A stretch of 64,000 nt of DNA from Thermoanaerobaculia bacterium. GTDB taxonomy: Bacteria > Acidobacteriota > Thermoanaerobaculia > Multivoradales > UBA5704. This document shows, one piece after another, positions 1-64,000 of this stretch. How positions within the stretch are numbered: position 1 is the stretch's first letter; each line of letters starts with the position of its first letter. The notes under the pieces were generated by a model. It searched no databases. It saw only the letters and a program-made list of their open reading frames with translations, and had not been told where the DNA came from. The translations under genes were made by a program, and so were the position numbers. Where the stretch lies: positions 22,917-86,916 of the forward strand of contig DASUEN010000046.1 of NCBI GenBank assembly GCA_036275055.1, given 5' to 3'.

Positions 1-449
1 ATCTGACCATCCGGCATGGCCAGGAGGCGCGCGCTGGTGTAGGAGGGCGGGTTCGGGAACTTGGGAATGATCGGCCCGTCGCCCGCCCCCAGCGCGCCGT
101 GGCAGACGGCGCAGAAAGTCTGGTAGACCACCTGGCCGCGGGCGAGCACCGCCGGGCTCGGGGGGAATGGGCTGTGCAGCTCGCGCCCGGCCCGCACCGC
201 GTCCTCGGGGGTGGCGGCGTAACGGAACGGCAGCGGCCCGCCATAGGCGATGGTGCCGGGCACCGGCGGCTGGAGGGTCTTGCCGTCGCGGGTCACCGGG
301 TTGGGCGCGTAAGCGTCGTAGGGGACGGAGCGGGCCATGTCCGGAATGAACTCGTAGCCGGGCGAGGCCGGATCGCGGTGGGTCGCCCAGGCGGCGAAGG
401 TGGTGAGGAGCAGCAGGGCGAAGAGGCGGATCTTCTGGAAGGTCTTCAT
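1..449 (-). CDS. actE: Monohaem cytochrome c, ActE-like subunit of Alternative Complex III (3' end runs off the window)
   Basis: My own minus-strand translation from the ATG at 449-447 gives MKTFQKIRLFALLLLTTFAAWATHRDPASPGYEF... with one CAVCH haem-c motif. The start overlaps the actD stop (ATGA at 446-449). Its position after actD fits ACIII gene order. It is missing from the ORF track because the window edge truncates it. Confidence 0.7.
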   Translation of the reverse strand, partial: MKTFQKIRLFALLLLTTFAAWATHRDPASPGYEFIPDMARSVPYDAYAPNPVTRDGKTLQPPVPGTIAYGGPLPFRYAATPEDAVRAGRELHSPFPPSPAVLARGQVVYQTFCAVCHGALGAGDGPIIPKFPNPPSYTSARLLAMPDGQ

Positions 450-963
450 GGCGCGGGCACCTCGCGAAGCTCGGACGCTCCTGCCGCGCGGAGCAATTCG
501 CGCAACGCGGCCTCTCGATCAGGATCACCAGGAAGCGGCAGGACCATCACCAGGGCGTCGTCGGTGATCCCCGGCGCCGCCAGCCGGGGATCGAGGCGGC
601 GGCCGAGGCCGCTCCGCCAGAAGAAGGCGGCGGCGGTGGAGAGGCCGCCCAAGAGGACGGTGAGCTCGAAGCTGATGGGGAGGAAGGCCAGGGCCGAGTT
701 GGCCGGCTTGCCGCCGACGTTGAGCGGCCAGTCCACCACCGCGGCCCACACCTGGAGGCCGACGGCGGCGGCGAGCCCGGCGAGCCCGCCCGCCAGAGTC
801 GCCCAAGGGAGGCGCGAGCGTGGCGCCGCCAGGGCCTCGTCGAGCCCGTGCACGGCGTAGGGAGTGAAGACGTCGCCGATCCGGAACTCCCCCTCCCGCG
901 CCGCGCGCACGGCGGCCAGAAGCTCCGTCTCGCCGGCGAAGCTCGCCACCAGAAGGTCGCCGC

Positions 964-967
<4 letters not shown>
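446..967 (-). CDS. actD: ACIII subunit ActD (DUF3341-like membrane protein)
   Basis: This is the C-terminal 173 aa of track ORF 446..2101, starting at MSGDLLVASFAGETELLAAVRAAREGEF. It has two predicted TM helices. The ATG at 967-965 overlaps the actC stop (ATGA). The N-terminal part of the track ORF is an out-of-frame shadow of actC. Confidence 0.8.
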
Positions 968-2322
<1,355 letters not shown>

Positions 2323-2332
2323 GGCTCCTCCC

Positions 2333-5278
2333 TCAAGCCTTCTCGGGCGGGTTGTGGACGTGGGTGAGGTAGCCGACGACCGGCCGGGTGTTCAGCTCTT
2401 CGAGCACGTGGTAGAAGCGGGGGGACGCCTGCTGCCGCGCCACCTCGCTGCCGGCGTCCGCCTGGTCGCCGAAGACGATGGCCTCCGCCGGGCACGCCTG
2501 CTGGCAGGCGGTGCGGATCTCGCCGTCCGCGAGCGGCGTGCCGGCGGCTTCCGCCCGCAGCTTGCCGGCCTGGATACGCTGGGTGCAGAGCGAGCACTTC
2601 TCCATCACGCCGCGCGAGCGGACGACGACGTCGGGGTTGAGCACCATCCGCCCCAGGTCGCCGTTCATGGTGTAGTCGAAGCGGTCGTTGTTGGCGTACT
2701 GGAACCAGTTGAAGCGGCGCACCTTGTAGGGGCAGTTGTTGGCGCAGTAGCGGGTGCCCACGCAGCGGTTGTAGACCTGCTGGTTGATGCCGTCGGAGCT
2801 GTGGACGGTGGCGAGCACGGGGCAGACGGTCTCGCAGGGGGCGTTGCCGCAGTGCTGGCACATCATGGGCTGGTAGACCGTCCGCGGCTCGTCCTCCGAC
2901 CCCTGGTAGTAGCGGTCGATGCGGATCCAGTGCATCTCCCGGCCGCGCGTCACCTCGTCTCTCCCCACCACGGCCACGTTGTTCTCGGCCTGGCAGGCCA
3001 CCACGCAGGCGCCGCAGCCGAGGCAGGAGGAGAGGTCGATCGCCATCCCCCAGTGGTGCCCCTCCCGCGGGTGCTCGGCCCATAGGGTTTCCAGGCGAGG
3101 GCGCTCTTCGTTGCCGGCGGCCGGGTTGCGGGCGAGCTCGGCGAGCGTCGCCTCGCGGACGATGGGTCGCCCCTCCATGGAGTGGTGGAGCTGGGTGGCG
3201 GCGAGGGTCTGCCGGCGGCCGGTCTTCTCGAGGCGAAAACCGCCGGCTGAGGCGGCGAGCAGGGGGAAGGCGTTGGCGCCCACGCCGTTGCCCACCTTGC
3301 CGGCCCGGGTGCGGCCATAGCCGAGGGCCACGGACACCGCCTGGCGCGCGTGGCCGGGCTGCACCTGCACCGGCAGCTCCAGGGCGGCTCCGGCTTTTTT
3401 CAGGACGACGACGTCGCCATCCGCGAGCCCCTGCTCTGCGGCCAGGGCCGGCGCCACCGAGACGTAGTTCCCCCAGGTGACCCGGGTGATGGGATCAGGG
3501 AGCTCCTGCAACCAGGGATTGTTGGCGTGGCGGCCGTCGCGCATCCCGACCTTTTCATAGAGGCGGACTTCCAGCCCTCCGGCGGCGCGGGCCGCCGCGT
3601 GGCCGGCGAGGATGGAGGCGGCGGCAGCCGCCAGGTCGCCGCGATCCACCGGCGGCGTTGCCTCGTCTGTGGAAGCGGCCGGCGGCTCGAAGACGCCGTC
3701 CTGGAGCGCATGGTCCCAGAAATCGTCGAAGGCGGCCCAGCGGCTCTGGCGGGGGAAGACGTCCCGGCGCCAGACCTCGCGCAGGTGAGCGAGGGGATCG
3801 GCGGGCGCGCCCATCCAGCGCAGCAGGCTCTCGTGCACGGAGCGGGTGGCGAAGAGGGGCGCAATGACCGGCTGCCGCAGCCCGAAGCTGCCGGCCACCG
3901 GCTCGGCGTCGCCCCACGACTCCAGGAAATGGTGGTCCGGGCAGACGGCGTCGGCGTGCTCCGCCGTCTCGTCCAACCGTCCGGCGAAGGAGACCTTGAA
4001 GGGAACGCGGGCCAGCGCCTTGACGAAGCGGCCGGCCTGCGGGTGATCGTAGGCCGGGTTCACCCCCCAGAGGAGGAGACCGCCCACCTCCCCCCGCTCC
4101 ATGGCCTCGATCAGCGCCGTCACCGCCCCGTCGTCCCCCTGCCGCTGCCAGGAGGGATGGTCGAGGTCGATCGTCTTGCCGACATTGCCGAGCAGCGAGT
4201 TGATCCGGTTGACCACGGCCTGCACCGCCGGGTCGTTGAGGCCCGAGACCACCAGCGACTCTCCACGGTGTTGCCAGAGGTCGTCCGCCACGGTGTCCAG
4301 CAACGCGGGATCGCAGGGCGGCTCGACCTTGGGAACGGGCTCGCCTCCTCCCGAGCGAGCTGCCAGGCGGCCTGCGAGAGCGAGCGCCACCAGGCCCAGC
4401 TCGGAGGGGAGGACGGCCACTCGCCGGTCGGCGTTGCTGCCGGTCAGCGACAGCCCCGCCTCGAACTGGTAGTGGCGGGACATCCCGCTGTTCCGGTCCG
4501 TGAGGCGCCGGCCGCGGGAGTAGGCGCGGGCGAATTCCACCGGCGACAGCCAGGTGCCGAGGAAATCGGCCTCCAGCCCCACGATCACCCGCGCCCGGTC
4601 GAAGTGGAAGCGCGGCACCACCGGCCGGCCGAAGCTCTGCTCGTTGGCGTGCCGTAGGGCGGCCAGCGAAACCGGATCGTGGACGGCGTGGATCGCACCC
4701 GGGAAACGCCGGAGGAAATCCTCGCTCAGCCGCCGGCTGGCCGGGCTCGCGATCGTCTCGGTGAGGAGCGCCAAGCGACCACCGCCGGTCGCGAGGGTGT
4801 CCAGGTGGGAAGCGACGAAGGCGTCGGCCTCCTCCCAGGACGCCGGGCGGCCGTGGAGCAGCGGGCCTTTCAGGCGCTGGCCGTCGTAGAGCGACAGCAC
4901 CGTCGCCTGGCCGGTGGCACAGGTGGCACCGCCCGAGAGCGGGGAGTGCGGATTCCCCTCGACCTTGATCGGCCGCCCGTCGCGGGTCTTGACCAGCAGG
5001 CCGCACCCCGCGGAGCAGCCGCCGCAGGTGGTGGCATACCAGCTCTCGACTCCCGGCAGCGTCCCTTCGGGCTGCGCCAGCAGGGGCACGGCCTGCCGCT
5101 CCGGGATGCGGGTGCATCCGGCGAGGGCCGCGGCGCCGATGCTGAAGCCCATCAGCTTGAGGAAGTCGCGCCGGCTCTCGCCCGCGCCCGCGGGATCGTG
5201 GAGGTCGGAAAGCTCCGGCCGCGGGGGAGGCTCTCCCCGCAGCTCCTCGACGCTGCGCCAGTAGGTGGTCTCCGGCAT
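2333..5278 (-). CDS. actB: ACIII subunit ActB: molybdopterin-oxidoreductase-like domain fused to a 4Fe-4S ferredoxin domain, Tat-exported
   Basis: A 981-aa ORF. It has a twin-arginine signal (SRRDFLKLMGFSIGAAALAGC) and an N-terminal Cys cluster (CGGCSAGCG). The C-terminal part carries several CxxCxxC...CP ferredoxin motifs (CLGCGACVVACQ, CQHCGNAPCETVCP, CVGTRYCANNCP). Confidence 0.9.
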   Translation of the reverse strand: MPETTYWRSVEELRGEPPPRPELSDLHDPAGAGESRRDFLKLMGFSIGAAALAGCTRIPERQAVPLLAQPEGTLPGVESWYATTCGGCSAGCGLLVKTRDGRPIKVEGNPHSPLSGGATCATGQATVLSLYDGQRLKGPLLHGRPASWEEADAFVASHLDTLATGGGRLALLTETIASPASRRLSEDFLRRFPGAIHAVHDPVSLAALRHANEQSFGRPVVPRFHFDRARVIVGLEADFLGTWLSPVEFARAYSRGRRLTDRNSGMSRHYQFEAGLSLTGSNADRRVAVLPSELGLVALALAGRLAARSGGGEPVPKVEPPCDPALLDTVADDLWQHRGESLVVSGLNDPAVQAVVNRINSLLGNVGKTIDLDHPSWQRQGDDGAVTALIEAMERGEVGGLLLWGVNPAYDHPQAGRFVKALARVPFKVSFAGRLDETAEHADAVCPDHHFLESWGDAEPVAGSFGLRQPVIAPLFATRSVHESLLRWMGAPADPLAHLREVWRRDVFPRQSRWAAFDDFWDHALQDGVFEPPAASTDEATPPVDRGDLAAAAASILAGHAAARAAGGLEVRLYEKVGMRDGRHANNPWLQELPDPITRVTWGNYVSVAPALAAEQGLADGDVVVLKKAGAALELPVQVQPGHARQAVSVALGYGRTRAGKVGNGVGANAFPLLAASAGGFRLEKTGRRQTLAATQLHHSMEGRPIVREATLAELARNPAAGNEERPRLETLWAEHPREGHHWGMAIDLSSCLGCGACVVACQAENNVAVVGRDEVTRGREMHWIRIDRYYQGSEDEPRTVYQPMMCQHCGNAPCETVCPVLATVHSSDGINQQVYNRCVGTRYCANNCPYKVRRFNWFQYANNDRFDYTMNGDLGRMVLNPDVVVRSRGVMEKCSLCTQRIQAGKLRAEAAGTPLADGEIRTACQQACPAEAIVFGDQADAGSEVARQQASPRFYHVLEELNTRPVVGYLTHVHNPPEKA

Positions 5279-5307
5279 CTCGGCTCCTCGTTCAGACCTT
5301 CAACGCT

Positions 5308-6519
5308 TCAGTAATGGCACTTCCCGCAGTCCAGCCCCCCGGTCGCGACATGGCGGGCCGGGAGAGCCGCGACCGGACGCTGCGAAGGGGGCATCACCCC
5401 TTCGTCGCGATGGCAGCCGATGCACCAGCCCATGGTCAGCGGCGAGACCTGGCGCACCCGGTCCATGGTCTCCACCGGCCCGTGGCAACGCTGGCAGGCG
5501 ACGCCGGCCCCCACGTGCTGGCTGTGATTGAAATAGACGAAGTCCGGCAGGTTGTGCACCTTGATCCAACGTACGGGGCGCGCCTGCGACACCGACTCCT
5601 TGAGCTTCTCCACCTCGGCCGAGGCCACCCGGAGCTGGCGATGGCAGTTCATGCAGACGCCGGCCGGCGGCACCCCGGCGTGCCGGCTCTTCTCCGCCGC
5701 GAAGTGGCAGTAGAGACACGGGACGTGATAGGTCCCCGCGTGCAGCTTGTGGGAGAAGGCGATCGGCTGGGGCGGCTCGTACCCCTGGCTGACGCCCACC
5801 CGCTGCAGGCCGCCCGTCAGGAGCACCCCGATGACCGCGATCATGGCGAGCTCCGCCGCTCCCAGGGCGGCCCGGCCGGGCCTGCTCGCGGCGAGCTTCC
5901 CGGCGAGCCGGCCCACGCGGACCGCTGGCCGGGCCAGGGCAAAGACGGCGCTGCTGAACGGCAGCACCGCCGCCGCCGCGATCCCCGCCAGGACGTGGAG
6001 CTTGACCAGCGGCGGCAGCATCGCCACCAGCGAAACGTCCGGATGGAAGGCCACCAGCGTGCGGAACCAGGGGAGGAGCGAGGTCGCGTACCAGTCCGAG
6101 CCCCAGCGGTAGAGCGCCGCCGCGCCGACACCGGAGCCGATGGTGACCGTCCCGAGCGTCAGTAGCAGAGCGTCCGCCGCGGCGCCCCGGCGCCAGCCGT
6201 CGCGGAACCGCCGGACGAGACCGGCGAGCGCCGCGAGCCCGAGGACGAAACCGCCGGCCTCCAGCACCAGCAACCGCGCGGGCACCCGGTTCCACAGCAT
6301 CAGCGGCTGGGGGAGGAGGAAGGCAACGGCGTGAGCCGCGAGCACCAGCCCCAGGCTCCAACGCCAGAGGACGGGGCCGCTGGAATGCTCATCCGGAGAG
6401 GCAGGTGCGGTGAGCGCCGCCCTCCGGGCCGGAGTGGCAAGGCATCGCCAGGCCGGCACAGAGACCAGCAGGGCCGCCGCGAGATATGGCGACAAGCCGA
6501 ACAGCAGATAGTCCCGCAT
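5308..6519 (-). CDS. actA: Pentahaem cytochrome c ActA with an N-terminal NarI/DsrM-like five-helix membrane domain
   Basis: The C-terminal ~170 aa carry five CxxCH motifs (CLYCH, CMNCH, CQRCH, CIGCH, CGKCH). The N-terminal ~230 aa align by eye to nitrate reductase gamma (NarI) helices (SPYLAAALLVSVPAWR, LVLAAHAVAFLLP, PPLVKLHVLAGIAAAAVLPFS). Confidence 0.8.
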   Translation of the reverse strand: MRDYLLFGLSPYLAAALLVSVPAWRCLATPARRAALTAPASPDEHSSGPVLWRWSLGLVLAAHAVAFLLPQPLMLWNRVPARLLVLEAGGFVLGLAALAGLVRRFRDGWRRGAAADALLLTLGTVTIGSGVGAAALYRWGSDWYATSLLPWFRTLVAFHPDVSLVAMLPPLVKLHVLAGIAAAAVLPFSSAVFALARPAVRVGRLAGKLAASRPGRAALGAAELAMIAVIGVLLTGGLQRVGVSQGYEPPQPIAFSHKLHAGTYHVPCLYCHFAAEKSRHAGVPPAGVCMNCHRQLRVASAEVEKLKESVSQARPVRWIKVHNLPDFVYFNHSQHVGAGVACQRCHGPVETMDRVRQVSPLTMGWCIGCHRDEGVMPPSQRPVAALPARHVATGGLDCGKCHY

Positions 6520-6524
6520 CGGCT

Positions 6525-7379
6525 TTATTCAGCGCCGTCCACGGGCACCCTCCGGCGAGCCGGGCTCCCGCGCCGCCGCAGGGTGCGGCGGGTGAACAAG
6601 AGAGCGAGCGACGAGCCCCCGAGCCCCAAGAAGAGGGGTGCCCCAGCCGCGAGCGCGACCGGCGGCTCCGGGGAGCGGGCGGTCCGGTAGAGGAACGCCT
6701 TGATCTGGAACGCCTCCTCCGGAGTCAACGGCTGGCCACGGTAGGCCTCCGCCATCATCGGGAAATGCGATTCCGCCAGCGCCCGGGTGAGCCCCGCGTC
6801 CTGGTACTTGAAGTAGACGCGGGTCAAATCCGAAGCCAGGGTCCCGCTGCGCCAGTCTCCCGCCTGCCCCGCGGCGTGGCAGCTCGTGCAGGCGGCGCCG
6901 CCGTTCTTGAGCGGCAGGGCGCCGGTGAAGAGCGCGCGTCCCCTCGCCACCTCGGCCGGCGTCGCCGCCATGGCGCGCCGCGTCTCCCCCTCGGAACCCC
7001 GCGGGCCGCCCGCCTCGATGAAGGCGAGCAGGGAGTCGATGTCGCCGTCCGAGAAGTCGTGGTCCGGCATCTTCTTCTTGTAGGTCGCGAAGAGCGCCGC
7101 CGCCGTCTTCTCTCCCTTCCCGACGAGCGTCTGGGAGGAACGGATGAAGGAGTGGAGCCAGCGCTTGTCCCGGCGCGCCGTCACCCCCTTGAGGTCTGGC
7201 CCCACCACCACGCCCTTGCCGACACTGTGGCAGCCGGCACACTGCAGATTGAACACCGCCGCCGGCTCGAAGCCAGCCCAGGCAGCGGGTGCGGCGAGGA
7301 GCGCAACGGCGACGGCAGCACCGGTGCGCCAGAGGAACGAGACACACGACGATCCTAGGACCTGCGGACCTGAGTTCAT
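6525..7379 (-). CDS. Membrane-anchored dihaem cytochrome c
   Basis: I trimmed track ORF 6525..7484 to the ATG at 7379 (MNSGPQVLGSSCVSFLWRTGAAVAVALLAAPAAWA signal). It has two CxxCH motifs (CAGCH, CTSCH) and a C-terminal TM helix (APLFLGLGGSSLALLF). Its stop lies 5 bp upstream of the actA start. Confidence 0.75.
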   Translation of the reverse strand: MNSGPQVLGSSCVSFLWRTGAAVAVALLAAPAAWAGFEPAAVFNLQCAGCHSVGKGVVVGPDLKGVTARRDKRWLHSFIRSSQTLVGKGEKTAAALFATYKKKMPDHDFSDGDIDSLLAFIEAGGPRGSEGETRRAMAATPAEVARGRALFTGALPLKNGGAACTSCHAAGQAGDWRSGTLASDLTRVYFKYQDAGLTRALAESHFPMMAEAYRGQPLTPEEAFQIKAFLYRTARSPEPPVALAAGAPLFLGLGGSSLALLFTRRTLRRRGSPARRRVPVDGAE

Positions 7380-7582
7380 GCTCGACCTCCAATTCGGAAA
7401 ACAGCAAGACCCCCAGCGCATGCCAGGGACGCCGATCGTTCCTTCAGCATCCCCTTCAACTTCTGTAGGTGCTTCTGGAGCCAAATCGCGAGCCGTTGTC
7501 CCGGCCCGGCAGCCGAAAACGTCCTAATTTGCAGCAGTGAATCCACGGCTTCGGGACCTGGCGGCAGGGTCCGCGAAGAAAA

Positions 7583-7611
7583 TTCGCCATAGGCTAATCA
7601 TCGTTTATACT
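7583..7611 (+). promoter_or_regulatory. Possible sigma70-type promoter for the pentahaem cytochrome gene
   Basis: TTCGCC (7583-7588), 17 nt, then TATACT (7606-7611), in an unusually AT-rich stretch. It is followed by the RBS TAAGGAGAG and the ATG at 7679. Confidence 0.3.
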
Positions 7612-7678
7612 CATGTCAAGTAGTATCGCAGACTGGCAGACTGCCCAGCAGGCTCCCGATCCGTAAGGAGAGATCCCC

Positions 7679-10510
7679 ATGGCCGTTCCGAAGGGTTGGA
7701 CCCTTGCCCTCCTGGCCGCCGGCTCCACGGCCGGCCTCGTCGCCCTGGCCTTCCAGCCGGCCGCCTCGCGGGACGAGCTGGCGAACCGTATCCCCCAGGC
7801 CGCCCCCTACGTGACCGCGGAAGCCCGTCACTTCCCGCCCCCCTTCGCGGAGGCCTGGGAGGGTCCCCACAACCCGGGGCGCTGCGCGACCTGCCACGCC
7901 AAGATCTTCGCCGAGTGGAACGGCTCGATGATGTCGAGCTCCTGGCGCGATCCGGGCTGGCGGGCGGCGTTCCTCCTCGCGGCGCGGCAGACTTCGACGG
8001 CGGGCGACTGCGAGGCCCCCTCGCCGCCGGACGGCTCGCAGCGCAGCCATCTGAACCCCTTCGCTGCCGGCGACTGCACCTCGCGCTTCGACATTGGCGG
8101 CGGCCCCTCCGGCTCCTCCACAACGGGGCGCCCAGGCTCGCTCCTCGACGGCTTCTGCTCGCAGTGCCACATGCCGGCCAACTACGTGGACAACGTCCCC
8201 CTGGCCTCCGTCGGGCCTGACTGCCCCTCCGGCCGCGAGCACGGGGCGCTCGATCCCGAGTTCAATCCCACCTCGGACGCGGGAACGGGGCTCGCCTTCG
8301 CCACCCTGGCCTCCCGCTTCCGCAACACCGACGCGGGGCGGCGGGGAATCTTCTGCGCCGTCTGCCACACCTTCGCCGACACCCGGGAGATGCCCTATGG
8401 GGACTACCACAAGTCGGGCGTTCCCTATTCGGCCATGGAGGGAACGCAGAGCCGGTCCCGCCTCCCCCCGGCGAGCCAGGACCGCCCTGCGGTGCCCGAT
8501 CCGGCATCGCCGAACCAGGGGTACGCCGTGGGCGCCGGGGCTTTCCGGCTGTCGCCGCACGCCATCGGCTTCCCCGAGTACCTCGGTCCGCTCGCCGCCC
8601 ACGCGAGCCAAGGGCGCGATCCCTACCTGAGCGGCGTGTTCCAGCAGGACGTCCCGTTCCAGAAGGCCCAGCCGGCGGGGCACGAGGCGTATTACCAATC
8701 CCTCCATGAGCGGGCGGAGCTGTGCGCCGCCTGCCACGACGTCACCAACCCGCTGACGGTCAAGAACCGCCTGGGGAAATGGTCCGGCGGCTTCCCCATC
8801 GAGCGCACCTATGCCGAGTGGGCCGGCAGCCGCTACGCCGACCGGCCGGGGAACCGCAACTTCGATCCCCGCTTCAAGCGCGACTGTCAGACCTGTCACA
8901 TGCAGCAGGACTACGGCCAGCCGGGCACCGCCAAGACGCTCTACCAGGGGGGCCACCCCGTGCCGCCGCGCACCGGCCGCGTCGCCGACGACGGCCCGGA
9001 GCGTGCTCCCGCCTTCAGCCATCACTTCATCGGCGGCAATACCTTCGTCCCCCGGCTGGCCGGCGCGGACGTCGACGGTGGCGGCGCCGTGCAGCCCTAT
9101 CCCGAGCTTTCGATCTACAGCTTCACCTCGGCGGACGAGAAGAGCCCCTACCACAACGCCTGGTGGGAGAACGTCACGGCGCACGGCCCCATCACCCAGC
9201 ACGCCCGGCTGGCGTGGGACCGCCTGCGCAACGTCCTCGACCTCGGCCTCGCGGCACCCGCGACCGCCACGGCGGGAAACCGGGTCCCCTTGCGCGTCAC
9301 CGTGGCCAACAGCGGCAGCGGGCACAACTTCCCCTCCGGCTTCCCCGAAGGGCGGGTGGCCTGGGTGGCGGTACGCGCCTGGGACCTCGCCAGCGGCCGC
9401 GAGCTCGACCTCTACGACGCGCACTGGCAACGCACCTCGAAGGGGATCGGCTACCTGACGCGCGACGAGACGGCGGACCCCAACTACCCCCGCTGCCGGC
9501 AGTGGAAGCTGCCGGCCGGCTCGCCCGATCCCTACGCCGTGCAGTTCAAGGCCATCGCCTCCCTGGGCGACGGCTGCCCCACCCTCGACCTCGCCTACGC
9601 CACGCCGCTCAACCTGGTGGTCGACGGCAAGGGGCGGCCGGTGGACGCGGCCGGCCGGGTAATCGACCGCGACAACCCGCGGGGCGTGCCGCAGTACCGC
9701 GACCTCGACGGCGACGGCGATCCCTACGACGACGCCTTCCTCTCCGACACCCGCCTGCGCCCCCTCCCCCACCCGGGGGCCACGGCGGTGATCGACCGCT
9801 ACTCGGTGGTGATCCCGCAGGACGTGCGCGGTCCCGTGGCCGTGGTGGCGGCCGTGTACTACCAGTCGTTCGAGGCGGTGGTGGCGAAGAAGCTGCTGGG
9901 GAACCTGGCCGACCTCAACGGCAATTTCCGGCTCGAGCCGTGCGTCCTCGGCGGTGCCTGCGACGGGCGGACACCCACCGTCGAGCCCGCCGTGGTGGAA
10001 GGGGCGCCGCCCGTGCCCATGGCCGTGCGCAGCCAGGTGATCGACCTCGCCGGGGGTGCTTTGGACGCCGCGCCTCCCGCCGTGGGCACCTACCCGCCGG
10101 CCGGCGCCTCCGGCGTCTCCCCGGACGTGGTGGTCAAGGCCTTCTTCTCCAAGCCGGTGCAGGATCTGAATCCTTCCACCTTCACTCTCACCTACGCTTC
10201 AGGGGCTCCGGTGCCCGGCTTCGTGGACCAGATCGGCGATGGCACCTGGGCCTTCTTCCCCCATCGCGTCTTCCTCGCCGCCCGGCAGACTTACACCGCC
10301 CGTCTCGCGGCGGGAGTCTGCGATTTCCACGGCAATTGCACCCGTCGCGAGGTGGCGTGGACCTTCACCACGGGTGAAACGGCAGGCGAGGGCACGGGCG
10401 ACACCCGGGTGCCGCTGGGCTTCGCCGTCACTCCGGCGCCGAGCGCAGCTCCAGCCCCAGCGCGAGCAGCGTCGGTGAGCCGATCATCCCGTCCAGGGGG
10501 TGGAAGGTGA
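7679..10510 (+). CDS. Large secreted pentahaem c-type cytochrome with a C-terminal Ig-like (SbsA/Big_5-type) domain
   Basis: A 943-aa ORF with a signal peptide and five CxxCH motifs (CATCH, CSQCH, CAVCH, CAACH, CQTCH). The C-terminal ~100 aa look like a bacterial Ig-like domain (YPPAGASGVSPDVVVKAFFSKPV...TYTARLAAGVCDFHGN). A strong RBS precedes the start. Confidence 0.8.
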   Translation: MAVPKGWTLALLAAGSTAGLVALAFQPAASRDELANRIPQAAPYVTAEARHFPPPFAEAWEGPHNPGRCATCHAKIFAEWNGSMMSSSWRDPGWRAAFLLAARQTSTAGDCEAPSPPDGSQRSHLNPFAAGDCTSRFDIGGGPSGSSTTGRPGSLLDGFCSQCHMPANYVDNVPLASVGPDCPSGREHGALDPEFNPTSDAGTGLAFATLASRFRNTDAGRRGIFCAVCHTFADTREMPYGDYHKSGVPYSAMEGTQSRSRLPPASQDRPAVPDPASPNQGYAVGAGAFRLSPHAIGFPEYLGPLAAHASQGRDPYLSGVFQQDVPFQKAQPAGHEAYYQSLHERAELCAACHDVTNPLTVKNRLGKWSGGFPIERTYAEWAGSRYADRPGNRNFDPRFKRDCQTCHMQQDYGQPGTAKTLYQGGHPVPPRTGRVADDGPERAPAFSHHFIGGNTFVPRLAGADVDGGGAVQPYPELSIYSFTSADEKSPYHNAWWENVTAHGPITQHARLAWDRLRNVLDLGLAAPATATAGNRVPLRVTVANSGSGHNFPSGFPEGRVAWVAVRAWDLASGRELDLYDAHWQRTSKGIGYLTRDETADPNYPRCRQWKLPAGSPDPYAVQFKAIASLGDGCPTLDLAYATPLNLVVDGKGRPVDAAGRVIDRDNPRGVPQYRDLDGDGDPYDDAFLSDTRLRPLPHPGATAVIDRYSVVIPQDVRGPVAVVAAVYYQSFEAVVAKKLLGNLADLNGNFRLEPCVLGGACDGRTPTVEPAVVEGAPPVPMAVRSQVIDLAGGALDAAPPAVGTYPPAGASGVSPDVVVKAFFSKPVQDLNPSTFTLTYASGAPVPGFVDQIGDGTWAFFPHRVFLAARQTYTARLAAGVCDFHGNCTRREVAWTFTTGETAGEGTGDTRVPLGFAVTPAPSAAPAPARAASVSRSSRPGGGR

Positions 10511-11741
10511 GGTCCCTTCCCACGCCGGCGATGCCGCGCAGGAAGGCGCTGAGGCCGCCACACAGCCAGGCTCCCGAGACGGGAGCGCTGGCGCGGCCGG
10601 CGGCCACGGCGAAGCCGCAGACAGGGAGGGCGAAGCGGTCCTCCGCCAGGTCGAAGCGGCCGGGGCCGGTGACGTCGATCAGGTAGTACCCCTGGGCGAC
10701 CGATCCCAGGAGCGAGGCCACGGGGGTGCGAAGCTCGGGCTTCAGGTAAAGGTGAGTGGGGCCGGGAGTGGGAAGGTCCCGCCACCCCGGCCTGCGGGTG
10801 CACCCCGAGGGCTGGCCGTGGGCCGCCACCTCCTGCCACCAGGTGAGGAGGGGCTGCCGGAAGATCCCCTCTTCGACCAGCACCACCTCGCGGGTGGGCA
10901 CCCCTTCGCCATCGACCGGCGACTCGAAGGCGCCGCCCGGGAAGCGGCCGTTGTCGATCAGGGTCACCCGCTCGCTGCCGAAGCGCCCCCGGTTCCCGGG
11001 GAGCCGGCTTCCCGGTCCCGGCCCCACCAGGAGGGGGAGCACACCGGCCAGCAGCCGCACCGCCACGGCCGGAGCGAGGAGGATCTCCCCGGTGTCCCGC
11101 TCCGGGGGGGCTCCCGCGGCGGCCACGGCCAGGCGGTCCGCGAGGCGCCGGGCGAGAGCCGTGGGAGAAAAGCGCCGGGGCTCGCGCGCCGCCACGTAGA
11201 GGCTCGCCTGGGCGGCCGGCCGGCCGGGCCCGGCAGCCTCGATGTAGAGCGTAGAGATCCGCTGCCGCGTGCGGGCGCGCACCCCCCGGCTGTTGGCCAG
11301 CTCCGCTTCGCTGGAGCCATCTTCCAGCACGGCCTTCAACACACGGGATTCCGGCAGCTCAGAGGCCAGCTCACGGCCCAGGCTCTCCAGGAGCTTGAGC
11401 CCCTCCCGCTCGCCGATCAGCGGCGTGTCGAAGTCCGACGGCTCGTTCCAGGGCGGCACCGTCTCCGGCTCGGGAAGCTCCAGGGCATGGCCTGGGACGG
11501 GCTCGGGCCAGGGTCCGCCCGGGGTGGGGTCGCCCGTCGCGGCGGCGAAGAAGGAGCCCCGCCGGTTGCCGGCCCGCACCGCCCACGCCCGTTCCTGGCT
11601 GGCCGAGGAGGCCTCGGTGACCGGCGTCCGCTCCAGGCGGCGCGAGCGCCCGCGCTTGACGTAGACCTCGGCGTCCGTGAGATGGCGCTTCAACAGGGCG
11701 CGCAGGATTTCCGCGAGCGGGATCTCACGGGGCGGGCTCAC
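10428..11741 (-). CDS. pmbA: PmbA/TldE-family metalloprotease modulator
   Basis: I trimmed track ORF 10428..11903 to the GTG at 11741, which overlaps the tldD stop (GTGA). The 437-aa product has PmbA-like sequence, and pairing with tldD is the canonical arrangement. Confidence 0.8.
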   Translation of the reverse strand: MSPPREIPLAEILRALLKRHLTDAEVYVKRGRSRRLERTPVTEASSASQERAWAVRAGNRRGSFFAAATGDPTPGGPWPEPVPGHALELPEPETVPPWNEPSDFDTPLIGEREGLKLLESLGRELASELPESRVLKAVLEDGSSEAELANSRGVRARTRQRISTLYIEAAGPGRPAAQASLYVAAREPRRFSPTALARRLADRLAVAAAGAPPERDTGEILLAPAVAVRLLAGVLPLLVGPGPGSRLPGNRGRFGSERVTLIDNGRFPGGAFESPVDGEGVPTREVVLVEEGIFRQPLLTWWQEVAAHGQPSGCTRRPGWRDLPTPGPTHLYLKPELRTPVASLLGSVAQGYYLIDVTGPGRFDLAEDRFALPVCGFAVAAGRASAPVSGAWLCGGLSAFLRGIAGVGRDLTFHPLDGMIGSPTLLALGLELRSAPE

Positions 11742-13048
11742 GGCGCCACCTCCACCCCTTCCAGGCGGAGGGCCGGGGCCGTGGCCCACACCGGCAGCTT
11801 CTGCCCCCCCTTGGCGCACCAGCCGGCACCGGCCGGCCGGACCTCGCTCCCCACCGCCGTCACCCGGGTCAGCAGGTCCGAGACCCGCCCCCGCAGGGCG
11901 CACGGGCCCACGGCTTCGTGCAGCCCGCCGCGCCGGAACCGCCGGCCATAGGGAAGCTGGAGGACGAACTCCCCCGACAGGGGATCGAGACTGCCGCGGC
12001 TGGCCTCCGCGAAGTAGAGCCCCTCCTCCGCACCGGCCAGCAGGTCGTCCGCCACCGTCTCGCCGGGGAGCACCTCCAGATGACTGGAACGGGGTCCCGG
12101 CGGCAGGTGACGCGTCCCCCGCCGGCCCGCCCCCGGCAACAGCACGGGAGAGGTCCGCGCCCAGAGGGCATCGGCCAGGGGCTGCTCGACCACGCCGCCG
12201 CGCAGCAGCCAGCGGCGGACGACGGGCGCCCCCTCGTCGTCCGTCCGCCGCCGCACTCCCTCGGGGGCGGCCGCGGGATCGTCGAGCACGTCCAGGCAGG
12301 ACGCGGCCATCGCCACCCCTACGGCGGCCTCCGGATTCCCCCCCTGCGCCAGGGTGTCCGCCTCCAGGGCATGGGCCACGGCCTCGTGCAGCAGCACGGC
12401 CACCGCCGCCGGTCCCAGCACGGCCGTGCCGCGCACGGCGGCCGGCGGATGGGCCTGCCGATTACGGAACAGGGCGACTACGGCCGCCGCGATCTCCTCC
12501 GCGGCGCCGCCGTCCAGCCGCGGCAGGAGAGCGCCATAGCGCCCCCAGGACGACTCGGCCGTGAGGCTGTAAAAAATCTCCCTCTCCGGCTCGCCCACCA
12601 GGCGCGGCCCCACCACCTGCACCCAGCGGCGATGGCGCCGCACGGCCACTCGCAGGGGGAACCCCACGTGGTGGGCGCGCACGGCCCGGGAGAGCAGGCC
12701 CGGGAATTCCAACAGCTCATAGGCGGCCACCTCCTCGGGCGGGCCGACCTCCAGCACCGGCTCGGGATAGGTGGCGGCGGAGAAGGCGCGGGCCACCTGG
12801 CGCAGCGACTCGGCGAACGCCTTCGGCTCGACGCCGTCCCGCGAAGCGAGCCAGGTGTGCCCGTCGCGCACCAGGCGCACGGCGAACCCCTCCTCCCGCC
12901 ACACCCGCAGGCCCCCCGGATCGCCTTCGGGGGCCACCTCCACGTCCTCGCGCCGCTCGAAGAAGGCGTCCACCACGTCCTCCGGCTGCTCAGCGATCTG
13001 CGAAAGGGTACGGGCGACGGCGGCGGAATCGAGACGGGCGAACGGCAT
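11738..13048 (-). CDS. tldD: TldD-family zinc metalloprotease
   Basis: TldD-like throughout, with the HExxxH motif present ([11 protein letters not shown]). I placed the start at the ATG at 13048 (MPFARLDS). The track start at 13090 would overlap the divergent carboxyltransferase start. Confidence 0.85.
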
Positions 13049-13088
13049 GGGACGCGGATTGTATCCCGGTGGGGTAAGATCCCCCGCC

Positions 13089-14648
<1,560 letters not shown>

Positions 14649-14771
14649 GGAGGCCCGGCTGCCCGCTGCACCGTTTCCTTGACACCCGGGCTCCCCGTAC
14701 GGCAAGCTGGCACCGCCCGGAAAGCACTGAAACGATGGATTGGGAGAGCCTGGGCCGTCCAAGGAGAGGAC

Positions 14772-15077
14772 ATGAGAGAGAAAGATCGGCAACTGAAGCG
14801 CCGGCGGCACCGCCGGTCGAAGCGGCTGAAAAAGCAGCGGAGCCAGGAGGATCAGCACCGCACGGAGCGCCCTACCGGCTCCAAGCGCGTGCCCAAGAAG
14901 GTGCCGCCGCCGGCCGCCGCAGCCGAGGGCTCGGCGAACGGCGCGACCACCGCTGCCGTTCCACCCCCCTCCGGCGAGCCTCCCAAGAAGCCCGCCGCCA
15001 AGAAGGCCCCGGCCAAGAAGGCTGCTCCCCGCAAGCCAGAGCCGGAGCCCGAACCGGAGGAGCCCAAAGAGGGCTGA
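14772..15077 (+). CDS. Small, very basic Lys/Pro/Ala-rich protein (hypothetical)
   Basis: The ATG at 14772 is preceded by AAGGAGAGG. The 101-aa product is MREKDRQLKRRRHRRSKRLKK...PPKKPAAKKAPAKKAAPRKPEPEPEPEE. Third codon positions are mostly G/C, as in real genes here. Confidence 0.45.
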   Translation: MREKDRQLKRRRHRRSKRLKKQRSQEDQHRTERPTGSKRVPKKVPPPAAAAEGSANGATTAAVPPPSGEPPKKPAAKKAPAKKAAPRKPEPEPEPEEPKEG

Positions 15078-15121
15078 CGCCAGCCACGCGCTACTCCGGG
15101 GGACCAGTCCCTTTCGTCGTT

Positions 15122-15197
15122 CATCTTCGTTCGCGCATCTTCGTTCGCGATGGGTCGCTCACGACTGCCGGAAGCTCCGCTCGGGACGGCTTCCGGC
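15122..15197 (+). promoter_or_regulatory. glyA leader: tandem 14-bp direct repeat plus overlapping hairpins
   Basis: CATCTTCGTTCGCG occurs back to back at 15122-15135 and 15136-15149. A 9-bp stem GCCGGAAGC/GCTTCCGGC lies at 15167-15175/15189-15197. It overlaps an alternative stem GGGACGG/CCGTCCC. Confidence 0.35.
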
Positions 15198-15220
15198 GCC
15201 GTCCCCTCTAGGAGTCTCGA

Positions 15221-16474
15221 ATGCCCGATTACCGTATGTTGAAAGCCGCTGATCCCGAGGTCTACCAGGCCATTGCCGGCGAGCGGGCCCGCCAGAGCTT
15301 CGGCCTCGAGCTGATCGCTTCCGAGAACTTCGTCAGCCGCGCGGTGATGGAAGCGGCCGGCAGCGTGATGACCAACAAATACGCCGAGGGGTACCCGGGC
15401 CGGCGCTACTATGGCGGCTGCGAGTTCGTGGACGTGGTGGAGCGGCTCGCCATCGCGCGCGCCCGGGAGCTCTTCGGGGCCGAGCACGTCAACGTCCAGC
15501 CCCACAGCGGCACCTCGGCCAACATGGCGGTCTACTTCGGCTTCCTCAAGCCGGGCGACAAGCTCATGGGCATGGCCCTCTCCGCCGGCGGCCACCTCAC
15601 CCATGGCCATCACCTCTCGTACTCCGGGCGCGACTTCCGCGTCGTGGCCTACGGCGTAGACAAGGAGACCGAGACCATCGACTACGACGAGGCCGAGCGC
15701 CTGGCCGTGGCTGAGCGGCCGAAGCTCATCATCTGCGGCGCTTCGGCCTACAGCCGGGTGATCGATTTCGCCCGCTTCCGCGCCATCGCCGACAAGGCCG
15801 GTTCCCTGCTGATGGCCGACATCGCCCACATCGCCGGCCTGGTCGCCGCGGGCGTCCATCCCTCGCCCGTCCCGTTCTGCGACTTCGTTACCACCACCAC
15901 CCACAAGACCTTGCGCGGCCCGCGAGCCGGCATGGTGATGTGCCGCGAGCAGTACGCCAAGGACCTCGACCGCGCCGTCTTCCCCGGCATCCAGGGCGGG
16001 CCGCTGATGCATATCGTCGCCGCCAAGGCCGTGGCCTTGAAGGAAGCGCTGGCGCCGGAGTTCCGCACCTACCAGCAGCAGATCGTGGCCAACGCCAGGG
16101 CGCTCGCTGCCCGCCTCATGGAGAGAGGCTTCCGCATCGTCTCCGGCGGCACCGACAACCACGTCTTCCTGATCGACGTGGCGAAAGCGGGGACCACCGG
16201 CAAAGTGGCGGAAAAATCGCTCGAAGCCGCGGGGATCACGGTGAACAAGAACACCATTCCCTACGATCCCAACCCGCCCCTGACCGCCTCGGGAGTCCGC
16301 ATCGGCACCGCCGCGCTCACCACCCGCGACATGCGCGAGACCGAGATGGGACAGGTGGGAGACCTGATCTCCGAAGTCCTCCACGCTCCCGAGGACGTGA
16401 AGGTCCAGGACGGCGTACGGGAAAAAGTGCGGGCGCTCTGCGAGAGGTTCCCGCTCTACGATCCGTTGATGTAG
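15221..16474 (+). CDS. glyA: Serine hydroxymethyltransferase
   Basis: A 417-aa ORF with unmistakable SHMT sequence ([42 protein letters not shown]...[12 protein letters not shown]). Confidence 0.95.
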
Positions 16475-16486
16475 GGCTCGGCTCCC

Positions 16487-18151
16487 CTAGGTCTGCAAAA
16501 CCCCCGTCTTGAACTCCGGGATCGCCGGGTTCATCGCCGCGCAGGCCAGGGACCGGCCGAGCACCTGGCGGGTCTCGGTGGGATCGATGATCGCGTCCAC
16601 CCAGAGGCGGGCGGCGGCGTAGCGGGGCTCGGAGGCGGCGGCATAGCGGGCCTTGATCTCCTCCAGGAGCTGCTTCTTCTCTTCTTCGGTCACGTCCGCG
16701 CCCCGGTTTTTGAGCTGGATCGAGGCGAGCGTCTTGCTCGCCTGGTCGCCGCCCATGACGGAGATGGAGGCGGAAGGCCAGGCGTAGACGAAACGGGGAC
16801 CATAGGCCTTGCCGCACATGGCATAGTTACCGGCGCCAAAGGAGTTGCCGGTGAAGAGGGTGATCTTGGGCACTGTCGAGTTGGCCACGGCGTTCACCAT
16901 CTTGGCGCCGTCCTTGATGATCCCTCCCCGCTCGGCGCGGCTCCCCACCATGAAACCCGTGACGTCCTGAAGGAACAGGAGCGGGACCTTCTTCTGATTG
17001 CACAGCTCGACGAAACGCGCTCCCTTGTCCGCCGAGTCGGAGTAGATGACGCCGCCGATCTGCAGCTCGCGGTCGGAGGCGCCGGTGCCCGTCCTCCGCG
17101 GCACGATCGAGCGCTGGTTGGCCACGATCCCCACGGCGCGCCCTTCGATCCAGCCGGTGCCGCAGATCAGGGTCTGGCCGTAACTGGCCTTGTACTCGTC
17201 GAGCTCGCTGCCGTCGAGCAGGCGCGCCAGCACCTCGTGCGTGTCGTAGGGGCGCGAGCGGTCGACCGGCATGATCCCGTAGAGGTCCTCGACGGGATAG
17301 AGGGGCTCGGCCGGCTCGCGACGGGCGAAAGGCGCCTCGGCTCCGCGCGCGAGCTGGGAGAACTGGCTGCGGATCTTCTCCAGACAAGCCGCGTCGCTGG
17401 GATGCCGGTGGTCCACCACGCCCGAGACGTCACACTGGACGAGGGCGCCCCCGAGCTCCTCGTTGTCGATCTTCTCGCCGATCGCCGCCTGTACGAGGTG
17501 GGAGCCGGCGAGGAAGATGGAGCCGGTTCCCTCCACGATGTGGGATTCGTCACTCATGATCGGCAGGTAGGCGCCGCCCGCCACGCAGGAACCCATGATG
17601 GCCGCCATCTGGAAGACCCCTTCGGCCGAGAGGCGGGCGTTGTTGTAGAAGGCCCGGCCGAAGTGCTCCTTGTCGGGGAAGATCTCGTCCTGCATCGGCA
17701 GGAAGACGCCCGCCGAATCCACCAGGTAGACGATGGGCAGCCGGTTTTCGAGGGCGATCTCCTGCGCCCGCAGCACCTTCTTGCAGGTCAGGGGGAACCA
17801 GGCTCCCGCCTTCACCGTGGCGTCGTTGGCCACCACCACCACGTCGCGGCCATGGATGGCGCCGATCCCCATCACAGCTCCGGCCGCGGGGGCGCCGCCA
17901 TACTCTTGGTAGAACCCGTCAGCCACCCAGAGCCCCAGCTCGAGGAACGGCGCACCCGGGTCGCACAGGGCCTCGACCCGCTCGCGGGCCGTCATCTTCC
18001 CCTGGGCGCGCTGCTTGTCCTGCGCCTTCAGGCCGCCCCCCTGGCGGATGCGCTCCTCCTGCTCGCGCAGCCGCTCCACCTCCTGCCGCCAGTGATCGGC
18101 CTGGCGCTCGAACGCCTCGTTCCGCTTGACCTTGCTCTCCAGGATCGCCAC
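16487..18151 (-). CDS. Acyl-CoA carboxylase carboxyltransferase subunit, methylcrotonyl-CoA carboxylase beta-like
   Basis: A 554-aa ORF (GTG start) with MCC-beta-like sequence (GKMTARERVEALCDPGAPFLELG...VVANDATVKAGAWFPLTCKK). Confidence 0.9.
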   Translation of the reverse strand: MAILESKVKRNEAFERQADHWRQEVERLREQEERIRQGGGLKAQDKQRAQGKMTARERVEALCDPGAPFLELGLWVADGFYQEYGGAPAAGAVMGIGAIHGRDVVVVANDATVKAGAWFPLTCKKVLRAQEIALENRLPIVYLVDSAGVFLPMQDEIFPDKEHFGRAFYNNARLSAEGVFQMAAIMGSCVAGGAYLPIMSDESHIVEGTGSIFLAGSHLVQAAIGEKIDNEELGGALVQCDVSGVVDHRHPSDAACLEKIRSQFSQLARGAEAPFARREPAEPLYPVEDLYGIMPVDRSRPYDTHEVLARLLDGSELDEYKASYGQTLICGTGWIEGRAVGIVANQRSIVPRRTGTGASDRELQIGGVIYSDSADKGARFVELCNQKKVPLLFLQDVTGFMVGSRAERGGIIKDGAKMVNAVANSTVPKITLFTGNSFGAGNYAMCGKAYGPRFVYAWPSASISVMGGDQASKTLASIQLKNRGADVTEEEKKQLLEEIKARYAAASEPRYAAARLWVDAIIDPTETRQVLGRSLACAAMNPAIPEFKTGVLQT

Positions 18152-18195
18152 GAGCCCTCCTTAAGCGGGGGGATTATATGGGGTACGATCGCCGC

Positions 18196-18897
18196 ATGAA
18201 GATCCGCCTCCTCGCCTTCGCCAGCGCCGGCGATGCTTTGGGAGCTTCCGAGATGGAGATCGAGATGCCCGCAGGGAGCCGGGTGGCCGACCTCCGGGCG
18301 CGGCTCGACCAGGAGCACCCGGGGATCGTCCCCCTCTGGCCGCGGCTGGCCGTGGCGGTCGATGGCCGCGTGGTCTCCACCGAGGAGCCGCTTCAGGAGG
18401 GCGCCGAGGTGGCGCTGCTGCCGCCGGTCTCTGGCGGGAGCGGCGAGCCTCCGCGGGCGGATCTGGTCGACGGCCCTCTTGATACCGACCAGGCCGTGGC
18501 CGCCGTCTCGGGCCCAAGCCGGGGAGCCGTGGTGGTCTTTCTGGGCACGGTGCGCGACCACCACGCCGGCCGACCGGTCGCGAAGCTCACTTACTCCGCC
18601 TATCGCTCGATGGCCCTGGAGGGGCTGCGCCGCATCGTGGCCGACCTCGAAGCCGCGGCCCCCGGGCTGCGAGCGGCGATCGTCCATCGCCTGGGGGAGG
18701 TGCCGGTAGGCGAAGCGAGCGTGGTGATCGCCGTCGGCTCCCCCCACCGCGCTGCCGCCTACGAGGCGAGCCGCACGGCTTTGGAACGCCTGAAGGCCGA
18801 GGTCCCCATCTGGAAGCGGGAGCACTATGCGGACGGCGAAGCGGCCTGGCGGGAGGAGGAGCCGCTCTCTAGATCCCTCCCACCGCCGACGCCATGA
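18196..18897 (+). CDS. Fused molybdopterin synthase: MoaD (sulfur carrier) joined to MoaE (catalytic subunit)
   Basis: The MoaD-like N-terminus starts MKIRLLAFASAGDALG and ends in the diagnostic ...LLPPVSGG. It runs in frame into a MoaE-like domain (GAVVVFLGTVRDHHAGRPV...VIAVGSPHRAAAYEASRTALERLKAEVPIWKRE). Confidence 0.85.
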   Translation: MKIRLLAFASAGDALGASEMEIEMPAGSRVADLRARLDQEHPGIVPLWPRLAVAVDGRVVSTEEPLQEGAEVALLPPVSGGSGEPPRADLVDGPLDTDQAVAAVSGPSRGAVVVFLGTVRDHHAGRPVAKLTYSAYRSMALEGLRRIVADLEAAAPGLRAAIVHRLGEVPVGEASVVIAVGSPHRAAAYEASRTALERLKAEVPIWKREHYADGEAAWREEEPLSRSLPPPTP

Positions 18898-20434
18898 AGG
18901 CGGCGATGTCCTTCTTGAGCTGCTCACGGTCGGCGCGGCGTATGTACATCATGTGGCCGGCCTGGTAGTAGTGGAGGCTCACCCGCTGCTTGTAACCGGG
19001 CTCGAAGCCGAGGTGATCGAAGGTGTATTCGGTGGCGAAGAACGGCGTCGCGAGATCGTAGTAGCCGTTCCCCACGAAGACCTTGAGGGCCGGATTCTGA
19101 GCCATGGCCTTGCGCAAGTCCTCCGCCACGTTGAGGTAAGAATTCGAGAACTCGTTGTAGCTCCAAGGACGGACGCGGTCGGTCAAGATCTCGTACGGGA
19201 TGTCGCTCTTGTAGCCCAGCTCCTGGCTCACGTACTCGTTGAACGTTCCCGTGTACGTCCCCTGGATGGCGGCATAGCTGGGATCGGATTCGGTCGTGGC
19301 GGCCGTAACGTCGCGGTCGATCCCTTTGAAACGGCCGTCGAGCCGCCCCACCGTCAGCCGCTGATCGCGCAGCAGCTCTTTGCAGAAGTGCTGAATCTCC
19401 GGCCGCAGATTGGCCCGCAGGACGAAGTCCTGACTGAGCCCGGTGTAGCGGGAGACCTTGCCGGCCACGTCCTTCCACTCCTCCGCGGCCAACCCGTTCC
19501 CCTTCGCCAGCGCCAGCGTGTAGTCACCCAAGGCGAAGCGGCGCGCCTCGGCCGTCGCCTTCTCGACGCCGGCCGCCTGCAGGTCCGCGGACAGCCGCTT
19601 GTGGTACCAGGCAATGGCCGTGTAGGTGGGGAGGAAGAGGGGATACGGGAGATCGTTGCCGACGTCGAAACGGGCCGTCTCGAAGTTGAGGATCGAGGAG
19701 AGAAGGACGATGCCGTTCAAGTACATCCCGTGCCGGCTCTGGAGGACGTTCGACAACCGGGCCGAGCGGGTGGTGCCGTAGCTCTCGCCGGCCAGGAACT
19801 TGGGGCTCGACCAGCGGCCGAAGCGGCCGGTCCACAGCCGGATGAAGTCCGCCACCGTTTCGGCGTCCTCCTTGACGCCGTAGAACTTCTTGGCGTCCGT
19901 CCCTGGAATGGCCCGGCTGTAGCCTGTGGTCACCGGATCGATGAATACGAGGTCCGTGATGTCGAGGAGCGACTCGGCATTGTCCCCGAGCTCGTAAGGC
20001 GGCGGCAGCGGCACCCCCTCGTCGTCCGTCTTCACCCGTTTGGGTCCGAAGGCGCCCACGTGCAGCCAGACGGAGGACGAGCCTGGGCCGCCATTGTAGG
20101 TGTAGGTGATCGGCCGCTTCGACTTGTCGGTGACGCCGTCCCGGGCGTAGTAGGTGAAGAAGATGGAGGCCCGAGCCTTGCCGTCCTCGTCGCGTAGGAC
20201 CAGGGTGCCGGCGGTCGCCGTGTAGCGGATCTCCTTGCCGCCAATGACCGCCTTGTGCTGGGTGGTCACCAGCTTGTCCGCGGCCTTGAGGAGGGCCTCC
20301 TTCTTGGCGGCATCGGCGGCCGGGTCCTTCTTCGGAGCCTCGGCGGCCTCCTCAGACTCTTGGGCGGCGGCCGGGGTGAACGGCGCGAGGGCGAGGGACA
20401 GGACGAGGAAGATCCACAGGACTGGCTGGCGCAT
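18869..20434 (-). CDS. Secreted S10-family serine carboxypeptidase-like protein
   Basis: A 521-aa ORF with a signal peptide, NGGPGSSS and the nucleophile motif GESYG. Confidence 0.8.
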   Translation of the reverse strand: MRQPVLWIFLVLSLALAPFTPAAAQESEEAAEAPKKDPAADAAKKEALLKAADKLVTTQHKAVIGGKEIRYTATAGTLVLRDEDGKARASIFFTYYARDGVTDKSKRPITYTYNGGPGSSSVWLHVGAFGPKRVKTDDEGVPLPPPYELGDNAESLLDITDLVFIDPVTTGYSRAIPGTDAKKFYGVKEDAETVADFIRLWTGRFGRWSSPKFLAGESYGTTRSARLSNVLQSRHGMYLNGIVLLSSILNFETARFDVGNDLPYPLFLPTYTAIAWYHKRLSADLQAAGVEKATAEARRFALGDYTLALAKGNGLAAEEWKDVAGKVSRYTGLSQDFVLRANLRPEIQHFCKELLRDQRLTVGRLDGRFKGIDRDVTAATTESDPSYAAIQGTYTGTFNEYVSQELGYKSDIPYEILTDRVRPWSYNEFSNSYLNVAEDLRKAMAQNPALKVFVGNGYYDLATPFFATEYTFDHLGFEPGYKQRVSLHYYQAGHMMYIRRADREQLKKDIAAFMASAVGGI

Positions 20435-20480
20435 GGCTGGGGATTATTTCCCGAAACCGCCCGAAAACGAAGGGGGAAGG

Positions 20481-20682
20481 CCCCCTCTCCCAGACCCTCA
20501 TCACCCCGGCCCCCTTCTCCCGCCCCCTCACCACCCCCAAGAGGGGACATGAAGGACGGTAAGGACAACAAGGACGAGGGAGTAAGGCGAGACCGCCTCA
20601 ACCGGGACCCCTTCTCCCGGTGAGGGGGGTGGCGAGGGGGCGGGAGAAGGGGCAGGGGATGAGGGTCTTGGGAGGGGGCGCT
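20481..20682. repeat. G-rich palindromic repeat element, copy 1 (two inverted ~58-bp arms around an ~85-bp core)
   Basis: Arm A (20481-20538) is close to the reverse complement of arm B (20624-20682, GGGGGGTGGCGAGGGGGCGGGAGAAGGGGCAGGGGATGAGGGTCTTGGGAGGGGGCGC). The same arm recurs at 28968-29015, 29138-29183 and 62778-62842. Confidence 0.85.
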
Positions 20683-20713
20683 TTGAAGCAACGTTAACAG
20701 TAAACTAACCCCC

Positions 20714-22270
20714 ATGCCGCTCCTCGAGCTGCGCGCGATCACCAAGGATTTCCCGGGCGTCCGCGCCCTGGACGGGGTCTCCTTCGACCTTGAGCCCGGC
20801 GAGATCCACGCGCTATGTGGCGAGAACGGCGCCGGCAAGAGCACGTTGATCAAGATCCTCTGCGGCGTCTACCCGGCGGGGAGTTACGGCGGCGAGATCC
20901 GGCTGCGCGGGGAGACGCTTCACCTTCGCGGCCTCCGTGGCAGCGAGGCGCGCGGGATCGCCCTCATCGCGCAGGAGCTCGCCCTCGTCCCCGGGCTCTC
21001 CGTCGCCGAGAACCTCCTGCTCGGCCGCGAGCCGCGCCGGTTCGGGCTGATACGCCAGGCCGAAGTGAAAGACGAAGCACGGCGGGCGCTCGATCAGGTC
21101 GGGCTCGCGATTTCCGTGGAGACCCCGGTCCGCGAGCTGGGCATCGGCCAGCAGCAACTGGTGGAGATCGCCAAAGCCCTGATGCGATCAACCAAAGACG
21201 CTGCCATCCTGGTGCTCGACGAGCCGACCGCGGCGCTCCCGGAATCCGACGCCCAGCGGCTCCTCGCCCTCCTCGGCGACCTGCGCCGGCGCGGCGTTGC
21301 GGCGATCTTCATCAGTCACCGCCTGGACGAGGTCTTCGCCCTGGCCGATCGCATCACCGTGTTGCGCGACGGACGCTCCGTGGGTACGGCGCGGCGGGCG
21401 GAGACGACTCCCGAGCGGGTCATCTCCCTCATGGTCGGCCGCGAGCTCAAGCAGGCTTTTCCACGCCCCGAGCGCCGGCCCGGGCGCTTGCATGAAGACA
21501 TCCTTCTGCGCCTCGCGGACTGGTCGGTCGCGGACCCGCTCAACCCGGGCCGCCGGGTGGTGGAAAACGTTTCGTTCGAAGTGCGGGCCGGCGAGGTTTT
21601 AGGGGTCGCGGGGCTCATGGGCGCCGGCCGCACGGCTCTCCTGGCTTCGCTCTTCGGGGCCTCGCGCAGCCCCGTGCAGGGAAAGATCCAGATGGGCTCG
21701 GCCCCACCCCGCCGGCCCTTCCGCAATCCGCGCGAGGCCATCGCGGCCGGCCTCGCCCTGGTCGGCGAGGACCGCAAACGCTATGGCCTCTTCCCCCGCG
21801 GCTCGGTGCTGGACAACATGACGCTCGCCTCGCTCTACGGTTTCCGCCGGCATGGTTTGCTCGGTATCCTCGACGATCGCGCACGCCAGGCGGCGGCGTC
21901 CGCCCAGGCCGCCGCCTTGCGATTGAAAGCGGCGAGCCTCGAAATCCCCGTGGCACAGCTTTCCGGCGGCAACCAGCAGAAAGTGATCCTCGGCCGCTGG
22001 CTGCTGCGGAAACCGCACGTCCTGCTGCTCGACGAGCCGACGCGCGGCATCGACGTCGGCGCCAAAAGCGAGATTTACGACCTGATCGGCCGCCTCGTCG
22101 CCGCCGGCCTTGGCGTCGTCCTCGTCTCTTCGGAGCTCCCCGAGCTCCTCGGCCTCTCCCATCGCGTGCTGGTGCTGAACCAGGGCCGGCCGATGGGCCT
22201 TCTCGACGGTGACGCCGCCACGCCCGAACGCGTCATCGCCGCTGCCACCGCCGCCACGGCCAAGGCTTGA
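20714..22270 (+). CDS. xylG: Sugar (xylose-type) ABC transporter ATP-binding protein with two ABC domains
   Basis: A 518-aa ORF. It has Walker A GENGAGKST, a second ABC half, and XylG/RbsA-like sequence throughout. Confidence 0.85.
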   Translation: MPLLELRAITKDFPGVRALDGVSFDLEPGEIHALCGENGAGKSTLIKILCGVYPAGSYGGEIRLRGETLHLRGLRGSEARGIALIAQELALVPGLSVAENLLLGREPRRFGLIRQAEVKDEARRALDQVGLAISVETPVRELGIGQQQLVEIAKALMRSTKDAAILVLDEPTAALPESDAQRLLALLGDLRRRGVAAIFISHRLDEVFALADRITVLRDGRSVGTARRAETTPERVISLMVGRELKQAFPRPERRPGRLHEDILLRLADWSVADPLNPGRRVVENVSFEVRAGEVLGVAGLMGAGRTALLASLFGASRSPVQGKIQMGSAPPRRPFRNPREAIAAGLALVGEDRKRYGLFPRGSVLDNMTLASLYGFRRHGLLGILDDRARQAAASAQAAALRLKAASLEIPVAQLSGGNQQKVILGRWLLRKPHVLLLDEPTRGIDVGAKSEIYDLIGRLVAAGLGVVLVSSELPELLGLSHRVLVLNQGRPMGLLDGDAATPERVIAAATAATAKA

Positions 22271-22274
22271 AACG

Positions 22275-23372
22275 ATGAAACGTTTTCCTCTCGACTGGCG
22301 CGCCCTCACCATGGTGGGAGCGCTCCTCGCCATCTGGGTGGTTTTTTCGATCGCCACCGGCGGCACCTTTCTATTGCCGCGCAACCTTTCCCTTCTCGCC
22401 CGCCAGATGGCGGTGACTTCGATCCTGGCGGTCGGCATGGTGCTGGTGATCGTCGCCGGCCAGATCGATCTTTCCGTCGGCGCCCTGGCCGGCCTGACCG
22501 GTGCCCTCGCGGCCCTCGCCTACGCCCGCCTGGGATGGTCCCTCGCCCTCGCCGTCCTGCTGGCGCTCGCCGTGGGCGCGACCCTGGGCGCCCTCGAAGG
22601 GAGCCTCGTCGCGTGGCTGCGCATTCCCCCCTTCATCGTCACCCTGGGCGGGATGCTCGTCTTCCAGGGCACGCTCCTCGGGGTTACCGGCGGCGTCTCC
22701 ACCTCGCCCCCGCGCCCGTTCCTCTTCCTGGGCCAGGCCTATCTGCCGAAGCCGGCGGGCTGGATCGTGGCCGCGGGGGTCGCCGCGGCCTTGGCGTTCG
22801 TCGCCGCGCGCATCGATGAGCGCCGATGGGGCCGTCGGAGACTGGGGCGCTTGGGGCTCGCGGCCCTCGCGGTGGGCGCCGTCGCCTTGATGAACGCCTA
22901 CGAGGGCGTCCCGGTGCCGGTCCTGGTGGTCCTGGCCCTCGCGACCGTCCTCTCCACCGTGGCGCATCACACCCCGTTCGGGCGTCACCTCTACGCCATC
23001 GGCGGCAACCGCGAAGCGGCCTTCTACTCCGGTATCGCCATCGAGCGCCACCTGGTGGGAGTCTTCACCCTGATGGGCCTGCTGGCCGGAGCCGCGGGCG
23101 TGGTTCTCACGGCGCGGGTGGGAGCCGCGACCCCCAACGCCGGCCAGCTCATGGAGCTCGACGCCATCGCCGCCGCCGTCATCGGCGGCACCTCCCTCCT
23201 CGGCGGCCAGGGAACCGTCTGGGGAGCGCTCCTGGGAGCCCTGGTCATGGCCTCCCTCGACAACGGCATGAGCCTCCTCAACACCGAAGCCTTCTGGCAG
23301 CCGATCCTCAAAGGCGCCATTCTCGTTGCCGCGGTGGCGGTGGACATGGCAGGGCGGCGGGGGCGGGGCTGA
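22275..23372 (+). CDS. xylH: Sugar (xylose-type) ABC transporter permease
   Basis: I trimmed track ORF 22209..23372 to the ATG at 22275 (MKRFPLDWRALTMVGALLAIW). It is polytopic and XylH-like (IVAGQIDLSVGA...). It starts 5 bp after the xylG stop. Confidence 0.85.
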   Translation: MKRFPLDWRALTMVGALLAIWVVFSIATGGTFLLPRNLSLLARQMAVTSILAVGMVLVIVAGQIDLSVGALAGLTGALAALAYARLGWSLALAVLLALAVGATLGALEGSLVAWLRIPPFIVTLGGMLVFQGTLLGVTGGVSTSPPRPFLFLGQAYLPKPAGWIVAAGVAAALAFVAARIDERRWGRRRLGRLGLAALAVGAVALMNAYEGVPVPVLVVLALATVLSTVAHHTPFGRHLYAIGGNREAAFYSGIAIERHLVGVFTLMGLLAGAAGVVLTARVGAATPNAGQLMELDAIAAAVIGGTSLLGGQGTVWGALLGALVMASLDNGMSLLNTEAFWQPILKGAILVAAVAVDMAGRRGRG

Positions 23373-23440
23373 AGCGACCCGCAACAAGTCGTTCCTGTGC
23401 CCGTATACAATCTTTGACGGCCGAAAATAGGAGAAAGCTC

Positions 23441-23596
23441 ATGAAGAAGACCGAGATCCTGAAAAAGCTAAACCTTTCTAGAGAGACGGTTCTGCAACTG
23501 AGCGCGCCGGAGCTGCGTCGCGCGGCGGGTAGGGGCTGGTCGGACGACAGCATCTGTCCCACCACGACCCCCTCGGATTGCAAGCGCTGCCAGTAA
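23441..23596 (+). CDS. Precursor-like small peptide P1: Lys-rich leader ending AAGRG, Cys/Thr/Ser-rich tail
   Basis: MKKTEILKKLNLSRETVLQLSAPELRRAAGRG/WSDDSICPTTTPSDCKRCQ (51 aa). The RBS AGGAGA lies 6 nt upstream. It is followed by a perfect 14-bp hairpin. Its leader is shared with P2 and P3. Confidence 0.55.
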   Translation: MKKTEILKKLNLSRETVLQLSAPELRRAAGRGWSDDSICPTTTPSDCKRCQ

Positions 23597-23641
23597 CCCC
23601 TCACGGCGGGCCGTCGTACGAGAGCACCTCCTGAATTCCCT

Positions 23642-23672
23642 GCCCAAGGGCTCCGTCCCGGAGCCCTTGGGC
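23642..23672 (+). terminator. Hairpin downstream of P1
   Basis: GCCCAAGGGCTCCG tcc CGGAGCCCTTGGGC forms a perfect 14-bp stem with a 3-nt loop. There is no clear U-tract. Confidence 0.5.
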
Positions 23673-23703
23673 CACAACGAAAGCTTGATCCACCGGCCGA
23701 ACG

Positions 23704-23934
23704 GTGGTTCAGCCCTATGGCACGATCGTCAAGCTTCCAATCGCCCTCAGCGAGGCGACCTGCCGTAAGAGCGTGGAGAACCTGAAACAGGTCCTGGCCG
23801 ATACGATCACGCTGCGAGATCTCTACAAGAAGCACCACTGGCATCTGCACGCCCACGAGATCCTCCTGCCCTCTCCCAGCACCTCGTGGACGTACCGCTG
23901 GTCAAGGCCGACTGAAGAAGCTGAACGCTCCTGA
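23704..23934 (+). pseudogene. Decayed Dps-family (DNA-binding ferritin-like) gene remnant
   Basis: The first ~48 codons read like a Dps N-terminus (SVENLKQVLADTITLRDLYKKHHWH). The frame then loses similarity and stops at 76 aa. Only ~200 bp remain before the next gene. Confidence 0.45.
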
Positions 23935-24050
23935 AGCCCATTCGAACGCTGGCGGGCTTGATTCTTGCTGCTACCGAGACCGTCAGGAAACAGGCCTGAC
24001 GCCCGCCGGCGATGGACGCCGTTTGCGCTCTACTCCTTGGGGGGAGATCC

Positions 24051-25415
24051 ATGTTCCAACCAACGAAGATGATGGCGTTCAAGCTCGTCCAGGGCTGTTT
24101 GCTCGTCGCGGCCGCCGTGGGCGTCTTGGGATGTGCTTCCTCGGCGAAGCTCCCCGTCTCGGCCGGTACCGGACCCCATCCGGCGCTGCCTCCCCCCAAC
24201 AAGGCGCTGATTCCGGTGGTGAACGTCGTCTCGGCCAAGGGGTGGCCGAAAGGTGGCAAGCCGGTGGCGGCCGAGGGGACGGCCGTGGCCGCTTTTGCCC
24301 AGGGACTGGACCACCCGCGGTGGCTCTACGTGCTGCCGAACGGCGACGTGCTGGTGGCCGAGACCAATGCACCGGAACGGCCGGAGGACAGCAAGGGAAT
24401 CAAGGGATGGTTCTTCAAGCACTTCCAGAAAAAGGCCGGCGGTGCCGTGCCCAGCGCCAATCGCATCACTTTGCTCCGCGACGCCGATGGGGACGGCGTC
24501 GCCGAGACGCGTTCGGTGTTCCTCTCCGGGCTCTATTCGCCTTTCGGCATGGTGCTCGTGGGCAACGTCCTCTACGTGGCAGATAGCGACGCCGTCCTGC
24601 GGTTCCCTTACACGCCAGGCGAGATGCGGATCACGGCGCCCGGCGTCAAAGTCGTCGATTTGCCGGCGGGGCCCATCAATCATCACTGGACCAAGAACCT
24701 CATTGCCTCTCGCGATGGATCGAAGCTCTACGTGGCCGTCGGTTCCAACAGCAACGCGGCTGAGAACGGCATCGCGGCCGAGGAGGGACGCGCGGCGATC
24801 TGGGAAGTTGATCCCGCGACCGGGAAGCACCGGATTTTTGCCTCCGGACTGCGCAATCCGGTTGGGCTGGCCTGGGAACCCGAGAGCGGCGCCTTGTGGA
24901 CGGCGGTCAACGAACGTGATGAGCTCGGCAGCGATCTAGTGCCGGACTACATGACGGCTGTCCGCGACGGCGGCTTCTATGGCTGGCCGTACAGCTATTT
25001 CGGCCAGCACGTGGACACAAGAGCGAAGCCGCCGCGGCCCGATCTCGTCGCCAAGGCCCTCGTGCCGAGCTACGCCTTGGGGCCGCACACCGCTTCCCTG
25101 GGGCTGGCGTACTCGGGAGGAACGTCCCTGCCCGCTCAGTTCAGCCGCGGGATGTTCGTGGGACAGCACGGTTCCTGGAATCGCCGGCCGCGCAGCGGTT
25201 ATAAAGTGATCTTCGTGCCTTTCGCCGCCGGTGTTCCGTCTGGCGATCCGGTCGATATATTGACCGGTTTTGCCAACGACCGTGGAGACGCGATGGGGCG
25301 GCCCGTGGGCGTTACGATCGACAAGCGCGGCGCATTGCTGGTGGCTGACGACGTAGGAAACACCATCTGGCGAGTGACCAGCAGCTCGATGGTCTCCGCC
25401 AAGAACCAGAAGTAG
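24051..25415 (+). CDS. PQQ-dependent sugar (glucose/sorbosone) dehydrogenase-like lipoprotein
   Basis: I trimmed track ORF 24012..25415 to the ATG at 24051 (RBS GGGGAGA). It has a lipobox (VGVLGCAS) and sorbosone-dehydrogenase-like beta-propeller sequence ([21 protein letters not shown]...[14 protein letters not shown]...). Confidence 0.85.
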
Positions 25416-25477
25416 GCCGGCCTCGTCACAGTTACTTCTTCGGCGCTACGTCGAACCATGCTGCGAAGACCCAGTTT

Positions 25478-25503
25478 GGCGGCGGTCTGTCAAGACCGCC
25501 GCC
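25478..25503. terminator. Hairpin between the convergent dehydrogenase and P2 genes
   Basis: GGCGGCGGTC tgtcaa GACCGCCGCC forms a perfect 10-bp stem. Confidence 0.4.
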
Positions 25504-25514
25504 GGAACACGGGG

Positions 25515-25727
25515 CTAGCCGCAGAGGCAGGTGAGAGCGTTGGTCTCGGGGCAGGGCTGATGGGTGCAGTTGGCGCCGCAGGAACCGCAATCACTCCGGC
25601 AGGTGCCCAGACAGGTGAAGCAGTTGGTCGCAGTCGTCAGACCGCCGACCGCGGCTTCCAGGCCCGAAGGCGTCAGGTTACGGAGAGTTTCGACAGCGAG
25701 CTTGAGCTTCTTGGGTCGCTTCTTCAT
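25515..25727 (-). CDS. Precursor-like small peptide P2: double-glycine leader, 10-Cys core
   Basis: MKKRPKKLKLAVETLRNLTPSGLEAAVGG/LTTATNCFTCLGTCRSDCGSCGANCTHQPCPETNALTCLCG (70 aa). I trimmed track ORF 25515..25802 to the ATG at 25727, which is preceded by AAGGAGGA. Confidence 0.6.
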   Translation of the reverse strand: MKKRPKKLKLAVETLRNLTPSGLEAAVGGLTTATNCFTCLGTCRSDCGSCGANCTHQPCPETNALTCLCG

Positions 25728-25805
25728 ATCCGTTCCTCCTTTTGTCCCAGAGAGGATACTACGAATCTGTTTCGTAGGCCAGGACCAGGTGGCGGTATCC
25801 ACGAA

Positions 25806-27059
25806 TCACGGCGCTCTAGGAGGAGCAGAGTAGATCACCTTGCCGCCGCGCAGGGTGTAGCGCACGTTGGTGAAGGCGCGGAGGTCGGCCACCGGGTCGG
25901 TGGCGAGCACCACGAGGTCGGCGTCCATCCCCGGCGCGATCCGCCCGCGCCGGGAAGCCTCGCCGAAGCGCGCCGCCGGGTTGGTGGTCAACGCCGACAG
26001 GATCTCGCGCCAGCCGAGGCCGGCGCTTTCGAGCAGCAGATACTCCGCCGTCGGATCGTAATCGGTCAGGTATCCAACGTCTGTGCCAAAAAGGATCTGA
26101 CCTCCCGAGCGCTCGTAGTCGCGAACCTCGTCCAGGATCTCGAAAAGATAACGGTCCTTGGCAAAAAGTTTCAAGGTTGGGATGAGCGCCATGTTCTGCT
26201 GCTTCATGCGCTGGAGGTGCTCCGGCGTGAATCCCCTCGTATCCTCGATCGCGTGCGCCAAGACATCGACGTGGGTGCGCAGCGCGACTTCCAGACCTGC
26301 CACGTTGGATGGGTGGGTGAACACGAGCTTCCCCTGCCGGTGGGCTTCGGCCGCTGCCGCCGAGGCGAGATCGTCCGGCATGGGCATCACTTTTCCGTGG
26401 GCGATCCAGGAGCCGGTGAACAGCTTCGTGATATCGGCGCCGCCGCCGATGTCCTTGCGCACGACGTCCTCCGCCTGTTGCGGCGTGCTCGGCTGCGGCA
26501 GCAGCTTGAGGATCTCCGCCGGCAGCGTGTCCTTCAAGTAATAAGGGATGCCATTGGGTGGATAGAGCGGCGATCCGGCCGTCAGGATGCGTGGTCCGGC
26601 CACGTCTCCCGACTCGATGCGCCTGCGCAGGGCGGTGGTGTTTTCCAGCGACGACCCCGTGTCCACCACGGTGGTGAATCCGTAGCGCGCCAACATCTCC
26701 TGCAACTGCGAGGTCAGCTTGGGAGACGCCTGATGCTCTGCGTCGGCCCACTTCTCTTCGGTGAAATGGACGTGGCTGTTCTGGAATCCCGCGGTGATCA
26801 CCAGCCCCGTGCAGTCGAGCGTCCGCGCCCCGTCGGGAGGCTTGACCGCATCGCGCGGCCCGACCGCGACAACCTTCCCTCCTTGCACGACGATCACGCC
26901 GTCGAAGATCGGCGCCGCCTCCGGCCCCGTGTAGATCCGCGCGCCAGCGAGCACCAGCGCTTGCTCTTGAGACACTGCCATCGCCGGCAAGGCCACGAGC
27001 GCGATCAGCAGGATGAGACCGCGCAGGATGCGCCTTCCGGGGGTCACCGCTCTGTTCAT
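25806..27059 (-). CDS. Secreted metal-dependent amidohydrolase-family protein
   Basis: A 417-aa ORF with a signal peptide and amidohydrolase signatures (GFQNSHVHF..., FTHPSN..., VDVLAHAIED, GTDVGY...). Confidence 0.85.
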   Translation of the reverse strand: MNRAVTPGRRILRGLILLIALVALPAMAVSQEQALVLAGARIYTGPEAAPIFDGVIVVQGGKVVAVGPRDAVKPPDGARTLDCTGLVITAGFQNSHVHFTEEKWADAEHQASPKLTSQLQEMLARYGFTTVVDTGSSLENTTALRRRIESGDVAGPRILTAGSPLYPPNGIPYYLKDTLPAEILKLLPQPSTPQQAEDVVRKDIGGGADITKLFTGSWIAHGKVMPMPDDLASAAAAEAHRQGKLVFTHPSNVAGLEVALRTHVDVLAHAIEDTRGFTPEHLQRMKQQNMALIPTLKLFAKDRYLFEILDEVRDYERSGGQILFGTDVGYLTDYDPTAEYLLLESAGLGWREILSALTTNPAARFGEASRRGRIAPGMDADLVVLATDPVADLRAFTNVRYTLRGGKVIYSAPPRAP

Positions 27060-27268
27060 GGCATGCCTCCTGGTTGTCTGGTGCCGTCAGTAGCTCCGAT
27101 GACGCCCGGGATTGAAATCCCGGGCTACCCTCGATAGTCCCTGCGGGACACCTTCCATACGAGGCCGTCGGCGGCTCGGTTGCAGGCAAGTCGGGTTGGA
27201 CGGCGCTGGGCACGGGTTGCTACAATCATTATGCAGCTCGTACATAATGTTCCTGCTGCATAGTTCCG

Positions 27269-28648
27269 ATGAAGCTACCTTTTCTGGACCGCGACGAGGA
27301 GACCGCGCGCCTGGCGCGGTTGCTGGAGAGCCCGGAGGGCTCCCTGGCCGTGCTGTATGGCCGCCGGCGTTGCGGCAAGTCGCGGCTCCTGCGGGAAGTC
27401 CTGCCGCCGGAGCGGTCCATCTACTACGTGGGCGACGAGCGGGAGGGCCCTCTCCAGCAGGTGAGCCTGGCGGCGGAGATCGCCCGCCTCCTCCCTGGGT
27501 TCGACCGCGTGACCTACCCGGACTGGGACTCCCTCTGTGCCCGCTTCTGGAACGAAGCCGGCCCTGGGACGGCGCTGGTCCTCGACGAATTTCCCGCCTT
27601 GGCCGCCGTAGCCGGCGAGCTCCCGAGCGTGCTGCAGAAATACGTCGATCGCTTCTCCGAGCGGCGCATCCATCTCCTTCTCGCGGGTTCCTCGCAACGG
27701 CTGATGCAGGGTCTGGCGCTGGATCGCACGGCGCCGCTCTTTGGCCGTGCCCGGGAGATCCTCAAGATCTCTCCCCTCCGGGCTGGTTGGATTCAACGCG
27801 CCCTCCGCTTGCGCGATCCGTCCCAGGCCGTGGAAGCCTACGCCGTCTGGGGTGGCGTCCCCCGGTATTGGGAGCTGGCCGGCGATCATCCGGATCTTGC
27901 AACGGCCGTCCGCTCCCTGATCCTGAGCCCTCTCGGGGTCCTCTATGAAGAGCCCTCCCGCCTGCTCCTCGACGACTTGCGCGACACCGCCCAGGCCGCG
28001 TCGATCCTCAGCGTGATCGGTCAAGGCTGCCACCGGGCCTCCGAGATCGCGGCTCGCCTGGGCAAGCCGGCCACCTCCCTCTCGCGACCGTTGGAACGCT
28101 TGATCGAAATGGATCTCGTGGCGCGGGAAACGCCCTTCGGCACCTCGGTGCGCAGCAGCAAGCGCACCCTTTACCGGATTGCGGACCCCTTCCTGCGCTA
28201 CTGGTTTCGCTTCGTGCAACCCGATCGCTCGCGTCTGGAGGCCCGGCAGGCCGCCGCTGTGGAGAGGGACGTTGCAGCCCGTTTTCCCCATCACGCCGGC
28301 GAGGTCTGGGAGGAGCTGGCGCGGGCGAGCGTACCGGCGCTCGACCTCTTCGGCAAAACCTGGGGCCCGGCCGGCCGCTGGTGGGGACCGGGCTTGGATC
28401 GCCAGCCACTGGAGATCGACCTCGTGGCCGAGAGCACGGAGCGGGATGCCCTCCTCATCGGCGAAGTGAAGTGGACGGCGTCAGCCGATCCGGCCCGCAC
28501 GCTCCAAGAGCTGGAAAGGAAGGCAGCTCAGCTTCCTTTCGTCGAAGGGCGAGAAATCGTCCTGGCGTTGTGGCTCAAAGCGCCCGTTCGGGGAGCCATG
28601 AGCCGTCAGGTGATGACCCCGCAACAGGTGCTCACCGCGCTGCTTTGA
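27269..28648 (+). CDS. AAA-type ATPase of the archaeal-ATPase/DUF234 family
   Basis: A 459-aa ORF. Walker A is YGRRRCGKS and Walker B is LVLDEF. It has a winged-helix-like middle region (ASEIAARLGKPATSLSRPLERLIEMDLV) and a DUF234-like C-terminus (YRIADPFLRYWFRFV...EIDLVAES). Confidence 0.8.
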   Translation: MKLPFLDRDEETARLARLLESPEGSLAVLYGRRRCGKSRLLREVLPPERSIYYVGDEREGPLQQVSLAAEIARLLPGFDRVTYPDWDSLCARFWNEAGPGTALVLDEFPALAAVAGELPSVLQKYVDRFSERRIHLLLAGSSQRLMQGLALDRTAPLFGRAREILKISPLRAGWIQRALRLRDPSQAVEAYAVWGGVPRYWELAGDHPDLATAVRSLILSPLGVLYEEPSRLLLDDLRDTAQAASILSVIGQGCHRASEIAARLGKPATSLSRPLERLIEMDLVARETPFGTSVRSSKRTLYRIADPFLRYWFRFVQPDRSRLEARQAAAVERDVAARFPHHAGEVWEELARASVPALDLFGKTWGPAGRWWGPGLDRQPLEIDLVAESTERDALLIGEVKWTASADPARTLQELERKAAQLPFVEGREIVLALWLKAPVRGAMSRQVMTPQQVLTALL

Positions 28649-28666
28649 AGGGGCGAGGAGGAGGAC

Positions 28667-28879
28667 ATGATGATCTCCAAGATTCAGAAGTGGGATGACA
28701 GTCAAGGTCTGCGCCTCTCCAAAGACGTCCTCGAGCTTGCGGGCTTCGCTGTCGGTGACGAGGTCGAGATCGCGGTCAGTGCCGGGGAGATAGTGATCAG
28801 GAAGGCGTCAAGGCCCAGATTTGACCTTGCGGAGCTGGTTGCACGCATTCCGAAAGGGTACAAGCCGCACGAGGAGTGA
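28667..28879 (+). CDS. AbrB/MazE/SpoVT-family antitoxin-like protein with no adjacent toxin gene
   Basis: MMISKIQKWDDSQGLRLSKDVLELAGFAVGDEVEIAVSAGEIVIRKA... is typical of the swapped-hairpin MazE/PemI fold. The gene is followed at once by repeat element copy 2 rather than a mazF-like ORF. Confidence 0.7.
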   Translation: MMISKIQKWDDSQGLRLSKDVLELAGFAVGDEVEIAVSAGEIVIRKASRPRFDLAELVARIPKGYKPHEE

Positions 28880-28967
28880 ATGGGGCCGCGGGGCTGGGTG
28901 TGGAAAGTGCGGGCCGCCCCGACATGACGCCGAGAGACCTCGTGGACGGAGCCCTTGTCCGCGCTTC

Positions 28968-29183
28968 GAGGCCCTCACTCCCCCGGCCCTCTTCTCCCAA
29001 CTTCCCCCCAGCCCCTGGGCGAGAGGGGAGCCGGAAGCGCGTAGGGTGCGCTGTGCGCACCGTGGAAGGTATTGATGGTGCGCACAGCCTCCTCTACGCG
29101 CCTGGGGCAGTCTTGCTGTTCTCCCTCTTCTCCCGGCGGCTGGGGGAGAGGCTGGGAGAAGAGGGCCGGGGTGATGAGGGCTC
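28968..29183. repeat. G-rich palindromic repeat element, copy 2 (inverted arms around a different core)
   Basis: The left arm is 28968-29015 and the right arm 29138-29183 (GGCTGGGGGAGAGGCTGGGAGAAGAGGGCCGGGGTGATGAGGGCTC). The core holds a perfect 12-bp hairpin, GCTGTGCGCACC (29050-29061) pairing with GGTGCGCACAGC (29077-29088). Confidence 0.8.
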
Positions 29184-29540
29184 CGGCAGTGCCGCCCCCG
29201 GTCCGGCTCACGTCGTCTTAGGGAGCGGCATCGCACCATTTCCCCGACTTCGGAGGGGAGGTCTCGCCCCGGCTTTCCTGGTGGGGTGTTTCCCATTGGT
29301 CCTTGCGCAGGGATGATTTGGCCAGGACAACGCATCGCCTTATTTCATAGCTTTATTCCTCTTTCTCTTTTTTTATTGTAAACGGTCTCCATCGGAGCCT
29401 CTTCCTGTATACTCTTCGAAGTCACAGCCCCGGGAACTCTGACGACCGTCACCGCCGACTAAGCGGCCGCGTTAGGAGTCCTTGAAGCAAGTCCCCGGCA
29501 CTATTCCGGCGACCGGTCGCTGGCGTAAAGGTAATTATAG

Positions 29541-30455
29541 TTGGCGACCCCACAGGAGGACCTTGATTTGAGCCAGTCAGGAAAACGCGGTGCCAAAACC
29601 TTCCTTGGGAAGCTCAACTACTACTTGAGCATTTGCAGCGCAATTGGCCTAATGGGGGTTTCAGTAATCGCCCTCTATTATGAGGGCACAGGAAGATTCG
29701 CCCCAAAGGAAAAAAATGCTCCGCGGCCAAGCACCGATGAAGCTCTGGTTTTTCTTGTCGCCATTATCTGCGGCGGAATGGGATCTGAGCGCCTTCTGAT
29801 TCTACGGAAACTGGATTCGAACGTTGAAACAGCGAGCGAAGAGCGGAGGATCATACTGGCTCGGCTCAACAAGATCAATAGGGCACTTGGAATCGATTTC
29901 AAAATGGTAGCCGGAAAAGAGAACGCTCTTATAGCAGCCCTTGCGAAGGTTAACAAGGCTGAGATTCTTATTGGTTTAGACGAAATTGAGGAGGGGGCTC
30001 AAAAGCTGCTCCTAGCCTGCGATAAGAATGATATTATCAGGGCCACTGCTCAGTATTTTCCGGCACTCGACCAAGAACACAAGGACTTGTCCGCGGACTA
30101 CCCTAGCTTTGTGGCCAAGACAGTGAAGAAAGCAATAGCCGAGAGGGGGGCAATGGAGTATCACGTGATCGTTGCTTCAGATACAGATAAGAATGCTCAA
30201 GATCGGAAAGATGCCTTCGCCGCCGAAGGTGTTTCCAAGAAACTCTTCCTGAAAATTCGTAAACAACAGTGGCCGTTTGAGGTTCTCATCGGTGGCCACT
30301 CAATGAATATAGCTATTCCAAGAATTGTAAACGAAAAAAACTACGCCGTCGCTATTAGAGTAACCGACGAGGAGTTCGTAGCAAGGGCAATCGAATGGTA
30401 CGACGATGTTCTATGGAAAGACAGTTCCGATCCTGAGGTCGGGACGCAGGTATAG
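29541..30455 (+). CDS. Hypothetical membrane protein (N-terminal 2-TM module plus ~190-aa soluble domain) in an AT-rich islet
   Basis: The only long ORF in a stretch (about 29330-30460) that is visibly much AT-richer than the rest of the window. TM helices are LNYYLSICSAIGLMGVSVIALYY and ALVFLVAIICGGMGSERLLIL. The likely start is the TTG at 29568, 8 nt after AGGAGGA; the track start is the TTG at 29541. Confidence 0.6.
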   Translation: MATPQEDLDLSQSGKRGAKTFLGKLNYYLSICSAIGLMGVSVIALYYEGTGRFAPKEKNAPRPSTDEALVFLVAIICGGMGSERLLILRKLDSNVETASEERRIILARLNKINRALGIDFKMVAGKENALIAALAKVNKAEILIGLDEIEEGAQKLLLACDKNDIIRATAQYFPALDQEHKDLSADYPSFVAKTVKKAIAERGAMEYHVIVASDTDKNAQDRKDAFAAEGVSKKLFLKIRKQQWPFEVLIGGHSMNIAIPRIVNEKNYAVAIRVTDEEFVARAIEWYDDVLWKDSSDPEVGTQV

Positions 30456-30652
30456 TCGCCTCCCATCTAGGCGAAGCCGCCGTCCGGGCGTCGTCGCACC
30501 CAGATCCAAGCCAAAGCGTGCACGGTCCTGGCTAGCCGGAGAGTGATTGTTTTAGCCTAGCCGAACGCCGCTTGGCGAAAGGGTGGGCTTGTTTCGCCGG
30601 CCATTTGGGCCTACTCTTCCGAAGTACCTATCCATTCCCAAGGAGGTCGAAG

Positions 30653-30820
30653 ATGAAGAAGAAGAGCGTCAAGAAGTTGACCCTCCACCTGGAATCGCTG
30701 CGGGTGCTCGATGGCCCTTCGATCCGCCAAGCGGCAGGCGGCACCGAAACGGGCATCACGCTCTGCGTCCTCACGACCTGCATCCGCCCGACGAAGACTC
30801 CCGTCTTCGATACTGAGTAG
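30653..30820 (+). CDS. Precursor-like small peptide P3: double-glycine leader, Thr/Cys-rich core
   Basis: MKKKSVKKLTLHLESLRVLDGPSIRQAAGG/TETGITLCVLTTCIRPTKTPVFDTE (55 aa). I trimmed track ORF 30572..30820 to the ATG at 30653, preceded by AAGGAGG. Confidence 0.55.
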   Translation: MKKKSVKKLTLHLESLRVLDGPSIRQAAGGTETGITLCVLTTCIRPTKTPVFDTE

Positions 30821-30859
30821 ACGCGCGAGGATTGGTGCCAGGCCAGTCCTCAGCAGGAG

Positions 30860-30885
30860 GAGGCCTCTCGCCTCTGAGAGGCCTC
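30860..30885 (+). terminator. Hairpin downstream of P3
   Basis: GAGGCCTCTC gcctct GAGAGGCCTC forms a perfect 10-bp stem, followed by TCGTGGTTTCC. Confidence 0.4.
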
Positions 30886-31204
30886 TCGTGGTTTCCGAGC
30901 GGGTTCAGGTTGGGTCCGAACGTTCAGAAGTGCCAGATTGAGCCGCAATTGTCGCAGTGTGCCTGGGTCATTCCCTCCTTCCGCTTCGCCTTGACCGACG
31001 TGATCCGGGAAGTCCCGCTGACGGGCGGCGGCACGGTCCCCATACAGTTCGAGTTCTCCGATTTCGTGCACCGTCCCGAGGGACCCGTCAATCAGCCGCG
31101 GCCTCCGGTCGCGAGTTAGTAAGAGTCCCCCATCCCGGCTCGCCGGGCCACCCTTGAAGCACCTATTCAAGAGAAGAACGCCTTCTTCCCGAAAGGAGCT
31201 GAAA

Positions 31205-31465
31205 ATGGCTTGGCGGACTCCGAACCGTAGTTGGAAAGCGGCGATGCTGGTGCTGGCCCTGGGGCTGGCGATGACCGCGCTTTTCCCAGGCCCTGCCCCG
31301 GTACAGGCTTGCCAGAACTTCACCGATTTTTGGACGTATTTCAGCGACGCCGCGCATACCAAGGTCGTCGGGCATTGCGAGCAGGACTGTTTCTGCGTTC
31401 CGCGGTTCTGCTCGGGGCAGCAGACGGCGTACTATATTGTGACCACGACGCCGGGCTGCCTGTAG
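31205..31465 (+). CDS. Small secreted Cys-rich protein (hypothetical)
   Basis: The ATG at 31205 follows GAAAGGAG. The signal peptide is MAWRTPNRSWKAAMLVLALGLAMTALFPGPAPVQA. The mature ~51 aa have 6 Cys. A 10-bp hairpin, CGCGCGGCGA/TCGCCGCGCG, lies at 31483-31506. Confidence 0.55.
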   Translation: MAWRTPNRSWKAAMLVLALGLAMTALFPGPAPVQACQNFTDFWTYFSDAAHTKVVGHCEQDCFCVPRFCSGQQTAYYIVTTTPGCL

Positions 31466-31569
31466 CCCCAACGTCTCCGCGTCGCGCGGCGATGAATCGC
31501 CGCGCGAGGACCAGCGCCGCTGAAGGGGACTTCCTGTCCCGGCGCGCGCGCCAGCCGCTGAGGCCGAAC

Positions 31570-32085
31570 GCTGCGTCCCGACTCTCCAGACACCGGTCCA
31601 GAGTCGCAGAAAGCGGGTCAGCGTCTCCTGACATCGGACCGGCACCGGCCGATCCAGAGCGATGTCTGGGGATCCGGGCCAGTGTCTCGAGACATCGCTC
31701 CTGTGTCTGGAGATCCAGACTGATGTCTGGGGATCCAAGCCGATGTCGGCTCCTCTGAAACGGTGCCTCCTGACAGCGGACCGGCGTCTGCCGATCCAGA
31801 GTGATGTCTGGGGATCCAGGCCAGTGTCTCCAGATATCGCTTCGATGTCTGGGGCTCCAGACTGATGTCCGGGGATCCAAGCCGACGCGGCTCACACTGG
31901 GCCGGCGTCTTCAGCATCGGACCGGCGTCTGCCGATCCAGAGCGTTGTCTGGCGATCCAAGCCGGTGTCGCCAGACATCGCTCCGGTGCCTGAAGATCCA
32001 AGCCGACGTCTCGGGATCCAAGCCGACGCCGGCTCACGCGGGACCAACGTCGGCAGATCCAAAGCGATGTCAGGCGATATACTCC
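31570..32085. repeat. Non-coding tandem array: about 3.5 higher-order units of 140-142 bp, each made of seven ~20-bp GATCC...GATGTCTGGG subunits
   Basis: Units are at 31621-31762, 31763-31902 and 31903-32042, with a partial fourth. GATCC occurs 12 times between 31651 and 32056. Every interval between them is 20, 41 or 60-61 bp. Confidence 0.85.
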
Positions 32086-32110
32086 GTTGTCCTGAGGTCG
32101 TGGGTCTCCT

Positions 32111-34762
32111 GTGCTCGAGCCATCCGAAACGGAGTCGGTATCCCCCCTCGCAGAGCCGGTTTCTTCGGGCAGATGGTTCTCTGGCGGCCTTCTGGACGGC
32201 CGGTACGAGATCAGGGAATGTCTTGGTCGCGGCGGCAGCGCCACCGTGTACCGCGTCTTCGACCGGCTCCTCGCGGCAGAGGTCGCCCTCAAGAGGGTCC
32301 ATCCCGAGCGCGATCCGGAACGGGCGCTCCTCCGTCTCCGGCGGGAGGTCAAGGTCGCGCGGGAGAGCCTGAGCCCTCATCTCGTCCGCGTCTACGAGCT
32401 TGGACAGTGCGGCGAGGACATTTACCTCACGATGGAGCTCCTTACGGGCGGGTCGCTCCGGGGCCGGCTGGGGAAGGGTTCTTTTCCCGTGGCGGAGGCT
32501 CTCCGGATTGCCGAGGCCGTGCTCCGCGGGCTCGCTGCGCTCCATGCGAAAGAGGTCGTACATCGCGACGTGACGCCTGGAAACGTTCTCTTTTCCGGGA
32601 GCGGCGAGCCGAAGCTCGCGGACTTCGGTCTGGCCTACCGGTTCGGGCGAGAGGAGACGCGGCTCACGCTCGCGGGAGGCGTGGTGGGAACCCTCGGATA
32701 TCTCGCGCCGGAGCAGCTTCTCGGAGAGGAAGCCAGCCCCCGGAGCGACCTTTATGCCTTGGGTGTCGTGCTGTTCGAGATGCTGGCAGGGAGACTGCCA
32801 CAGGAGGCATCCTCCGAATTCGGCCGGCGCCTCGGTCCGCTCCAGGCAGCTCCCGGCGTGCGGCAATACCGTCCCGAGGTCCCTCGCTGGCTGGCCGCGA
32901 TCGTGGCGCGGCTTTTGGAGGTGCGTCCCGTTGACCGCTATGCGAGCGCCGAAGCCGCCTTGCGGGATTTGCAACGGGAACGCCGCCCTCCCCACCTCCG
33001 GTTGCGGCGGCGACTCTTCCGTGCGGCGGTCATCAGCCTCCTCTTCCTGCCTCAGGCCGGCGTGCTCGTCACGCGCGCTCCCGAAGCAAAATTTTCCCAT
33101 CTCGTCCCGCTGGGCGAAAGCGGTATCGCCGCCGTCGGCACCGCGGGCGAAAGGCTTTGGACTCTCCCCGGAGTCGCTCCTGAAATCGCGGACCGCTGGA
33201 CCTTCGCGAGGCTCACGCCCGGCGGCCCTCGCCTCATCGCCACCGTGCTCTCCCGGCCGCAGGAGTGGTCGCTCGCGGCGGTCTCCACACTGTCTTTCCT
33301 CGACCCGGCTTCCGGGAAGGTCGTGAAGCATCGGCAGCTCCCGAACGCTGCAGACTACTTTCCGAACGACTCTCCGCGTTTTTCGTTCTCTTCAGTGAAA
33401 GCCGTCGATCTTTTCCATGACGGCGTCGACGAGATCCTCGTCAGCTACATTCACGTCCCGGAGGCGCCCGCCTACACCATCCTCTACGCGCCCCAATCCG
33501 ACCGGGCTCGCGTGATCTATTATTCGCGGGGAGGCCAGGGTTTCCAAGGCGTCGCGGATCTCGACGGCGACGGCTCCCCCGAGCTCCTTTTCGCGGGCGT
33601 CAACAACGGTTGGAACTGGGTAAACGTGGTGGCTGCGGTACGGCTCGACTTTCAATCGTTGTCCGAGGAAGGCTCGCTGCTCCCCGCGGCTGCGCCGGAC
33701 GTGATGGAGCAACCTGCGCAGGAGCGGTTCCTCCTCTGGTATGCGATCCTGCCGCGGGGGCACCTCGAAACCCCACACTTCCTCACCATCGATGAGAAGC
33801 GGCGAGAGCTCACCCTCCGCTATCGCTCCGGCAAAACCTGGACGCTCGGGTTCGACGGTTTTCCACCGGGAGCGGCAGGTCCGGAAAGGGCCGAGCGTCA
33901 ACGCGCCCGGCGAGCGGCCTATGAGCATCTCCGCGAGGCCGAACGCCTGCGCCAGTTGGGAGCGCTCGGCCTTGCCATGACCGAGGCCCTGGCCGCTCAG
34001 GGCTCAGCGGAGCTGGCGAAAGAAACCTGGCTCGGCCAATATGCCGAAAGGCTGCAGGCGAAAATCCTCGTTGCGTCGGGGAAAGTCTCGGAGGCGGAGG
34101 CGCGCTTCACGTCACTCTCGGCGAAGGCAGAGGATGCGCCCGAGGTCGCCTACGACGCCGCGGTGGCTTTCCATCTCCACGGCGATCTTCGAAAAGCGAT
34201 CATTTGGTACGAGCGCGGTATCGGCCGCGAGTCGGCGATGGGCGCGGGGAAGAGCAAGCACGAGTTCCTGAAGGGTGAGATCCTGGCTCTGGTGGAGGAG
34301 AGACGCTACACGGAAGCGCTCTCGGCGCTGGAGAGCTTCATGGCTGCGTATCCAACCTGGCGAAGCCACCTGTGGACGTACCGCGAGTACGTCCGCTGGC
34401 GAGCGGGTGAACGCCCGGATGCGGACCCTGCCGGGGTTCCGGCCAACTGGACGGACGTGGAGCGCTATTGGGATCTGGAGCTCGCGCTCGCGGACGGGGG
34501 CGAGCCCAAGGAGATCCTCCGGCGGGCCGACCGGCTCCTCGCCGAAAAGCTGGCGCCCCGGGCGGAGATTTTGTCGCTCCGGGCCGTGCTCCTGGCCCGG
34601 TTGGGGCAGCCGCGAGAAGCCGCGGCGGCGGCGCAGTCGGCCCTCGAGCTCGTGCGCGTGGAGCAGACGCGGAGTATCGTGGCGCGAGGGCATGCGGAGC
34701 TCGTGGAGAAGCGCGCCCGGGAGCTCCGCAGTGCTTCCGGTAACCCGGTAGAGAGGCCGTGA
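32111..34762 (+). CDS. Ser/Thr protein kinase with FG-GAP/VCBS-like and TPR-like C-terminal regions
   Basis: An 883-aa ORF (GTG start). Hanks kinase motifs are present (GRGGSATVY, VALKRV, HRDVTPGNVL, ADFGLA, GTLGYLAPE). Later come DLDGDGSPELLFAGVNNGWNW and helical-repeat sequence. Confidence 0.85.
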   Translation: MLEPSETESVSPLAEPVSSGRWFSGGLLDGRYEIRECLGRGGSATVYRVFDRLLAAEVALKRVHPERDPERALLRLRREVKVARESLSPHLVRVYELGQCGEDIYLTMELLTGGSLRGRLGKGSFPVAEALRIAEAVLRGLAALHAKEVVHRDVTPGNVLFSGSGEPKLADFGLAYRFGREETRLTLAGGVVGTLGYLAPEQLLGEEASPRSDLYALGVVLFEMLAGRLPQEASSEFGRRLGPLQAAPGVRQYRPEVPRWLAAIVARLLEVRPVDRYASAEAALRDLQRERRPPHLRLRRRLFRAAVISLLFLPQAGVLVTRAPEAKFSHLVPLGESGIAAVGTAGERLWTLPGVAPEIADRWTFARLTPGGPRLIATVLSRPQEWSLAAVSTLSFLDPASGKVVKHRQLPNAADYFPNDSPRFSFSSVKAVDLFHDGVDEILVSYIHVPEAPAYTILYAPQSDRARVIYYSRGGQGFQGVADLDGDGSPELLFAGVNNGWNWVNVVAAVRLDFQSLSEEGSLLPAAAPDVMEQPAQERFLLWYAILPRGHLETPHFLTIDEKRRELTLRYRSGKTWTLGFDGFPPGAAGPERAERQRARRAAYEHLREAERLRQLGALGLAMTEALAAQGSAELAKETWLGQYAERLQAKILVASGKVSEAEARFTSLSAKAEDAPEVAYDAAVAFHLHGDLRKAIIWYERGIGRESAMGAGKSKHEFLKGEILALVEERRYTEALSALESFMAAYPTWRSHLWTYREYVRWRAGERPDADPAGVPANWTDVERYWDLELALADGGEPKEILRRADRLLAEKLAPRAEILSLRAVLLARLGQPREAAAAAQSALELVRVEQTRSIVARGHAELVEKRARELRSASGNPVERP

Positions 34763-35691
34763 TGCTTCGTCTGTTATCCTTCTATGGCCAGGAAGAAAGG
34801 GTTTTCGAAGTTCCAGACAACGAAGCCCAGCTCGGGAGCAGTCCGGAGAACGATCTGGTTTTGCGCGTCCCCGGGATCTCGCGCCGGCATGCGCTCGTGC
34901 GGCGCTGCCCCGGCGGCGTCGAGCTCGTGGACCTTGGCTCCAAGAACGGCATTTTCGTGGAGGGCCGGCGAGTCAAGCGTGCGTTCCTCACGCCGGGCCT
35001 GCGGCTCCAGATCGGAGTGACCTGGCTGGAGCTCGAGGACGTCGATTCCTCCCAGGCGGAGCTTACGCGCCTGCTCCAGGATGCGTCCGAAAGAGCAGCA
35101 CCGCCCTCCGTGAGCACTGTGACCGAGTTGGCGGCCGGCGTCCAAAGCCTAACCCCGGCCGAGGCCGCCCTTGCCCTGGCCTACCACATCGCACAACGAG
35201 GAGTGGCGCTCCCGGGGAGGCGGACCGACCTGCTCGCTCGCATCAAGGCGACACTCGGCGCGGAGGCGTTCCTTTCTTTCGAGCGGCGGCGCAGCGGAGG
35301 GCTCCGGACTTTGGAGAGCGAAGGTACGTTCCTGAACGCTGACGTCCACGTCTTCGCCTCCCTGGCAGCCGATGCGAGCGTTTCGCCCTCGAAACAGGTA
35401 CTTCTCAAGCGCGCGGGACCCATCCTCGTCGCCGGCAGAGGTCCATGGTTTCTGGGAGCGAAGTTCGCCGGCGAGGCGCTTGCCCGAGAGGGATGGCGGA
35501 AGGATTTCCTGCGCTTTCTGGCCCATCGGTTCTTCCTCCCCCTGCGGACCCTCGACGACCTGAATGCCTCCGAAGCGCAGCGGATCCTCGCTCTCGTGGG
35601 CGGGAACAAGCGGAAGGCGGCGGGGCTGCTCGGAATCAGCCCCGGTACGCTCTACAAGCTTCTCGGCCACCGCGGTTCGGCCGGGCGCTGA
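34759..35691 (+). CDS. FHA-domain regulator with a C-terminal Fis-type HTH and no AAA+ domain
   Basis: The FHA domain reads LGSSPENDLVLRVPGISRRHALVRR...VDLGSKNGIFVEGRRV. The C-terminal HTH_8-like segment is ILALVGGNKRKAAGLLGISPGTLYKLL. The start overlaps the kinase stop (GTGATG). Confidence 0.8.
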   Translation: MMLRLLSFYGQEERVFEVPDNEAQLGSSPENDLVLRVPGISRRHALVRRCPGGVELVDLGSKNGIFVEGRRVKRAFLTPGLRLQIGVTWLELEDVDSSQAELTRLLQDASERAAPPSVSTVTELAAGVQSLTPAEAALALAYHIAQRGVALPGRRTDLLARIKATLGAEAFLSFERRRSGGLRTLESEGTFLNADVHVFASLAADASVSPSKQVLLKRAGPILVAGRGPWFLGAKFAGEALAREGWRKDFLRFLAHRFFLPLRTLDDLNASEAQRILALVGGNKRKAAGLLGISPGTLYKLLGHRGSAGR

Positions 35692-35800
35692 TCGGATCCG
35701 TTCACAATTTGAACAGCTTTGACAGGCCACAGCCGGGCTCCCACACTAGGCAATGTGCACGGCAATTCCTGGCCGGGCACGATCGTCAAGGGAGCCCGAC

Positions 35801-37117
35801 ATGAAAATCAAAGTGGCAACGATTCCCGTTCTGATCCTTCTCGCGATCCTGGGTGCGAGGGGTCCGGCCGAAGCCCAAATCGTCTTCCAGGACGATTTCG
35901 ATCGCGCTGACTCTTCTTCCCTGGGGCCACCGTGGCAACTGCTCACGGGCACGATGCTGCAGATTCAAAATGGCCAGGCTGAAGAGACCAGCGTCGGCCA
36001 GGTCGAAGATGCGGTGGCCGTCGCTGGCCTGAACCTGGCCCAACAAACCATTGACGTCGATTGGGCACCGACGGGAGGCAATAGCGGAGTGGATGGCCGG
36101 CTGCTGGGGCGTGTTCGCGATGCCAACAACTACTACGGGGCGAGGCTGGCTCAAGGCGGCGCCACCGAAGTCGTCCTTCTTTACAAGCTCGTGGGCGGCG
36201 TATATTCCGAGCTGACTCGGTCCGAGGTGCCAAAGGCTACGACGTCTCCGTACCATCTTCGGTTGACGATCACCGGTTCCTCTTTGGAGTTTCATGTCGA
36301 TCGCCCTGGCAGCGCAACGCTGGTCGTGACCGCGACGGATTCGAGCCTCGATTCAGGAAGCGCCGGTCTCGTGGGCTTCTCCGGCTGGGGCGGTACGCAA
36401 GCGCGCTCGACCTATGACAATTTCGTCGTCGCGGGCACAGGGGCGATGGGCATCGAAGGCTTCCTTTGGAAGGGCGCCTGGGACAGCGGCACCGCCTATG
36501 CGGCAGGGGACGCCGTGAGCTTCACCGGTTCGAGCTACGTAAGCCTGACGAACAGTAATATCGGCAATCAGCCAGGTTTTTCTCCGGAGAGTTGGGATCT
36601 CATCGCGCAGAAGGGCGACACCGGTGCAACCGGCCCAACGGGTGCTACAGGTCCGATAGGTCCAATGGGTCCAATCGGTCCGACAGGTGCAACAGGCCCG
36701 ACCGGTGCAACAGGTCCGGCGGGTGCAACCGGCCCCGCAGGCGCGAACGGCACCAGCGGCTCAGCGATCGGCGGCAACTACGCCAACACCGGCAACAACA
36801 CCTTCCTGATCCCATGGGGCACCAACACCAACGCGACCGAGGCCAACGCCGACGTTCCGCTGCCCTCGGGTAAAGCGAGCAAATTGGTCGTCAGTCTGAC
36901 GGTGGCACCGGGCGCCGGTCAGTCGGCGACCCTCACGATCCGAAAGAACGGAGTCAACACGGCGTTGACCTGCACGGTCTCCGGCACGGCCACGACCTGC
37001 GCCGACACGGTGGACAGCGTGACTTTCAGCAATGGGGACCTTCTATCCATCCTCTACACCGAAGCCGGCGCAGCGGCTTCCCGGATCCGCTTCGCTTTCG
37101 AGTACGACTCTCCGTAG
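35801..37117 (+). CDS. Secreted collagen-like protein: LamG/ConA-like domain, CBM5/12-like segment, 16 G-X-Y triplets and a C-terminal globular domain
   Basis: I trimmed track ORF 35753..37117 to the ATG at 35801 (signal [25 protein letters not shown]). It contains [27 protein letters not shown]...W, then [49 protein letters not shown]. Confidence 0.8.
36614..36760 (+). repeat. Collagen-type (G-X-Y)16 coding repeat
   Basis: A 9-bp periodic GGN-NNN-NNN run inside the CDS above. Confidence 0.85.
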
Positions 37118-37157
37118 ACGGCTCCCGTCCGGCTCAGCCCCGGCGCCGGCAAGCCCC

Positions 37158-38699
<1,542 letters not shown>

Positions 38700-38750
38700 G
38701 GGCTCACCATAGCGCAGCTTGGCGAAGACTGGCAGGGGAGCAGGAGGACG

Positions 38751-38790
38751 TCGGACATCCCCGCGGGATGGTCCGACATCTTTCCGACAG
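38751..38790 (+). promoter_or_regulatory. Candidate upstream activator sites: two SCGACATCY motifs 21 bp apart
   Basis: CGGACATCC lies at 38752-38760 and CCGACATCT at 38772-38780, with GACATC cores at 38754 and 38775. A third partial copy, CCGACAG, is at 38784-38790. They sit 60-85 bp upstream of the -24 element. Confidence 0.4.
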
Positions 38791-38835
38791 GGCGAAAGCC
38801 GGCGGCGGCGGAGGGCTCCAGGGGGGATTCGTGCC

Positions 38836-38850
38836 TGGCACCACGCTTGC
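38836..38850 (+). promoter_or_regulatory. Sigma54 (-24/-12) promoter
   Basis: TGGCAC-cacgc-TTGC lies at 38836-38850, an exact match to TGGCAC-N5-TTGC with GG and GC 12 nt apart. It is 54 nt upstream of the ATG at 38904 and divergent from the bEBP gene. Confidence 0.75.
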
Positions 38851-38903
38851 TCTGAGCGTTTGTCAAATATCACCCGTCAACGTCACTCAAGGAGGGATGA
38901 AAC

Positions 38904-39248
38904 ATGTCTCTGACCATTGAAGATCTCTATGGGAACTGGTTCGACGCCCGCATCGTTACGCGACTCCTCGATCCATGCGCCTCAGCCTTGGAGCTGTACG
39001 ACGGCGCGGACGGGAGCTCGTACTGGCACACCAGTGACGACCGCTGGGATGGAGCCGTTTCGTTCGATTCCGCCTCGGGGCAGATCCGGCTTCAGGGGTG
39101 CACCAAGTTCCCCGTGCTGACGGTGGCGACGGATACGACAGGCAGCGCGACCTTGAAAGCCGGCGACGTCGTCTTGTGCCGGATGGACGCTCAGGCCGGG
39201 GGCGATACCTGCAACCTCGGAATGATCAACAAGCCGCAGGACGGCTGA
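38904..39248 (+). CDS. Hypothetical 114-aa protein with no signal peptide; sigma54-promoter target
   Basis: A strong RBS (AAGGAGGG) precedes the ATG. I recognise no family. Confidence 0.6.
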   Translation: MSLTIEDLYGNWFDARIVTRLLDPCASALELYDGADGSSYWHTSDDRWDGAVSFDSASGQIRLQGCTKFPVLTVATDTTGSATLKAGDVVLCRMDAQAGGDTCNLGMINKPQDG

Positions 39249-39250
39249 AG

Positions 39251-41854
39251 CTACCGCGCCCCTGCGCCCGCGGCCTTCGCGAGCTGCGGGCGCACGGCGT
39301 CGAACCAGGGAAACGCGAACCAGCGGCGGTCGACGCCGCCGGCCAAGGCCTTTCTGGCATTCATGCGGGCGGAGGTCTCGTCGCCCACCAGGGCGTAGAC
39401 CAGAGATGCGGCATAGGCCACCTGGGGATCGCCGGCATCGTGGCGCTGGGCCTCTTGGATCGCCGCCACCGCCTCTTCGGAGCGGCCGAGGTGCGCCAGG
39501 GCCTGAGCGCGGGTGGTCAGCAAGGCATCGGGATCGGGATCGCGGGCGGCGTTTTCCAGCACTCGCGAGTAGAAAGCCGAAGCCCCTGGGCGATCGCCCC
39601 GCAGCAGCGCCGTATCGGCCAGGTTCAAGAGCGTCATCGGCGAGGAAGGAGCTTCTTTGAGGGCGCTGCGAAAGCTTTGGTCAGCCGCCTCGTAGCGATT
39701 GAGAAGCAGGTAGGCCATGCCGAGGTTGGTCAGCTCCGTTTCATCGGGAGCGCGCTTGACGAGCGTTTCGTAAAGCTCTGCGGCACGCTGCGGATTGCCG
39801 TTCAAGAGCTCCAGTTGGGCCAGGCGCGAAAGGGCATTGTACCGGTCCGGCGAACGCTCAAGGGCGATCTCCAGATAACGCCGGGCGCCGTTGACGTCGC
39901 CCGCTCGCAAGGCCATGTCGGACGCCTGTTGCAGCAGGAGCCAGGAGGGCTCGCGGCCGGCGGCGCGGCGGATCAGCGCCAGTCCCTCCTGGCTTTTACC
40001 CTGCTTTTCGAGCAGCGACGCCGCGAGCCCTTGGAAGCCCGGGTCGTCCGGCTGCACCCGCTGCGCACGAGCGAGAACGGCGGCGGCTTGCTGCAATCGT
40101 CCGCTGTTGAGCTCGACGAGGAAGGCGGCGCGCAGGGCACGCGGGTCATCGGGCGCCAGCTCCGTGGCGCGGGCGATGGCGGCGCGCGCGCGGCCGAGGG
40201 CAGCCTGGTCCCGATCGACCACGAACTGTTGCCGGGCGATGTTGGTTTCCAGGAGGTAGGCTTCGAGGAAGCGGGGCGAGGTGCGCTCGATCTGCGCCAA
40301 TTCGGTGAGGAACGCGGCGGGAGACGTTCCGCTGTCGCGGGTGCGGTAGCGGCGGCTCAGGTCGAGGAATTTTGCGTAGTCGGTCTCCGTCACCTGCAGG
40401 TCCGCAATCCCGGCGCGCAGCGCGAGATCAGGATAGGCGCCGCGCACCTGCTCCGCCACCGAGGCGCTCAAACGCAGGAGCTCGTGGACCGGCACGTCGA
40501 AGCGATGGACCCACGACAAGCTCCCGTCGGCGCGCAGGCGCCGTAGCTCGACCTGGCAGTCCTCGCCCGCACAGTCCAGGCGGGAGGTCACGACCTCATC
40601 GGTGGCGACGGCGCGCGCCAACTTCACCGGATCGTCGTCGGTTTCACCCGGCGGCGGCTCGCGCACCGCCAGGCCTTGAAAACCGAGGAGCGCCCGCAGG
40701 AGCCCGGTGTGCACGGCTCCCGCCGCGAGGTGCTGGTCCTCGGGAGCGGCGGTCGGAGGCACCGCAACGGACGTCGCCGGGGGAGGCGAGGCCAGCCAGC
40801 GCCAGGCGGTGAAGGCGAGCAGGGCTAGAGCGAGGAGCGCCGCCGCCGCGGCCAGCAGGCGGCGGCGCGGCCAGCCCAGGGCGCCCCGGCCGGAAACGGC
40901 AGCCGGCGCGCCGGGCGCCGTCGGATCGAGAGTGGGGACGGAGAGACCCGGCGGCGGCGTCAGCGCGGGCATCTCCGGGTGCGTCTCACCCGACCCCGCG
41001 AGCTCGGCGAGGAGGGCCATCACCTCCTCCGTCCGCTCCGGCCGCCTCGCTTTGTCTTTCTGCAACAGCCGGTCGACCAGATCGCTCAAAGGCGCGGGAG
41101 TCTCCGGGGCGAGGTGGATCACGGCCGGCGGCTTCTGAGTGCAGATGCGGGTCAGGGTCTCGATCGCGTTCTCCGATCGAAAGGGCAAGACTCCCGTGAG
41201 CATTTGATACAGCAAAATGCCGAGAGAAAAGAGATCGGAGCGGTGGTCGACCGGCTGGCCCAGGGCCTGCTCGGGGGACATGAAGTTGACCGTGCCCACG
41301 ATCTGGCCGGTGCCGGAGAGCGACGAGAGCACAGGGTCCGGCCCCGCGAAACGGCGGGCGAGGCCGAAATCGAGGATCTTGACCTCGCCGCCGGCCGTCA
41401 GCATGACGTTGTCGGCCTTGAGGTCGCGATGCACGATGCCGGCGCGATGGGCGGCGGCGAGACCGGCCGCGACGTCGCGGGCGATGCGCACCGCCTGGTC
41501 CGCCGGCAAGGGGCCGCCGGCGAGGAGCGCGGAGAGCGGCCGGCCCTCCACGAGCTCCATCACCAGCCAGTCGTCGCCCTCGGCTTCGACCCAGTCGTAG
41601 ACCTGCACCAGGTTGCCGTGGCTCAGGCGGGCGAGGGCGCGCGCCTCGCGCCGGAAGCGAGCGCGGCCGGCCTCGGGATCGCGAGCGTCCGGCTTGATGC
41701 GCTTCAGGGCCACTGGCCGGTCGAGCCGGTCGTCGTACCCCTGATAGACCTCCCCCATGCCGCCGCGGCCGAGCAGACGCTCGACGCGATAGGGCCCCAG
41801 CATGGCCGGCGGCGACGAACGGTCCGAACGATTCGCAGCGGGCTCCAACGACAT
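39251..41854 (-). CDS. Ser/Thr protein kinase with one TM segment and a long TPR domain
   Basis: An 867-aa ORF. Kinase motifs are GRGGMGEVY, VALKRI, HRDLKADNVML, DFGLA and GTVNFMSPE. A TM helix (LLAAAAALLALALLAFTAW) is followed by about 400 aa of TPR-like repeats. Confidence 0.85.
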   Translation of the reverse strand: MSLEPAANRSDRSSPPAMLGPYRVERLLGRGGMGEVYQGYDDRLDRPVALKRIKPDARDPEAGRARFRREARALARLSHGNLVQVYDWVEAEGDDWLVMELVEGRPLSALLAGGPLPADQAVRIARDVAAGLAAAHRAGIVHRDLKADNVMLTAGGEVKILDFGLARRFAGPDPVLSSLSGTGQIVGTVNFMSPEQALGQPVDHRSDLFSLGILLYQMLTGVLPFRSENAIETLTRICTQKPPAVIHLAPETPAPLSDLVDRLLQKDKARRPERTEEVMALLAELAGSGETHPEMPALTPPPGLSVPTLDPTAPGAPAAVSGRGALGWPRRRLLAAAAALLALALLAFTAWRWLASPPPATSVAVPPTAAPEDQHLAAGAVHTGLLRALLGFQGLAVREPPPGETDDDPVKLARAVATDEVVTSRLDCAGEDCQVELRRLRADGSLSWVHRFDVPVHELLRLSASVAEQVRGAYPDLALRAGIADLQVTETDYAKFLDLSRRYRTRDSGTSPAAFLTELAQIERTSPRFLEAYLLETNIARQQFVVDRDQAALGRARAAIARATELAPDDPRALRAAFLVELNSGRLQQAAAVLARAQRVQPDDPGFQGLAASLLEKQGKSQEGLALIRRAAGREPSWLLLQQASDMALRAGDVNGARRYLEIALERSPDRYNALSRLAQLELLNGNPQRAAELYETLVKRAPDETELTNLGMAYLLLNRYEAADQSFRSALKEAPSSPMTLLNLADTALLRGDRPGASAFYSRVLENAARDPDPDALLTTRAQALAHLGRSEEAVAAIQEAQRHDAGDPQVAYAASLVYALVGDETSARMNARKALAGGVDRRWFAFPWFDAVRPQLAKAAGAGAR

Positions 41855-41892
41855 CGGCTCCTGATCTCCTGAAGCGCCTCATCGTACCACCG

Positions 41893-41945
41893 CGCGGGAT
41901 GCCGCGGGACCTGTCGCGACATCCCGCAAAGATGTCCCGACATCC
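41893..41945 (+). promoter_or_regulatory. Candidate upstream activator sites: two SCGACATCC motifs 21 bp apart plus an inverted repeat
   Basis: GCGACATCC lies at 41916-41924 and CCGACATCC at 41937-41945, with GACATC cores at 41918 and 41939. The inverted pair GCGGGATG (41893-41900) and CATCCCGC (41920-41927) overlaps them. Confidence 0.4.
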
Positions 41946-41990
41946 TCGGCTCACCCCTTTCCTCCTCGCCTCTCGGGGGCCGCCGTGCCG

Positions 41991-42005
41991 TGGCACAGCC
42001 GTTGC
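41991..42005 (+). promoter_or_regulatory. Sigma54 (-24/-12) promoter
   Basis: TGGCAC-agccg-TTGC lies at 41991-42005, an exact consensus core. It is 44 nt upstream of the ATG at 42049. Confidence 0.75.
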
Positions 42006-42048
42006 TCTCTGCCGCCACCACAACCTGTTGTTTCATGGAGGGATGACG

Positions 42049-43851
42049 ATGAAAAAGAACTATCGTAGGTTCAGCTTGTCAAAGCTCTTCACCACCCTGG
42101 CCGTGACGCTTGCTTTGATCGGCCTGTGCCTGGTGGAGCCGCCGGTTTCGGCTCGTGCGGGGATGGTGCGCTCCACCCGTGCAGGGAACCAGTCCTTTCC
42201 TGCGATCGGCCCGGCTTTGGCGGTTCTGCCCCCGGACCTTCCGGCGGCGCCGGCTGCCACCACCCTGACCCAAGCCGCGACCTTCGCCTGGAAAGAATTC
42301 ATCGCCCTCAACTGGCCGGCCCAAACCGGGAAACGCGACACTGCGGATACCACCAAGATGTTCGGCGACCAGAGCGTTCCCCTCGTCTGGCAGACCTTCC
42401 GCGCCAAGGTGGAGATCTACCCGGGAAACGGCAATGAGAAGATAGGCCCCCACGGCTCGAACAAAGGGCCGAGCCAGGACTACGGTTACGACGATCCGCC
42501 GGAATACATTTATTCGAAAGACAGCGTGATCAACGGCTCGGACGTGCTCCCTTGCAGCGGGCAGGCTGCGCCCAACCAACCGGCATGGATCAATCTCGAC
42601 GAGGTGAGCCAGATCGGCTCGGACTCGATGTACGCAGGCTTCGGCCAGGATCCGGCCCCGACACCCACCAACAGCAAGCCCAACCTGTTCCGCTACATGG
42701 CGAAGGCCAACCGGACGGAGTACACGTACGTGGTGAGTAACCAGTACTGGTATACGCAAGGAACGGATCCCTCGGTTTCCAGTCCGCTCCAAACCGCGCA
42801 AAACAACTTCGTCAAGAACGTCGTCAACAAGAGACGGATTCCGCCCCTGGGCGCCTCGACAGTATTTTTTCCGGCCTCCTCGGCTCAAGATCCCGGGACG
42901 ATCGAAGTGAAGGCGGCCTGGCGCCCTTTGGGACCCTCCGAGCCCGCTGGGCGGTATCATGTGGCGAACGTGCGCTACTACGAGCGCGACCTGACTCAGA
43001 AGTTCTGTTACCGCGAGGACCAATGGGCTCTGCTGGCGCTCCACATCATACGCAAGACGCCCAAGGCACCGAGCTTCATCTATGCCACCTTCGAGCAGGC
43101 GGACAACATCCGGGACGGCAACGGTGCCCCAATCGAAAACCCGGATGGCAGCGTCATCCATCCGCCTCCTCCCAGCCCGCCCACCAACCCCGCATTGACT
43201 TACACGGATCATCCGAAGCACGCGACCCTCACGGCGGCGAGCACCACCTGTACGCCTGGAGGGCAGCTTTATTATCAGAACATCCACGAGAGCAACGCCA
43301 CGAAAACGCCCGTCAATCCGGGGCTGCCTTCAGGCACGATCTGTGTCAATTACCGGGACAATGCGATTCCCTCCGACGTCATCGCGGTCAACAAAGCCGC
43401 GCAAGTGGCGATCAACCGATACAACCACAGCGCGCCCTGGCAATACTACAAGCTGGTCAACGTGCAGTGGCAGCCCATTCCCTATCGGGAGATCAACTAT
43501 CTTGACCCCAACGCCCCCTACAACGCTGCAACCTACCACCAGGCGAACGTCGTGGTCGAGACCGACTACCCCTTGCAGATGTTCAACGGCCGATTCCCCG
43601 CGTACGGCGTGAACACCAATTACAAAACGAACGGCAAGCTGTATTTCCAGAACGTTTACACGCTCCACGGCACCAAGGTCAAGTCTTTCGACATGGGTGG
43701 CTGCATGGGGTGCCATGGCAGCGGCGCACAGCGGTTCGGCGCTGACTTCAGCTTCATCCTGGGCAGCCCCGTCACGGCGCCGGAAACCCCCGACGACTAC
43801 TCTCTGGCGGCGATCGCTCAGAAATACAAGGCCCTTTTCGAGCGGCACTAA
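42049..43851 (+). CDS. Secreted ~600-aa protein with a single C-terminal CxxCH haem-c motif (hypothetical); sigma54-promoter target
   Basis: I trimmed track ORF 41899..43851 to the ATG at 42049 (GGAGGG 6 nt upstream). The signal peptide is MKKNYRRFSLSKLFTTLAVTLALIGLCLVEPPVSARA. GGCMGCHGSGAQRFGADFSFIL lies near the C-terminus. Confidence 0.75.
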   Translation: MKKNYRRFSLSKLFTTLAVTLALIGLCLVEPPVSARAGMVRSTRAGNQSFPAIGPALAVLPPDLPAAPAATTLTQAATFAWKEFIALNWPAQTGKRDTADTTKMFGDQSVPLVWQTFRAKVEIYPGNGNEKIGPHGSNKGPSQDYGYDDPPEYIYSKDSVINGSDVLPCSGQAAPNQPAWINLDEVSQIGSDSMYAGFGQDPAPTPTNSKPNLFRYMAKANRTEYTYVVSNQYWYTQGTDPSVSSPLQTAQNNFVKNVVNKRRIPPLGASTVFFPASSAQDPGTIEVKAAWRPLGPSEPAGRYHVANVRYYERDLTQKFCYREDQWALLALHIIRKTPKAPSFIYATFEQADNIRDGNGAPIENPDGSVIHPPPPSPPTNPALTYTDHPKHATLTAASTTCTPGGQLYYQNIHESNATKTPVNPGLPSGTICVNYRDNAIPSDVIAVNKAAQVAINRYNHSAPWQYYKLVNVQWQPIPYREINYLDPNAPYNAATYHQANVVVETDYPLQMFNGRFPAYGVNTNYKTNGKLYFQNVYTLHGTKVKSFDMGGCMGCHGSGAQRFGADFSFILGSPVTAPETPDDYSLAAIAQKYKALFERH

Positions 43852-43888
43852 CCGGGCGCGGCTTCGCTCGCCCGAGGAGCCGAAGCTC

Positions 43889-45460
43889 TCACTGAGCGTT
43901 AGCCCGGTCTGCCCCGGCGAACCTCAACTTCGGGTCGTGCTGAGCCCGGTACAAGTAGCTCACCATTCGCCGCGTCAACTCCACGGTGGCGGCGACCTTC
44001 TCCGCGGCTTCGTAGAACAGCCGCAAAGCGGCTAGGGCTTCGCGCTCGATGCCTTCGGCTTTGAAGATCCATTTGAGCCGGGAGGCCGCCATCCAGACCT
44101 CCCGGCTGCGCCCCTCCTCCAGGTAAAGGGTGGCAAGCTCCAGCGTCGCCAGGGCGGCATCGAAAGGAATCTCTCGGGTGTTGAAGCTCTCGCAGACCTC
44201 TTCCAGAGCTTTGATGGCCTCAGCCCTTCTTCCCAGCCCAGCGGCCAGCCAACCCTCCAGCCAGCGGGTCCGAACCAAATCCAGTTCTTGGCCAAGTCGG
44301 TTTGCCAGTACCCGCACCGCCCGTAGGGGCTCCTCGGCTTCCGCAAAGCTTCCAAGATGCAGTAAGTTACCAAGGAGATTGAACCGCAGGCCGAACAACA
44401 ACCGAGGTTCTTGATTGCCATCAATCAGTGGCTCTGCTTGACGGAGGGCAGTGATCGCGCCGTGATAGTCGCCGAGCATCTCAAGCGCCCGCGCGCGGTT
44501 GACCAGAAGGTATTTCGCCTCATCGTGGCGGTCGACCTCCAGGGCCTCAGCGAGCAGGGCCAAGGCCTGGGCAGGCTGCCGCTGCTCCATGCGCAAAGTA
44601 GCCTCTAGACCTAGAACGCGTGCTTCATTGAACAGCCCCGGATCAGCAGGTGCTCCAGCCTTCCAAAGAGGTAATGCATTTCGGAAGGCTTCCTCGGCAT
44701 CCTGTAAATAGCCATGTACCCGCCTTGCGTTCCCAAGATGGACGCCGGCATAGCCCTGAGTTCGTTGAGAGAGGCTTCCGAGAACTCGGTTGGCGATCTC
44801 GACGGCCAATTCGGCAAGCTCCAGCGCTCGTTCCGCACTGTTGGAAGCCGCCGTAACGGATTCGGCACAGGCCAGTTCGCAGACAGCCCAGGACCAGTAC
44901 TCAGGTGCCTCTTCAAGTAGTAGCGCGCGTTCCGGCGCCGAGGTGTCCCGAAGTACGGCCCACAGCCCGGGAGCTTCCAAGCGATCCGCAGGTGACGGCG
45001 GGCGGTCCAACCGCCAAGGGCCGCCAACGCCATGCAAGACCTCTTCGACGACCGCCGCCACAGTCGGGCGAACGATCGCTGAAAGCAAAGCCATCAGCTC
45101 ACCCGGCAAGTCTTTCACCTCGGAGGAGACGTTACCCGTCATTCCCGGAGCCGTTCCACTCAGGACGGCCAGCACCTTACGGATCGCCGGCCGCAGGACC
45201 GCGTCAACGGTAGTGGATGGCACGCCAACCGCGGCGCAGATCTTCGCCCAATTCTCCGGACTGGGAGCCCTCTTCCCATTCTCGAAACGGCTGATCGAGC
45301 TTTCCGGAACGCCCGACCTGGCAGCCAACTCGGCCTGACTCCAGCGCCGAATGCCACGCAGGCACCAGATCAGCCAAGCCGTTTCGGCCAGGACTGGAGG
45401 TGACGTTCTCGGCTCCGGGGGCAAGATAGCTTGCCGTCTCGGGTGTGATTTTCCACTCAT
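43889..45460 (-). CDS. XRE-type HTH plus TPR regulator, paralog 1
   Basis: The HTH reads LRGIRRWSQAELAARSGVPESSISRFENGKRAPS. It is followed by about 380 aa of TPR-like repeats. By eye it is roughly two-thirds identical to 45953..47446 across the TPR region. Confidence 0.8.
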   Translation of the reverse strand: MSGKSHPRRQAILPPEPRTSPPVLAETAWLIWCLRGIRRWSQAELAARSGVPESSISRFENGKRAPSPENWAKICAAVGVPSTTVDAVLRPAIRKVLAVLSGTAPGMTGNVSSEVKDLPGELMALLSAIVRPTVAAVVEEVLHGVGGPWRLDRPPSPADRLEAPGLWAVLRDTSAPERALLLEEAPEYWSWAVCELACAESVTAASNSAERALELAELAVEIANRVLGSLSQRTQGYAGVHLGNARRVHGYLQDAEEAFRNALPLWKAGAPADPGLFNEARVLGLEATLRMEQRQPAQALALLAEALEVDRHDEAKYLLVNRARALEMLGDYHGAITALRQAEPLIDGNQEPRLLFGLRFNLLGNLLHLGSFAEAEEPLRAVRVLANRLGQELDLVRTRWLEGWLAAGLGRRAEAIKALEEVCESFNTREIPFDAALATLELATLYLEEGRSREVWMAASRLKWIFKAEGIEREALAALRLFYEAAEKVAATVELTRRMVSYLYRAQHDPKLRFAGADRANAQ

Positions 45461-45541
45461 AGCACACCATACTCCTGGGAGACCGGCGCCCGCCCAGCCA
45501 TGCCGGCCGCGGCGGAGCCGCCCTCAAGAAAGGAGATCTCG

Positions 45542-45880
45542 ATGCTAGGTCGCACTCTCCGCCTCGTCGTCGCAGTCGCACTCTGTCTCGTGCTCGCTGC
45601 CTCGCTGCCGCTGGCCGGCGCGCAGCGGCCCGGAATCTCAGCTCGGCCTGTTGCAACCCCAAAGGCAGCCCAGGCAGGCTTCTGGGAATTCGTCAAGGGG
45701 GCTGCCTACAGTCTCTTGAACGGATGCAGCCTCGATCCGTACGGAGCCTGCCTGGGGGCCACGCTACCCCAGCCAAACAACGGATGTAGCATAGATCCCT
45801 ACGGTCGCTGCTTGCCTGGAGCTCAGCTAGACAACGGTTGCAGGATTGATCCGTACGGGCTCTGCATGCCGGGGAGTTGA
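45542..45880 (+). CDS. Small secreted protein with three NGC-x-(I/L)DPYG-x-C repeats
   Basis: The ATG at 45542 follows AAAGGAGA. The signal is MLGRTLRLVVAVALCLVLAASLPLAGA. Repeats are NGCSLDPYGACLG, NGCSIDPYGRCLPG and NGCRIDPYGLCMPG. I trimmed track ORF 45500..45880. Confidence 0.6.
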   Translation: MLGRTLRLVVAVALCLVLAASLPLAGAQRPGISARPVATPKAAQAGFWEFVKGAAYSLLNGCSLDPYGACLGATLPQPNNGCSIDPYGRCLPGAQLDNGCRIDPYGLCMPGS

Positions 45881-45903
45881 CTGCTTCCGCCCGGCGGAGC
45901 ACT

Positions 45904-45940
45904 GCCGGGCCGGTGCCATCCGGCCTGGCGGTTTTCTTCT
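45904..45940 (+). terminator. Intrinsic terminator after the repeat-peptide gene
   Basis: GCCGGGCCGG tgccat CCGGCCTGGC forms a 10-bp stem with one G-U pair. It is followed by GGTTTTCTTCT. Confidence 0.6.
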
Positions 45941-45952
45941 CCAAGCGGCGGT

Positions 45953-47446
45953 TCATGCAATGGCTTCAAACCGGAGGTCCGGGTTTCCTTGTGCTCGATA
46001 GAGATAGGAGCCAATCCTCTGTGCCAGGTCCAAGGTGAGAGCCTCTTGCTCGGCAGCGTCGTAGTAGAGCCGGAGGGCCGCCAGGGCAGCGGGAGGGACC
46101 GCTTCGGTCTTGAAGATCCATGCCAGGCCAAGGGCTAACCGCCTGACAGCCGTGATGCGCCCCTCCTGGAGATATATAGTTGTAAGCTGCAACGTCGCCA
46201 TGGCGGCATCGAAGGGAATTTGCCGCGTTGAAAAATCCCGGCTCACCTGCTCCAAGGCGGCGACCGCTTCTTCTCTCCGTCCCAACCCGGAAGCTACCCA
46301 CCCCTCAAGCCATCGGGTCCGAACCAAATCGAGAGCCTGCCCCAAGCGCTCTGCCAGAGGCCGGAGCTTACGCAGCCCCTCCTCAGCTTCGGCGTAGAGC
46401 CCAAGGTAACAGGTCGCGCCGAGAAGATTGAACCTCAGACTAAACAACAAGCGGGGTTCCTGTCTTCCGTCGACCAGCGGTTCCGCCTGGCGGAGCGCGG
46501 CAGTCGCTCCGTTATAGTCCCCGAGTTGCTCAAGCGCTCGCGCCCGGTTGACCAGAAGATACTTTCTCTCACCCTGGCGGTCCACGGCCAAGGCCTCGTC
46601 GAGTAAGGCCAAGGCTTCCGCGGGCCGCCGCTGGCCGATTCGCAGGGAGGCCTCCAGACCAAGAACCCTGGCCTCGTTGAGCAACCCCGGATCGGCGGGC
46701 GCTCCGGCCTTCCAGAGGGGGAGGGCGCGTGCAAAGGCTTCGTCGGCGTCTCGGAGCTTTCCATGTACGCGCCTGGCGTTCCCGAGGTGGACGCCCGCGT
46801 AACCCTCGACACGTTTGCGCATGAGCGGCTCGCCCGTCATCTGCTGTGCAATCTCCACCGCCAACTCGGCAAACTCCAAAGCCCTATCTGCATTGTCGGG
46901 TGCCGCCTTGAGCGACTCGGCGCAAGCGAGCTCGGAGACCGCCCAAGACCGGTACTCCTGGGTCTTCCGAATCAGCGTCCGCCGCTCGGAAGGAGTCCGG
47001 CGCAGCAGCCGCGCTAGCGAGCCCTGAGCGACCTGCCGGTCCGCCAGGGCTCGCACTTCCCAGGACAGGTGGGTCGCCAACAACCGGCCGACTTGGGAGG
47101 TCGCGTCGGCGATGCTTTGCCCGAGCCTGTCGATCGTCTGAAGCTCGGCGCCAGCCTCTCGGGTCTCCGCCGTCGGGTAGACCGGGGACGCGGCTTTGGC
47201 TCGAACCCGGTCGATGAAGGCAAGCGCATCGTCGATGGCCGTACGCTGGAAGCCCATGACGGCGACGATCGTCTCCAAGCGCTCCCGGGTTAAAGACTTC
47301 TTCCCTCGCTCATAGTCCGAGATCAGGCTGGCCGAGACCCCCAGCGCCTCAGCCAACTCGCCCTCACTCCACCCGATGGCTTTCCGCAGGTACGTGAGCG
47401 TAAGCCCCAACGGCGGCAGAATTTTCGGCACCGACCCCTCCTCCAC
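45953..47446 (-). CDS. XRE-type HTH plus TPR regulator, paralog 2
   Basis: GTG start. The HTH reads LRKAIGWSEGELAEALGVSASLISDYERGKKSLT. The TPR region is colinear with paralog 1 (for example YAGVHLGNARRVHG, LPLWKAGAPADPGL, KYLLVNRARALE, DLVRTRWLEGW). Confidence 0.8.
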   Translation of the reverse strand: MEEGSVPKILPPLGLTLTYLRKAIGWSEGELAEALGVSASLISDYERGKKSLTRERLETIVAVMGFQRTAIDDALAFIDRVRAKAASPVYPTAETREAGAELQTIDRLGQSIADATSQVGRLLATHLSWEVRALADRQVAQGSLARLLRRTPSERRTLIRKTQEYRSWAVSELACAESLKAAPDNADRALEFAELAVEIAQQMTGEPLMRKRVEGYAGVHLGNARRVHGKLRDADEAFARALPLWKAGAPADPGLLNEARVLGLEASLRIGQRRPAEALALLDEALAVDRQGERKYLLVNRARALEQLGDYNGATAALRQAEPLVDGRQEPRLLFSLRFNLLGATCYLGLYAEAEEGLRKLRPLAERLGQALDLVRTRWLEGWVASGLGRREEAVAALEQVSRDFSTRQIPFDAAMATLQLTTIYLQEGRITAVRRLALGLAWIFKTEAVPPAALAALRLYYDAAEQEALTLDLAQRIGSYLYRAQGNPDLRFEAIA

Positions 47447-47851
47447 ATGCGCAGACCCCTACTTATAGTAGGTTGCCGCTAGGCGGCTTTTCGTGACAAG
47501 CCGAAACCAGAAGCGGCGGCCGCGGTGTGAAATTCTCGTCGCCGGGAATTAAGATTGCCGAAACCTCGCCGAGAAAAACACCTGGCTTTGCGCGTTGGAA
47601 GACCTCCTTTACGGTCGCGGCATGGGAGGAATTTGGAAAGCAACGAAGGCGCGCGAACGACCTCCCTCCATCCCAGCGGCGGCGCATCGCAGCGGGGACA
47701 GTCCGGGACGGCCGCTTAGCTTTCAGGGCAGCCGGCCCGGCCCTTTTCTCTTGCAGGGAGGTGGGAGACATCCCATGACCGAGGGGGAAGCCGTAGGATT
47801 TCAGCAGCGGGCCCCGGCGCTCGCCGCCTACAGGCCGCCGGGGGAGAAGTC

Positions 47852-49069
47852 GTGAGACGCGGCGGCAGTGCTTACCGCTATCAACAGGTCTGGGAGAACC
47901 TGACGGCCCGGGCGCCCGAGCACCTGCGCATCGCGCACAGCCGGAGGCAGACCGCCCAGCAGCTCCTCACCGACTTGGCCGCCCAACCTCCGGAGTCGTG
48001 GATCGCCCAGATCCAGAAGGGCGGGGAACCCTTCCGCAGTCAGGATCTCTTCGATCTGCTGTTGGAAACCTGCCAGGGCGCACTGCCCTTCGAGCCTCTC
48101 CGGGCCTTCGAGGTCTCGAAGGCGGCGGTCGAGGTAGGACGGCTGCTCGCCTCCGCAGGGGCGGAGAACCCTCAGACTCTGCTGCCGGCGGCTCCTGTCC
48201 TGGAGGAGGCTTTGCTGTGCCGAGCCCTCTGTCTGAACAGCCACGCTCTCCGGCTTCTTGGTCAGCGCGAGCACGCCGAGGCCGCTCTCACCCGTGCGGC
48301 GTGCTTTTTGGGCGATCCGTCAGCGCGTGGCTTCTACGGCCAGGCTTTGGGGTTGCTTCGCTGGGATCAAGGCCGGGAGGAGGAGGCCGTCGCCTTCCTG
48401 CACCACGCCGGCCGCCGGTATCGGGAGCTGGGAGATGTGGGCGAGGAGGCGAAGTGCGCGGCCTTGCTGGGGCTCCTCTACCTCCGATACGACGACGGGG
48501 CGGAGTGGCAGCAGGCCGAGTCTGCCTTGCTTCGGGCGCAGTCTGGCATGGATTGTCAGCAAAGGCCTTGGCTCGCGGCGCAGGCGCAACTCGCCTTGGC
48601 GCGCTGCCAGGCCTTGAGAGGACGCAGGAGTGAGGCGCGAGCGTTGAGGCAGAGCGTCCGATCCCTCTACCCCTCCGTACCTACCGAGGATGACCTGGCT
48701 GCGTTGCATTGGCTCGAAGCGCAGATCGCGCAGGACCTGGAGGAACTAGAGGGAGCCGGGACGCTGTTGGATTCGGCTCGCCGAAGTTTCGTCGCGAGGG
48801 GGTGTCTTCCGGAGGCCACCCTGACCACTCTTCAGCTCGGCTGGATTCGTGCCCGGCAGGGGCGAGGCGAGGAGACCTCGGTGCTGAGCGATGAGCTGAC
48901 AAGAGTCTTCGGGATGGTCAAAGGCTTCGACGTGTCCTCGCGTGCTCTTCAATGTCTGGCCCGAGAGACGGCGCGTCGCAGCCTGAAGGGAAAGAGCTTG
49001 GCCTACCCGAAGCTCTTCCTCTCCTTTCGCGTGCGGGGTGTGTTTCCCCGCCCCATACCGTTCGTCTGA
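47852..49069 (+). CDS. TPR-like helical-repeat protein lacking an HTH (hypothetical)
   Basis: A 405-aa ORF with a GTG start after GGGGGAGAA. Its helical repeats and C-terminal layout resemble the two HTH-TPR proteins. Confidence 0.6.
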   Translation: MRRGGSAYRYQQVWENLTARAPEHLRIAHSRRQTAQQLLTDLAAQPPESWIAQIQKGGEPFRSQDLFDLLLETCQGALPFEPLRAFEVSKAAVEVGRLLASAGAENPQTLLPAAPVLEEALLCRALCLNSHALRLLGQREHAEAALTRAACFLGDPSARGFYGQALGLLRWDQGREEEAVAFLHHAGRRYRELGDVGEEAKCAALLGLLYLRYDDGAEWQQAESALLRAQSGMDCQQRPWLAAQAQLALARCQALRGRRSEARALRQSVRSLYPSVPTEDDLAALHWLEAQIAQDLEELEGAGTLLDSARRSFVARGCLPEATLTTLQLGWIRARQGRGEETSVLSDELTRVFGMVKGFDVSSRALQCLARETARRSLKGKSLAYPKLFLSFRVRGVFPRPIPFV

Positions 49070-49240
49070 GGTGCGCCCCCCTGCCGCTCGCTAGAACCAT
49101 GAAGCTGCCAACGAAAAAGGAAATGAGACATCCTGTGACATCTTGTCGGATACCGACGATCCAGCAGCGGCTGCGGGCGGCCCGGCAGTCCAAAGCTGCC
49201 TCCGATGACGTCATGAGTCTCGCTCTATAGCTCGAAGGAA

Positions 49241-49555
49241 ATGATCGTGGGCACGCATGATCTCATCAGGAGGAAACCCGTGGTCAACGATTCGGAAGCA
49301 GCGGAGGCCGCCGCGCAAATCTTGGAGGTCGCCGAGGGTGTGGAGGCTCTTTGCCGGCGGCTGCGGGAGGTCCATACCCGCCTTCCCGTCTCGCCTTTGG
49401 AACGTCTCATGCTGGTGGGCGAGGAGGACATGGACCGCTCCACACACTTGCGTATCATCCTCGAATGCATCGTCCACGACAGGCTGGAGCCGGTGGCCCG
49501 CGATCTCCGTAGCGCTCTTCACTGGCCTGCCAGCGAACCCGAAGGAAGGGACTAA
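49241..49555 (+). CDS. Hypothetical 104-aa protein
   Basis: The ATG follows GAAGGAA. Its stop overlaps the stop of the convergent TIR-NB-ARC-WD40 gene (CTAA at 49552-49555). I recognise no family, and coding status is uncertain. Confidence 0.4.
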   Translation: MIVGTHDLIRRKPVVNDSEAAEAAAQILEVAEGVEALCRRLREVHTRLPVSPLERLMLVGEEDMDRSTHLRIILECIVHDRLEPVARDLRSALHWPASEPEGRD

Positions 49556-52500
49556 TGGAGTGCTCTCGGCGTCGGGTACCCTGGCTCCACCAGATCGAAG
49601 AAATGCACCTTCCCCGACTGATCGCCAGCCACGATAATTTTTCCATCGGAAGTTGTTGCAACGGCCCACACCGGCGCATCCAAGGTTGTCACGGCTAATT
49701 CCTCTCCGCTTTCCAGGCTCCACACTCGAAGCGTACGGTCGAATGAGGCCGAGACAGCACGACCGTCGGCGAGCATGGCTATGGCTGCGATCGGATCCGT
49801 ATGTCCTTGGAGGATTTGCAGGCTCCGTCGATGCTCAAGATCCCACACCCGAAGCGTCCTGTCCGTGGAAGCAGAGATCACAAGACCGCTGGGCGCGACC
49901 GCCACCGCATTGACTCGGTCCGCATGTCCTCGGAAAACCTGTAGGGTTTGTCCGCTCTCCAGACTCCACACGCGAAGCGTTCCGTCGTTGGATGCGGAGA
50001 CGACGCGGCCGCCCTCTAACTCCGCCACCGCATTGACTCCACTCTCTCCTTCGAGGATTTGCGGGGCTTGCCCGCTTTCCAGACTCCATACCCGAAGCGT
50101 CCGATCCGAGGAGGCGGAGATGACACGACCGTCAGCCAACACAGCCACCGCATTGACCCGGTGATCGTGTCCTTTGAAGTTTTGAAGGGTCCGCCCATTC
50201 TCCAGATCCCACACCCGAAGTATCCCCAGGGCGTCGGCGGAGATAGCGCGACCGTCGGCCGTCACCGCGACTGCGCCAACCGAAGCTGTATGTCCTTGGA
50301 GAATTTTCAAGGTCTGCCCATTCTCCAGGTCCCACACCCGAAGCGCCCCGCGAGCGTCGGCGGAGATGGCGCGACCGCCGGGCACTACCGCTAACGCTCG
50401 GACCCACTCCTGGGATGGTTGGAGAGCTTGCAGAGCCGGCTGTCTACTCTCCAGATTCCAGAGCCGAAGCGCTCCATCAGCATCGGCGGAAACGATACGA
50501 CTGCCGTCCAGCACCGTCACCGCCCTGATCAAAGTCTTGTCTCTTTGCAAGGTTCGCACGACCTGTCCGCTCTCCAGATCCCATATGCGAACCGTCTCAT
50601 CGAGAGAGGCGGACAGCGCGTAGCCTCCGGCCACCGGCACCACCACCCTGACCTCATCCAGGTGCCCCTGGAGGACTCGGAGTGTCTGTCCACTCTCCAG
50701 GTCCCAGACCCGAAGCGTCCGGTCGGCGGAGGCGGAGACAGCGCGGCCGTCGGCCATCATCGCCACGGCTCGGACTCCAGTTATGTGCCCTTGAAGGATT
50801 TTGAACGTCTCTCCGGTCTCGAGATCCCAGACCCGGAGCGTCCCGTCAGTGGAAGCCGAGACGATACGCCGATTGTCCACCACCACCACCGCGTTGACCC
50901 AGTCGCTATGGCCTTCGAGGGTTTGCAGCGTCTGCCCGCTCTCCAGATCCCACACCCGAAGCGTCCGATCCGAGGAGGCGGAGACAAAGCGCCGGCTGTC
51001 GATGACCGCCACCGCGTTGATTCCAGCCGCGTGCCCTTGAAAGATTCGGAGTGTCTGTCCGGTCTCGAGGTCCCAGAGCAGAAGCGTATCGTCGGCGGAG
51101 CCCGAGACGGCACGCCGGCCATCCACCACCGCCACCGCCTTGACCCAGTCAATGTGACCTTTGAGGGTTCGCAGCATCTGCCCGCTCTCCAGGTCCCATA
51201 TCCGAAGCGTCCGATCCGAGGAGGCGGAGATCACGCGCCGGCCGTCGATGACCGCCACTGCGTTGACCTCAGTCAGGTGCCCCTCGAAGGTACGGATCAA
51301 AGCACCGCCCGGATGAATCAAGCCTCCCGTCCTTGGCCGAAGCCAAGGCCGTTTTCGCTGAAGCTTCGCTTCTTCCAGGAAAGCGTGGAGATTTGGCGTG
51401 CCCTTGCCCAGGAGGCGACCCAGGAGCTGTGGAGCAAGCTGCTTCCGATCCCTGGCAAGGACATGTGCCGAAAGACGAAAGGTGTCACGGACAGATCGAA
51501 GTACATCATCCTCTGTCACGAAAGGCTCGAAATCCGCGATCAGAGAGTTGATGTCCGTAGCCAGCAGCTTGGCCTCGATGAACGGGAACCTCACCAACAG
51601 TGCCTTGAATTCGTGCTCATCCCCGGCGCCAATGAAATGATCCCGCAGCCGACGCCAAAGATACGACTCCTCACGGGACAGATCCTCCCACTTCCCACTC
51701 GCAGGGCGATAAACTTCCAACAATCGGGAATGGAGAGACGAAAGCTCGCCGCTCCTCTGCTCCATCAACACCCTTCGGGTAACGTCATGGAGACGAACTG
51801 TTCCGTTCTTTCGATCAAATTCCAACAGCAAGGAAAGGTCATAAAGATGCTGGCAAACCCTGGTGGCGCCGAAATGAGACGTGCCCCAACAGCGCTCCAG
51901 AACCGAGACCGGAATATCCTCGTCTTCCGGGAAGATGGCCAACTGGAAGAAAAACTCCTGCTCCGCCTCGGGAAGACGTCGAACGCCGACGAGAATCGCT
52001 CTCGAGGCCGCCGCATGCCGGGATGCCGAATCGTTCTGGTCGAACGCGGAGAACCCTTCCGTGGCCAGAGCCCCTTCGATCTCCCTGAGGGCCTCTGCGA
52101 TCGACAGCCCTTCTTTTACCATCTCCCGCAAGGGGCCATTCACGAGCTTCAAGAGGAGAGGCCATTCTCCGAGTTGTGCGGCCAAGGATCTGAAATCCTC
52201 AGGAGAAGAGCCCGGGAGCCCGGCCCGGAGCAGGTCGACGGCTTCGGACGAAGCCATCGCGTCCACCCTGATGAGCTTCGAATCCGCGGGGAGGGTGCGG
52301 TTGTCGCGGGTCGTGATGAGGAGGGCGCAGCTCTCTCCGAGCCCCTGGAACGGAGCGACGTCATCCGGCTTCCAGACATCGTCGACGACGACGAGGGCCC
52401 TGGCTCCATTCAAAGACTCGCGGAGCTTCGCGCCGGCGGCGGCGACGGTTTCGAAGGCGCGAGGCTCTTCGTCGGTCCACCAGCGGAGGAGATCCCGGAT

Positions 52501-53241
52501 CTGCTTCAGGCGGCCGTTGGAATCGACCTCCTCCCCCAGAGTCGCCCAGAGAATGCCGTCCGGATACGTCTCCCGGACCCGCTCGTCGAAGCAAAGTTTC
52601 TGGGCCAGCGCGGTCTTTCCAAATCCGCCGGCTCCTCGCAAGGCGGTGGTGATTCCCACCGATCTCCCGGCTTGAGCGCCTTTCGAGCAGAGCACTTCGC
52701 GGACTTCGTCGTACTCTTGGCGGTGAACCCACCCCTCAGGCTCTTGCGCCACCATGCAGCGATAGTGAAGAGTGTTCTTCGCCGGTCCCCCTCCCCCGCC
52801 CGGACCGGGCGCCTGTCCTCGAATCCCGCTGATCAGACTACGGAAGGCGTCCTCGTCATCGAGACCTGCGCGGAAGTCCACCCAGGCGAGACGGCGGAGG
52901 AAACGGGGAAGCTTTTCCTCCCGGGGCTCGAAGGAGCCGGGGAGGAGGACGGGGACCACCCGGAAGGCGCGGTCGCCCACCCGGGCCTCCAGAGCGGAAC
53001 GCATCTCCTCGTTCTGCCAGGAGCCGAGACCCCTGGCGCCCAGGAACACGGCGCAGGTACGGCTCGCGTCGAGCGCCTCCTCCAGCGCCTCCTGCCAGGG
53101 ATCACCCGGGATGAGATGCCACTTGTCCAGGAACGGCTCGATTCCCGCTTCCTGGAGCTTCCGGGCAAGGCTCTCCACGGCAGGCTTGTCCGCGCTGCTG
53201 TGGCTCAGGAAGACGTCGTAGCGGGACATTGGCATCGTCAA
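49552..53241 (-). CDS. NLR-like STAND protein: N-terminal TIR domain, NB-ARC/APAF-1-type NTPase and 14 WD40 repeats
   Basis: The TIR reads YDVFLSHSSADKPAVESLARKLQEAGIEPFLDKW...GSWQNEEM. Walker A is GAGGFGKTALA and Walker B is LVVVDDVW, followed by LLITTR and an ARC-like helical region. Then come 14 repeats of the type GHxxxVNAVAVxxDGRxxSASxDRTLRVWDLESGQTL. The track start is a TTG at 53241; ATGs at 53235 and 53229 are alternatives. Confidence 0.9.
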   Translation of the reverse strand: MTMPMSRYDVFLSHSSADKPAVESLARKLQEAGIEPFLDKWHLIPGDPWQEALEEALDASRTCAVFLGARGLGSWQNEEMRSALEARVGDRAFRVVPVLLPGSFEPREEKLPRFLRRLAWVDFRAGLDDEDAFRSLISGIRGQAPGPGGGGGPAKNTLHYRCMVAQEPEGWVHRQEYDEVREVLCSKGAQAGRSVGITTALRGAGGFGKTALAQKLCFDERVRETYPDGILWATLGEEVDSNGRLKQIRDLLRWWTDEEPRAFETVAAAGAKLRESLNGARALVVVDDVWKPDDVAPFQGLGESCALLITTRDNRTLPADSKLIRVDAMASSEAVDLLRAGLPGSSPEDFRSLAAQLGEWPLLLKLVNGPLREMVKEGLSIAEALREIEGALATEGFSAFDQNDSASRHAAASRAILVGVRRLPEAEQEFFFQLAIFPEDEDIPVSVLERCWGTSHFGATRVCQHLYDLSLLLEFDRKNGTVRLHDVTRRVLMEQRSGELSSLHSRLLEVYRPASGKWEDLSREESYLWRRLRDHFIGAGDEHEFKALLVRFPFIEAKLLATDINSLIADFEPFVTEDDVLRSVRDTFRLSAHVLARDRKQLAPQLLGRLLGKGTPNLHAFLEEAKLQRKRPWLRPRTGGLIHPGGALIRTFEGHLTEVNAVAVIDGRRVISASSDRTLRIWDLESGQMLRTLKGHIDWVKAVAVVDGRRAVSGSADDTLLLWDLETGQTLRIFQGHAAGINAVAVIDSRRFVSASSDRTLRVWDLESGQTLQTLEGHSDWVNAVVVVDNRRIVSASTDGTLRVWDLETGETFKILQGHITGVRAVAMMADGRAVSASADRTLRVWDLESGQTLRVLQGHLDEVRVVVPVAGGYALSASLDETVRIWDLESGQVVRTLQRDKTLIRAVTVLDGSRIVSADADGALRLWNLESRQPALQALQPSQEWVRALAVVPGGRAISADARGALRVWDLENGQTLKILQGHTASVGAVAVTADGRAISADALGILRVWDLENGRTLQNFKGHDHRVNAVAVLADGRVISASSDRTLRVWSLESGQAPQILEGESGVNAVAELEGGRVVSASNDGTLRVWSLESGQTLQVFRGHADRVNAVAVAPSGLVISASTDRTLRVWDLEHRRSLQILQGHTDPIAAIAMLADGRAVSASFDRTLRVWSLESGEELAVTTLDAPVWAVATTSDGKIIVAGDQSGKVHFFDLVEPGYPTPRALH
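49590..51300 (-). repeat. Fourteen tandem ~126-bp WD40-coding repeats with high internal identity
   Basis: The repeats are visible at DNA level (recurring CTCCAGATCCCACACCCGAAGCGTCC-type strings on the plus strand) and at protein level (LRVWDLESGQTL appears many times). Confidence 0.85.
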
Positions 53242-53442
53242 ACTGGGAAGTTAGGCGGACTCGGCTCCAGTGCAAGTTTAAGGCATGCGGGAGGGCGTCC
53301 GGGCTGATAGACTTGTCGGAGTTTCGCATGGAGGTGCGGGGGAGAGGCGATGAGGCCTGGCCATGCGGGTCTGAAAAACTCGTCGTTCGCTCCCGAGCGC
53401 CTGGCGGGGTTCCTGAGCCGTATCATTACATCCGAGAGTCCC

Positions 53443-54189
53443 ATGAGTACTATCTTTGATCTCCTAGTCGCCTTCGAAATCCACTCGGTCGAGCGAATTC
53501 GGTCGATTCTCGACGCCGGTTTCGATGTCCGCACGCCTGTGAAGGGCAAGGCACCGATTGCTCACCTGATCGAGATGTACTATCGATCGGACGCCTTTCC
53601 GGATTGCGTGAGGCTCCTTTTGGACCGGGGAGCCGTGCTCGAGGATCCGGTGCTCCGGCCCGTTTTCTTGAATGACGTGGATGAGCTGGAGGCAGCGATC
53701 CGTGCCAATCCGGCTCTTTTGCAACACCGGACGTCTTTGGCGTGCGCCTTCACGCCACTCCTCGGTGTCACGCTTTTGCACGTCGCCGCCGAATACGGAC
53801 ACCTGGAGGTGGCACGCAAGCTCATCGAGCTCGGTGCCGAAGTCGACGCGCGGGCGGCTACCGACGAATTCGGCTTCAATGGTCACACTCCACTCTTTCA
53901 CACGGTCAATTCCAACGAGAATCGCTCTGCGCCCGTCATGAACCTGTTGCTTGACGCGGGTGCGCGACCCGATATTCTCTTGCCTGGAATCACATGGGGC
54001 CAGGGATTCGAATGGGAGACGCTTTGCTTCGACGTAACGCCCATCTCCTACGCACAGCTTGGTCTCCTCCGCCAAATGCAGCGCACCGAGGCCGACACGT
54101 ACGCCAACGTAGCCACGCTCTTGAGGGCAGCAAAGCGGTCTGTACCTTCTTTCACCAACGTCCCGAACCGGTATCTCGCCTCGCCGTGA
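53443..54189 (+). CDS. Ankyrin-repeat protein
   Basis: I trimmed track ORF 53350..54189 to the ATG at 53443. ANK signatures are present (TLLHVAAEYGHLEVARKLIELGAEVDA, GHTPLFHTV...VMNLLLDAGARPD). It is divergent from the TIR-NB-ARC-WD40 gene. Confidence 0.8.
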   Translation: MSTIFDLLVAFEIHSVERIRSILDAGFDVRTPVKGKAPIAHLIEMYYRSDAFPDCVRLLLDRGAVLEDPVLRPVFLNDVDELEAAIRANPALLQHRTSLACAFTPLLGVTLLHVAAEYGHLEVARKLIELGAEVDARAATDEFGFNGHTPLFHTVNSNENRSAPVMNLLLDAGARPDILLPGITWGQGFEWETLCFDVTPISYAQLGLLRQMQRTEADTYANVATLLRAAKRSVPSFTNVPNRYLASP

Positions 54190-54222
54190 AGCCGTTTGAC
54201 CCACCGTTGGAGCGGAAGGCAG

Positions 54223-54816
54223 CTATTCCTCGTTCCACCCTCCGAGCACCATCGAGCCCAGGCTCTTGCGTTCCCGGGGAGCCTTCTCACGGTCGCGCAG
54301 CCGCTCGGGGAGCGTCTCGGGATCTCCGGCCCAGCCGATGGCGATGGCGGCGACGGCCTCCACGCCTTCCGGCAAATCGAAGGCGGTGCGGATGCAATCG
54401 CGATCGATTCCTGCCATGGGGTGAACCGAAAGCCCGAGGGACGACGCCTGAAACGTGAGCTGAGCAGTGGCGGCGCCGACGTCGTGCAGGGCGTGCCGGT
54501 TCTCCTGGCCGTTGGCCGCGAAGGTGGTGCGGGCGAGGGAGACCATGAGGACCGGCGCGTTCGGCGCCCACCCCTGGTTGCCGGGCGTGAGGCAGCGGGC
54601 GATCTTTTCGAACGCTTCGCCGTCTTCCTTGCGGGCAACGATGAAGATCCAGGGCTGCTCGTTGAAGCACGAAGGAGCCCAGCGGGCTGCCTCCAGCAGC
54701 GAGCTGATCGTTTCGCGATCGACCGGCCGGTCCGCGAAGGCCCGCGGGCTCCAACGCTCGCGGATCAGGGGATGGACCGGATAGCGGCTGTCCGCGTTCG
54801 CTCTCTCGGCGCTCAT
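54223..54816 (-). CDS. Nitroreductase-family flavoprotein (possible flavin reductase partner)
   Basis: This is the C-terminal 197 aa of track ORF 54223..55932, from MSAERANADSRYPVHPLIRERWSPRAFADRPV...APSCFNEQPW. The start overlaps the LLM stop (ATGA). Confidence 0.85.
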   Translation of the reverse strand: MSAERANADSRYPVHPLIRERWSPRAFADRPVDRETISSLLEAARWAPSCFNEQPWIFIVARKEDGEAFEKIARCLTPGNQGWAPNAPVLMVSLARTTFAANGQENRHALHDVGAATAQLTFQASSLGLSVHPMAGIDRDCIRTAFDLPEGVEAVAAIAIGWAGDPETLPERLRDREKAPRERKSLGSMVLGGWNEE

Positions 54817-55862
54817 GATGCCGCCGCGAGCTGGCGGGTGTCGATCACCTGGGCGGCGAAGCGCTCCATCTCCTCGTACTGCGGGCTGGACTGCAGGAGG
54901 AGCAGGTCGATGCCGGCCGCTTCCAGCTCTTCGATCCGCTCGCGCACTTGCTCGGGCGTGCCCACTAGCCCGGTGCGCAGGCCGCGGTTCGAAACCGAAT
55001 ATTCCTCGATCGACATCCGCCGCTCGAGCTGCGTGCCGGCGAGCCATTCCTGATAGTTGGCGAAGCCGGCGGCGCTCTGGCGGACGTCCGTGATGCGCTC
55101 TTTTTCGCGCTGCGCCTCGCGCTCGGAATCGCGCACGATGGCGTAGGCGGCAACGCCGAAGCTCATGGGCGGCAGGCCGTGCCGCTCGCGCCGTGCCGAA
55201 AGGTCCACCACTTTTTCGCGCAACCGGTCCGGCGGATCGCCGTGCATCACGTAGGCGTCGCACTGGCGCGAGATCAGGTCCTTGGCGGCTTCCGACTCGC
55301 CGCCGGCATAGATCGTCGGGCGCGGCCGGGAGGGGAGGGAAAAAGGTTTCGGTTGCAGCACGGTGTCGGCGACGCGATAGTAGCGCCCTTGGTAGGAGAA
55401 GTGATCGTGTTTCCAGACGCCGTCGACCACGTCGAGCCATTCGGCGGTGCGCGCGTAGCGATCGTCGTGGGTGTCGAAGGCTACACCGTACTGCGCCGCC
55501 TCCGAGGCCCACCAGGAGGAAACCACGTTGAGCGAGACCCGGCCGCCGCTGATGTGATCGACGTTCGCGGCCTGCTTGGCGAGCAGCGCCGGGAGGTGGA
55601 ACGTCGGCCGCACGGCGACCATGAGCTCCAGGCGGTGCGTTACCGCCGCGAGCGCTGCGGCCGTGGACCAGGCGTCGAGCGCCGGGGCCTCGACGCCCTT
55701 GATGTCGTTCAGGTTCAGCTCGGCGACGAGCGTCAGGTCGTAACCGATCTCCTCGCTGCGCCGCGCGAGCCGGCTGACGTACTCCCAGCTCGCCGCCATC
55801 CCTTCGTCCTCGACGTTGCGCAGCCATCCGCCGAAGACCGGCAGCCAATATCCGTATCTCAT
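54813..55862 (-). CDS. LLM-class (luciferase-like) flavin-dependent monooxygenase, RutA/SfnG-like
   Basis: I trimmed track ORF 54813..56204 to the ATG at 55862 (MRYGYWLPVFGGWLRN...ISGGRVSLNVVSSWW). The start overlaps the ATP-grasp stop (ATGA). Confidence 0.85.
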   Translation of the reverse strand: MRYGYWLPVFGGWLRNVEDEGMAASWEYVSRLARRSEEIGYDLTLVAELNLNDIKGVEAPALDAWSTAAALAAVTHRLELMVAVRPTFHLPALLAKQAANVDHISGGRVSLNVVSSWWASEAAQYGVAFDTHDDRYARTAEWLDVVDGVWKHDHFSYQGRYYRVADTVLQPKPFSLPSRPRPTIYAGGESEAAKDLISRQCDAYVMHGDPPDRLREKVVDLSARRERHGLPPMSFGVAAYAIVRDSEREAQREKERITDVRQSAAGFANYQEWLAGTQLERRMSIEEYSVSNRGLRTGLVGTPEQVRERIEELEAAGIDLLLLQSSPQYEEMERFAAQVIDTRQLAAAS

Positions 55863-56839
55863 CCCGCGGCCTCCGTTTCCAGGTATTCGACCAGCCGGGT
55901 GAAAGGATCGAAGCCGATGACGCGCGGCGCATCGGCCACGAAGTTCGACAGCGCGTTGATGTCGTAATAAAGGATGTCGCCGTCGCGGTCGTCGATCAGG
56001 TATTCGACGCCGCCGACGTCGATCGCCGCCGCCTCGAAAATCCTTTCGACGTTGGCGATCACCTCGGGCGGCGGCGTGTACCCTTCGACGCGGATGCCTC
56101 GCTCCTGCGCGTCGAGGGCGCACGCGGCGCCCACCAGGGTCGCGCCGGCGGTGGTTTGGCAAGCGTCCGCCGGACAGAGGTTGAAGGAGTTGCCTGCGCT
56201 CCAAAGGCGGATGGCGTAGAGGTATTTCCGCCCCAGGACCTCGACGCGGACGATGTGGCCGTCGCGGGCGGGAGCGAATTCCTGGACCAGCGCCGTGCTG
56301 TCGATGCCGAGGTCGATCGTCCCCTCTTCCACCGCCGCGGCCAGCTCGGCCGGAGTGTCGTAGCGGACGATCCCCGCGCCGCTGCCGCCCACGTTCGCCT
56401 TGACGACCAGGGGAAAGCGCAGGCCGCGGGCAGCTTCGATCACCTCGGCCGGGTGGTTGACGACCCGGGCGCGCGGGTACTTGAGCCCCAGCGACTCCAG
56501 CAGCGAGAGCTGGAGCGCCTTCGAGATCTCGACCCGGAAGCCGCGCGAGCCGTTGACCACCCGGGTGCCCAGGCGTTCGAGGTGATCCAGGTAGGCCAGC
56601 GTGTGGTAGATGCCGTGGCTCTCCCCCCGCAGGTAAGCGGAAGGGCTCATGCGGTTGAACAGCAGTGAGAAGCCGAGGTCACGCTCGGCGACGTCGAAGT
56701 GATGGCGCCGCGCGTCGATACGGACGTAGGGCGTGCCCCGGCGGTCGAGCTCGCTGAACAGCGGCCGGAACCAGTCCTGGTGCTCGTGGTAGATGGCGAT
56801 GGGGCGGTCGAGCTTGGGCTTGGGTGGCGTCGATAGCAT
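55859..56839 (-). CDS. ATP-grasp (RimK-like) ligase
   Basis: A 326-aa ORF with ATP-grasp features (FPLVVKANVGGSGAGIV, ALVQEF, VGGVEYLIDDRDGDILYYDINALSNF). Confidence 0.8.
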   Translation of the reverse strand: MLSTPPKPKLDRPIAIYHEHQDWFRPLFSELDRRGTPYVRIDARRHHFDVAERDLGFSLLFNRMSPSAYLRGESHGIYHTLAYLDHLERLGTRVVNGSRGFRVEISKALQLSLLESLGLKYPRARVVNHPAEVIEAARGLRFPLVVKANVGGSGAGIVRYDTPAELAAAVEEGTIDLGIDSTALVQEFAPARDGHIVRVEVLGRKYLYAIRLWSAGNSFNLCPADACQTTAGATLVGAACALDAQERGIRVEGYTPPPEVIANVERIFEAAAIDVGGVEYLIDDRDGDILYYDINALSNFVADAPRVIGFDPFTRLVEYLETEAAG

Positions 56840-56907
56840 GAACGGGCGTCCTCTAGGTCAAAAGAGGGCGCCAGTATACATGATCTCCTAACTAACTTTT
56901 GTGGGCT

Positions 56908-57432
56908 TCAGGCGGGGCCGGCGAAGCGGGTGTCCAGCCAGGCCTGGGCCGCGGCCTCGTCGCGCGGCGAGGAAAGGAAGCGCTCCCAGGCCTGCTGCTC
57001 CTGCCAGACGGGGACCAACTCCCAGACGCAGAACGTGGGCTTGTGGGCGCCGTCGCGCGGCCAGAGCGCGAAGTCGGGCATGGCGTCGCCGTCCTTGTAG
57101 AAGACGGTCTGCCAGATCTCGTTCGAGCCCCGCCAGGTGCAGACGATGAGGAAGTAGAAGTCGTTGCCGCAGCGGTGGAGCACCACGAAACCCAGGCCGC
57201 GGGCTTCGAGCGGATTCGCCGTCAGATAGGCGCGGGCCAGGCGCGTGATCTCGCCGGGAATGGGCTTGTCGCCGGCATGCAGCCCGTACCACTTGAACAA
57301 GGCGCCAGGGGTTTCGATGGGCTCGCCGGGCGTGACGCGCTTGGGCGCGTGCCGGTAACTCGGGTCCACGCCCGAGTCGGTCTCGAGAAGGTTTGCGAGG
57401 TACGTATTCAGATCCGTATTCAAGGGCGTCAT
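56908..57432 (-). CDS. Hypothetical 174-aa protein
   Basis: I trimmed track ORF 56908..57471 to the ATG at 57432, preceded by GGAGGA. I recognise no family. Confidence 0.6.
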   Translation of the reverse strand: MTPLNTDLNTYLANLLETDSGVDPSYRHAPKRVTPGEPIETPGALFKWYGLHAGDKPIPGEITRLARAYLTANPLEARGLGFVVLHRCGNDFYFLIVCTWRGSNEIWQTVFYKDGDAMPDFALWPRDGAHKPTFCVWELVPVWQEQQAWERFLSSPRDEAAAQAWLDTRFAGPA

Positions 57433-57462
57433 CGTTGGTTCCTCCGCTCCGCAAGAATACAC

Positions 57463-57494
57463 GAGGCGCACGCCGAGCGATCGGCGTGCGCCTC
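57463..57494 (-). terminator. Perfect 14-bp hairpin with a GCGA tetraloop
   Basis: GAGGCGCACGCCGA gcga TCGGCGTGCGCCTC. On the minus strand it is followed by GTGTATTCTTG. It lies just downstream of the small lipoprotein ORF. Confidence 0.45.
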
Positions 57495-57522
57495 GATTTC
57501 AGAGCCGGAAGCGGGGCCACCC

Positions 57523-57684
57523 TCAGCGGGCGGCTACCTCCATCTGGGCTGCCGAAGGCACTGCCAGGTTGACCTCGAGCCTGCGGTCGTGGCGGCGGTG
57601 AGGGTCCCAACAACAACCGGTCGTGTAAAGAGCCGCGAGGCTGGCGAGGACCAGCAGGGCGGGCACGGTGCGTCTGATCTTCAT
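57523..57684 (-). CDS. Small putative lipoprotein (53 aa), below the ORF-track size cut-off
   Basis: My own translation is MKIRRTVPALLVLASLAALYTTGCCWDPHRRHDRRLEVNLAVPSAAQMEVAAR. The RBS GGAGGT lies upstream, and a lipobox-like LYTTGC is present. Confidence 0.45.
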   Translation of the reverse strand: MKIRRTVPALLVLASLAALYTTGCCWDPHRRHDRRLEVNLAVPSAAQMEVAAR

Positions 57685-57882
57685 GATCTATACCTCCTGC
57701 CCCGGGCGATATTGCACGAGGGGCGATCGACGACCGTCTATTGCATCTGCCGTGCCAGGAGAAAATCCGAGTGGAAACCGCGAGCTCGTCCTTGAACGAG
57801 GGCTGCTGTGGACTTTACGGAGGACGCGAGGCCGGGACCTCGGGTGCGCGCGCCGATTTTCCCAGCGCGCGCTCGTAAAAGC

Positions 57883-57910
57883 AAAAAGGGGGCGTCTCCG
57901 CCCCCTTTTT
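57883..57910 (-). terminator. Rho-independent terminator of the TonB-dependent-like receptor gene (symmetrical, usable in both directions)
   Basis: AAAAAGGGGGCG tctc CGCCCCCTTTTT has a GC-rich stem flanked by A and T runs. It lies 20 bp after the stop at 57930. Confidence 0.7.
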
Positions 57911-57929
57911 GCTTCGGCTGTGGCCGCGC

Positions 57930-60896
57930 TCAGAATTCGAAGCGGGCGGCGAGTTGGAAGGTGCGCGGGGTGGTGGTGACGTTGTTCAGGACGCCGAAGT
58001 CGACGCGCGGGGTCTGGCCGGTGCCCCAGGTGGTATTGGTGGTGAAACGGTTCGCCGCGTTCGTGCAGTTGAAGCAGTCGGCGAAGATCGAGAGATTACC
58101 GGTCCAGACCTTGAAGCTCTTCGAGAGCCGCAGGTCGAGACTGTAGAAGTCCGGCTGGCGGAAGCTGTTGCGGTCGAAGTGGTCGCCGTTGACCGTCGGG
58201 CGGTCGGTGCCGCTCTGGCCGTCGCCGTTGATGTCCGCGCCCACCAGCGGGGTATAGGGCGAGCCGGTGAAGTAGCGGAAGGTGCCGCTCAGGCCGAGCC
58301 CCCACCATGGGGTGTCCCAGAGACCGTTGAGCACGGTCTTCCAGCGCTGGTCGCGGTTCGAATAGCCATAGTTGAGACCCAGGTTGTTGAAGTCCTCGGC
58401 CTGGATGCCGGAGAAGTTGCGCTCGTTGGAGTCGCTGTCCTTGTCGATCGAGTAGGTGACGGCGCCGTAGTAGCTGAAGTGGTTGTCGTAGCGCCGGCGC
58501 AGGGTGGCGGTGACGCCGGTGTACTTCGACTCGGCGTCGGACTTGAGATCCGTGATGGTGCCGTAGAACGGGTCGGGCCGCGTCGTGCTGTAGTGCGGCA
58601 GGCCGTTGGAGGAGGTGGTGCCGTCATAGACCCGGTTCAGGTCGGTGAGGCGCTCGAGCTGCTTGGTCTTCGCATAGGTGAAGTCGAGGGCGAGCACGGT
58701 CTTGGCGAAGATCTCCCGCTCGCCGCCCACGGTCACGCGGTCGGTATAGGGGTCCTCGAAGTTCGGATCGATCGCGAAGACGCCCGGCGCGGCCAGCTTG
58801 GCGAGGTGGGAGAGGTCGAGCGGCGCGACGCCGACGGGAGTGAAGCCGGCGCCCCAACCCGGGAACGGGCCAGCGGTCGGCGACGGCGGACCGGTCACGA
58901 TCCCACCCACCTGTGTGGCGTTGATGGTGTACTGGGTGGCGCGGATGCCGTTGGAGGTCAAGAGCTGGGCGAACAGGATCGCCGGCGTGCGGCTCCAATA
59001 GCGGCCGGCCGAGAAGCGGAGGGCGGTCTTCTCGTCGGGCGCCCAGGAGATGCCGAGGCGGGGCGAGAGCTGGGTCTTGGTGTCCGGGATGTGCGCGTTC
59101 AGGTTGAACGAGCCGTCGGCGTTGCGGCTGTTCGGGTTCAAGACCGGGGCATTCGGGTTGTCCAGGCTCTCTTGGCGCAGGCCGAAGGAGACCGTCAGGT
59201 TGGGGCGCAAGAACCACTGGTCCTGCAGGAAGAAGGCGAGCTCCTTCTGGCCGAAGTTGGCGCGCCCCGCTTGGTCGGCGGTGAGGCCGTTCAGGCCGGC
59301 GAACTGCCGGTACTGCGACCAGCGGCCGGCCAGGAAGTCGGCCTGGTTGTTGAAGATGTAGACGCCGCGCCAGTTGCCCTTGAAGATCTGGTCGATGGTG
59401 GTGTCGTTGTACTCGGTGCCGCCCTTGATGACGTGATCCCCGGCCATGTAGGTCAGGGTGTCGCTGCCGCCCGTGCGCTTGTTCGTCGAGGTGATGGGGA
59501 GGAAGCTCACCTCGCCGTAGCGGGTGTTCGGCGCGTTGACGTCGATCTCGGGGAGGTTGAGCCCCTTGTCGGCGCGCGGCGTGTCCTCCTTGACGTAGGT
59601 GAGGTTGAGGTCGTTGAGCAGGTTGGAGCTGAACTGGCCGGAGTAGGAGCCGACGTAGGTCCACGCCTTCATCCCCTCGAGGCCGTTGACGCTCGCCGTG
59701 CGGTTCTGCGCGTTGGAGGTGCCGTTCTCGCCGGTGTAGGAGGCGACGTTGACGCGCGCCAGCACGCGGTGGGCGTCGTTGATCTGGTAGTCGAGGCGCC
59801 CGAAGCCGACGTAGCCGTCCTGGGTCTGCACGTACTGCGCCGGCGAGGCGAGGGCCGGATAGCGGGCAAAGACGGTCGGGTCCAGGTTGTTCGCCTGGAT
59901 GGGGATCGTGATGTCCTGCTTCTGCTTGTCGTAAGAGAGGAAGTAGAAGAGCCGGTCCTTCTGCAGCGGCCCGCCGAGCGAGGCGCCGTACTGCGCCTTC
60001 TTCTGATCCGCCGGCTTGGTGGAGAAGCCGAGGGGGAGGCTCTGCCCCGGCGCCAGCTCGGGCGTGGCGAAGTCGGAGATCAGGCTCTGCGGCTGGTTGT
60101 AGTAGAAGCCGGAGCCGTGCACGGCGTTGGTGCCGTTCTTGGTGATGATGTTGACGAAGCCGCCGCCCGAGCGCCCGAACTCCACGGAGGCGCCATTGGT
60201 GATCACCGAGAACTCCTTGATCGACTCCTCGGAGATCGACAGCGGCGCGCGCCCCTCGGCGACGCCGGTGGCGCCGCCGAAGAAGGCGTTGTTGTAGTCC
60301 ACGCCGTCGACGGTGATGTTGGTGTTGATGCCGCGCTGGCCCGACAGCGAGATGTTGTTGCGCTCGGAGTCGAGGCGGGTCTCCGGGGTGAAGAGGACCA
60401 GGTTCTTGAAGTCGCGGCCGGAGATCGGCAGGTTCTCGATCTGCTCGGTCTGGATGGTGGTGCCCACTGTGGTGTTGGTCACCTCGACCAGCGGCGCCTC
60501 GCTGGTGACGGTGATGGTCTCCGAAACCCTGGCACTCTGCAGGGTGAAGTTGACGGTCGGCGTCGAGCCCAGGAGCAGGCGGACGTTTTCGGCCGTGGCC
60601 GTCGCGAAGCCGTCCAGGGTCGCCGTAAGGGCGTAGTTGCCCGTGGGCAGGTTGAGGATGCGGTAGAAGCCCTGAGCGTCGGTGACGTCAGCGATCTTCA
60701 GGCCGGTATCCTTGTTGATGGCCTCGACGGTCACCCCGGGCAGGGGAGCCTTGTCGGTACCTTCGACGGTGCCGGAGACGCGGCTCGTCGTGACGTCGGT
60801 CTGGGCCAGGGCCGAGCCGGCCAACCCGAAGACCAGCAGCAGAGCCGCCAGGGCACAGACCCAGTTCCGAGAGCGGTTAGAGCGGACACGCACCAT
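57930..60896 (-). CDS. TonB-dependent-receptor-like outer-membrane protein with an N-terminal carboxypeptidase-regulatory-like domain
   Basis: A 988-aa ORF with a signal peptide and a CarboxypepD_reg-like N-terminus (VSGTVEGTDKAPLPGVTVEAINKDTGL...DAQGFYRILNLPTGNYAL). It has a plug-like region, a long beta-barrel and a terminal ...LAARFEF. Confidence 0.9.
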   Translation of the reverse strand: MVRVRSNRSRNWVCALAALLLVFGLAGSALAQTDVTTSRVSGTVEGTDKAPLPGVTVEAINKDTGLKIADVTDAQGFYRILNLPTGNYALTATLDGFATATAENVRLLLGSTPTVNFTLQSARVSETITVTSEAPLVEVTNTTVGTTIQTEQIENLPISGRDFKNLVLFTPETRLDSERNNISLSGQRGINTNITVDGVDYNNAFFGGATGVAEGRAPLSISEESIKEFSVITNGASVEFGRSGGGFVNIITKNGTNAVHGSGFYYNQPQSLISDFATPELAPGQSLPLGFSTKPADQKKAQYGASLGGPLQKDRLFYFLSYDKQKQDITIPIQANNLDPTVFARYPALASPAQYVQTQDGYVGFGRLDYQINDAHRVLARVNVASYTGENGTSNAQNRTASVNGLEGMKAWTYVGSYSGQFSSNLLNDLNLTYVKEDTPRADKGLNLPEIDVNAPNTRYGEVSFLPITSTNKRTGGSDTLTYMAGDHVIKGGTEYNDTTIDQIFKGNWRGVYIFNNQADFLAGRWSQYRQFAGLNGLTADQAGRANFGQKELAFFLQDQWFLRPNLTVSFGLRQESLDNPNAPVLNPNSRNADGSFNLNAHIPDTKTQLSPRLGISWAPDEKTALRFSAGRYWSRTPAILFAQLLTSNGIRATQYTINATQVGGIVTGPPSPTAGPFPGWGAGFTPVGVAPLDLSHLAKLAAPGVFAIDPNFEDPYTDRVTVGGEREIFAKTVLALDFTYAKTKQLERLTDLNRVYDGTTSSNGLPHYSTTRPDPFYGTITDLKSDAESKYTGVTATLRRRYDNHFSYYGAVTYSIDKDSDSNERNFSGIQAEDFNNLGLNYGYSNRDQRWKTVLNGLWDTPWWGLGLSGTFRYFTGSPYTPLVGADINGDGQSGTDRPTVNGDHFDRNSFRQPDFYSLDLRLSKSFKVWTGNLSIFADCFNCTNAANRFTTNTTWGTGQTPRVDFGVLNNVTTTPRTFQLAARFEF

Positions 60897-61121
60897 AAGT
60901 GAAGCCCTCCTTTGGCATGCGCAGTTTTTTTCGGGCGGATTCTACGCGAGGAGGAGCGACTCCTGTCGTACTGGCTGCGACCTTCCGGTGACAGGCCCTT
61001 GGCGATCAGGTGCCGCTGCCCGCTGTGCTAAGCTCCGCCCGCGAATGCGGTCGAAATGGACGGGCGGATTATACCCCGGACTGGCCCTCCGCGTTCCACT
61101 CTTCCTCTGCCGAGATTCAGC

Positions 61122-61612
61122 ATGGACTCTGAGGACCACCCTCTCGTCAGCGTCATCATGGGGAGCAAGTCGGACTGGGAGACCCTCGGCCACGCGGCCG
61201 ACATGCTCAACCGGTTCGGCGTCCCCCACGAGTGCCTCGTCGTCTCCGCCCACCGCACCCCTGACTGGATGGCCGAGTTCGCCAAGGGGGCCGAGGGGCG
61301 GGGGATCGAGGTCATCGTCGCCGGGGCCGGCGGCGCCGCCCACCTGCCGGGAATGGTCGCCGCCCAGACCCTGCTGCCGGTGCTGGGCGTCCCCGTCCAG
61401 AGCCAGACCCTGAACGGGCTCGACTCCCTGCTCGCGATCGTCCAGATGCCCTCGGGCGTGCCGGTGGGGACGATGGCCATCGGCAAGGCCGGCGCTGCCA
61501 ACGCCGCCCTGCTGGCCGTGCGCATCCTGGCGAGCTCCCGCCCGGCGCTACGGGAGAAGCTGCGGCAGTTCGTCGAGGAGCAGACCCGCCGGGTGCGGCA
61601 AGAGACGTTGCC

Positions 61613-61616
<4 letters not shown>
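61122..61616 (+). CDS. purE: N5-carboxyaminoimidazole ribonucleotide mutase
   Basis: [40 protein letters not shown]...[25 protein letters not shown] trimmed track ORF 61056..61616 to the ATG at 61122. Confidence 0.9.
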
Positions 61617-62770
<1,154 letters not shown>

Positions 62771-62777
62771 GTGGGCG

Positions 62778-62842
62778 GGGAGGGGGTGGCGAGGGGGCGG
62801 GAGAAGAGGGCCGGGTGATGAGGGTCTTGGGCGGGGGCGCTG
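62778..62842. repeat. G-rich repeat, solo arm (copy 3)
   Basis: GGGAGGGGGTGGCGAGGGGGCGGGAGAAGAGGGCCGGGTGATGAGGGTCTTGGGCGGGGGCGCT. It has the same orientation as arm B at 20624-20682 and is inverted relative to arm A at 20481-20538. It lies between the purK stop and the xylF stop. Confidence 0.85.
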
Positions 62843-62850
62843 ATAGGAGT

Positions 62851-63900
62851 CTACTGCCGCGGCCACTGCTCCCGCGGAACTCCGGCATACACCTGCTCAC
62901 GCGTATGGAACCCATCGGCGATCACGGTGGCGCTCAGGTTTGAGCGGTCCACGGCGATCGGCTCCAGCAGCAGGCTCGGCACGTCTTTGAAACCATTGTT
63001 GAGATGCCGCTTGGGTTTTTCGAATGGTTGTTTCCTGGCCATCGCTACGGCGATCTCCGCCGCCTTCGTGGCCAGCCGCTTGATCGGTTTGTAGACCGTC
63101 ATGCTCTGGGAGCCGGCGACGATGCGCTGGCAGGCGGTCAGCTCCGCGTCCTGGCCAGTGACCACGACTTTCCCTGCGAGCTGCTGCTCGGCCAGCGCCT
63201 GGATGGCGCCGCCCGCGAGGCCGTCGTTCGCCGCCACCACCGCGTCGATGCGGTTGTCGTGGCGCGTCAAGGCGTTTTCCATGATTTTCAGCGCCTCGAC
63301 CGGCTGCCAGTCGGCGGCGTACTGATCGGTGAGGACGTCGATGTCGTGCCGGTCGACGTAGGGTTTGAGGACTTTCATCTGCCCCTGATGGTAGAGGATG
63401 GCGTTGTTGTCGGCCGGGGAGCCGCCGATCAGCACGTAGTGCCCCTTGGGGACGCGCTGCACCGCGTAGCCGGCCTGCAATTCACCCACCCGCTCGTTGT
63501 CGAAAGAGAGATAGAGATCGACGTCCGCATCGTTGATCAGCCGGTCGTAGGCGATCACTGGCACTCCCGCGCGATGCGCCGCTTCGACGATGGTCGCCGC
63601 GGTCTTGCTGTTGTGCGGCGCGACCACCAGCACGTCCACGCCTTGGGTGAGGAGGTTCTCGGCCTGGGAGTTCTGCACCGCCTCGTCGTTGTTGGCCGCC
63701 TGCACGAGCACGCGGGCGCCGAGCTCGCCGCAGCGGCTGACGAACATGTCCCGGTCGCGCTGCCACCGCTCCTCGCGGAGGGTATCGAGCGAGAGGCCGA
63801 TGGTGAGCTGGCGTGCCCCTTTAGCCAGGCCAGCTCCGCGGTTGCAGCCGGCGACGGCGAGGGCGGCGGCCAGAAGCAGGATGAGGACGTTCTTTCGCAT
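62851..63900 (-). CDS. xylF: Xylose-type ABC transporter periplasmic sugar-binding lipoprotein
   Basis: I trimmed track ORF 62851..63978 to the ATG at 63900 (MRKNVLILLLAAALAVAGCNRG lipobox). The sequence is XylF-like (VLVVAPHNSKTAATIVEAAHRAGVPVIAYDRLI...VVAANDGLAGGAIQAL). Confidence 0.85.
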   Translation of the reverse strand: MRKNVLILLLAAALAVAGCNRGAGLAKGARQLTIGLSLDTLREERWQRDRDMFVSRCGELGARVLVQAANNDEAVQNSQAENLLTQGVDVLVVAPHNSKTAATIVEAAHRAGVPVIAYDRLINDADVDLYLSFDNERVGELQAGYAVQRVPKGHYVLIGGSPADNNAILYHQGQMKVLKPYVDRHDIDVLTDQYAADWQPVEALKIMENALTRHDNRIDAVVAANDGLAGGAIQALAEQQLAGKVVVTGQDAELTACQRIVAGSQSMTVYKPIKRLATKAAEIAVAMARKQPFEKPKRHLNNGFKDVPSLLLEPIAVDRSNLSATVIADGFHTREQVYAGVPREQWPRQ

Positions 63901-64000
63901 GGTGTTCCAGGGCGGCGGCCCCAGAGGACCGCCGCCAGGCTCGAGATCGAATTCAGTGGCCCGGGGTTTGGGTGGCACAGGGGACGCAGACCCAGACGCA

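Follow-up and report, generated by a model that had tools for sequence, protein, structure and literature searches.

Immediately upstream of a Ser/Thr kinase gene in a Thermoanaerobaculia genome lies a dense run of short repeats spaced at about two helical turns, and its position raises the question of whether it controls the operon that follows or has a role of its own. The original prediction, made from the letters of this DNA, linked the repeats to that operon and to the regulators encoded nearby. We analyzed them in the 64-kb stretch in which they were noticed (64,000 nucleotides in full, hereafter the window) and in related genomes.

The array and its neighborhood

The window array (31582–32076) is non-coding and is built from ~24 units 20 or 21 bp long, which repeat every 20.3 bp on average. 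Three higher-order repeats of 141–142 bp make up its body (Table 1). These are the ~140-bp direct repeats of ~20-bp subunits that had been predicted, and they were recovered both by Tandem Repeats Finder (31621–32037, period 142, 2.9 copies, 82% matches, score 550, with 20-bp periods nested within) and by segmentation into units. The extent of the array needed revision, however, because degenerate units carry the lattice upstream to ~31582. A lattice search found 26 cores, the first at 31582, spaced 20.28 bp apart on average (units of 20 bp in 16 cases, 21 bp in eight and 19 bp in one), and its score of 24.5, against at most 3.0 in 200 shuffles, bears out the single ~20-bp lattice kept in register. 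All 12 GATCC positions had been listed exactly, with intervals of 20, 41 and 60–61 bp, and the ten GATGTC/GACATC hexamers comprise seven of the former and three of the latter. When the proposed search with the 20-mer consensus was run, the eight matches with ≤3 mismatches in the window were confined to the array (0.04 in shuffles), and relatives were found to hold further arrays of the same family.

The units run head-to-tail, and in each of them a GC-rich spacer comes after a core, TC-N4-GA, that is richer in AT; G+C is 0.62–0.68 within and beside the array. Information content is maximal at the core (G1 T2 C3 ... G8 A9) and lower in its center and in the spacer. In the window the core is GTCTnnRGAY, frequently a GTCT/AGAC palindrome, and the units read GTCTGGGGATCC. 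Unit types A (21 bp, GTCTCCWGACATCGG...) and B (20 bp, GTCTGGGGATCCAGRCCGAT) and a punctuation unit, P, follow the order ABBABBx / ABBABBP / xBBABBP / B, and copies 2 and 3 of the higher-order repeat are 88% and 79% identical to copy 1. GATC is present in 12 of ~24 units, about half, and not in every unit as had been claimed. The 44-bp palindrome of repeat 1 has counterparts at 31799–31842 and 31940–31983, and the arms of the three pair at 15, 16 and 15 of 16 positions. The core of a single unit, GTCT-NN-AGAC, is too short for folding alone; the 44-bp palindromes span neighboring units. Similarities of the GTCT..AGAC core to the DnaA-box, LexA-box, lux/tra-box, metbox and HutC/dre, which we take to be loose resemblances, were dropped. 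An origin of the array as an assembly artefact appears unlikely, because family arrays recur in several independent assemblies and because the three long copies in the window are only 79–88% identical.

Table 1. Positions of features in and around the window array
Feature	Position	Strand	Basis
Upstream ORF, 103 aa, signal-peptide-like, Cys-rich, no family	31154–31465	+	ORF list; coding-like GC3
Perfect palindrome, 12-bp arms (TCGCGCGGCGAT GA ATCGCCGCGCGA), 3′ of upstream ORF	31482–31507	+	Repeat search
Degenerate leading lattice units (CTCTCCAGACACCGGTCCAGA, GTCGCAGAAAGCGGGTCAGC)	31582–31622	+	Unit segmentation
Higher-order repeat 1, seven units: ABBABB + punctuation-like unit	31623–31764	+	Repeat search, unit segmentation
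44-bp palindrome in repeat 1 (16-nt arms, 12-nt spacer)	31657–31700		Repeat search, arm-pairing table
Higher-order repeat 2: ABBABB + P (CGGCTCACACTGGGCCGGC)	31765–31906	+	Repeat search, unit segmentation
Higher-order repeat 3: xBBABB + P	31907–32048	+	Repeat search, unit segmentation
Last B unit (GTCGGCAGATCCAAAGCGAT) + junction to native promoter region	32049–32076	+	Unit segmentation, L002 alignment
TATACT, –10-like hexamer of kinase promoter	32078–32083	+	Kept in L002 orthologue
Ser/Thr protein kinase, C-terminal TPR repeats	32111–34762	+	Pfam; start GTG
FHA + HTH_8 protein	34759–35691	+	Pfam

The absence of a coherent reading frame was upheld in part: one frame is open throughout, a minus-strand ORF of 244 aa (31618–32352) that spans the entire array, but it has no coding signature. 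GC3 is 0.62–0.66 in all six frames of the array, whereas the kinase gene has GC1/2/3 of 0.74/0.50/0.78. A translated repeat protein was rejected on this flat GC3, on a 20-bp deletion between orthologous arrays and on the lack of a Pfam match for the spanning ORFs; translation of the array gave no protein homologues. Predicted folding of the array beats shuffles on both strands (z = –7.6 and –5.7), and in five arrays fold energies and G-U counts have no consistent bias between plus and minus, so strand-specific RNA structure was set aside. Two Rfam scans returned nothing at gathering score, the sole match with E<1 being a plant microRNA model at 19 bits, and promoter and terminator scans of the array found no sites. 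A structured RNA family or a type III antitoxin repeat RNA was discarded on the lack of an Rfam match, strand bias, promoter or terminator. A CRISPR array was discarded too, as the units are contiguous and spacers are absent. Searches of PLSDB plasmids and INPHARED phages (blastn) and of IMG/VR viral contigs (pattern search) gave no match. The view that the array fits no described element class thus held across Rfam, Pfam, plasmids, phages and viral contigs.

Downstream of the array, the TATACT hexamer and the GTG start lie where they had been placed, and Pfam supports the annotation of a kinase with TPR repeats followed by an FHA and HTH_8 protein. The proposed functional tie to this operon did not withstand comparison. 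The FHA + HTH_8 gene lies downstream of the kinase gene at all orthologous loci, array or none; none of the five to six orthologous loci examined (61–75% identity) has an array, and the upstream space of these operons is only ~100–220 bp. The kinase–FHA locus of the MAG Thermoanaerobaculum sp. b48 lacks an array although b48 has arrays at three other loci. Homology to the nearest orthologue (L002) begins exactly at the 3′ edge of the window array, at GCGATATACT/conserved TATACT. Judged by this alignment, TATACT belongs to the native sequence, outside the array, and on the comparative evidence the kinase operon is a conserved neighbor that is independent of it. The array may have come in together with a variable island or beside one, and it abuts the native core promoter of the operon. 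Any effect on the operon would be a positional side effect, by occlusion or insulation upstream of the –10 element. No match to a sigma-54 promoter (TGGCAC-N5-TTGCW) with ≤3 mismatches was found in 31401–32200, and the enhancer-binding protein gene at 37158–38873 has its own perfect divergent sigma-54 promoter at 38836. A sigma-54 enhancer (UAS) of the kinase operon was rejected for want of a –24/–12 promoter and because the orthologous operons have no array. On the other flank, the 103-aa ORF has the same orientation as the array, lies inside the variable island and has no match in Pfam, PHROGs, NCBIfam or PADLOC. The palindrome 3′ of it may be a terminator hairpin; it lacks a T tract and was not called by the terminator scan.

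A family of arrays in Thermoanaerobaculia

Sequence comparison places the window array in a hitherto undescribed family of intergenic arrays, each ~0.5 kb long, that is specific to Thermoanaerobaculia (Acidobacteriota). Family arrays occur at three unrelated loci in b48 and on several soil metagenome contigs, and two more divergent lineages carry arrays, one of them with different unit sequences. The eight arrays that were analyzed (at least four lineages, four different loci) have 24–28 units, all of 20 or 21 bp except two of 19, and mean periods of 20.28–20.54 bp. The helical phasing is therefore real, at 20.3–20.5 bp in all eight. Total length is 491–575 bp, a constancy that may in part reflect ascertainment, since short-read assemblies break at longer arrays, as they probably do at these arrays in general; one contig (L025) ends within its array and many homologue contigs are short. 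Lattice and length are kept even where units are strongly degenerate (L026) or differ in sequence (L028). Between orthologous arrays, whole units of 21 and 20 bp have been gained or lost. The three b48 arrays share the same unit variants, with GTAG/ACAG cores, and the window has GGGG/CCAG throughout. No scattered single copies were found outside arrays, and single matches of the pattern scans at L007, L009, L010, L012, L014, L015, L018 and L019 are chance matches and not arrays.

The genomic context of the arrays varies. They adjoin a mazEF operon, a phosphatase/ankyrin pair, a YhgA-like gene and a pntB gene, and some are flanked by convergent gene pairs (L013); no neighbor gene is common to all. 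Arrays at other loci come just after canonical intrinsic terminators, and orientation matches that of the downstream gene in the window, L008, L011 and L006. In pairwise blastn of upstream flanks, only the L006, L026 and L028 orthologues match each other. At this locus a gene for a small coiled-coil protein, a terminator and the array follow one another in a fixed order, even where protein identity has dropped to 55%. The protein, which is Thermoanaerobaculia-specific, combines a coiled coil with an invariant ...HYGIRAEKLxEFGLQPFRGRK motif and a disordered Pro/Thr tail. It adjoins arrays in this one locus lineage only, and tblastn found no match to it in the 64-kb window, L008 or L011. Sequence searches of Pfam, PHROGs, NCBIfam, PADLOC and the PDB were uninformative, as was Foldseek with an AlphaFold model; the protein has no recognizable DNA-binding fold, and viral contigs contain no relatives of it. 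In L023 and L024, spurious 190-aa genes have been called over the arrays.

Candidate roles of the array

The reading that we favor, tentatively and at a little under an even chance, is that the array is a double-stranded DNA scaffold for the cooperative, same-face binding of a protein encoded elsewhere. Acting as double-stranded DNA, it would offer ~25 equivalent sites, one every two helical turns. A sequence-specific protein from elsewhere in the genome would bind cooperatively along one slowly spiralling face, and the resulting filament or wrap of protein and DNA would have a defined size and sit at a gene boundary. This would be comparable to the loading of centromere-binding proteins on tandem repeats (parC, sopC). 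Because the family arrays sit between unrelated genes, the array is probably a scaffold and not a switch for the kinase operon. Phase and size are kept while sequence and context change, and a geometry that persists through sequence turnover points to a structural role for the DNA rather than a coding or RNA one. Since the phasing is real and conserved in the family, cooperative same-face binding or wrapping stays the best mechanism, though a predicted one; the binding, its cooperativity, the wrapping and the identity of the binder are what we infer. The symmetry lies at the level of DNA, with no consistent RNA strand bias and with L028-type arrays almost devoid of long inverted repeats, and the kinase operon is conserved without the array. 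Unit variants that are uniform within a genome are what a co-evolving binder would produce. The information peak at the core and the changes by whole units between orthologous arrays also count in favor. The array would lie outside the flanking sense mRNAs, because arrays follow terminators and the window array is upstream of a conserved –10 element. Other observations weigh against a scaffold. The small protein, as candidate binder, adjoins only one locus lineage and has no recognizable DNA-binding fold. A tandem array can stay regular through concerted evolution alone, and the arm co-variation in the 44-bp palindromes of window-type and b48-type arrays also fits a hairpin or cruciform mechanism.

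We also considered a functionless origin. A neutral or selfish higher-order minisatellite, shaped by slippage, unequal crossing-over and concerted evolution and tolerated in variable islands, would match the whole-unit insertions, deletions and rearrangements between orthologous arrays, the higher-order repeat structure typical of unequal exchange, the placement in accessory regions where toxin-antitoxin and candidate defense genes abound, and array edges that coincide exactly with synteny breaks and a 981-bp insertion. We regard this as unlikely. An array is held at one locus from 100% down to 55% neighbor-protein identity while its unit sequence is replaced, with period (20.4 bp) and length (~500 bp) unchanged over the same range; none of the arrays found is short or decayed, and unit cores still match at ~90% between genomes that share just 61% identity in their kinase orthologues. 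Somewhat less probable again is a REP/BIME-like palindromic element, in which unit pairs form hairpins or cruciforms that act as a bidirectional transcription barrier, as mRNA 3′ protection or as a site for gyrase or a nucleoid protein. Every 141-bp repeat contains a 44-bp palindrome with 16-nt arms, whose pairing with their own partners (274 cells against 259 ± 3.9) was reached in 0 of 2000 shuffles, and columns 3/42 of the arms show a G-C/C-G swap; both strands fold far better than shuffles. The arrays follow terminators, and those of L013 and L028 lie beside the stop codon of a convergent gene. REPs are known for tandem clusters and for binding several proteins (PMC2817692, PMC3733652). Yet an nhmmer search with the 44-bp module over 234 kb, including the 64-kb window and ~50 kb of b48, gave 176 hits within arrays and none outside better than E = 0.15. 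The GTAG tag is missing from window units, long inverted repeats are almost absent from L028-type arrays although the lattice persists there, a U tract is absent, the terminator scan was empty, and no RAYT/Y1_Tnp gene was found among the ORFs scanned around arrays (part of the window ORFs).

The remaining alternatives are all very improbable. The model first predicted, in which the FHA-HTH_8 protein or the sigma-54 enhancer-binding protein occupies the repeats as an enhancer-like or titration array for the kinase/FHA operon, is suggested by the abutting kinase core promoter and by two Fis-type HTH proteins encoded nearby. This role for local regulators has to contend with orthologous operons that have the same FHA-HTH gene and no array, with b48 family arrays that flank unrelated genes, with the lack of a sigma-54 promoter between array and kinase, and with an enhancer-binding protein already served by the promoter at 38836. 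We give equally little credence to an array that is transcribed and functions as RNA, be it as a sponge of many hairpins or as a long, structured leader at the 5′ end of the kinase mRNA. It would draw on the strong predicted folding and on the shared orientation with the downstream gene (window, L008, L011 and L006). Fold energy and G-U pairs, however, are without strand asymmetry, terminators lie directly upstream of arrays, the conserved –10 element is downstream of the window array, no promoter-like site was found in or before the array, the L013 array sits between convergent genes and Rfam gave no match. Hardly credible is a GATC methylation-sensitive switch in the manner of Dam/SeqA: against the 12 GATC sites on the lattice, and GATC-containing units in other arrays, stand the restriction of GATC to about half of the units (a quarter in L028), its frequency elsewhere in the window (7.0 per kb, not depleted) and the lack of a GATC methyltransferase or SeqA-like gene among the scanned ORFs (part of the window).

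A more specific proposal, which we consider doubtful, is that arrays and small coiled-coil protein belong to one chromosomal system, chromatin-like or centromere-like and not described before, in which the protein polymerizes on ~25 phased sites into a fixed-size ~0.5-kb particle. Such particles would serve as marks or insulators at the borders of genes and islands, and the protein would act remotely on every array in the genome, the window array included. If a dedicated protein does assemble on the arrays, they would be a new nucleoprotein element of the chromosome, from an Acidobacteriota class that has been little studied and is largely uncultured, with a candidate protein already at hand. 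Bacterial intergenic arrays that keep period, unit count and total length despite sequence turnover are rare. For annotation, these arrays should not be taken as regulators of whatever gene follows, and they attract spurious gene calls.

Relation to known repeat systems

MIRUs of Mycobacterium are 40–100 bp long, occur few per locus and are often translated or translationally coupled. Like MIRUs and other VNTRs, the arrays are intergenic and tandem and differ in unit number between strains, but their 20/21-bp units are frameless, and size and phase are conserved across lineages. Iterons of theta-replicating plasmid origins are 17–22-bp direct repeats about two helical turns apart, some of which carry GATC. 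The arrays differ from them in lacking a rep gene, a DnaA-box cluster and an AT-rich unwinding element (the window array has 62–68% G+C), in having ~25 contiguous units, several times the number in typical origins, and in occurring as several copies per genome.

REP/BIME elements of E. coli and tagged REP clusters, including the Neisseria dRS3/NIME arrays, share the tandem and intergenic character and, with window-type and b48-type arrays, the palindromes. REP/BIMEs are extragenic, palindrome-containing and often tandem, lie at 3′ ends or between genes and are local rearrangement hotspots (PMC2817692, PMC3333891, PMC3733652), and REPs usually exceed 100 copies per genome (PMC2817692). The arrays have no scattered single or paired copies, and window units have no conserved GTAG or CGTC tag. 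A fixed 20/21-bp lattice of ~25 units is not a REP feature, and the L028 variant has no hairpin potential.

Plasmid partition centromeres made of tandem repeats are also among the closest known systems (F sopC, 12 x 43 bp; pSK41, R1 and pB171 parC; TP228 parH). No ParA/ParM NTPase, RHH or ParB-like gene lies beside the window, L006, L008, L011, L023, L026 or L028 arrays, which, in a further difference, are found on large, apparently chromosomal contigs, with at least three per genome and no similarity to PLSDB plasmids. The likeness is in the repeats themselves, which in parC and sopC, as in the arrays, are head-to-tail and helically phased with a short palindromic core. In partition centromeres, dimers bind the repeats cooperatively into a higher-order complex (PMC2910045, PMC3074162): each of the twelve 43-bp repeats of sopC is bound by one SopB dimer (PMC2910045), and RHH centromere-binding proteins are cooperative on tandem repeats, with a superhelical ParR–centromere complex in pSK41 (PMC3074162). 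sopC totals 516 bp and lies just downstream of its binding-protein gene (PMC2910045), a layout that resembles the succession of small gene, terminator and 500-bp array in L006, L026 and L028.

Unit structure of the array

Tandem Repeats Finder reported one dominant tandem array at 31621–32037 (period 142, 2.9 copies, 82% matches, score 550) with rows of 20-bp repeats nested within it, which confirms the predicted unit structure. A lattice search of the window, anchored on the minimal core TC-N4-GA, returned 26 consecutive cores starting at 31582 with a mean period of 20.28 bp; units were 20 bp (16 times), 21 bp (8 times) or 19 bp (once) long. The lattice score was 24.5 versus at most 3.0 among 200 shuffles. 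The type A unit has 21 bp (GTCTCCWGACATCGGnCCGGC) and type B has 20 bp (GTCTGGGGATCCAGRCCGAT); together with a punctuation unit (P), they are ordered ABBABBx, ABBABBP, xBBABBP, B. Motif counts reproduced, coordinate for coordinate, the 12 GATCC motifs of the original prediction (intervals of 20, 41 and 60–61 bp), as well as its 10 occurrences of GATGTC (n = 7) or GACATC (n = 3). Their density in the array is 10 to 50 times that in the remaining window. The 20-mer consensus, searched over the window with up to three mismatches, matched eight times, in the array only, against 0.04 expected. The array as an observation is confirmed, and its interpretation was partly supported. GATC, said to be carried by every unit, is present in only about half of them.

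The region had also been described as lacking a coherent reading frame. A minus-strand ORF of 244 aa is in fact open across the array, but it is non-coding: GC3 is flat (0.62–0.66 in all six frames; the kinase gene has GC1/2/3 of 0.74/0.50/0.78), and Pfam gave no match for the ORF. Arrays of this family generate spurious ORFs in annotations. At two loci (L023:2046–2618 and L024:1281–1853), a 190-aa "protein" has been called on top of the array in public annotation.

Genes around the array and the kinase operon

Features of the window near the array, with side observations
Feature	Position	Strand	Remarks
Inverted-repeat elements	20482–20682, 28971–29181, 62769–62841		~200 bp, MITE/REPIN-like; G-rich/C-rich terminal arms of ~38 nt, GGGGGTGGCGAGGGGGCGGGAGAAGAGGGCCGGG...
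Amidohydrolase gene	25806–27059		
DUF234/ATPase_2 protein	27269–28648	+	Winged-helix domain; matches PADLOC candidate defence family PDC-S27
MazE/AbrB-like small ORF	28667–28879	+	After DUF234 gene; without obvious toxin partner
304-aa ORF	29541–30455	+	46–52% G+C (genome 62–70%); N-terminal hydrophobic segment
Small ORF	30572–30820	+	Internal stretch MKKKSVKKLTLHLESLRVLD
Ser/Thr kinase with TPR repeats	32111–34762		Downstream of array
FHA plus HTH_8 protein	34759–35691		Downstream of kinase
Enhancer-binding protein ORF	37158–38873	−	
Perfect sigma-54 promoters, TGGCAC-N5-TTGCT	38836–38851, 41991–42006	+	Adjoin enhancer-binding protein gene
Second Ser/Thr kinase, long TPR region	39251–41854	−	Near first kinase; C-terminal parts not homologous
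Large ORF	49552–53241	−	Beta-propeller or WD40-like protein (a guess)
123-bp tandem repeats, about 9 copies	49656–51290		Inside the large ORF; look like a coding repeat

The DNA from the amidohydrolase gene to the array looks like a variable island, seemingly related to defence or toxin–antitoxin functions, which carries a MITE-like inverted-repeat element, an ORF of 49% G+C with no known family, and small ORFs that likewise match no family. Its 304-aa ORF, probably acquired horizontally, had no match in Pfam, PHROGs, NCBIfam or PADLOC. The small ORF that follows had none in NCBIfam; its internal stretch resembles leader peptides of ribosomally synthesised modified peptides.

On the other side of the array, the FHA plus HTH_8 gene is followed by a gene for a collagen-like protein; the gene for a sigma-54 enhancer-binding protein is on the opposite strand. 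By its kinase homologues, the window belongs to Thermoanaerobaculia (phylum Acidobacteriota). The original prediction suggested, among other options, an enhancer-like or titration array upstream of the kinase/FHA operon. Kinase–FHA/HTH loci were compared in relatives at 72–75% identity (L001–L005) and at 61% (L020–L022, from the MAG b48 and two related assemblies). The FHA-HTH gene follows the kinase gene in all of these loci, and none of them has a tandem array; the upstream intergenic region spans only ~100–220 bp, and upstream neighbours vary. Homology with the closest informative orthologue, L002, starts exactly at GCGATATACTCCG, a TATACT −10-like hexamer plus short leader; on its 5′ side the window has only array sequence. 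The array therefore ends at a synteny break and abuts the native core promoter. No sigma-54 promoter was found between array and kinase, even with three mismatches allowed. The promoter at 38836 overlaps the start of the ORF listed for the enhancer-binding protein, but is on the opposite strand and directed away. This promoter, not that of the kinase, is the likely target of the protein. The conserved architecture of the kinase operon thus does not include the array. Since it replaces the sequence upstream of the kinase −10, it could change expression of the operon, but there is no sign that it evolved for that. In b48, the orthologous kinase–FHA operon lies between stretches (L020:1938–7798 and 14266–17658) whose genes are of the kind carried by conjugative or mobilisable elements (Replic_Relax, DUF87/TrwB-like ATPase, RadC, DUF932, TrwB_AAD_bind plus HTH_17).

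A family of arrays with conserved geometry

When a degenerate two-unit pattern was scanned over one genome per GTDB species, it was found on three separate large b48 contigs (loci L006, L008 and L011); the remaining matches were single chance matches. A metagenome scan re-found two of the b48 contigs and added a soil contig, L013. The arrays of b48 and L013 have 24–27 units, each 20/21 bp long, in which higher-order periods (41, 61, 82, 143 and 164 bp) are nested, and L011 shares the window's seven-unit ABBABB-plus-punctuation repeat (143 bp). Their neighbours are unrelated to each other: a downstream mazEF operon and an upstream TIR-domain gene and antitoxin gene (L008), genes for a dual-specificity phosphatase and, divergently, an ankyrin-repeat protein (L011), and a YhgA/Transposase_31 gene (L006). 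L013 is the orthologous locus of L006 in another strain; between these two arrays, whole units of 21 and 20 bp have been deleted and the order is locally reshuffled. In b48 (L006:5309–6289), L023 and L024, the downstream border of the array is the exact site of a 981-bp insertion carrying a YhgA/Rpn-like gene (Transposase_31 plus DUF4351); array edges seem to be points of insertion or rearrangement. Because the insertion is missing from L013, the array there lies between two convergent genes, and arrays are thus not tied to promoters.

In L006 (gene 4159–4716, array 4777–5310) and L013, a gene for a small coiled-coil protein comes first, then its intrinsic terminator and then the array. The protein is specific to Thermoanaerobaculia, where it has numerous homologues, without a Pfam family and often on short contigs. 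The arrangement is kept in L023–L025 (94% protein identity), whose arrays have about 23 units plus two flank units in a 25-core lattice call, with 16 units in L025, where the contig ends. L026 (72%) has 26 strongly degenerate units with pntB downstream, and in L027 (64%) no array follows the gene. L028 and L029 (55%) keep the order of gene, terminator and array, with 24 units, a mean period of 20.43 bp and an 82-bp higher-order repeat; their unit sequences differ (TTCTCCGGATGTTTCGCCAGC, GTCTCCAGAGTTTTCTCCGGC, ATCCGCAGATCTRCGCCGAC, TTCCAGGGAGTCACGCCGAC), and long inverted repeats are almost absent.

Geometry was compared across a small set of eight arrays from four independent loci and about four lineages. 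All contain 24–28 units over 491–575 bp; the upper limit on length is biased because short-read assemblies cannot span long homogeneous arrays (the array of L025 is cut off by the contig end, and short contigs are common among the homologues). Mean periods are 20.28–20.54 bp, and unit lengths are 20 or 21 bp only, except two of 19. Each unit has an AT-richer TC-N4-GA core followed by a GC-rich spacer, and most arrays start just after a terminator. Detailed unit sequence, higher-order repeat length, long palindromes and flanking genes vary. Arrays of one genome have common unit variants and differ systematically between genomes (the window has GGGG/CCAG cores and b48 has GTAG/ACAG/CCAG). In relaxed B-DNA two helical turns take 21 bp; with a 20.4-bp period, simple geometry suggests that successive sites rotate by about −20 degrees in a slow left-handed spiral. 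This conserved helical geometry is unusual.

Possible function and relation to known repeats

Our tentative reading, at slightly less than even odds, is that the array is a double-stranded DNA scaffold for a cooperatively binding protein. The analysis establishes the geometry of the arrays, how they are conserved, their occurrence at several loci and their independence of adjacent genes; protein binding, cooperativity, wrapping and a biological role are inferred. About 25 equivalent sites, two helical turns apart, would attract a sequence-specific protein whose gene lies elsewhere in the genome and which would co-evolve with them. Binding cooperatively, this protein would build a filament or wrap of nucleoprotein, of defined size, at the boundaries of genes or islands. 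The small coiled-coil protein is a candidate for this role only because its gene is a conserved neighbour of the array at one locus; neither the window nor the DNA next to the L008 or L011 arrays encodes it. It is predicted to form a long helical hairpin or coiled coil with a disordered Pro/Thr tail. Its C-terminal motif, HYGIRAEKLxEFGLQPFRGRK, is invariant, and searches of PDB, PHROGs, NCBIfam, PADLOC and viral contigs gave no relatives by sequence or fold.

A role as RNA is very improbable. Shuffled sequence folds far less well than either strand of the array (z = −7.6 and −5.7), but across five arrays neither strand consistently exceeds the other in stability or in G-U pairs, which gives no indication of selection on one transcript; Rfam had no match for the array, and site scans found no promoter-like or terminator-like sites in or beside arrays. 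An operon-specific enhancer or titration element is also very improbable, given orthologous operons without arrays, sister arrays flanking unrelated genes and the missing sigma-54 promoter, and so is a GATC methylation switch. A neutral higher-order minisatellite is unlikely, as period and length were retained while the sequence turned over.

Less likely still is a hairpin or cruciform element of REP/BIME type. These elements are extragenic, palindromic and clustered in tandem (PMC2817692, PMC3333891, PMC3733652). The arrays resemble them in position and tandem clustering, and those of the window and b48 type also have palindromes: each higher-order repeat holds one or two of 44 bp (16-nt arms, 12-nt spacer), with two arm classes, GAGC...GCTC and GTCC...GGAC. 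Arms pair with their own partners in 274 cells versus 259 ± 3.9 when shuffled (0 of 2000 shuffles reach 274), which amounts to roughly one compensatory event because the palindrome copies are paralogous. The palindromes are missing from L028-type arrays, however, and scattered single or paired units, high-copy in REP/BIME, were not found for the array family in 234 kb of sequence. The window units are without the GTAG tag, and among the ORFs scanned around the arrays none was a RAYT transposase. The window does hold another family of inverted repeats, scattered and unrelated to the array (see table), so the genome has REPIN/MITE-like elements distinct from the array.

The array lacks at least one defining feature of each of the following: iteron origins, CRISPR arrays, type III antitoxin RNAs, sigma-54 enhancers and translated repeats. 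The array is a member of a new, lineage-restricted family within bacterial intergenic repeat arrays. In plasmid centromeres, sopC consists of twelve 43-bp repeats just downstream of sopB (PMC2910045), and RHH centromere-binding proteins bind tandem repeats cooperatively (PMC3074162). The scaffold proposed here would follow the same principle as these centromeres, with repeats that are in tandem, phased and bound cooperatively, but the arrays have neither partition genes nor a plasmid context.

Follow-up and report, generated by a model that had tools for sequence, protein, structure and literature searches.

A predicted receptor Ser/Thr kinase and a sigma54 activator with a divergent FHA-fold domain form a candidate regulatory cassette with two promoters

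The locus described here reads as a variant of a known regulatory design, pairing a membrane Ser/Thr kinase with a sigma54 activator that carries a divergent FHA sensor. In the window (i.e., the whole 64-kb stretch of DNA that was analysed), a receptor Hanks kinase (STPK2), a sigma54 activator (bEBP) and two output genes (orf114 and P0004) are found together with two predicted sigma54 promoters (P1 and P2), each of which is preceded by a putative upstream site (UAS1 and UAS2). We propose, from sequence, that STPK2 senses a periplasmic cue, that phospho-threonine switches the FHA-containing bEBP, and that bEBP in turn activates P1 and P2, a reading to which we assign a probability of about 0.6.

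The activator is encoded on the minus strand (37158..38699), and its assignment as a sigma54 activator in an earlier note on this DNA was borne out by Pfam, which recognises Sigma54_activat (3.6e-59) and, in two stretches, HTH_8. This 513-aa protein is composed of a Thr-rich N-terminal tail (MTDTRKTTT), a divergent FHA-fold domain (approximately residues 26 to 145), an AAA+ module and two tandem Fis-type HTH motifs, the last of which are kept in 111 homologues. The AAA+ module (PF00158) is intact, with a Walker A motif GESGTGK at position 184, a GAYTGA loop at 231 and a Walker B motif DEI at 255. The tail displays the motif L-x-T-[DE]-T-R, 17 to 20 residues before the FHA domain, and the closest subfamily has T[DE]TR at a constant distance. 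The strict motif is present in 15 of 108 family members, while 52 of 103 tails contain [DE]T[RT]. Overall, more than 130 proteins belong to the family, most of them from Acidobacteriota-type MAGs, with Sorangium also represented, and the genome under study contains approximately 34 bEBPs and 68 kinase loci.

As for the N-terminal domain, the earlier note had described two FHA-domain DNA-binding proteins in this region. This stands for P0002 (discussed below), which has a Pfam FHA match. In bEBP, no match to the Pfam FHA family (PF00498) was found, either in the whole protein (E ≤ 0.01) or in residues 1 to 160 (E ≤ 10), and the assignment is carried by a predicted fold and a weak profile match. 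In the AlphaFold (AF2) model (pLDDT 88.9), the domain has an FHA fold, the top 50 Foldseek matches in the PDB all being FHA domains or FHA-containing proteins, led by OdhI, ArnA, GarA and CT664, with best TM-scores on the target of 0.7 to 0.82. Besides, a family profile weakly matches the 3gqs FHA domain (E 0.0011) and pairs the LSRRP of the family with the canonical ISRQH. The Arg60, Ser82 and Arg83 residues are invariant in 25 homologues. Ser82 aligns directly with the canonical FHA Ser, while Arg60 sits where the GR Arg is expected and is, by its position, probably the canonical phosphate-contacting Arg. However, the canonical His is replaced by Pro, the pocket Asn is not conserved and the Asn-Gly turn is absent, and a 22-residue insertion separates the Arg from the Ser. 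Since the His and Asn of the phospho-threonine pocket are lost, phospho-threonine binding by bEBP is not assured.

The kinase STPK2 (39251..41854, minus strand) is an 867-aa receptor Hanks kinase that matches Pkinase (8.7e-53) and many TPR families in Pfam, and its gene is convergent with orf114, the two stop codons being 2 bp apart. Its catalytic motifs (PF00069) are intact (GRGGMGEV, VALK, HRDLKADN, DFG and SPE), and its predicted topology consists of a cytoplasmic kinase, one TM helix (approximately residues 333 to 351) and an extracytoplasmic TPR region. The two Hanks kinases of the earlier note, at 32111-34762 and, with TPR, at 39251-41854, were thus both recovered, with Pkinase E-values of 1e-44 and 9e-53, respectively, and TPR in each. 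The association between kinase and activator extends beyond this locus. At 12 of the 15 loci of the bEBP family that were examined, the activator gene adjoins a TPR-containing Hanks kinase of the receptor type or a TPR gene fragment of the kinase type. Four of the five bEBP paralogues in the genome have a kinase within approximately 2.5 kb, although there are only 68 kinase loci in total, and three of the four closest paralogues of STPK2 are kinases flanking bEBP paralogues. As judged from these neighbourhoods, kinase and bEBP are co-duplicated in the genome. In other sequences, the kinase is adjacent to bEBP at five loci (L034, L035, L036, L043 and L045), and in L036 the two genes are, by their overlapping stop and start codons, predicted to be translationally coupled. 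In L022, the promoter is flanked by the N terminus of a kinase, L031/L032 and L033 show nothing more than kinase-type TPR gene fragments, and no kinase was found within the sequence examined at three of the 15 loci (C68, L044 and L046).

The two exact TGGCAC-N5-TTGC promoters reported earlier at 38836-38850 and 41991-42005 were readily located, both on the plus strand, and there is no further match in the window. Shuffling of the window gives an expectation of 0.11 matches, with at least two matches in none of 100 shuffles. Genome-wide, the bare pattern shows no enrichment, with 26 exact matches versus approximately 20 expected by chance from an estimate based on base composition. We take P1 and P2 as real because of their position: both are intergenic, correctly oriented and 44 to 54 bp before a start codon with a strong Shine-Dalgarno sequence. 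P1 (38836..38850, plus strand) reads TGGCACCACGCTTGC(TC), has a predicted start near 38861, and finds counterparts in L032 (TGGCACCGCGCTTGCTC) and L033 (TGGCACCGCTCTTGC). P2 (41991..42005, plus strand) reads TGGCACAGCCGTTGC(TC), with a predicted start near 42016 and a counterpart in L022/L023 (TGGCACAAGCGTTGCTC). The rpoN gene, on which the sigma54 reading of the earlier note hinged, is present in the genome at C160 as a 491-aa open frame. A consensus scan of 35600-44100, with a model not suited to this taxon, detected no convincing intrinsic terminators or sigma70 promoters. For the promoter of bEBP itself, there is a candidate -10 element TATGGT (38706..38711, minus strand) 6 nt upstream of the ATG, and the block AAGCTGCGYTATGGTG upstream of this ATG is kept in the window, L032 and L033. 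This candidate element suggests that the bEBP mRNA is leaderless or near-leaderless, and it adjoins UAS1, making autoregulation possible.

Upstream of the promoters, GACATC cores are found at 38754/38775 and 41918/41939, each pair being 21 bp apart, exactly as the earlier note had described. The longer motif that it proposed, SCGACATCY, fits three of the four sites, the site at 38752 reading CGGACATCC, while the 21-bp direct repeat does not hold as a conserved feature, the cores being spaced at 20 bp in L022 and at 22 bp in L032. A putative inverted repeat, GACATC-N7-GATGKY, accompanied by an extra GACATC, describes the upstream sites better. Accordingly laid out, UAS1 (38754..38780, plus strand) is GACATC-N7-GATGGT-CC-GACATC, an imperfect inverted repeat with an extra half-site. 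It begins 82 bp before the -24 element of P1 and precedes the divergent bEBP start by 55 bp. UAS2 (41898..41944, plus strand) begins with a degenerate half-site GATGCC (41898), followed by GACATC-N7-GATGTC-CC-GACATC (41918-41944), a perfect inverted repeat with an extra half-site. UAS2 starts 73 bp before the -24 element of P2 and precedes the divergent STPK2 start by 64 to 90 bp. The composite pattern has two matches in the 9.4-Mb genome, at P1 and P2 only, while 299 other genomes of the order contain none. The predicted family-wide element is the inverted repeat GACAYS-N7-SRTGTC, which has only four matches in the genome, two of them beside bEBP paralogues of the same family. In distant family members from a Thermoanaerobaculia MAG, GACACG-N7-CGTGTC is found 90 to 105 bp upstream of exact sigma54 promoters.

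Comparison with other organisms points in the same direction. Footprinting against a second organism, in which P0004 is 66% identical and the orf114 homologue 48% identical, revealed that the half-sites and the -24/-12 elements are kept while the spacers have diverged. In a third organism (L033), bEBP and the half-sites are likewise retained, together with an exact promoter and a small protein whose C-terminal motif, the only part that it shares with orf114, is the same. The UAS2 block is approximately 90% identical in the orthologous L022 locus, with a diverged spacer towards the promoter, and the region of L032 orthologous to UAS1 contains four alternating GATGTC/GACATC half-sites. Orthologous promoters thus differ in the number and spacing of half-sites, and the exact binding unit is uncertain. 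There is no orthologue of the module in 60 related genomes, nor was one found in the 299 genomes of the order, so conservation is drawn from a handful of metagenomic contigs; as aligned there, the core module, consisting of kinase, bEBP and putative sigma54 promoters with half-site arrays, is conserved.

These elements can be assembled into a pathway. An extracytoplasmic cue would act on the TPR ectodomain of STPK2 and activate the kinase, which would produce phospho-threonine either on the conserved N-terminal Thr tail of bEBP or on STPK2 itself. By analogy with GarA/OdhI, DgcB and EmbR-PknH, the FHA domain of bEBP would capture this phospho-threonine via Arg60 and Ser82, and capture would flip the AAA+ module between an inactive and an oligomerisation-competent form. 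The position, uniqueness and conservation of the sites suggest that the tandem Fis-type HTH would bind GACATC-N7-GATGKY and the neighbouring half-site, and that bound bEBP would remodel sigma54-RNA polymerase at P1 and P2, the outputs being orf114 and the exported, predicted haem-c protein P0004. Since UAS1 and UAS2 also precede the divergent bEBP and STPK2 starts by 55 to 90 bp, bEBP probably also autoregulates its own gene and that of the kinase. A more elaborate version, which we put forward tentatively, is that the bEBP family joins an intramolecular phospho-switch of the GarA/OdhI type to a sigma54 motor. The T-[DE]-T-R tail would be the target of a dedicated receptor kinase and, once phosphorylated, would be bound in cis or trans by the hidden FHA domain, a step that would gate hexamer assembly. 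The result would be a one-kinase, one-activator cassette, parallel to two-component NtrC, which in this genome would control a hitherto unrecognised, novel-fold extracytoplasmic haem protein and a small partner that may feed back.

The window contains a second kinase and FHA pair, whose relation to this cassette has to be weighed. STPK1 (32111..34762, plus strand) is an 883-aa receptor Hanks kinase (Pkinase, PF00069, 1.4e-44) with one TM helix (approximately residues 302 to 320), weak TPR, a Gly loop GRGGSATV and a catalytic loop HRDVTPGN, in which Thr replaces the Lys of HRDxKxxN. P0002 (34759..35691, plus strand) has an FHA domain (Pfam, 1.7e-15) and a Fis-type HTH (HTH_8, 6e-6) but no AAA+ module, and its start overlaps the STPK1 stop, which agrees with the translational coupling claimed in the earlier note. 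That note had treated the whole locus as one self-contained circuit, in which both kinases and both FHA proteins could feed P1 and P2, with P0002, for example, competing with or assisting bEBP at GACATC. The genes are indeed adjacent within 12 kb, the Fis-type HTH of P0002 resembles that of bEBP and could bind nearby DNA, and a tandem array rich in GATGTC/GACATC is present just upstream of STPK1 (31570-32110). However, P0002 has two paralogues in the genome (C66 and C97), each with a kinase domain approximately 2.5 kb upstream in equal geometry and no bEBP of this family nearby, while neither a P0002-like gene nor the STPK1-P0002 pair is present in any other bEBP-module instance examined. Moreover, the array shares with the upstream sites only the GACATC hexamer, its flanks being AGACATCG versus SGACATCC, and it belongs to a dispersed repeat family with copies on four other contigs (C86, C198, C276 and C314), none of them near kinases or P0002 paralogues. 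We rejected the array as part of the module because of these flanks and locations. The single circuit therefore gives way to two units, STPK1 and P0002 probably being a separate conserved two-gene module that is adjacent to the bEBP cassette by happenstance, and we regard an integrated circuit as unlikely.

Within the cassette itself, the FHA-fold domain might be a degenerate scaffold that does not read phospho-threonine, with another ligand or partner controlling the AAA+ module and the kinase acting on other substrates or outside the FHA domain. Such a loss of function would fit the failure of Pfam even at E ≤ 10, the His-to-Pro change, the absent Asn-Gly turn and the 22-residue insertion. 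It sits poorly with the invariance of the two residues whose canonical FHA counterparts contact the phosphate (the Ser by alignment, the Arg by position), and with the co-duplication of kinase and bEBP and their predicted coupling in L036, as expected of a cognate kinase-reader pair; we consequently give it little credence. As for the promoters, the matches could be fortuitous or non-functional and both output genes transcribed by sigma70, in line with a genome-wide count of 26 that is close to the approximately 20 expected and with a sigma70 scan whose model was ill-suited to the taxon. Yet the window contains two matches versus 0.11 expected, both between genes and in the right place, two other organisms keep the -24/-12 elements and half-sites while flanking spacers diverge, and the composite upstream site is unique to P1 and P2, which makes this explanation highly improbable. 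The reading that we favour remains phospho-threonine control of bEBP by STPK2.

Several known systems resemble this cassette in part. The FHA-domain enhancer-binding proteins of Myxococcus xanthus, reportedly identified by their recognisable FHA domain, exhibit the same succession of FHA, sigma54 AAA+ and Fis-type HTH, and the common idea is that Hanks kinases feed sigma54 transcription via a phospho-threonine reader. In contrast to these proteins, bEBP has an FHA domain that escapes Pfam (His to Pro, Asn lost, longer loop) and two tandem HTH motifs, is found mainly in Acidobacteriota-type MAGs and Sorangium, and is accompanied by an adjacent, dedicated receptor kinase that carries TPR and by identifiable pairs of upstream site and promoter. 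In GarA and OdhI, a Hanks kinase phosphorylates a short N-terminal Thr motif, to which the FHA domain of the same protein then binds, and both rank high among the structural matches of the bEBP domain (4qcj OdhI at rank 1, 6i2r_B GarA at rank 3). Both they and bEBP have a short N-terminal Thr motif before the FHA domain, the putative counterpart in bEBP being the L-x-T-[DE]-T-R tail, strict only in the closest subfamily; unlike bEBP, these two actinobacterial proteins are not transcription factors but act on their own as inhibitors of metabolic enzymes. EmbR of Mycobacterium tuberculosis, whose FHA domain (2ff4, 2fez) is also among the Foldseek matches, is similarly an FHA transcription factor under a cognate receptor Hanks kinase (PknH), but it belongs to the SARP-type sigma70 activators, its FHA domain is C-terminal, and it has no AAA+ module and does not work with sigma54. 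Finally, the arrangement is reminiscent of PspF-pspA and NtrC-glnA, where the activator gene is divergent from the sigma54 promoter and the intergenic region between them contains an inverted-repeat upstream site, 50 to 105 bp before the -24 element, that also overlaps the promoter of the activator gene itself. The input in those systems is a two-component receiver or a PspA partner switch rather than a kinase/FHA pair, and their sites differ from the GACATC half-site.

Large soil-bacterial genomes abound in both Hanks kinases and sigma54 activators, and the cognate wiring of kinase, regulator and promoter can rarely be assigned from sequence. Here, one candidate pathway can be named in full, from the sensor kinase and an FHA reader missed by standard domain searches to the half-sites, two promoters and two outputs. 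Because every element is nameable, the locus offers a compact test case for phospho-threonine gating of an AAA+ transcription motor. The locus further suggests that the number of FHA-bEBPs in Acidobacteriota-like genomes has been underestimated, and it opens a regulatory route to two families of uncharacterised proteins, one of which comprises more than 700 exported, predicted haem proteins with no structural relative.

The output genes match their earlier description as a 114-aa protein of unknown family and a secreted protein of approximately 600 aa with a C-terminal CxxCH, neither having a match in Pfam or NCBIfam. The first, orf114 (P0003; 38904..39248, plus strand; GC3 0.80), encodes a 114-aa protein of a rare small-protein family with an N-terminal M-x-LTI-x-DL-x-G-x-W and a C-terminal C-[DN]-x-x-x-[IV]-N-[KR]-P motif, and no obvious signal peptide. 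Its sole true homologue among 1.8e9 representatives is P0246, and homologues are found beside the same bEBP family in L031/L032 and L035. Two other relationships were considered and rejected. Small proteins that follow P0004 homologues elsewhere (116 to 157 aa; ASAPH..FW...GQMP...WI..GCP family) could be aligned to orf114 only by force, at 18 to 30% identity and with no shared motif, and the giant repeat proteins P0245 and P0247, of which orf114 might have been a domain, are cadherin/Ig-repeat proteins whose likeness stems from a common ...TVTATD..G.. strand motif. The second output gene, P0004 (42049..43851, plus strand), encodes a 600-aa protein with a signal-peptide-like N terminus and a C-terminal CMGCH. 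Its AF2 model (pLDDT 81, pTM 0.87) has no structural match in the PDB (best E 0.5), a PDB profile search was likewise empty, and no cytochrome family was matched by Pfam, NCBIfam, PDB profile or fold searches. There are 716 homologues across phyla, all labelled "hypothetical" save for one UniRef "cytochrome c domain-containing" entry. CMGCH is invariant in 37 homologues, and the predicted haem-c site M-G-G-C-x-G-C-H at the C terminus is invariant in the family. Together with the signal-like N terminus and the presence in the genome of cytochrome c maturation genes (Cytochrom_C_asm), the CxxCH motif suggests that P0004 is an exported haem-c protein.

The ORF map and domain scans place the two Hanks kinases, the FHA and helix-turn-helix (HTH) protein, the sigma54 activator and both output genes where the earlier note had put them. 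On the plus strand, the kinase STPK1 (32111-34762; Pkinase E 1.4e-44, weak TPR) is followed by P0002 (34759-35691), whose start overlaps the STPK1 stop and which combines an FHA domain (1.7e-15) with HTH_8, and then by a secreted collagen/CBM5_12-like protein (35753-37117). The activator (hereafter bEBP; 37158-38699) lies on the minus strand, with Sigma54_activat (3.6e-59) and HTH_8 in two stretches. Beyond it are the output gene orf114 (38904-39248, plus strand), without a family match, the kinase gene STPK2 (39251-41854, minus strand; Pkinase 8.7e-53, strong TPR) and the second output gene (42049-43851, plus strand), whose 600-residue product P0004, also without a family, has a signal-peptide-like N-terminus and a C-terminal CMGCH. 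The genome contains rpoN, about 34 bEBPs and cytochrome c maturation genes. The original observation is confirmed, and the interpretation placed on it is partly supported.

Exactly two TGGCAC-N5-TTGC promoters occur in the window, P1 (38836-38850) and P2 (41991-42005), where 0.11 is expected from shuffles. In the 9.4-Mb assembly, however, there are 26 exact matches compared with about 20 expected by chance from base composition, so the bare motif is non-diagnostic genome-wide, and the evidential weight of both promoters comes from their placement and conservation.

As for the upstream sites, GACATC cores are indeed found at 38754/38775 and 41918/41939, but the longer SCGACATCY motif fits only three of the four. 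Read on both strands, each promoter is preceded by GACATC-N7-GATGKY-CC-GACATC, that is, an inverted repeat (perfect in UAS2, 41898-41944; imperfect in UAS1, 38754-38780) followed by a third half-site. A genome-wide scan finds this composite twice, at P1 and P2 only; it is absent from the 299 other genomes examined in this order, as is a reversed-pattern control. Plain GACATC-N15-GACATC has 23 matches in the genome, the other 21 being in dispersed tandem arrays or repeats. The 21-bp direct spacing holds at both promoters of the window but is not conserved, being 20 bp and 22 bp on the related metagenomic contigs L022 and L032. More distant members of the family in one Thermoanaerobaculia MAG (L043, L046) carry GACACG-N7-CGTGTC with exact sigma54 promoters 90-105 bp downstream of it. 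The genome of the window has only four GACAYS-N7-SRTGTC matches, two of which neighbour bEBP paralogues from this family, namely UAS2 and a site on contig C259 with a one-mismatch promoter 40 bp downstream. From these occurrences, the conserved element, as judged by sequence, is therefore the inverted repeat, its arms 7 bp apart.

Two kinds of repeats were seen besides these sites. Just upstream of STPK1, 31570-32110 holds three 142-bp tandem units made of ~20-bp subunits (GATGTCTGGGGATCC...), an array type also found on contigs C86, C198, C276 and C314, which has only the GACATC hexamer in common with the upstream sites. Three of these five arrays sit on contigs that also encode a 639-647-residue bEBP, a candidate link. 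A second repeated element, with GATGTCCCGGGACATC palindromes, occurs at C252:25107, C256:5884, C267:2756 and C291:9587; its copies on C267 and C291 are nearly identical, and it does not adjoin bEBP paralogues and may be the end of a mobile element or a site of another regulator.

The claim that bEBP is an FHA protein holds by fold but not by sequence model, since a Pfam search of residues 1-160 with the cutoff relaxed to E<=10 still gives no FHA match. A search restricted to the N-terminal region found it in more than 130 bEBPs; apart from Sorangium, most sources are Acidobacteriota/Thermoanaerobaculia MAGs, and no member is annotated with Pfam FHA. An AF2 model of the domain built with 25 homologues is confident (pLDDT 88.9), and every one of its top 50 PDB fold matches, among them OdhI, ArnA, GarA, CT664, DgcB and EmbR, is an FHA domain or a protein that contains one. 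The family profile weakly matches the FHA domain of 3gqs (E 0.0011), with LSRRP aligned on the canonical ISRQH and GSxT on GSKNG. Residues R60, S82 and R83 are invariant in the 25 homologues. From the LSRRP alignment and the invariance of S82, the phosphate-contacting Ser is therefore kept; the Arg probably is too, while Pro stands in place of the canonical His and the Asn has been lost. The domain is accordingly classed as a divergent FHA domain. The tail upstream of it carries a Thr motif, L-x-T-[DE]-T-R, at a distance of 17-20 residues from the first strand; the strict form occurs in 15 of 108 tails, the looser [DE]T[RT] in 52 of 103.

At the other end of the protein (37158-37300), each chain in the family carries two Fis-type HTH motifs in tandem. 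This arrangement, which 111 homologues share, is unusual for NtrC-type activators and may be related to the three half-sites of the upstream sites. Separately, a block AAGCTGCGYTATGGTG (38700-38745, minus strand), conserved in the window, L032 and L033, ends a few nucleotides before the bEBP ATG in all three organisms, which suggests a leaderless or very short-leader mRNA.

The conservation of the module was judged on short metagenomic contigs, as no orthologues of either output gene were found in 60 related genomes. On L022 and L023, the gene for P0006, 66% identical to P0004, points away from a kinase N-terminus, and the region separating the two holds TGGCACAAGCGTTGCTC and the half-sites known from the window; in the L022 alignment, the upstream block and the -24/-12 elements are conserved while the spacer between them has diverged. 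For orf114, the only true homologue among 1.8 billion representatives is P0246 (L031/L032), from the same samples as the P0006 contigs. P0246 is flanked by a fragment matching the bEBP 5' end and by the TPR end of what is presumably the kinase gene, and is preceded by four alternating GATGTC/GACATC half-sites and TGGCACCGCGCTTGCTC. In a third organism (L033), a bEBP 65% identical in its N-terminal domain is divergent from an 82-residue gene that has half-sites of the GACATC type and an exact promoter; a convergent TPR gene comes next, as in the window. The C-terminal ends read ...DDTCDLELVNKPRD for the 82-residue protein, ...GDTCNLGMINKPQDG for orf114 and ...DNPCDLQMINKPPDG for P0246. Next to a kinase with TPR and a bEBP of 51% identity, L035 has two more members of this small-protein family. 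One of them, a 94-residue gene (7220-7504, minus strand), seems frameshifted, the conserved C-terminal GDCDPTIVNRPRIPP being in another frame just after the stop; with a contig coverage of 3.2x, this is likely an assembly error.

The link between kinase and activator recurs. Four of the five bEBP paralogues in the window's genome have a Hanks kinase within ~2.5 kb, and such kinases occupy only 68 loci in 9.4 Mb. Since the neighbouring kinases are three of the four closest paralogues of STPK2, co-duplication of kinase-bEBP pairs is indicated. Elsewhere, a kinase with TPR adjoins bEBP in L034, L035 and L036 (overlapping the bEBP stop codon in L036), a kinase adjoins it in L043 and L045, L022 has a kinase N-terminus beside the promoter, and L031/L032 and L033 have kinase-type TPR gene fragments only; no kinase was seen in the sequence examined at C68, L044 and L046. 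In total, 12 of 15 loci of this bEBP family have an adjacent kinase or kinase-type TPR gene.

STPK1 and P0002 stand apart. P0002 has two paralogues in the genome (C66, C97), each with a kinase domain ~2.5 kb upstream, exactly as for STPK1-P0002, and none of the other bEBP modules includes a P0002-like gene. STPK1-P0002 is therefore read as a probably independent kinase/FHA/HTH module, adjacent by coincidence, and the single self-contained circuit of the earlier note is not supported as it was put. Both kinases have a single transmembrane helix after the kinase domain, which makes their TPR regions extracytoplasmic. The catalytic motifs of STPK2 are intact. In STPK1 (32111-34762), the catalytic loop reads HRDVTPGN, with Thr for the usual Lys, and the Gly loop GRGGSATV; its kinase activity may be altered or reduced.

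These observations establish the parts, placement, uniqueness and conservation of the STPK2-bEBP module. In the mechanism that we infer, STPK2 would signal via phospho-threonine to the FHA domain of bEBP, which would bind the half-site arrays and activate P1 and P2. It would also autoregulate its own gene and that of STPK2, because the two divergent starts each have one of the upstream sites 55-90 bp in front of them. More speculatively, by analogy, the N-terminal Thr tail of bEBP might act in cis in a GarA/OdhI-like switch. FHA-type enhancer-binding proteins linked to Hanks kinases are known from Myxococcus, as cited in PMC12288465 (its reference 91), and the module is a variant of that kind.

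The output genes resemble acquired cargo that has come under the control of a regulatory cassette of resident type. Their GC content is lower (0.61 for P0004, 0.63 for orf114, versus 0.72 for bEBP and 0.71 for STPK2), so the cassette appears to have captured cargo that differs from genome to genome. The predicted sigma54 target is a GMC oxidoreductase in L046 and another small protein in L043. The P0004 family counts more than 700 proteins across phyla, all annotated as hypothetical except for one UniRef "cytochrome c domain-containing" label, with an invariant M-G-G-C-x-G-C-H. The AF2 model of P0004 (pLDDT 81, pTM 0.87) has no PDB fold match (best E 0.5), and a profile search against PDB sequences came back empty. 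Homologues elsewhere have other neighbours: among four distant loci examined, one has a Hanks kinase (L028, ~1.5 kb upstream) and none a bEBP. The family may represent an uncharacterised extracytoplasmic haem enzyme system. In other genomes (L024, L028, L030), a small 116-157-residue protein with the motifs ASAPH..FW...GQMP...WI..GCP usually follows, and on one Thermoanaerobaculia contig a P0004 homologue follows LodA-like and LodB-like genes.

Finally, the convergent genes orf114 and STPK2 leave just 2 bp between their stop codons (39246-39253), and in the orthologous L031 (1014-1023) the corresponding genes overlap by 10 bp. Because a consensus scan of 35600-44100 found no convincing intrinsic terminator, transcription driven by sigma54 would continue into the 3' end of the kinase gene in antisense orientation.

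Follow-up and report, generated by a model that had tools for sequence, protein, structure and literature searches.

We identified, in a 64,000-nucleotide stretch of contig DASUEN010000046.1 (hereafter the window), a gene for an exported-type repeat-peptide precursor flanked by two genes for XRE-HTH/TPR proteins, referred to below as receptors 'b' (paralog 1) and 'a' (paralog 2; Table 1). The three genes probably form a self-contained cognate peptide/receptor signalling cassette, RRNPP-like in its logic and independent in origin, a reading to which we assign a probability of roughly 0.55. The RRNPP-like logic is the best reading because peptide and receptor genes co-occur within and across genomes and because the peptide is tied to the TPR domain. 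Signalling in which cytoplasmic TPR receptors sense re-imported peptides is textbook knowledge for Gram-positive Firmicutes and their phages only.

Table 1. Features of the cassette and its neighbours (positions in the window)
Feature	Position	Strand	Basis or context
Receptor 'b' (paralog 1), 523 aa: XRE HTH, linker, TPR superhelix	43889-45460	-	Pfam; divergent from peptide gene
Divergent control region, 81 bp	45461-45541		Between receptor 'b' and peptide gene; contains most of the long inverted repeat
Motif CACCATA (TATGGTG on the minus strand)	45465-45471		In the 81-bp region; recurs in paralogous cassettes
Predicted 64-nt hairpin / inverted repeat	45472-45535	+	Immediately 5' of peptide start
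Peptide precursor, 112 aa: signal peptide, amphipathic helix, three repeat units	45542-45880	+	ORF, orthologs, AF2
Precursor signal peptide	45542-45622	+	n-h-c pattern
Unit 1, NGCSLDPYGAC	45719-45751	+	C-x7-C
Unit 2, NGCSIDPYGRC	45779-45811	+	C-x7-C
Unit 3, NGCRIDPYGLC	45833-45865	+	C-x7-C
Terminator hairpin and T-run	45901-45942 (hairpin 45901-45932)	+	Between convergent peptide gene and receptor 'a'
Receptor 'a' (paralog 2), 497 aa: XRE HTH and TPR superhelix	45953-47446	-	Pfam, AF2; convergent with peptide gene
p3, 405 aa, HTH-less distant relative of the receptor TPR domain	47852-49069	+	BLASTP E 5e-7 to paralog 2; divergent from receptor 'a'
Small protein, 104 aa, travels with p3	49241-49555	+	41% identity, E 7e-22, to an ORF in L066
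TIR/NB-ARC/WD40 NLR-like gene	49552-53241		Adjacent in the window

The window cassette is one member of a large family that carries no annotation, with about 40 copies of the peptide plus TPR-regulator arrangement in the same genome. TPR paralogs number about 50 in this genome and "DPxG-repeat" peptides at least 38, and a TPR paralog lies within 700 bp of 34 of 38 of the peptide genes, compared with 0.6 expected by chance. The same adjacency was found in related genomes of the Thermoanaerobaculia (16/17 peptide genes in G065, 8/10 in G133, 1/1 in G125). The co-occurrence of repeat-peptide and HTH-TPR genes, which the sequence-only reading had proposed as a check on its own suggestion, is thus strongly borne out. 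The three-gene arrangement is kept in genomes G097, G065 and G041, and the flanking genes differ between orthologous loci while those of the cassette are retained; the HTH-TPR pair and the peptide gene behave as one unit of inheritance. The source organism is a soil acidobacterium of the class Thermoanaerobaculia, and the named homologs come in every case from Thermoanaerobaculia MAGs. Among 151 genomes, matches to the peptide profile fall in one family and a few relatives within this class, with no further match among 301 genomes of the phylum. Public data contain about 4000 clusters of such peptides, all without annotation. About 35 paralogs in the window's genome have an H-x4-C-x2-C head where the HTH would stand. 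An assignment of these class B (non-HTH) proteins to the ZAS anti-sigma factors was considered and rejected: their motif is not H-x3-C-x2-C, and a PF13490 (zf-HC2) search of eight of them returned zero matches at E ≤ 0.05.

The precursor gene is genuine, as six orthologous loci share its ATG and the AAGGAG Shine-Dalgarno sequence; an alternative upstream ATG at 45500 is not conserved among orthologs. Comparison of orthologs gives a dN/dS of 0.2-0.5. The signal peptide reported earlier was confirmed by inspection by eye, which finds an n-h-c pattern (MLGRTLRLVVAVALCLVLAASLPLAGA followed by Q, with cleavage between AGA and Q), and AF2 places a helix at residues 2-20. Basic-then-hydrophobic N-termini occur in 38/38 curated peptide paralogs, for most of which this was a selection criterion. 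A conserved, amphipathic and Trp-rich helix (residues 41-59) is followed by the three NGC-x-[IL]-DPYG-x-C repeats. The orthologs keep the DPYG units, with the Tyr retained in 6/6, and have variable spacers. Peptide paralogs are 65-138 aa long and contain one to five units each. The proposed disulfide loop is present in all three units of the window; it is nevertheless limited to the HTH subclass, units of orthologs lose a Cys, and Cys-free peptides make up the majority of the family. The AF2 model of the precursor (pTM 0.26) shows no globular fold, with two helices and one small β-hairpin per unit, and no Pfam or NCBIfam model matched the sequence. DPxG units also occur in arrays of about 25-35 inside large secreted proteins (P0210, P0156), so the unit could be a structural motif.

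The non-coding parts of the cassette are conserved as well. The gap between the precursor gene and paralog 1 is exactly 81 bp, as given in the sequence-only reading, and has the same length at three orthologous loci (L045, L067 and L068); the distance from the peptide gene to receptor 'a' is 72 bp. Between orthologs the 81-bp region is about 88% identical, as against just 67-70% for their proteins. In the predicted hairpin, the outer stem would pair CUCCU (45472-45476) with the Shine-Dalgarno AGGAG (45531-45535), and the apex reads GGCC-AUGCC-GGCC. Its minimum free energy is -33.7 kcal/mol (z -2.9), and comparable hairpins were obtained in 14/14 folded cassettes (z -1.05 to -4.4), with unlike arm sequences; RNAalifold run on a MAFFT alignment recovered the apical stem alone. 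The precursor gene has its own terminator, with a 13-bp stem and a T-run, and in the G097 ortholog the stem is preserved through compensating changes while the loop is different.

Both receptors are matched by HTH_3 (E 1.4e-13 for paralog 1 and 4e-10 for paralog 2) and by TPR models (TPR_2 at 33.6 bits for paralog 1, cut-off 27; receptor TPR_12 score 31.9 bits, cut-off 30.1), in agreement with the original description of two XRE-HTH/TPR paralogs. Neither protein has a signal peptide or a transmembrane segment. The start codon of paralog 2 has a 5-codon ambiguity, and the public gene call is 492 aa. Paralog 1 is 67% identical to its same-position ortholog in G097. The AF2 model of receptor 'a' (pLDDT 89.6) shows an HTH (residues 12-85), a disordered linker (87-116), a long helix (103-148) and a TPR superhelix of about 17 helices (152-487). 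Across class A and class B paralogs, N223 (45/46) and R226 (46/46) are near-invariant, and no other polar residue is as conserved.

In a Foldseek search with this model, LGN/Pins chains occupied ranks 1-13, followed by Rap (4gyo; rank 14, E 5e-5); RapI, phi3T Rap, MalT domain III (rank 34) and PlcR-PapR 3u3w (rank 45) were also matched. LGN, the Rap-Phr complexes and PlcR-PapR are TPRs that bind peptides in a groove, and the receptor fold, as modelled, is a TPR superhelix of the peptide-binding type. The fold comparison proposed earlier thus gave a divided answer: Rap and PlcR are among the matches, but the eukaryotic scaffold TPR of LGN/Pins is the best one. Subfamily-specific RRNPP models in Pfam and NCBIfam did not match the receptors, and when a profile of 46 family members was searched against all PDB sequences, no RRNPP chain stood among the best 60 of the 167 PDB chains found at E ≤ 1. 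The earlier likening to PlcR, NprR, Rgg and AimR holds for the HTH-TPR layout and the RRNPP-like logic but not for sequence homology, and together with LGN as the best fold match this makes the family an analogue rather than a member of RRNPP.

Several lines of evidence connect the peptide with the TPR domain. At the variable positions of the units, identity is 0.72 within precursors versus 0.31 between them, a value that 0 of 2000 permutations reached. The dN/dS between repeats is 0.08 at a dS of 1.5, so the repeats are ancient and maintained by selection rather than freshly copied; strong purifying selection keeps the sequence of the units specific to the cassette. One GGDEF-TPR protein has a TPR domain 61% identical to that of paralog 2 and is followed by an uncalled DPYG-type peptide gene, so that the same TPR clade and peptide type are found with a GGDEF output replacing the HTH. 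The two receptors of the window are 54% identical overall; identity is highest in the TPR domain (68%) and lower in the HTH (33%) and the linker (23%). In the HTH phylogeny, a single change suffices for the a/b label (shuffled mean 9.9, minimum 6), the split has 98/98 support, and the paralog 1 HTH sits in the 'b' clade with the same support. In the TPR phylogeny, each receptor groups as sister to its partner from the same cassette, and monophyly of the 'a' receptors was rejected by an AU test (p 1.7e-5). In paired receptors, the HTH heads split anciently and the TPR domains are closer to each other than to those of any other cassette. The TPR domains follow the cassette, and hence the peptide, while the HTH heads follow gene position. 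Such within-cassette likeness is consistent with gene conversion, and homogenisation of this kind could be partly neutral.

In the mechanism that we infer, from export through processing and re-import to binding, the precursor would be exported by Sec and lose its signal peptide, and periplasmic or extracellular cutting would release between one and three units (x-G-C-x-[IL]-D-P-Y-G-x-C), about 9-13 residues long. Every unit would form a small β-hairpin about the DPYG turn, which a disulfide may staple. The units would return to the cytoplasm, for example via a single Opp-type permease, and bind the concave groove of the TPR superhelix in both receptors. There, the invariant D-P-x-G core would be gripped by Asn223 and Arg226, and recognition of the cassette-specific positions would fall to variable residues of the groove. 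The two receptors, with their different DNA-binding heads, might then produce two different, perhaps opposing, transcriptional outputs. A likely target is the cassette's own conserved 81-bp control region, and action on it would amount to an autoinduction loop. With HTH, Cys-motif and GGDEF outputs, the approximately 40 cassettes per genome would provide many parallel private channels. Several observations count against signalling. The receptors have no sequence homology to RRNPP receptors and find their best structural match in a eukaryotic scaffold. In this presumably diderm organism, a peptide of about 1 kDa would need to pass the outer membrane twice. The cassette has no transporter or protease gene, and the whole genome has one gene for an OppA-like binding protein (SBP_bac_5). 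The Trp-rich helix of the precursor has no counterpart in RRNPP propeptides.

Some of these observations also suit a regulator accompanied by a secreted effector, an explanation that we consider unlikely. The peptide would then be the product, for example a disulfide-stapled antimicrobial hairpin, an adhesin, a matrix component or a peptide that binds Ca, and the HTH-TPR proteins would be dedicated transcription factors whose TPR senses another ligand. A Sec signal and predicted Cys-stapled β-hairpins suit extracellular effectors, and the DPxG arrays of large secreted proteins, the cassette's lack of genes for import or processing and the scaffold TPR as best fold match point the same way. However, most family members have no Cys, and this explanation does not account for a private regulator for each of about 40 peptides with nothing else in the cassette, for a peptide type that follows the TPR clade upon the GGDEF swap, or for the matched TPR domains of the two receptors in a cassette.

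Somewhat less likely again is a secretion-coupled control modelled on the TPR chaperones of type III secretion substrates, in which the cytoplasmic TPR binds the unexported precursor, through its units or its Trp-rich helix, and export frees or changes the regulator. All of the evidence for coupling between TPR and peptide fits this scheme equally well, re-import becomes unnecessary, the outer-membrane and import problem disappears, and the conserved amphipathic helix could serve as a handle. Yet Sec substrates leave fast and constitutively, a poor basis for a switch, and several C-terminal units, each under selection, suit released ligands better than one docking site. We know of no Sec-dependent precedent for export-coupled TPR control.

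A RiPP precursor with several cores, whose maturation the TPR proteins regulate or scaffold, would explain core-like repeats after a conserved leader-like helix, but it is very improbable: the cassettes encode neither a modifying enzyme nor a leader protease or exporter, orthologous loci have different flanks, and a Sec signal peptide is atypical of RiPP leaders. The least probable proposal, that the HTH-TPR proteins regulate the adjacent TIR/NB-ARC/WD40 gene, draws on proximity in this window only and is rejected on synteny: the 13 kb fetched around the orthologous G097 cassette (L045) include no gene that flanks the cassette in the window, and the 12 NLR-like and about 50 TPR paralogs are not co-located. 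The gene for p3, also absent from those 13 kb, has an ortholog in L066 (60%) at the same position, where a 91-aa ORF ahead of it encodes a homolog of the 104-aa protein, which has no Pfam match. With p3-like genes adjoining cassettes in L047, L048, L050 and on the own-genome contig C41, p3 is a frequent but not constant companion of the cassette.

If the signalling reading is correct, this would be a second origin of such communication, independent of the first, in a soil phylum that is abundant and probably has an outer membrane, and would change where peptide communication is sought. It would also provide a large natural set of orthogonal peptide/receptor pairs, a link from peptide sensing to c-di-GMP output and a clear case in which the ligand-binding domains of paired receptors are alike per cassette while their DNA-binding heads are distinct. 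At slightly short of even odds, we suggest that presumably diderm Acidobacteriota of the class Thermoanaerobaculia independently evolved peptide communication through cytoplasmic TPR receptors, with dozens of orthogonal D-P-x-G channels per genome, interchangeable heads (two HTHs, a Cys-motif and a diguanylate cyclase) and, in the HTH cassettes, paired receptors with cassette-matched ligand-binding domains.

Among known systems, the yeast α-factor precursor MFalpha1 is likewise exported and contains several near-identical copies of the mature signal with variable spacers, a layout shared by the precursor described here. MFalpha1 is eukaryotic, is cut by Kex2 at dibasic sites and yields a product sensed by a surface receptor, whereas no dibasic sites were seen in our precursor. 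MalT-type sensors (TPR_MalT; PDB 1hz4) matched weakly in Pfam (28 bits, under the cut-off) and resemble the receptors in using a TPR superhelix as the ligand or partner sensor of a transcription factor; the differences lie in the STAND ATPase, which the receptors lack, and in the ligand gene, which is not adjacent in the MalT type. The best structural match, the LGN/Pins TPR (PDB 3sf4, 6hc2, 4wne; E 6e-6, TM 0.57-0.67 on target), is an eight-repeat superhelix whose inner groove accommodates extended peptides. Unlike the receptors, it serves as a polarity scaffold in eukaryotes, lacks an HTH and has no genetically linked ligand gene; its sequence identity to them is 15-18%.

The closest parallel in logic is RRNPP(A) (Rap-Phr, NprR-NprX, PlcR-PapR, Rgg-SHP, PrgX, AimR-AimP, AloR-AloP), where a small Sec-type propeptide gene likewise adjoins that of a cytoplasmic TPR receptor of about 500 aa. 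The N-terminal XRE HTH occurs here as in PlcR, NprR, Rgg and AimR, and the presumed active part lies at the C-terminus of the precursor. In RNPP receptors, a strictly conserved Asn (RapF N227) and an Arg hold the peptide backbone (PMC3601957), and the family-invariant N223 and R226 may be set beside them by conservation and residue type alone. Many paralogous pairs per genome are also known from the Paenibacillus Alo system, with more than 25 pairs (PMC7425212). The cassette broadly fits the five criteria of RRNPP_detector, with the 112-aa precursor and the 523-aa paralog 1 slightly above its default sizes (propeptide 10-100 aa, receptor 250-500 aa with TPRs; PMC10075063). In contrast to RRNPP, which occurs in Bacillota, their phages and plasmids, the cassette family has its named homologs in Thermoanaerobaculia MAGs and not in Bacillota or their mobile elements, and its acidobacterial host is presumably diderm. 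Its precursors have one to five repeated units and a conserved Trp-rich helix, the D-P-x-G core common to the units is without parallel in RRNPP, a Cys-motif head and a GGDEF domain are among the outputs, and import and binding are proposed. For the a/b receptor pair, with its common TPR type and different HTH heads, the best model by analogy is Rgg2/Rgg3-SHP of Streptococcus pyogenes, in which the pheromone gene adjoins two paralogous receptors that act antagonistically in response to shared peptides (PMC3509411). Unlike Rgg2/Rgg3, the receptors described here flank a single peptide gene from both sides, and their TPR domains are closest within the cassette; their outputs may be antagonistic.

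The window carries a cassette in which the gene for an exported repeat peptide lies between genes for two TPR receptors. As proposed from the sequence alone, the two flanking genes are colinear paralogs with an HTH plus TPR layout (ORF listing and Pfam), and the intervening gene encodes a precursor with a signal peptide, assigned by eye, and three repeats of the form NGC-x-(I/L)DPYG-x-C (NGCSLDPYGAC, NGCSIDPYGRC and NGCRIDPYGLC). Receptor b, divergent from the peptide gene, and receptor a, convergent with it, are 54% identical overall, with values of 33% for the HTH, 23% for the linker and 68% for the TPR domain. The peptide start at ATG 45542 and its AAGGAG are kept in six orthologous loci, and an upstream ATG at 45500 shows no conservation across the same six loci. 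The terminator attributed to the peptide gene was confirmed as a 13-bp hairpin followed by a T-run on its 3' side; an ortholog retains this hairpin through compensating changes.

Coordinates of the cassette genes and of the predicted hairpin in the window
Feature	Position	Strand	Description
Paralog 1 (receptor b)	43889-45460	minus	523 aa; N-terminal XRE-type HTH (HTH_3, E 1e-13) and TPR matches
Inverted repeat/hairpin	45472-45535	plus	Predicted; long and imperfect, directly 5' of the peptide Shine-Dalgarno
Peptide precursor	45542-45880	plus	112 aa; n-h-c signal sequence and three units; located between the paralogs
Paralog 2 (receptor a)	45953-47446	minus	497 aa; N-terminal XRE-type HTH (HTH_3, E 4e-10) and TPR matches

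The window's genome (9.4 Mb in 324 contigs; all genomes in this analysis are MAGs) encodes about 50 paralogs of the TPR protein and at least 38 small exported peptides of a single architecture, namely a signal peptide, a Trp-rich amphipathic helix (e.g. LWSALRSLWSE) and then one to four units with the consensus G-x-x-[ILMV]-D-P-x-G, the final unit being at the C-terminus or within a few residues of it. A TPR paralog lies no more than 700 bp from 34 of the 38 peptide genes, compared with 0.6 expected by chance, and the remaining four are at contig ends or beside weaker matches. Class A receptors carry an XRE HTH and are encoded by tandem gene pairs with the peptide gene between them on the opposite strand, as in the window; their peptides have mostly Cys-flanked units. 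In class B, an H-x4-C-x2-C head replaces the HTH and the peptide gene is directly upstream on the same strand. About 35 TPR paralogs of this genome start with HP-x(n)-L-x2-F ... H-L-L-x-G-C-x2-C (for example, those at C151:5017-6180 and C284:8742-9767, on two other contigs) and lack a transmembrane segment. The class B head resembles zinc anti-sigma heads, but its spacing is H-x4-C and Pfam gives no zf-HC2 match, which leaves a zf-HC2 identity unsupported.

Searched with the peptide profile, 151 genomes of the class gave 17 to 33 or more copies per genome in the window's family (four genomes), 10 and 2 in two further families of that order, and otherwise weak single matches only; at E <= 1e-6, no match outside the window's family was obtained in 301 genomes of the phylum. 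The co-occurrence of repeat-peptide and HTH-TPR genes expected by the sequence-only reading extends beyond the window's own genome to its relatives, where a TPR paralog accompanies 16 of 17 peptides in G065, 8 of 10 in G133 and the single one in G125, and the three-gene class A layout is found again in G097, G065 and G041. All named receptor homologs are from Thermoanaerobaculia MAGs (Acidobacteriota) and are labelled merely as helix-turn-helix or TPR proteins. The family peptides have no Pfam or NCBIfam annotation, and searches of these databases gave no match for the window peptide, for the HTH-less TPR relative p3 or for a small 104-aa protein encoded at 49241-49555. Against 1.84 billion representative proteins, the profile matched 3966 clusters at E <= 1e-3 and 833 at E <= 1e-10; among the matches listed (150 best), nearly all are full-length proteins of 90-170 aa. 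At least one family peptide gene is uncalled in its public record, and such genes are probably under-called in general.

Units of the same precursor resemble one another: identity at the variable unit positions is 0.72 within one precursor versus 0.31 between precursors, and none of 2000 permutations attained the observed value. Between the first and last units of 27 precursors, dN/dS is 0.08 and dS is 1.5, and this dS rules out recent internal duplication as the source of the similarity; in the window's three units, the Gly, Cys and Pro codons differ synonymously. The six orthologs of the window peptide are all of the DPYG type; they differ in their spacers, have 2-3 units and vary even at single cysteines, and their whole-gene dN/dS is 0.2-0.5. 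AF2 predicts no global fold for the window precursor (pTM 0.26), which is modeled as a signal helix, an amphipathic helix (41-59) and, strung like beads, one small beta-hairpin around each DPYG turn. The profile search also returned two large proteins, P0210 (669 aa; about 25 DPxG-type units of many mixed types including CIDPYG, and no Pfam domain) and P0156 (4336 aa; about 35 such units, with HAMP as the sole Pfam match), which could be multi-signal precursors, decoys, or a sign that the DPxG unit is a structural motif.

The peptide is tied to the TPR domain by three lines of evidence: this selection on the units, a swap of the output domain and the mosaic evolution of the receptors. The swap is seen in a metagenomic public record (L065:5953-8241) encoding a GGDEF-TPR protein with a transmembrane helix and a GGEEF-motif cyclase domain, whose TPR domain is 61% identical to that of paralog 2. 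Downstream of its gene, a DPYG-type peptide ORF of 104 aa (L065:7927-8241), missed by the gene caller of the record, carries the same conserved upstream sequence. As the DPYG peptide is retained despite the different output, peptide type tracks the TPR clade and not the output domain. Mosaic evolution is evident from trees of 29 class A receptors of 15 cassettes. On the HTH tree, a and b are separated by a single change with split support of 98/98 (shuffled labels: mean 9.9, minimum 6); on the TPR-domain tree, a groups as sister to the b of its own cassette, the label needs 11 changes, equal to random labelling, and a monophyletic group of a receptors is rejected (AU test, delta lnL 1047, p 1.7e-5). 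In two orthologous cassettes (C322 and L060), TPR domains cluster by genome and HTHs by position, which implies continuing conversion confined to the TPR part. This grouping and the single HTH split disfavour independent tandem duplications as the cause of the a/b TPR similarity. The two receptors of one cassette thus retain a common sensor but differ in their DNA-binding heads.

The AF2 receptor model, built on 46 homologs (pLDDT 89.6), comprises an HTH (residues 12-85), a disordered segment (87-116), a long helix (103-148) and a TPR superhelix of about 17 helices up to residue 487. The resemblance to receptors of the RRNPP family of Bacillota suggested by the sequence-only reading finds some echo in the fold: in a Foldseek search of the PDB, Rap-Phr complexes (4gyo at rank 14; RapI; phi3T Rap with pheromone), MalT domain III and, at rank 45, PlcR-PapR-DNA are among the matches. 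However, the top rank belongs to the LGN/Pins TPR (E 6e-6), and the receptor sequence profile retrieved no RRNPP protein among its best 60 matches in all PDB chains, which were generic XRE HTHs and generic TPRs. Across 46 paralogs of both classes in the window's genome, N223 and R226 are the only near-invariant polar residues. In RNPP receptors, a strictly conserved Asn, plus Arg, grips the peptide backbone (PMC3601957), and the parallel is suggestive.

The distance from the peptide ATG to the receptor b ATG is 81 bp, as initially reported, and exactly so in four loci; orthologs are about 88% identical over this region and only 67-70% at the protein level. In the outer stem of the predicted hairpin, CUCCU pairs with AGGAG of the Shine-Dalgarno, which would mask it, and the apex GGCC-AUGNN-GGCC is conserved. 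Equivalent hairpins with differing arm sequences are predicted in all 14 class A cassettes folded (z -1.05 to -4.4, from single-sequence folds with shuffles). Because the arm sequences could not be aligned, RNAalifold on a MAFFT alignment of the 14 upstream regions recovered just an apical stem of 3 bp. Candidate roles for the hairpin are those of translational switch, 5' stabiliser and DNA operator; the 81-bp region as a whole may serve as operator, 5'-UTR switch or both. Beside the hairpin is CACCATA (45465-45471; TATGGTG on the minus strand), conserved in most class A cassettes. If TATGGT serves as the -10 box of receptor b, the mRNA would be leaderless, as in the window this motif stops 5 nt short of the receptor's ATG (45460). 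A seed-based repeat search revealed no convincing short palindromic operator in the 81-bp region, and no known RNA family was found in 43000-50000.

On the other side of receptor a, p3 (47852-49069) occupies a position that in the locus L066 (L066:7162-8602) is taken by its 60% ortholog, there preceded by a 91-aa ORF. The window homolog of this ORF (49241-49555; 41% identity, E 7e-22) is downstream of p3, so p3 and the small ORF form a conserved pair of variable gene order. A 26-codon upstream ORF (47775-47855) overlaps the p3 start, and its counterpart in alignment is the N-terminal part of the 91-aa ORF; as the window is without about 180 bp present in L066, the short ORF looks like a remnant and not a dedicated leader peptide. 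Between receptor a and p3, a non-coding block (47460-47560: TATAGTAGGTTGCCGCTAGGCGGCTTTTCGTGACAAG ... GGTGTGAAATTC) is strongly conserved and also present in L066; it includes a hairpin with a T-run (47475-47492) and matches no Rfam family.

We favour, with a probability of roughly 0.55, peptide/receptor signalling as the function of the cassette. Beyond the gene organisation, we infer each step: the precursor would be exported by Sec, and the released units would re-enter the cell and bind the TPR groove of both receptors, resulting in two different transcriptional outputs, including feedback on the cassette. Several observations weigh against this scheme. Export and re-entry would mean two crossings of the outer membrane, the cassette contains no protease or transporter gene, and the genome encodes a single OppA/DppA-type (SBP_bac_5) binding protein (C206:48126-49205). 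The scheme also gives no role to the conserved precursor helix, and large proteins with about 25-35 DPxG units exist. There is a minor chance that the cassette instead pairs a regulator with a secreted effector, and a slimmer one that control is coupled to secretion, the TPR domain binding the unexported precursor. A RiPP precursor and regulation of the adjacent NLR-like gene, the alternative initially offered, are essentially excluded, the former because no cassette contains enzymes and the latter by synteny, as the flanks are not conserved at the orthologous locus.

In the literature searched, no description linked Acidobacteriota, Thermoanaerobaculia or diderm bacteria to signalling of the RRNPP type. 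With two receptors for one pheromone, signalling by the cassette would resemble Rgg2/Rgg3-SHP (PMC3509411), and in how many pairs a genome holds it would resemble Paenibacillus Alo (PMC7425212). By the five operational criteria of RRNPP_detector the cassette is a broad fit, with the precursor (112 aa) and paralog 1 (523 aa) slightly above the default size limits (PMC10075063), but it fails the sequence homology test and its host is outside Bacillota. Of the proposed RRNPP-like module, we therefore retain the probable likeness in function, and classify the cassette as a functional analogue of RRNPP systems and not as a member of the family.

Follow-up and report, generated by a model that had tools for sequence, protein, structure and literature searches.

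A putative single-polypeptide TIR/NB-ARC/WD40 receptor of the Apaf-1 type in an acidobacterial genome

Does the large gene on the reverse strand of this Thermoanaerobaculia contig (DASUEN010000046.1) encode an immune receptor, and does that receptor act alone or together with the genes around it? Here, the window denotes the whole 64,000-nucleotide stretch that was analyzed, in which the gene occupies 49552..53241 (-) as a 3.7-kb reading frame without interruption. As an earlier note on this DNA had claimed, the open reading frame list and the translation give a complete product of 1229 amino acids, the quoted motifs GSWQNEEM, GAGGFGKTALA, and LVVVDDVW are all found in it, and Pfam returns the three modules TIR, NB-ARC, and WD40, with both TIR_2 and NB-ARC above the curated cut-offs. 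The listed start is a TTG at 53241, and translation could alternatively begin at an ATG at 53235 or 53229. On balance, we consider the product probably to be an acidobacterial NLR-like STAND receptor of the AP-ATPase (Apaf-1/NB-ARC) clade, a single polypeptide that would work by itself as a ligand-triggered TIR NADase.

The TIR domain (aa 10-137; 52831..53214, -) matched Pfam TIR_2 with an E value of 5e-27 (95 bits versus a cut-off of 28), its sequence matches in the PDB were PdTIR, AbTIR, and TcpB, and its AlphaFold2 (AF2) pLDDT is mostly >84. The candidate catalytic Glu suggested within GSWQNEEM was correctly placed. Glu79 (codon 53005..53007, -), which lies in the arrangement W75-x3-E79 of a putative NADase site, aligns with the Glu of the AbTIR 'WTNYEL' motif and with those of PdTIR and TcpB, and is at least 90% conserved across 45 homologs. 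AbTIR is an NAD+ hydrolase whose active-site Glu is the counterpart of E79.

The assignment of the NTPase to the APAF-1/NB-ARC type also proved right. The nucleotide-binding domain and HD1 (aa 196-339; 52225..52656, -) scored 54 bits against the NB-ARC cut-off of 23.5, and the NACHT match reached an E value of only 0.03. Walker A (G203-T210), Walker B (D287/D288), and the sensor-1 residue R312 could all be located, and G203, G205, G206, G208, K209, T210, D287, D288, R312, and H485 are invariant in the 45 homologs. A winged-helix domain (aa 430-495; 51757..51954, -) is suggested by a weak Dark_WHD match (aa 430-484) and by alignment with Apaf-1, which pairs 'rlhdv' with 'ylhdl' of Apaf-1; this LHD motif, which contains His485, is the counterpart of the NLR MHD motif. 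Helical domain 2 of the Apaf-1 type (aa 500-627; 51361..51744, -) is indicated by the Pfam family APAF1_C on aa 500-574 (32.6 bits versus a cut-off of 22.8), by an alignment that extends to Apaf-1 residue 586, and by helices spanning 497-627 in the AF2 model. The protein has a complete NBD-HD1-WHD-HD2 switch with all nucleotide-binding and sensor residues intact. Apaf-1 was the best PDB match both by sequence from NBD to HD2 (E 5e-18) and by fold of the AF2 model (E 7e-20). That model (pLDDT 87) most closely resembles ADP-bound, closed Apaf-1 (1z6t/3sfz, TMq 0.58-0.59) and matches active apoptosome chains more poorly (TMq 0.29-0.32), a resemblance that is weak evidence for a closed state and may reflect a preference of AlphaFold.

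Fourteen WD40 repeats, enough for two 7-bladed propellers, had been proposed for the C-terminal part, and unit segmentation gave exactly 14 units, repeating every 41 aa (40-42) over aa 643-1216; Pfam WD40 propeller families matched with E values down to 1e-123. The AF2 model of this region (pLDDT 91.5) has 56 strands, and a low-confidence linker at aa 933-942, after blade 7, forms the boundary between the propellers. Units 1-7 (aa 643-929; 50455..51315, -) would make up the first propeller, with a pLDDT of about 97 and a fitting strand count, and units 8-14 (aa 930-1216; 49594..50454, -) the second. The best fold match of the WD model was 2YMU, a 14-repeat cyanobacterial propeller (E 2e-49), with SSU-processome WD40 proteins and the WD region of Apaf-1 ranking next. 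The 14 units are therefore predicted to fit a 7+7 arrangement.

These repeats had been described as unusually alike, or near-identical, and this did not hold. Pairwise amino acid identity among the 14 units averages 48% (range, 20-71%) and nucleotide identity 64% (maximum, 80%), falling to 54% at third codon positions, and TRF reported 67-81% matches. The segment LRVWDLESGQTL, said to recur almost verbatim, has two exact copies, four with at most one substitution, and 10 with at most three. The repeats of the window gene are old and only 'moderately repetitive'. Nor did the gene show any sign of recent recombination or homogenization, a hallmark seen instead in its relatives; in close relatives, the repeats are at 84-87% nucleotide identity. 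Because its units have long diverged from each other, the sensor of the window protein appears to be fixed, without current reshuffling.

The idea that differences between units cluster at a few positions was upheld in part. Six canonical top-face columns account for 28% of total column entropy versus 15% expected (permutation p about 1e-4), although these columns were set from textbook WD40 topology after the entropy profile had been seen, and the other 72% falls in strand D and other loops. One of the positions named, the 'xxDGR' loop, corresponds to the A-B loop, which in canonical WD40 topology sits on the bottom face rather than the top. Across the family, within-protein variability peaks at GH+2, GH+3, the first strand-A residue, and the residue preceding the conserved Asp, and these four positions are canonical top-face interaction hot spots (Hu et al. 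2017). Since loops are variable in any WD40 protein, the top-face pattern alone is no proof of ligand-driven diversification.

In seven distinct loci, homologs of the protein, 49-80% identical to it, are encoded downstream of priA. This housekeeping gene is their sole conserved neighbor and is not in this window, so the window copy is not at the priA-adjacent site that is usual for its family. Such a location would suit a displaced, decaying paralog without current function, an explanation we regard as improbable. The repeats are among the most degenerate of the family: the GH dipeptide is wholly absent in units 7, 8, and 14 and reads GE in unit 11, leaving four units without the His, and the conserved Asp is missing in units 8 and 9, losses that could reflect relaxed constraint. 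In addition, no obvious Shine-Dalgarno sequence precedes the start. Decay, however, is difficult to reconcile with an unbroken 3.7-kb frame in which the catalytic and switch residues are all intact and with two confident AF2 models that include all 14 blades. Codon positions 1+2 are also 69% identical between units versus 54% for position 3, which indicates purifying selection on the repeats.

The earlier note treated the neighboring genes as one system with the receptor, and several of its observations on them were confirmed. An ankyrin-repeat gene (53443..54189, +; Pfam Ank) diverges from the NLR gene about 200 bp away. Its product is probably 248 aa, starting at 53443 as in the called product and in homologs, and the earlier note's start at 53350 was likely set too far upstream. 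On the other side lie an HTH-TPR gene (43889-45460, -), a gene for a Cys-rich secreted 126-aa protein (45500-45880, +), a second HTH-TPR gene (45953-47446, -), a gene for an HTH-less TPR protein of 405 aa (47852-49069, +), and a small gene (49280-49555, +). Both HTH-TPR genes encode XRE-HTH plus TPR (Pfam), and the 405-aa protein, without a Pfam match, is their distant paralog (27-29% identity). The stop of the small gene (TAA, 49553-49555) does overlap the NLR stop (TAG, 49552-49554) inside CTAA as described, but its product is probably 91 aa, from a GTG at 49280 preceded by AGGAGG, rather than 104 aa.

This adjacency, together with a GC3 that is uniformly lower across 44-54 kb (0.70-0.77) than in the flanks, is what a multi-gene system of TIR-NLR, ankyrin, small, and TPR/HTH-TPR genes could produce, and one homolog locus (L010) carries a 65-aa fragment resembling an HTH-TPR C terminus just upstream of the NLR gene. 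Conservation in relatives nevertheless largely refutes this reading, which we regard as very improbable. Nine distinct NLR-homolog loci were examined, each with about 3.6-8 kb of sequence to either side. None carried a full gene related to any of these neighbors, and tblastn at E <= 1e-3 matched neither the ankyrin nor the 405-aa nor the small protein in any of them. Likewise, none of 80 metagenome loci encoding relatives of the small protein had an NLR or ankyrin relative; among the 47 whose flank was long enough, 37 carried in their place a divergent HTH-TPR gene. The ankyrin protein is a member of a large and conserved stand-alone family, with >3000 homologs (at about 70-80% identity and almost always 247-252 aa long) found in unrelated contexts and no NLR in any of three contexts examined. 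Finally, the small gene and the NLR gene are convergent, which makes their co-transcription impossible. The small gene belongs with the 405-aa TPR gene, the two HTH-TPR genes, and the gene for the Cys-rich secreted protein to a separate conserved cassette (43889..49555), whose small, TPR, and HTH-TPR genes recur in dozens of NLR-free metagenome loci. The NLR probably works alone: no partner gene is conserved, and neither the ankyrin gene nor the TPR and small-protein genes are its partners.

Among defense models, PADLOC returned only generic TIR-domain and WD40 matches, and the 12 families matched include neither AVAST nor any other named STAND (NLR-like) defense family. No known defense system was found near the gene, nor any recognizable defense island; the flanks encode Ser/Thr kinases, a nitroreductase, a luciferase-like monooxygenase, an ATP-grasp protein, and a TonB-dependent receptor. 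The same molecule may also be considered for a role outside phage defense, in which an endogenous or cell-cell signal would be sensed and the TIR domain would act as death effector or signal generator, as in stress-induced programmed death, kin or allorecognition (fungal HET-E/NWD), or developmental control. We regard this as unlikely, though a more serious competitor than decay. Besides the missing island, it would account for old, stable repeats suited to a fixed rather than an arms-race ligand and for a family anchored in the chromosome at priA over long evolutionary distances without mobile-element movement, and published surveys find such NLRs favoring social or multicellular bacteria. 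The relatives at the priA site, however, show signs of arms-race evolution: repeat number ranges from 7 to about 16 among homologs, near-identical repeats differ from each other equally often at codon positions 1+2 and at position 3, TIR modules have been swapped, and transposases lie nearby. Moreover, the bacterial STANDs tested to date are reported to sense phage proteins.

Whether the architecture is new can be answered from the literature, where it is already described. The protein type has long been known from sequence analysis, contrary to the suggestion that this WD40-sensor architecture was not a described defense system: TIR fused to AP-ATPase has been reported in conflict systems (PMC7159879), TIR is a frequent N terminus of bacterial NLRs in a published survey, and bacterial Apaf-1 orthologs with beta-propeller sensors sit among defense-associated STAND clades (Nature 2026, PMC13581612). 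To those orthologs the window protein is similar as a prokaryotic Apaf-1-type STAND with a structurally similar propeller sensor, and differs in its TIR domain and acidobacterial origin; bacterial STANDs mostly have TPR-like alpha-helical repeats as sensors rather than WD40 (PMC13581612).

With Apaf-1 and Dark, the window protein shares the domain order including the LHD His and a C-terminal double WD40 propeller as sensor (TMq 0.59 to Apaf-1), at a sequence identity of about 20-23% to Apaf-1. Its N terminus is a TIR enzyme domain where Apaf-1 has a CARD adaptor, and its 14 units are modeled as 7+7 blades, whereas the Apaf-1 propellers have 7+8. Plant TIR-NLRs (RPP1, ROQ1) also fuse TIR to NB-ARC, and the AF2 model aligned with RPP1 over both (E 1e-12), but their sensor is LRR and the window protein has an Apaf-1-type HD2. 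In TNL resistosomes, ligand-induced oligomerization assembles the TIR NADase, a logic expected here as well, although bacteria are not known to have an EDS1-type downstream pathway. Avs (AVAST) and bNACHT proteins are likewise single-gene STANDs that carry their effector at the N terminus and a repeat sensor at the C terminus, and tested members, as outlined in their published accounts, recognize phage proteins and cause abortive infection; they differ in their NTPase, that of the window protein being NB-ARC. Fungal HNWD/HET-E NLRs and the highly repetitive WD40 proteins of prokaryotes, whose hot-spot sites vary (Hu et al. 2017; Dyrka et al. 2014), resemble it in pairing a STAND NTPase with a WD40 sensor, but the fungal proteins have NACHT and other N-terminal domains. 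Their pattern of variable repeat number and top-face hot-spot variability is fitted by the relatives P0001, P0002, P0011, and the L010 protein, whereas the window protein, with saturated synonymous sites and an internal identity of 0.48-0.51, falls below the 0.7 cut-off of the 'Highly-Repetitive' class.

We therefore return to the single receptor as our preferred reading. Homology makes ligand-triggered oligomerization that activates the TIR NADase its likely mechanism. At rest, the protein would be a closed, ADP-bound monomer locked by WHD/HD2 and the propellers. A ligand, most plausibly a protein of a phage or other mobile element, would bind the propeller top faces and release this lock, ATP would replace ADP, and the NOD would oligomerize into a ring, like the apoptosome or the plant TNL resistosome. 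The TIR domains gathered in this way may form composite NADase sites around E79, and NAD+ depletion or an ADP-ribose-derived signal would then stop growth or kill the cell before the invader spreads, as in abortive infection. It is reasonable to file the protein as an NLR-like, probably immune, receptor.

The gene at 49552-53241 on the minus strand holds an uninterrupted reading frame of 1,229 codons, and the Pfam matches to its product fall in the order TIR_2 (residues 10-137; E 5e-27, 95.2 bits against a curated cut-off of 28), NB-ARC (196-339; 54.2 bits against a gathering cut-off of 23.5), a weak Dark-type winged helix (Dark_WHD, 430-484; 18.2 bits, under the cut-off of 27), the Apaf-1 helical domain APAF1_C (500-574; 32.6 bits against 22.8) and very strong WD40/beta-propeller matches over 647-1218. 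Segmentation from the WD dipeptide and an independent HMM of the unit both returned exactly 14 WD40 units with a period of 41 aa (40-42), covering residues 643-1216. The architecture read earlier from the sequence (TIR, NB-ARC and 14 WD40 modules) is therefore correct. The NCBIfam search gave no equivalog assignment for this NLR-like protein (hereafter the window NLR), and FxSxx_TPR (71 bits against a cut-off of 300) was rejected as its identity since the match reflects only the common AP-ATPase domain.

The residues expected of a working protein are also in place. The TIR domain aligns with the solved bacterial TIRs PdTIR (3h16), the NAD+ hydrolase AbTIR (8g83/7uwg) and TcpB/BtpA, and in the PDB sequence alignments W75 and E79 of "SWQNEEM" correspond to the W and E of AbTIR "WTNYEL", with the WxxxE motif present as W75-QNE-E79. 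The glutamate at this AbTIR position is the catalytic residue of TIR NADases. Among 45 aligned homologues, conservation of E79 reaches at least 90%, consistent with the earlier proposal of a candidate catalytic glutamate here. In the same 45 homologues, invariant residues include G203, G205, G206, G208, K209 and T210 of Walker A (GAGGFGKT, 203-210), D287 and D288 of Walker B (LVVVDD, 283-288), R312 of sensor-1 (T310-T311-R312), G358, W360, L363 and L364 of the HD1 GxP motif (GEWPLLL, 358-364, where P361 is at least 90% conserved), and H485 of the LHD motif at 484-486, which aligns to the Apaf-1 LHD. Walker A and B, sensor-1, GxP, an MHD-type histidine and HD2, sequence features of the AP-ATPase/NB-ARC clade, are thus all found in the window NLR. 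When the NBD-HD1-WHD-HD2 region (NOD) was searched against the sequences of solved structures, Apaf-1 was the best match (E 5e-18) over its residues 151-586, which comprise NBD, HD1, WHD and HD2, with "rlhdv" falling on "ylhdl".

An AF2 model of the TIR-NOD half (residues 1-650, built from a 45-sequence alignment) reached a mean pLDDT of 87.4, and Foldseek ranked ADP-bound Apaf-1 first (1z6t; E 7e-20, TMq 0.59), with a TMq of 0.58 for full-length mouse Apaf-1 (3sfz) and 0.29-0.32 for chains of the active apoptosome. The plant TIR-NLR RPP1 was matched over 545 aligned columns (E 1e-12), and NRC, ZAR1, Dark and CED-4 ranked after it. As modeled, the monomer resembles closed Apaf-1. The WD half, modeled with AF2 from residues 636-1229 (mean pLDDT 91.5), contains 56 beta-strands, or 14 blades of four, and its sole internal stretch of low confidence (model residues 298-307, protein residues 933-942) lies directly past unit 7. 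This prediction fits two 7-bladed propellers, the blades being counted from the strand list rather than on coordinates. The best fold match of the WD model was 2YMU (E 2e-49, 36% identity), the 14-repeat "highly repetitive propeller" of Nostoc, and SSU-processome WD40 proteins and the WD region of Apaf-1 ranked below it.

Taken as a whole, we think it rather probable that the window NLR acts as a ligand-triggered TIR NADase, a mechanism modeled on how Apaf-1, the resistosomes of plant TNLs, and TIR and STAND defence proteins of bacteria are known to behave. A ligand bound on the propellers would release the closed ADP state, nucleotide exchange would permit ring assembly, the clustered TIR domains would gain NADase activity through E79, and NAD+ depletion or an ADPR-derived signal would lead to cell arrest or death. 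What we observed directly for this protein is its domain order, catalytic and switch residues that are all intact, fold models of high confidence, and no conserved partner gene among the homologue loci.

PADLOC-DB v2 gave no full-length system match with the required partners (AVAST/Avs, Thoeris, retron-TIR or others) at the window NLR; PDC-S66, SAVED_TIR, bSEFIR, ThsB and RT-TIR matched the TIR domain only, over 35-95 aa, HEAT-ARM_XIII matched the WD40 part only, and none of the 12 families matched was AVAST or another named STAND (NLR-like) defence family. The neighbours included no relative of ThsA, RT or CD-NTase. On either side lie genes of metabolism or signaling, among them those for two Ser/Thr kinase-TPR proteins, an FHA/Fis protein, a nitroreductase, a luciferase-like monooxygenase, an ATP-grasp protein, a TonB-dependent receptor, PurE and PurK, and neither these flanks nor the homologue loci showed recurrent proximity to known defence genes. 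One of the kinase-TPR proteins (39251-41854) matches PD-T4-6 kinase models (E 1e-89), probably through generic Hanks-kinase similarity, and we rejected that identity for the flanking kinases; an ATPase_2 and DUF234 protein at 27269-28648 matches the PADLOC candidate PDC-S27 (E 4e-28). A defence role for the window NLR is thus drawn from its domains and not from its context. The main rival to a phage-triggered protein keeps the same molecular mechanism and gives it a non-phage trigger, which we consider a minority possibility of some weight.

Base composition varies along the window, with lower G+C in 42000-54200 and 28000-32000 (0.60-0.65 vs 0.67-0.74 elsewhere), and at 44-54 kb the NLR, ankyrin and TPR genes have a GC3 of 0.70-0.77 vs about 0.77-0.96 (mostly above 0.85) in the larger genes to either side. 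In the window, no tRNA, integrase or transposase gene was seen beside the NLR gene, and none was found that would mark the lower-GC3 segment as a mobile island. An intergenic array at 31560-32090, just upstream of a Ser/Thr kinase gene at 32111, holds a degenerate 20-nt motif (GATCCAGAGYGATGTCTGGG-like) arranged in about 2.9 copies of a 142-nt period. We rejected a CRISPR-like array at about 31.6-32.1 kb, as this is a degenerate 20-nt/142-nt tandem repeat that lacks unique spacers.

The repeats of the window NLR had been described as near-identical in the earlier note, which quoted a 12-mer, LRVWDLESGQTL, as recurring almost verbatim. The description as near-identical does not hold. Among the 14 units the 12-mer has 2 exact copies and 4 copies at no more than one substitution, and the units average 48% amino-acid identity (range 20-71%; 51% when the divergent last unit is left out) and 64% nucleotide identity (maximum 80%; TRF matches 67-81%). 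WD40 proteins have been classed as highly repetitive at an internal identity of at least 0.7 and moderately repetitive at 0.4 or above (Hu et al. 2017, PMC5587647), and by these cut-offs the window NLR belongs to the moderately repetitive class only. Its units are 69% identical at codon positions 1+2 vs 54% at position 3; position 3 is near saturation and positions 1+2 are better kept, which points to old repeats under purifying selection. The possibility that the gene is a decaying paralogue is one we hold to be improbable.

The hallmark that the window gene lacks is found in its relatives. Amino-acid identity between units, with the divergent cap unit excluded, is 0.79, 0.70 and 0.71 in the homologous proteins P0001, P0003 and P0026, nucleotide identity is 87%, 84% and 86% in P0001, P0002 and P0011, and in these last three codon positions 1+2 are about as identical as position 3, or position 3 is higher (P0002, 83% vs 87%). 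The homologue at locus L010 (1,292 aa) carries about 16 almost identical units. Relatives with near-identical units (84-87% nucleotide identity) lie at L001 3609-6479, L002 8001-10910, L006 7001-10090 and L010 7968-11846. Judging from their codon patterns, the units of these relatives appear to combine recent amplification or conversion with diversifying change, a signature absent from the window gene. Recent amplification or conversion of units, accompanied by excess amino-acid change, is therefore a property of the family and has long been inactive on the window gene. From one protein to another, the two end units are orthologues and those between them are not, and the proteins carry 7 to about 16 units; gain and loss of units therefore take place inside the array.

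Differences between units had also been said to cluster at the residues after GH, the xxDGR loop and the SxD turn. We computed within-protein entropy in a 41-column unit frame (LESGQTLQTLEGHTAWVNAVAVLDGRRAVSASSDGTLRVWD) and averaged it over 11 family members, which placed the peaks at columns 15 and 16 (GH+2 and GH+3), 18 (start of strand A) and 33 (just before the conserved Asp), followed by columns 11, 35 and 14. In the WD40 fold, the top face is made up of the D-A loop and the B-C turn, and the A-B loop lies on the bottom face; the xxDGR loop of the window NLR is this A-B loop. In the window protein, six top-face columns, picked after the profile had been seen, hold 28% of the entropy vs 15% expected (permutation p about 1e-4), and most of the unit variation falls outside them; in more uniform relatives the same columns hold 36-40%. 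The top face was assigned from textbook topology rather than by mapping on coordinates, and loops vary in any WD40 protein. Given this, the post hoc choice of columns and the bottom-face position of the xxDGR loop, the clustering claim therefore seems partly right for the window protein and clearer in its relatives. Highly repetitive WD40 proteins are variable at interaction hot-spot positions (Hu et al. 2017, PMC5587647), and the entropy peaks coincide with these positions.

A search with residues 1-650 detected 494 proteins at E ≤ 1e-10, most of which carry TIR_2, NB-ARC, APAF1_C and WD40, and the best homologues, 80% and 78% identical over this region, come from Thermoanaerobaculia MAGs and soil metagenomes. 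A few are archaeal: P0062 and P0069 (from the ANME-1 "Candidatus Methanophaga" and a Euryarchaeota MAG) have all four domains and are 38-39% identical to the window protein, so that this architecture spans bacteria and archaea.

In Thermoanaerobaculia/Acidobacteriota relatives, seven distinct loci carry the homologue immediately after priA and on its strand (L001, equivalent to L008; L002; L003; L004, equivalent to L005; L007; L009; and L010), and at L006 it has another context. The homologue loci adjoin priA, RidA, a peptidase, accA and recJ; a second NB-ARC-WD40 gene sits between priA and the TIR gene at L003 and L004, and three transposase genes lie downstream at L003. Identity across the priA loci forms a mosaic (priA 70-96%, NOD 51-87%, TIR region 26-93%), as between L001 and L002, where priA is 96%, the NOD 87% and the TIR 63% identical, and this pattern suggests exchange of the N-terminal module. 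No priA is present in the window, and the NOD of the window gene shares 82-85% identity with the NODs at L001 and L002; thus the window gene is a close relative at a different genomic place.

The neighbours of the window NLR had been grouped with it as a single neighbourhood. No relatives of the ankyrin protein, the small protein or the 405-aa TPR protein were found by tblastn (E ≤ 1e-3) in nine distinct NLR-homologue loci, and the two HTH-TPR proteins (43889-45460 and 45953-47446, both minus strand) gave a single 65-aa fragment in these nine loci, upstream of the L010 gene. Conversely, none of three ankyrin-homologue contexts contained a STAND or NLR gene. The ankyrin ORF as listed (53350-54189, plus strand, 279 aa) is probably 31 codons too long: nearly all homologues among the 120 matches listed have 247-252 aa and the product called for this gene has 248 aa, which makes 53443 the probable start. 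More than 3,000 members of this ankyrin family were detected, at 70-80% identity in different phyla, which is unusually conserved across distant taxa for a protein that has no known function.

The small convergent ORF, earlier given as 104 aa, is a real gene: an exhaustive HMMER search found relatives in 86 representative clusters (E ≤ 1e-3), mostly of 80-100 aa. It is probably shorter than listed: the likely start is GTG 49280, six bases past AGGAGG, giving a 91-aa protein (49280-49555) with a conserved Cys-containing core. Relatives have in common the core LPVSPxExxMLxGExxxDxxTExRSVIECVLxDxLxPAIRDL, preceded in some by an N-terminal H...C..C extension that resembles zinc-binding anti-sigma factors. 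With a narrower alignment of relatives as the query, we examined 80 metagenome loci of the small protein. A divergent XRE-HTH+TPR gene homologous to the window's two (themselves paralogues, 54% identical) was present at 37 of the 47 loci that extended 1.2 kb or more upstream, the two starts a median of 265 bp apart, and a TPR gene of the type of the 405-aa HTH-less paralogue (47852-49069) lay directly downstream at 10 of the 47 that extended 1.3 kb or more on that side. A relative of the Cys-rich secreted 126-aa protein (45500-45880; three GC[SR][LI]DPYGxC repeats) occurred in 17 of the 80 loci, convergent with the HTH-TPR gene, and none of the 80 contained an NLR or ankyrin relative. The segment 43889-49555 is therefore a conserved cassette of its own that abuts the 3' end of the NLR gene by chance, and its layout recalls, by analogy, receptor-plus-secreted-peptide (RRNPP-like) signaling. 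The proposed neighbourhood dissolves on comparison, and a multi-gene system uniting the NLR with its neighbours is very improbable.

The architecture had been thought to be undescribed as a defence system, yet its parts are in print. TIR fused to AP-ATPase has been reported in bacteria by comparative genomics (Kaur et al. 2020, PMC7159879; Kaur et al. 2021, PMC8195603), a 2017 catalogue covers WD40 proteins of prokaryotes, 14-repeat and highly repetitive ones, whose hot-spot sites vary (PMC5587647), and a 2026 survey places bacterial Apaf-1 orthologues with beta-propeller sensors among the STAND clades (PMC13581612). The window gene therefore belongs to an already known kind, and no new kind of system is revealed. 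In the limited set of literature searched we found no experiment on a bacterial TIR-NB-ARC-WD40 protein, which makes a clean construct potentially informative. The TIR and NB-ARC head of the window NLR is like that of plant TNLs, and its HD2 and double propeller are like those of animal Apaf-1. It is one more intact, well-modeled Acidobacteriota example among bacterial Apaf-1-like NLRs, and this pairing of a TNL-like head with an Apaf-1-like tail is useful for tracing eukaryotic immune and apoptotic receptors against prokaryotic ones.

The more original material goes beyond the claim of the earlier note and is the priA-anchored reshuffling family of the relatives, together with the HTH-TPR/small-protein/Cys-rich-peptide cassette. 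We suggest, as a speculative reading with the odds against it, that the acidobacterial TIR/Apaf-1-like/WD40 family may occupy a fast-evolving locus downstream of priA, where units may be duplicated, lost and homogenised (7 to about 16) and whole TIR modules exchanged, and that the window gene may be an escaped copy whose 14-blade sensor has long been frozen, possibly by a stable or endogenous ligand. Its basis would be the 84-87% nucleotide identity between units of the relatives and their apparent excess or parity of non-synonymous over synonymous change. If true, the reshuffling copy at the priA site and the frozen, displaced copy would amount to a natural experiment in the origin and later fixation of bacterial NLR sensors.
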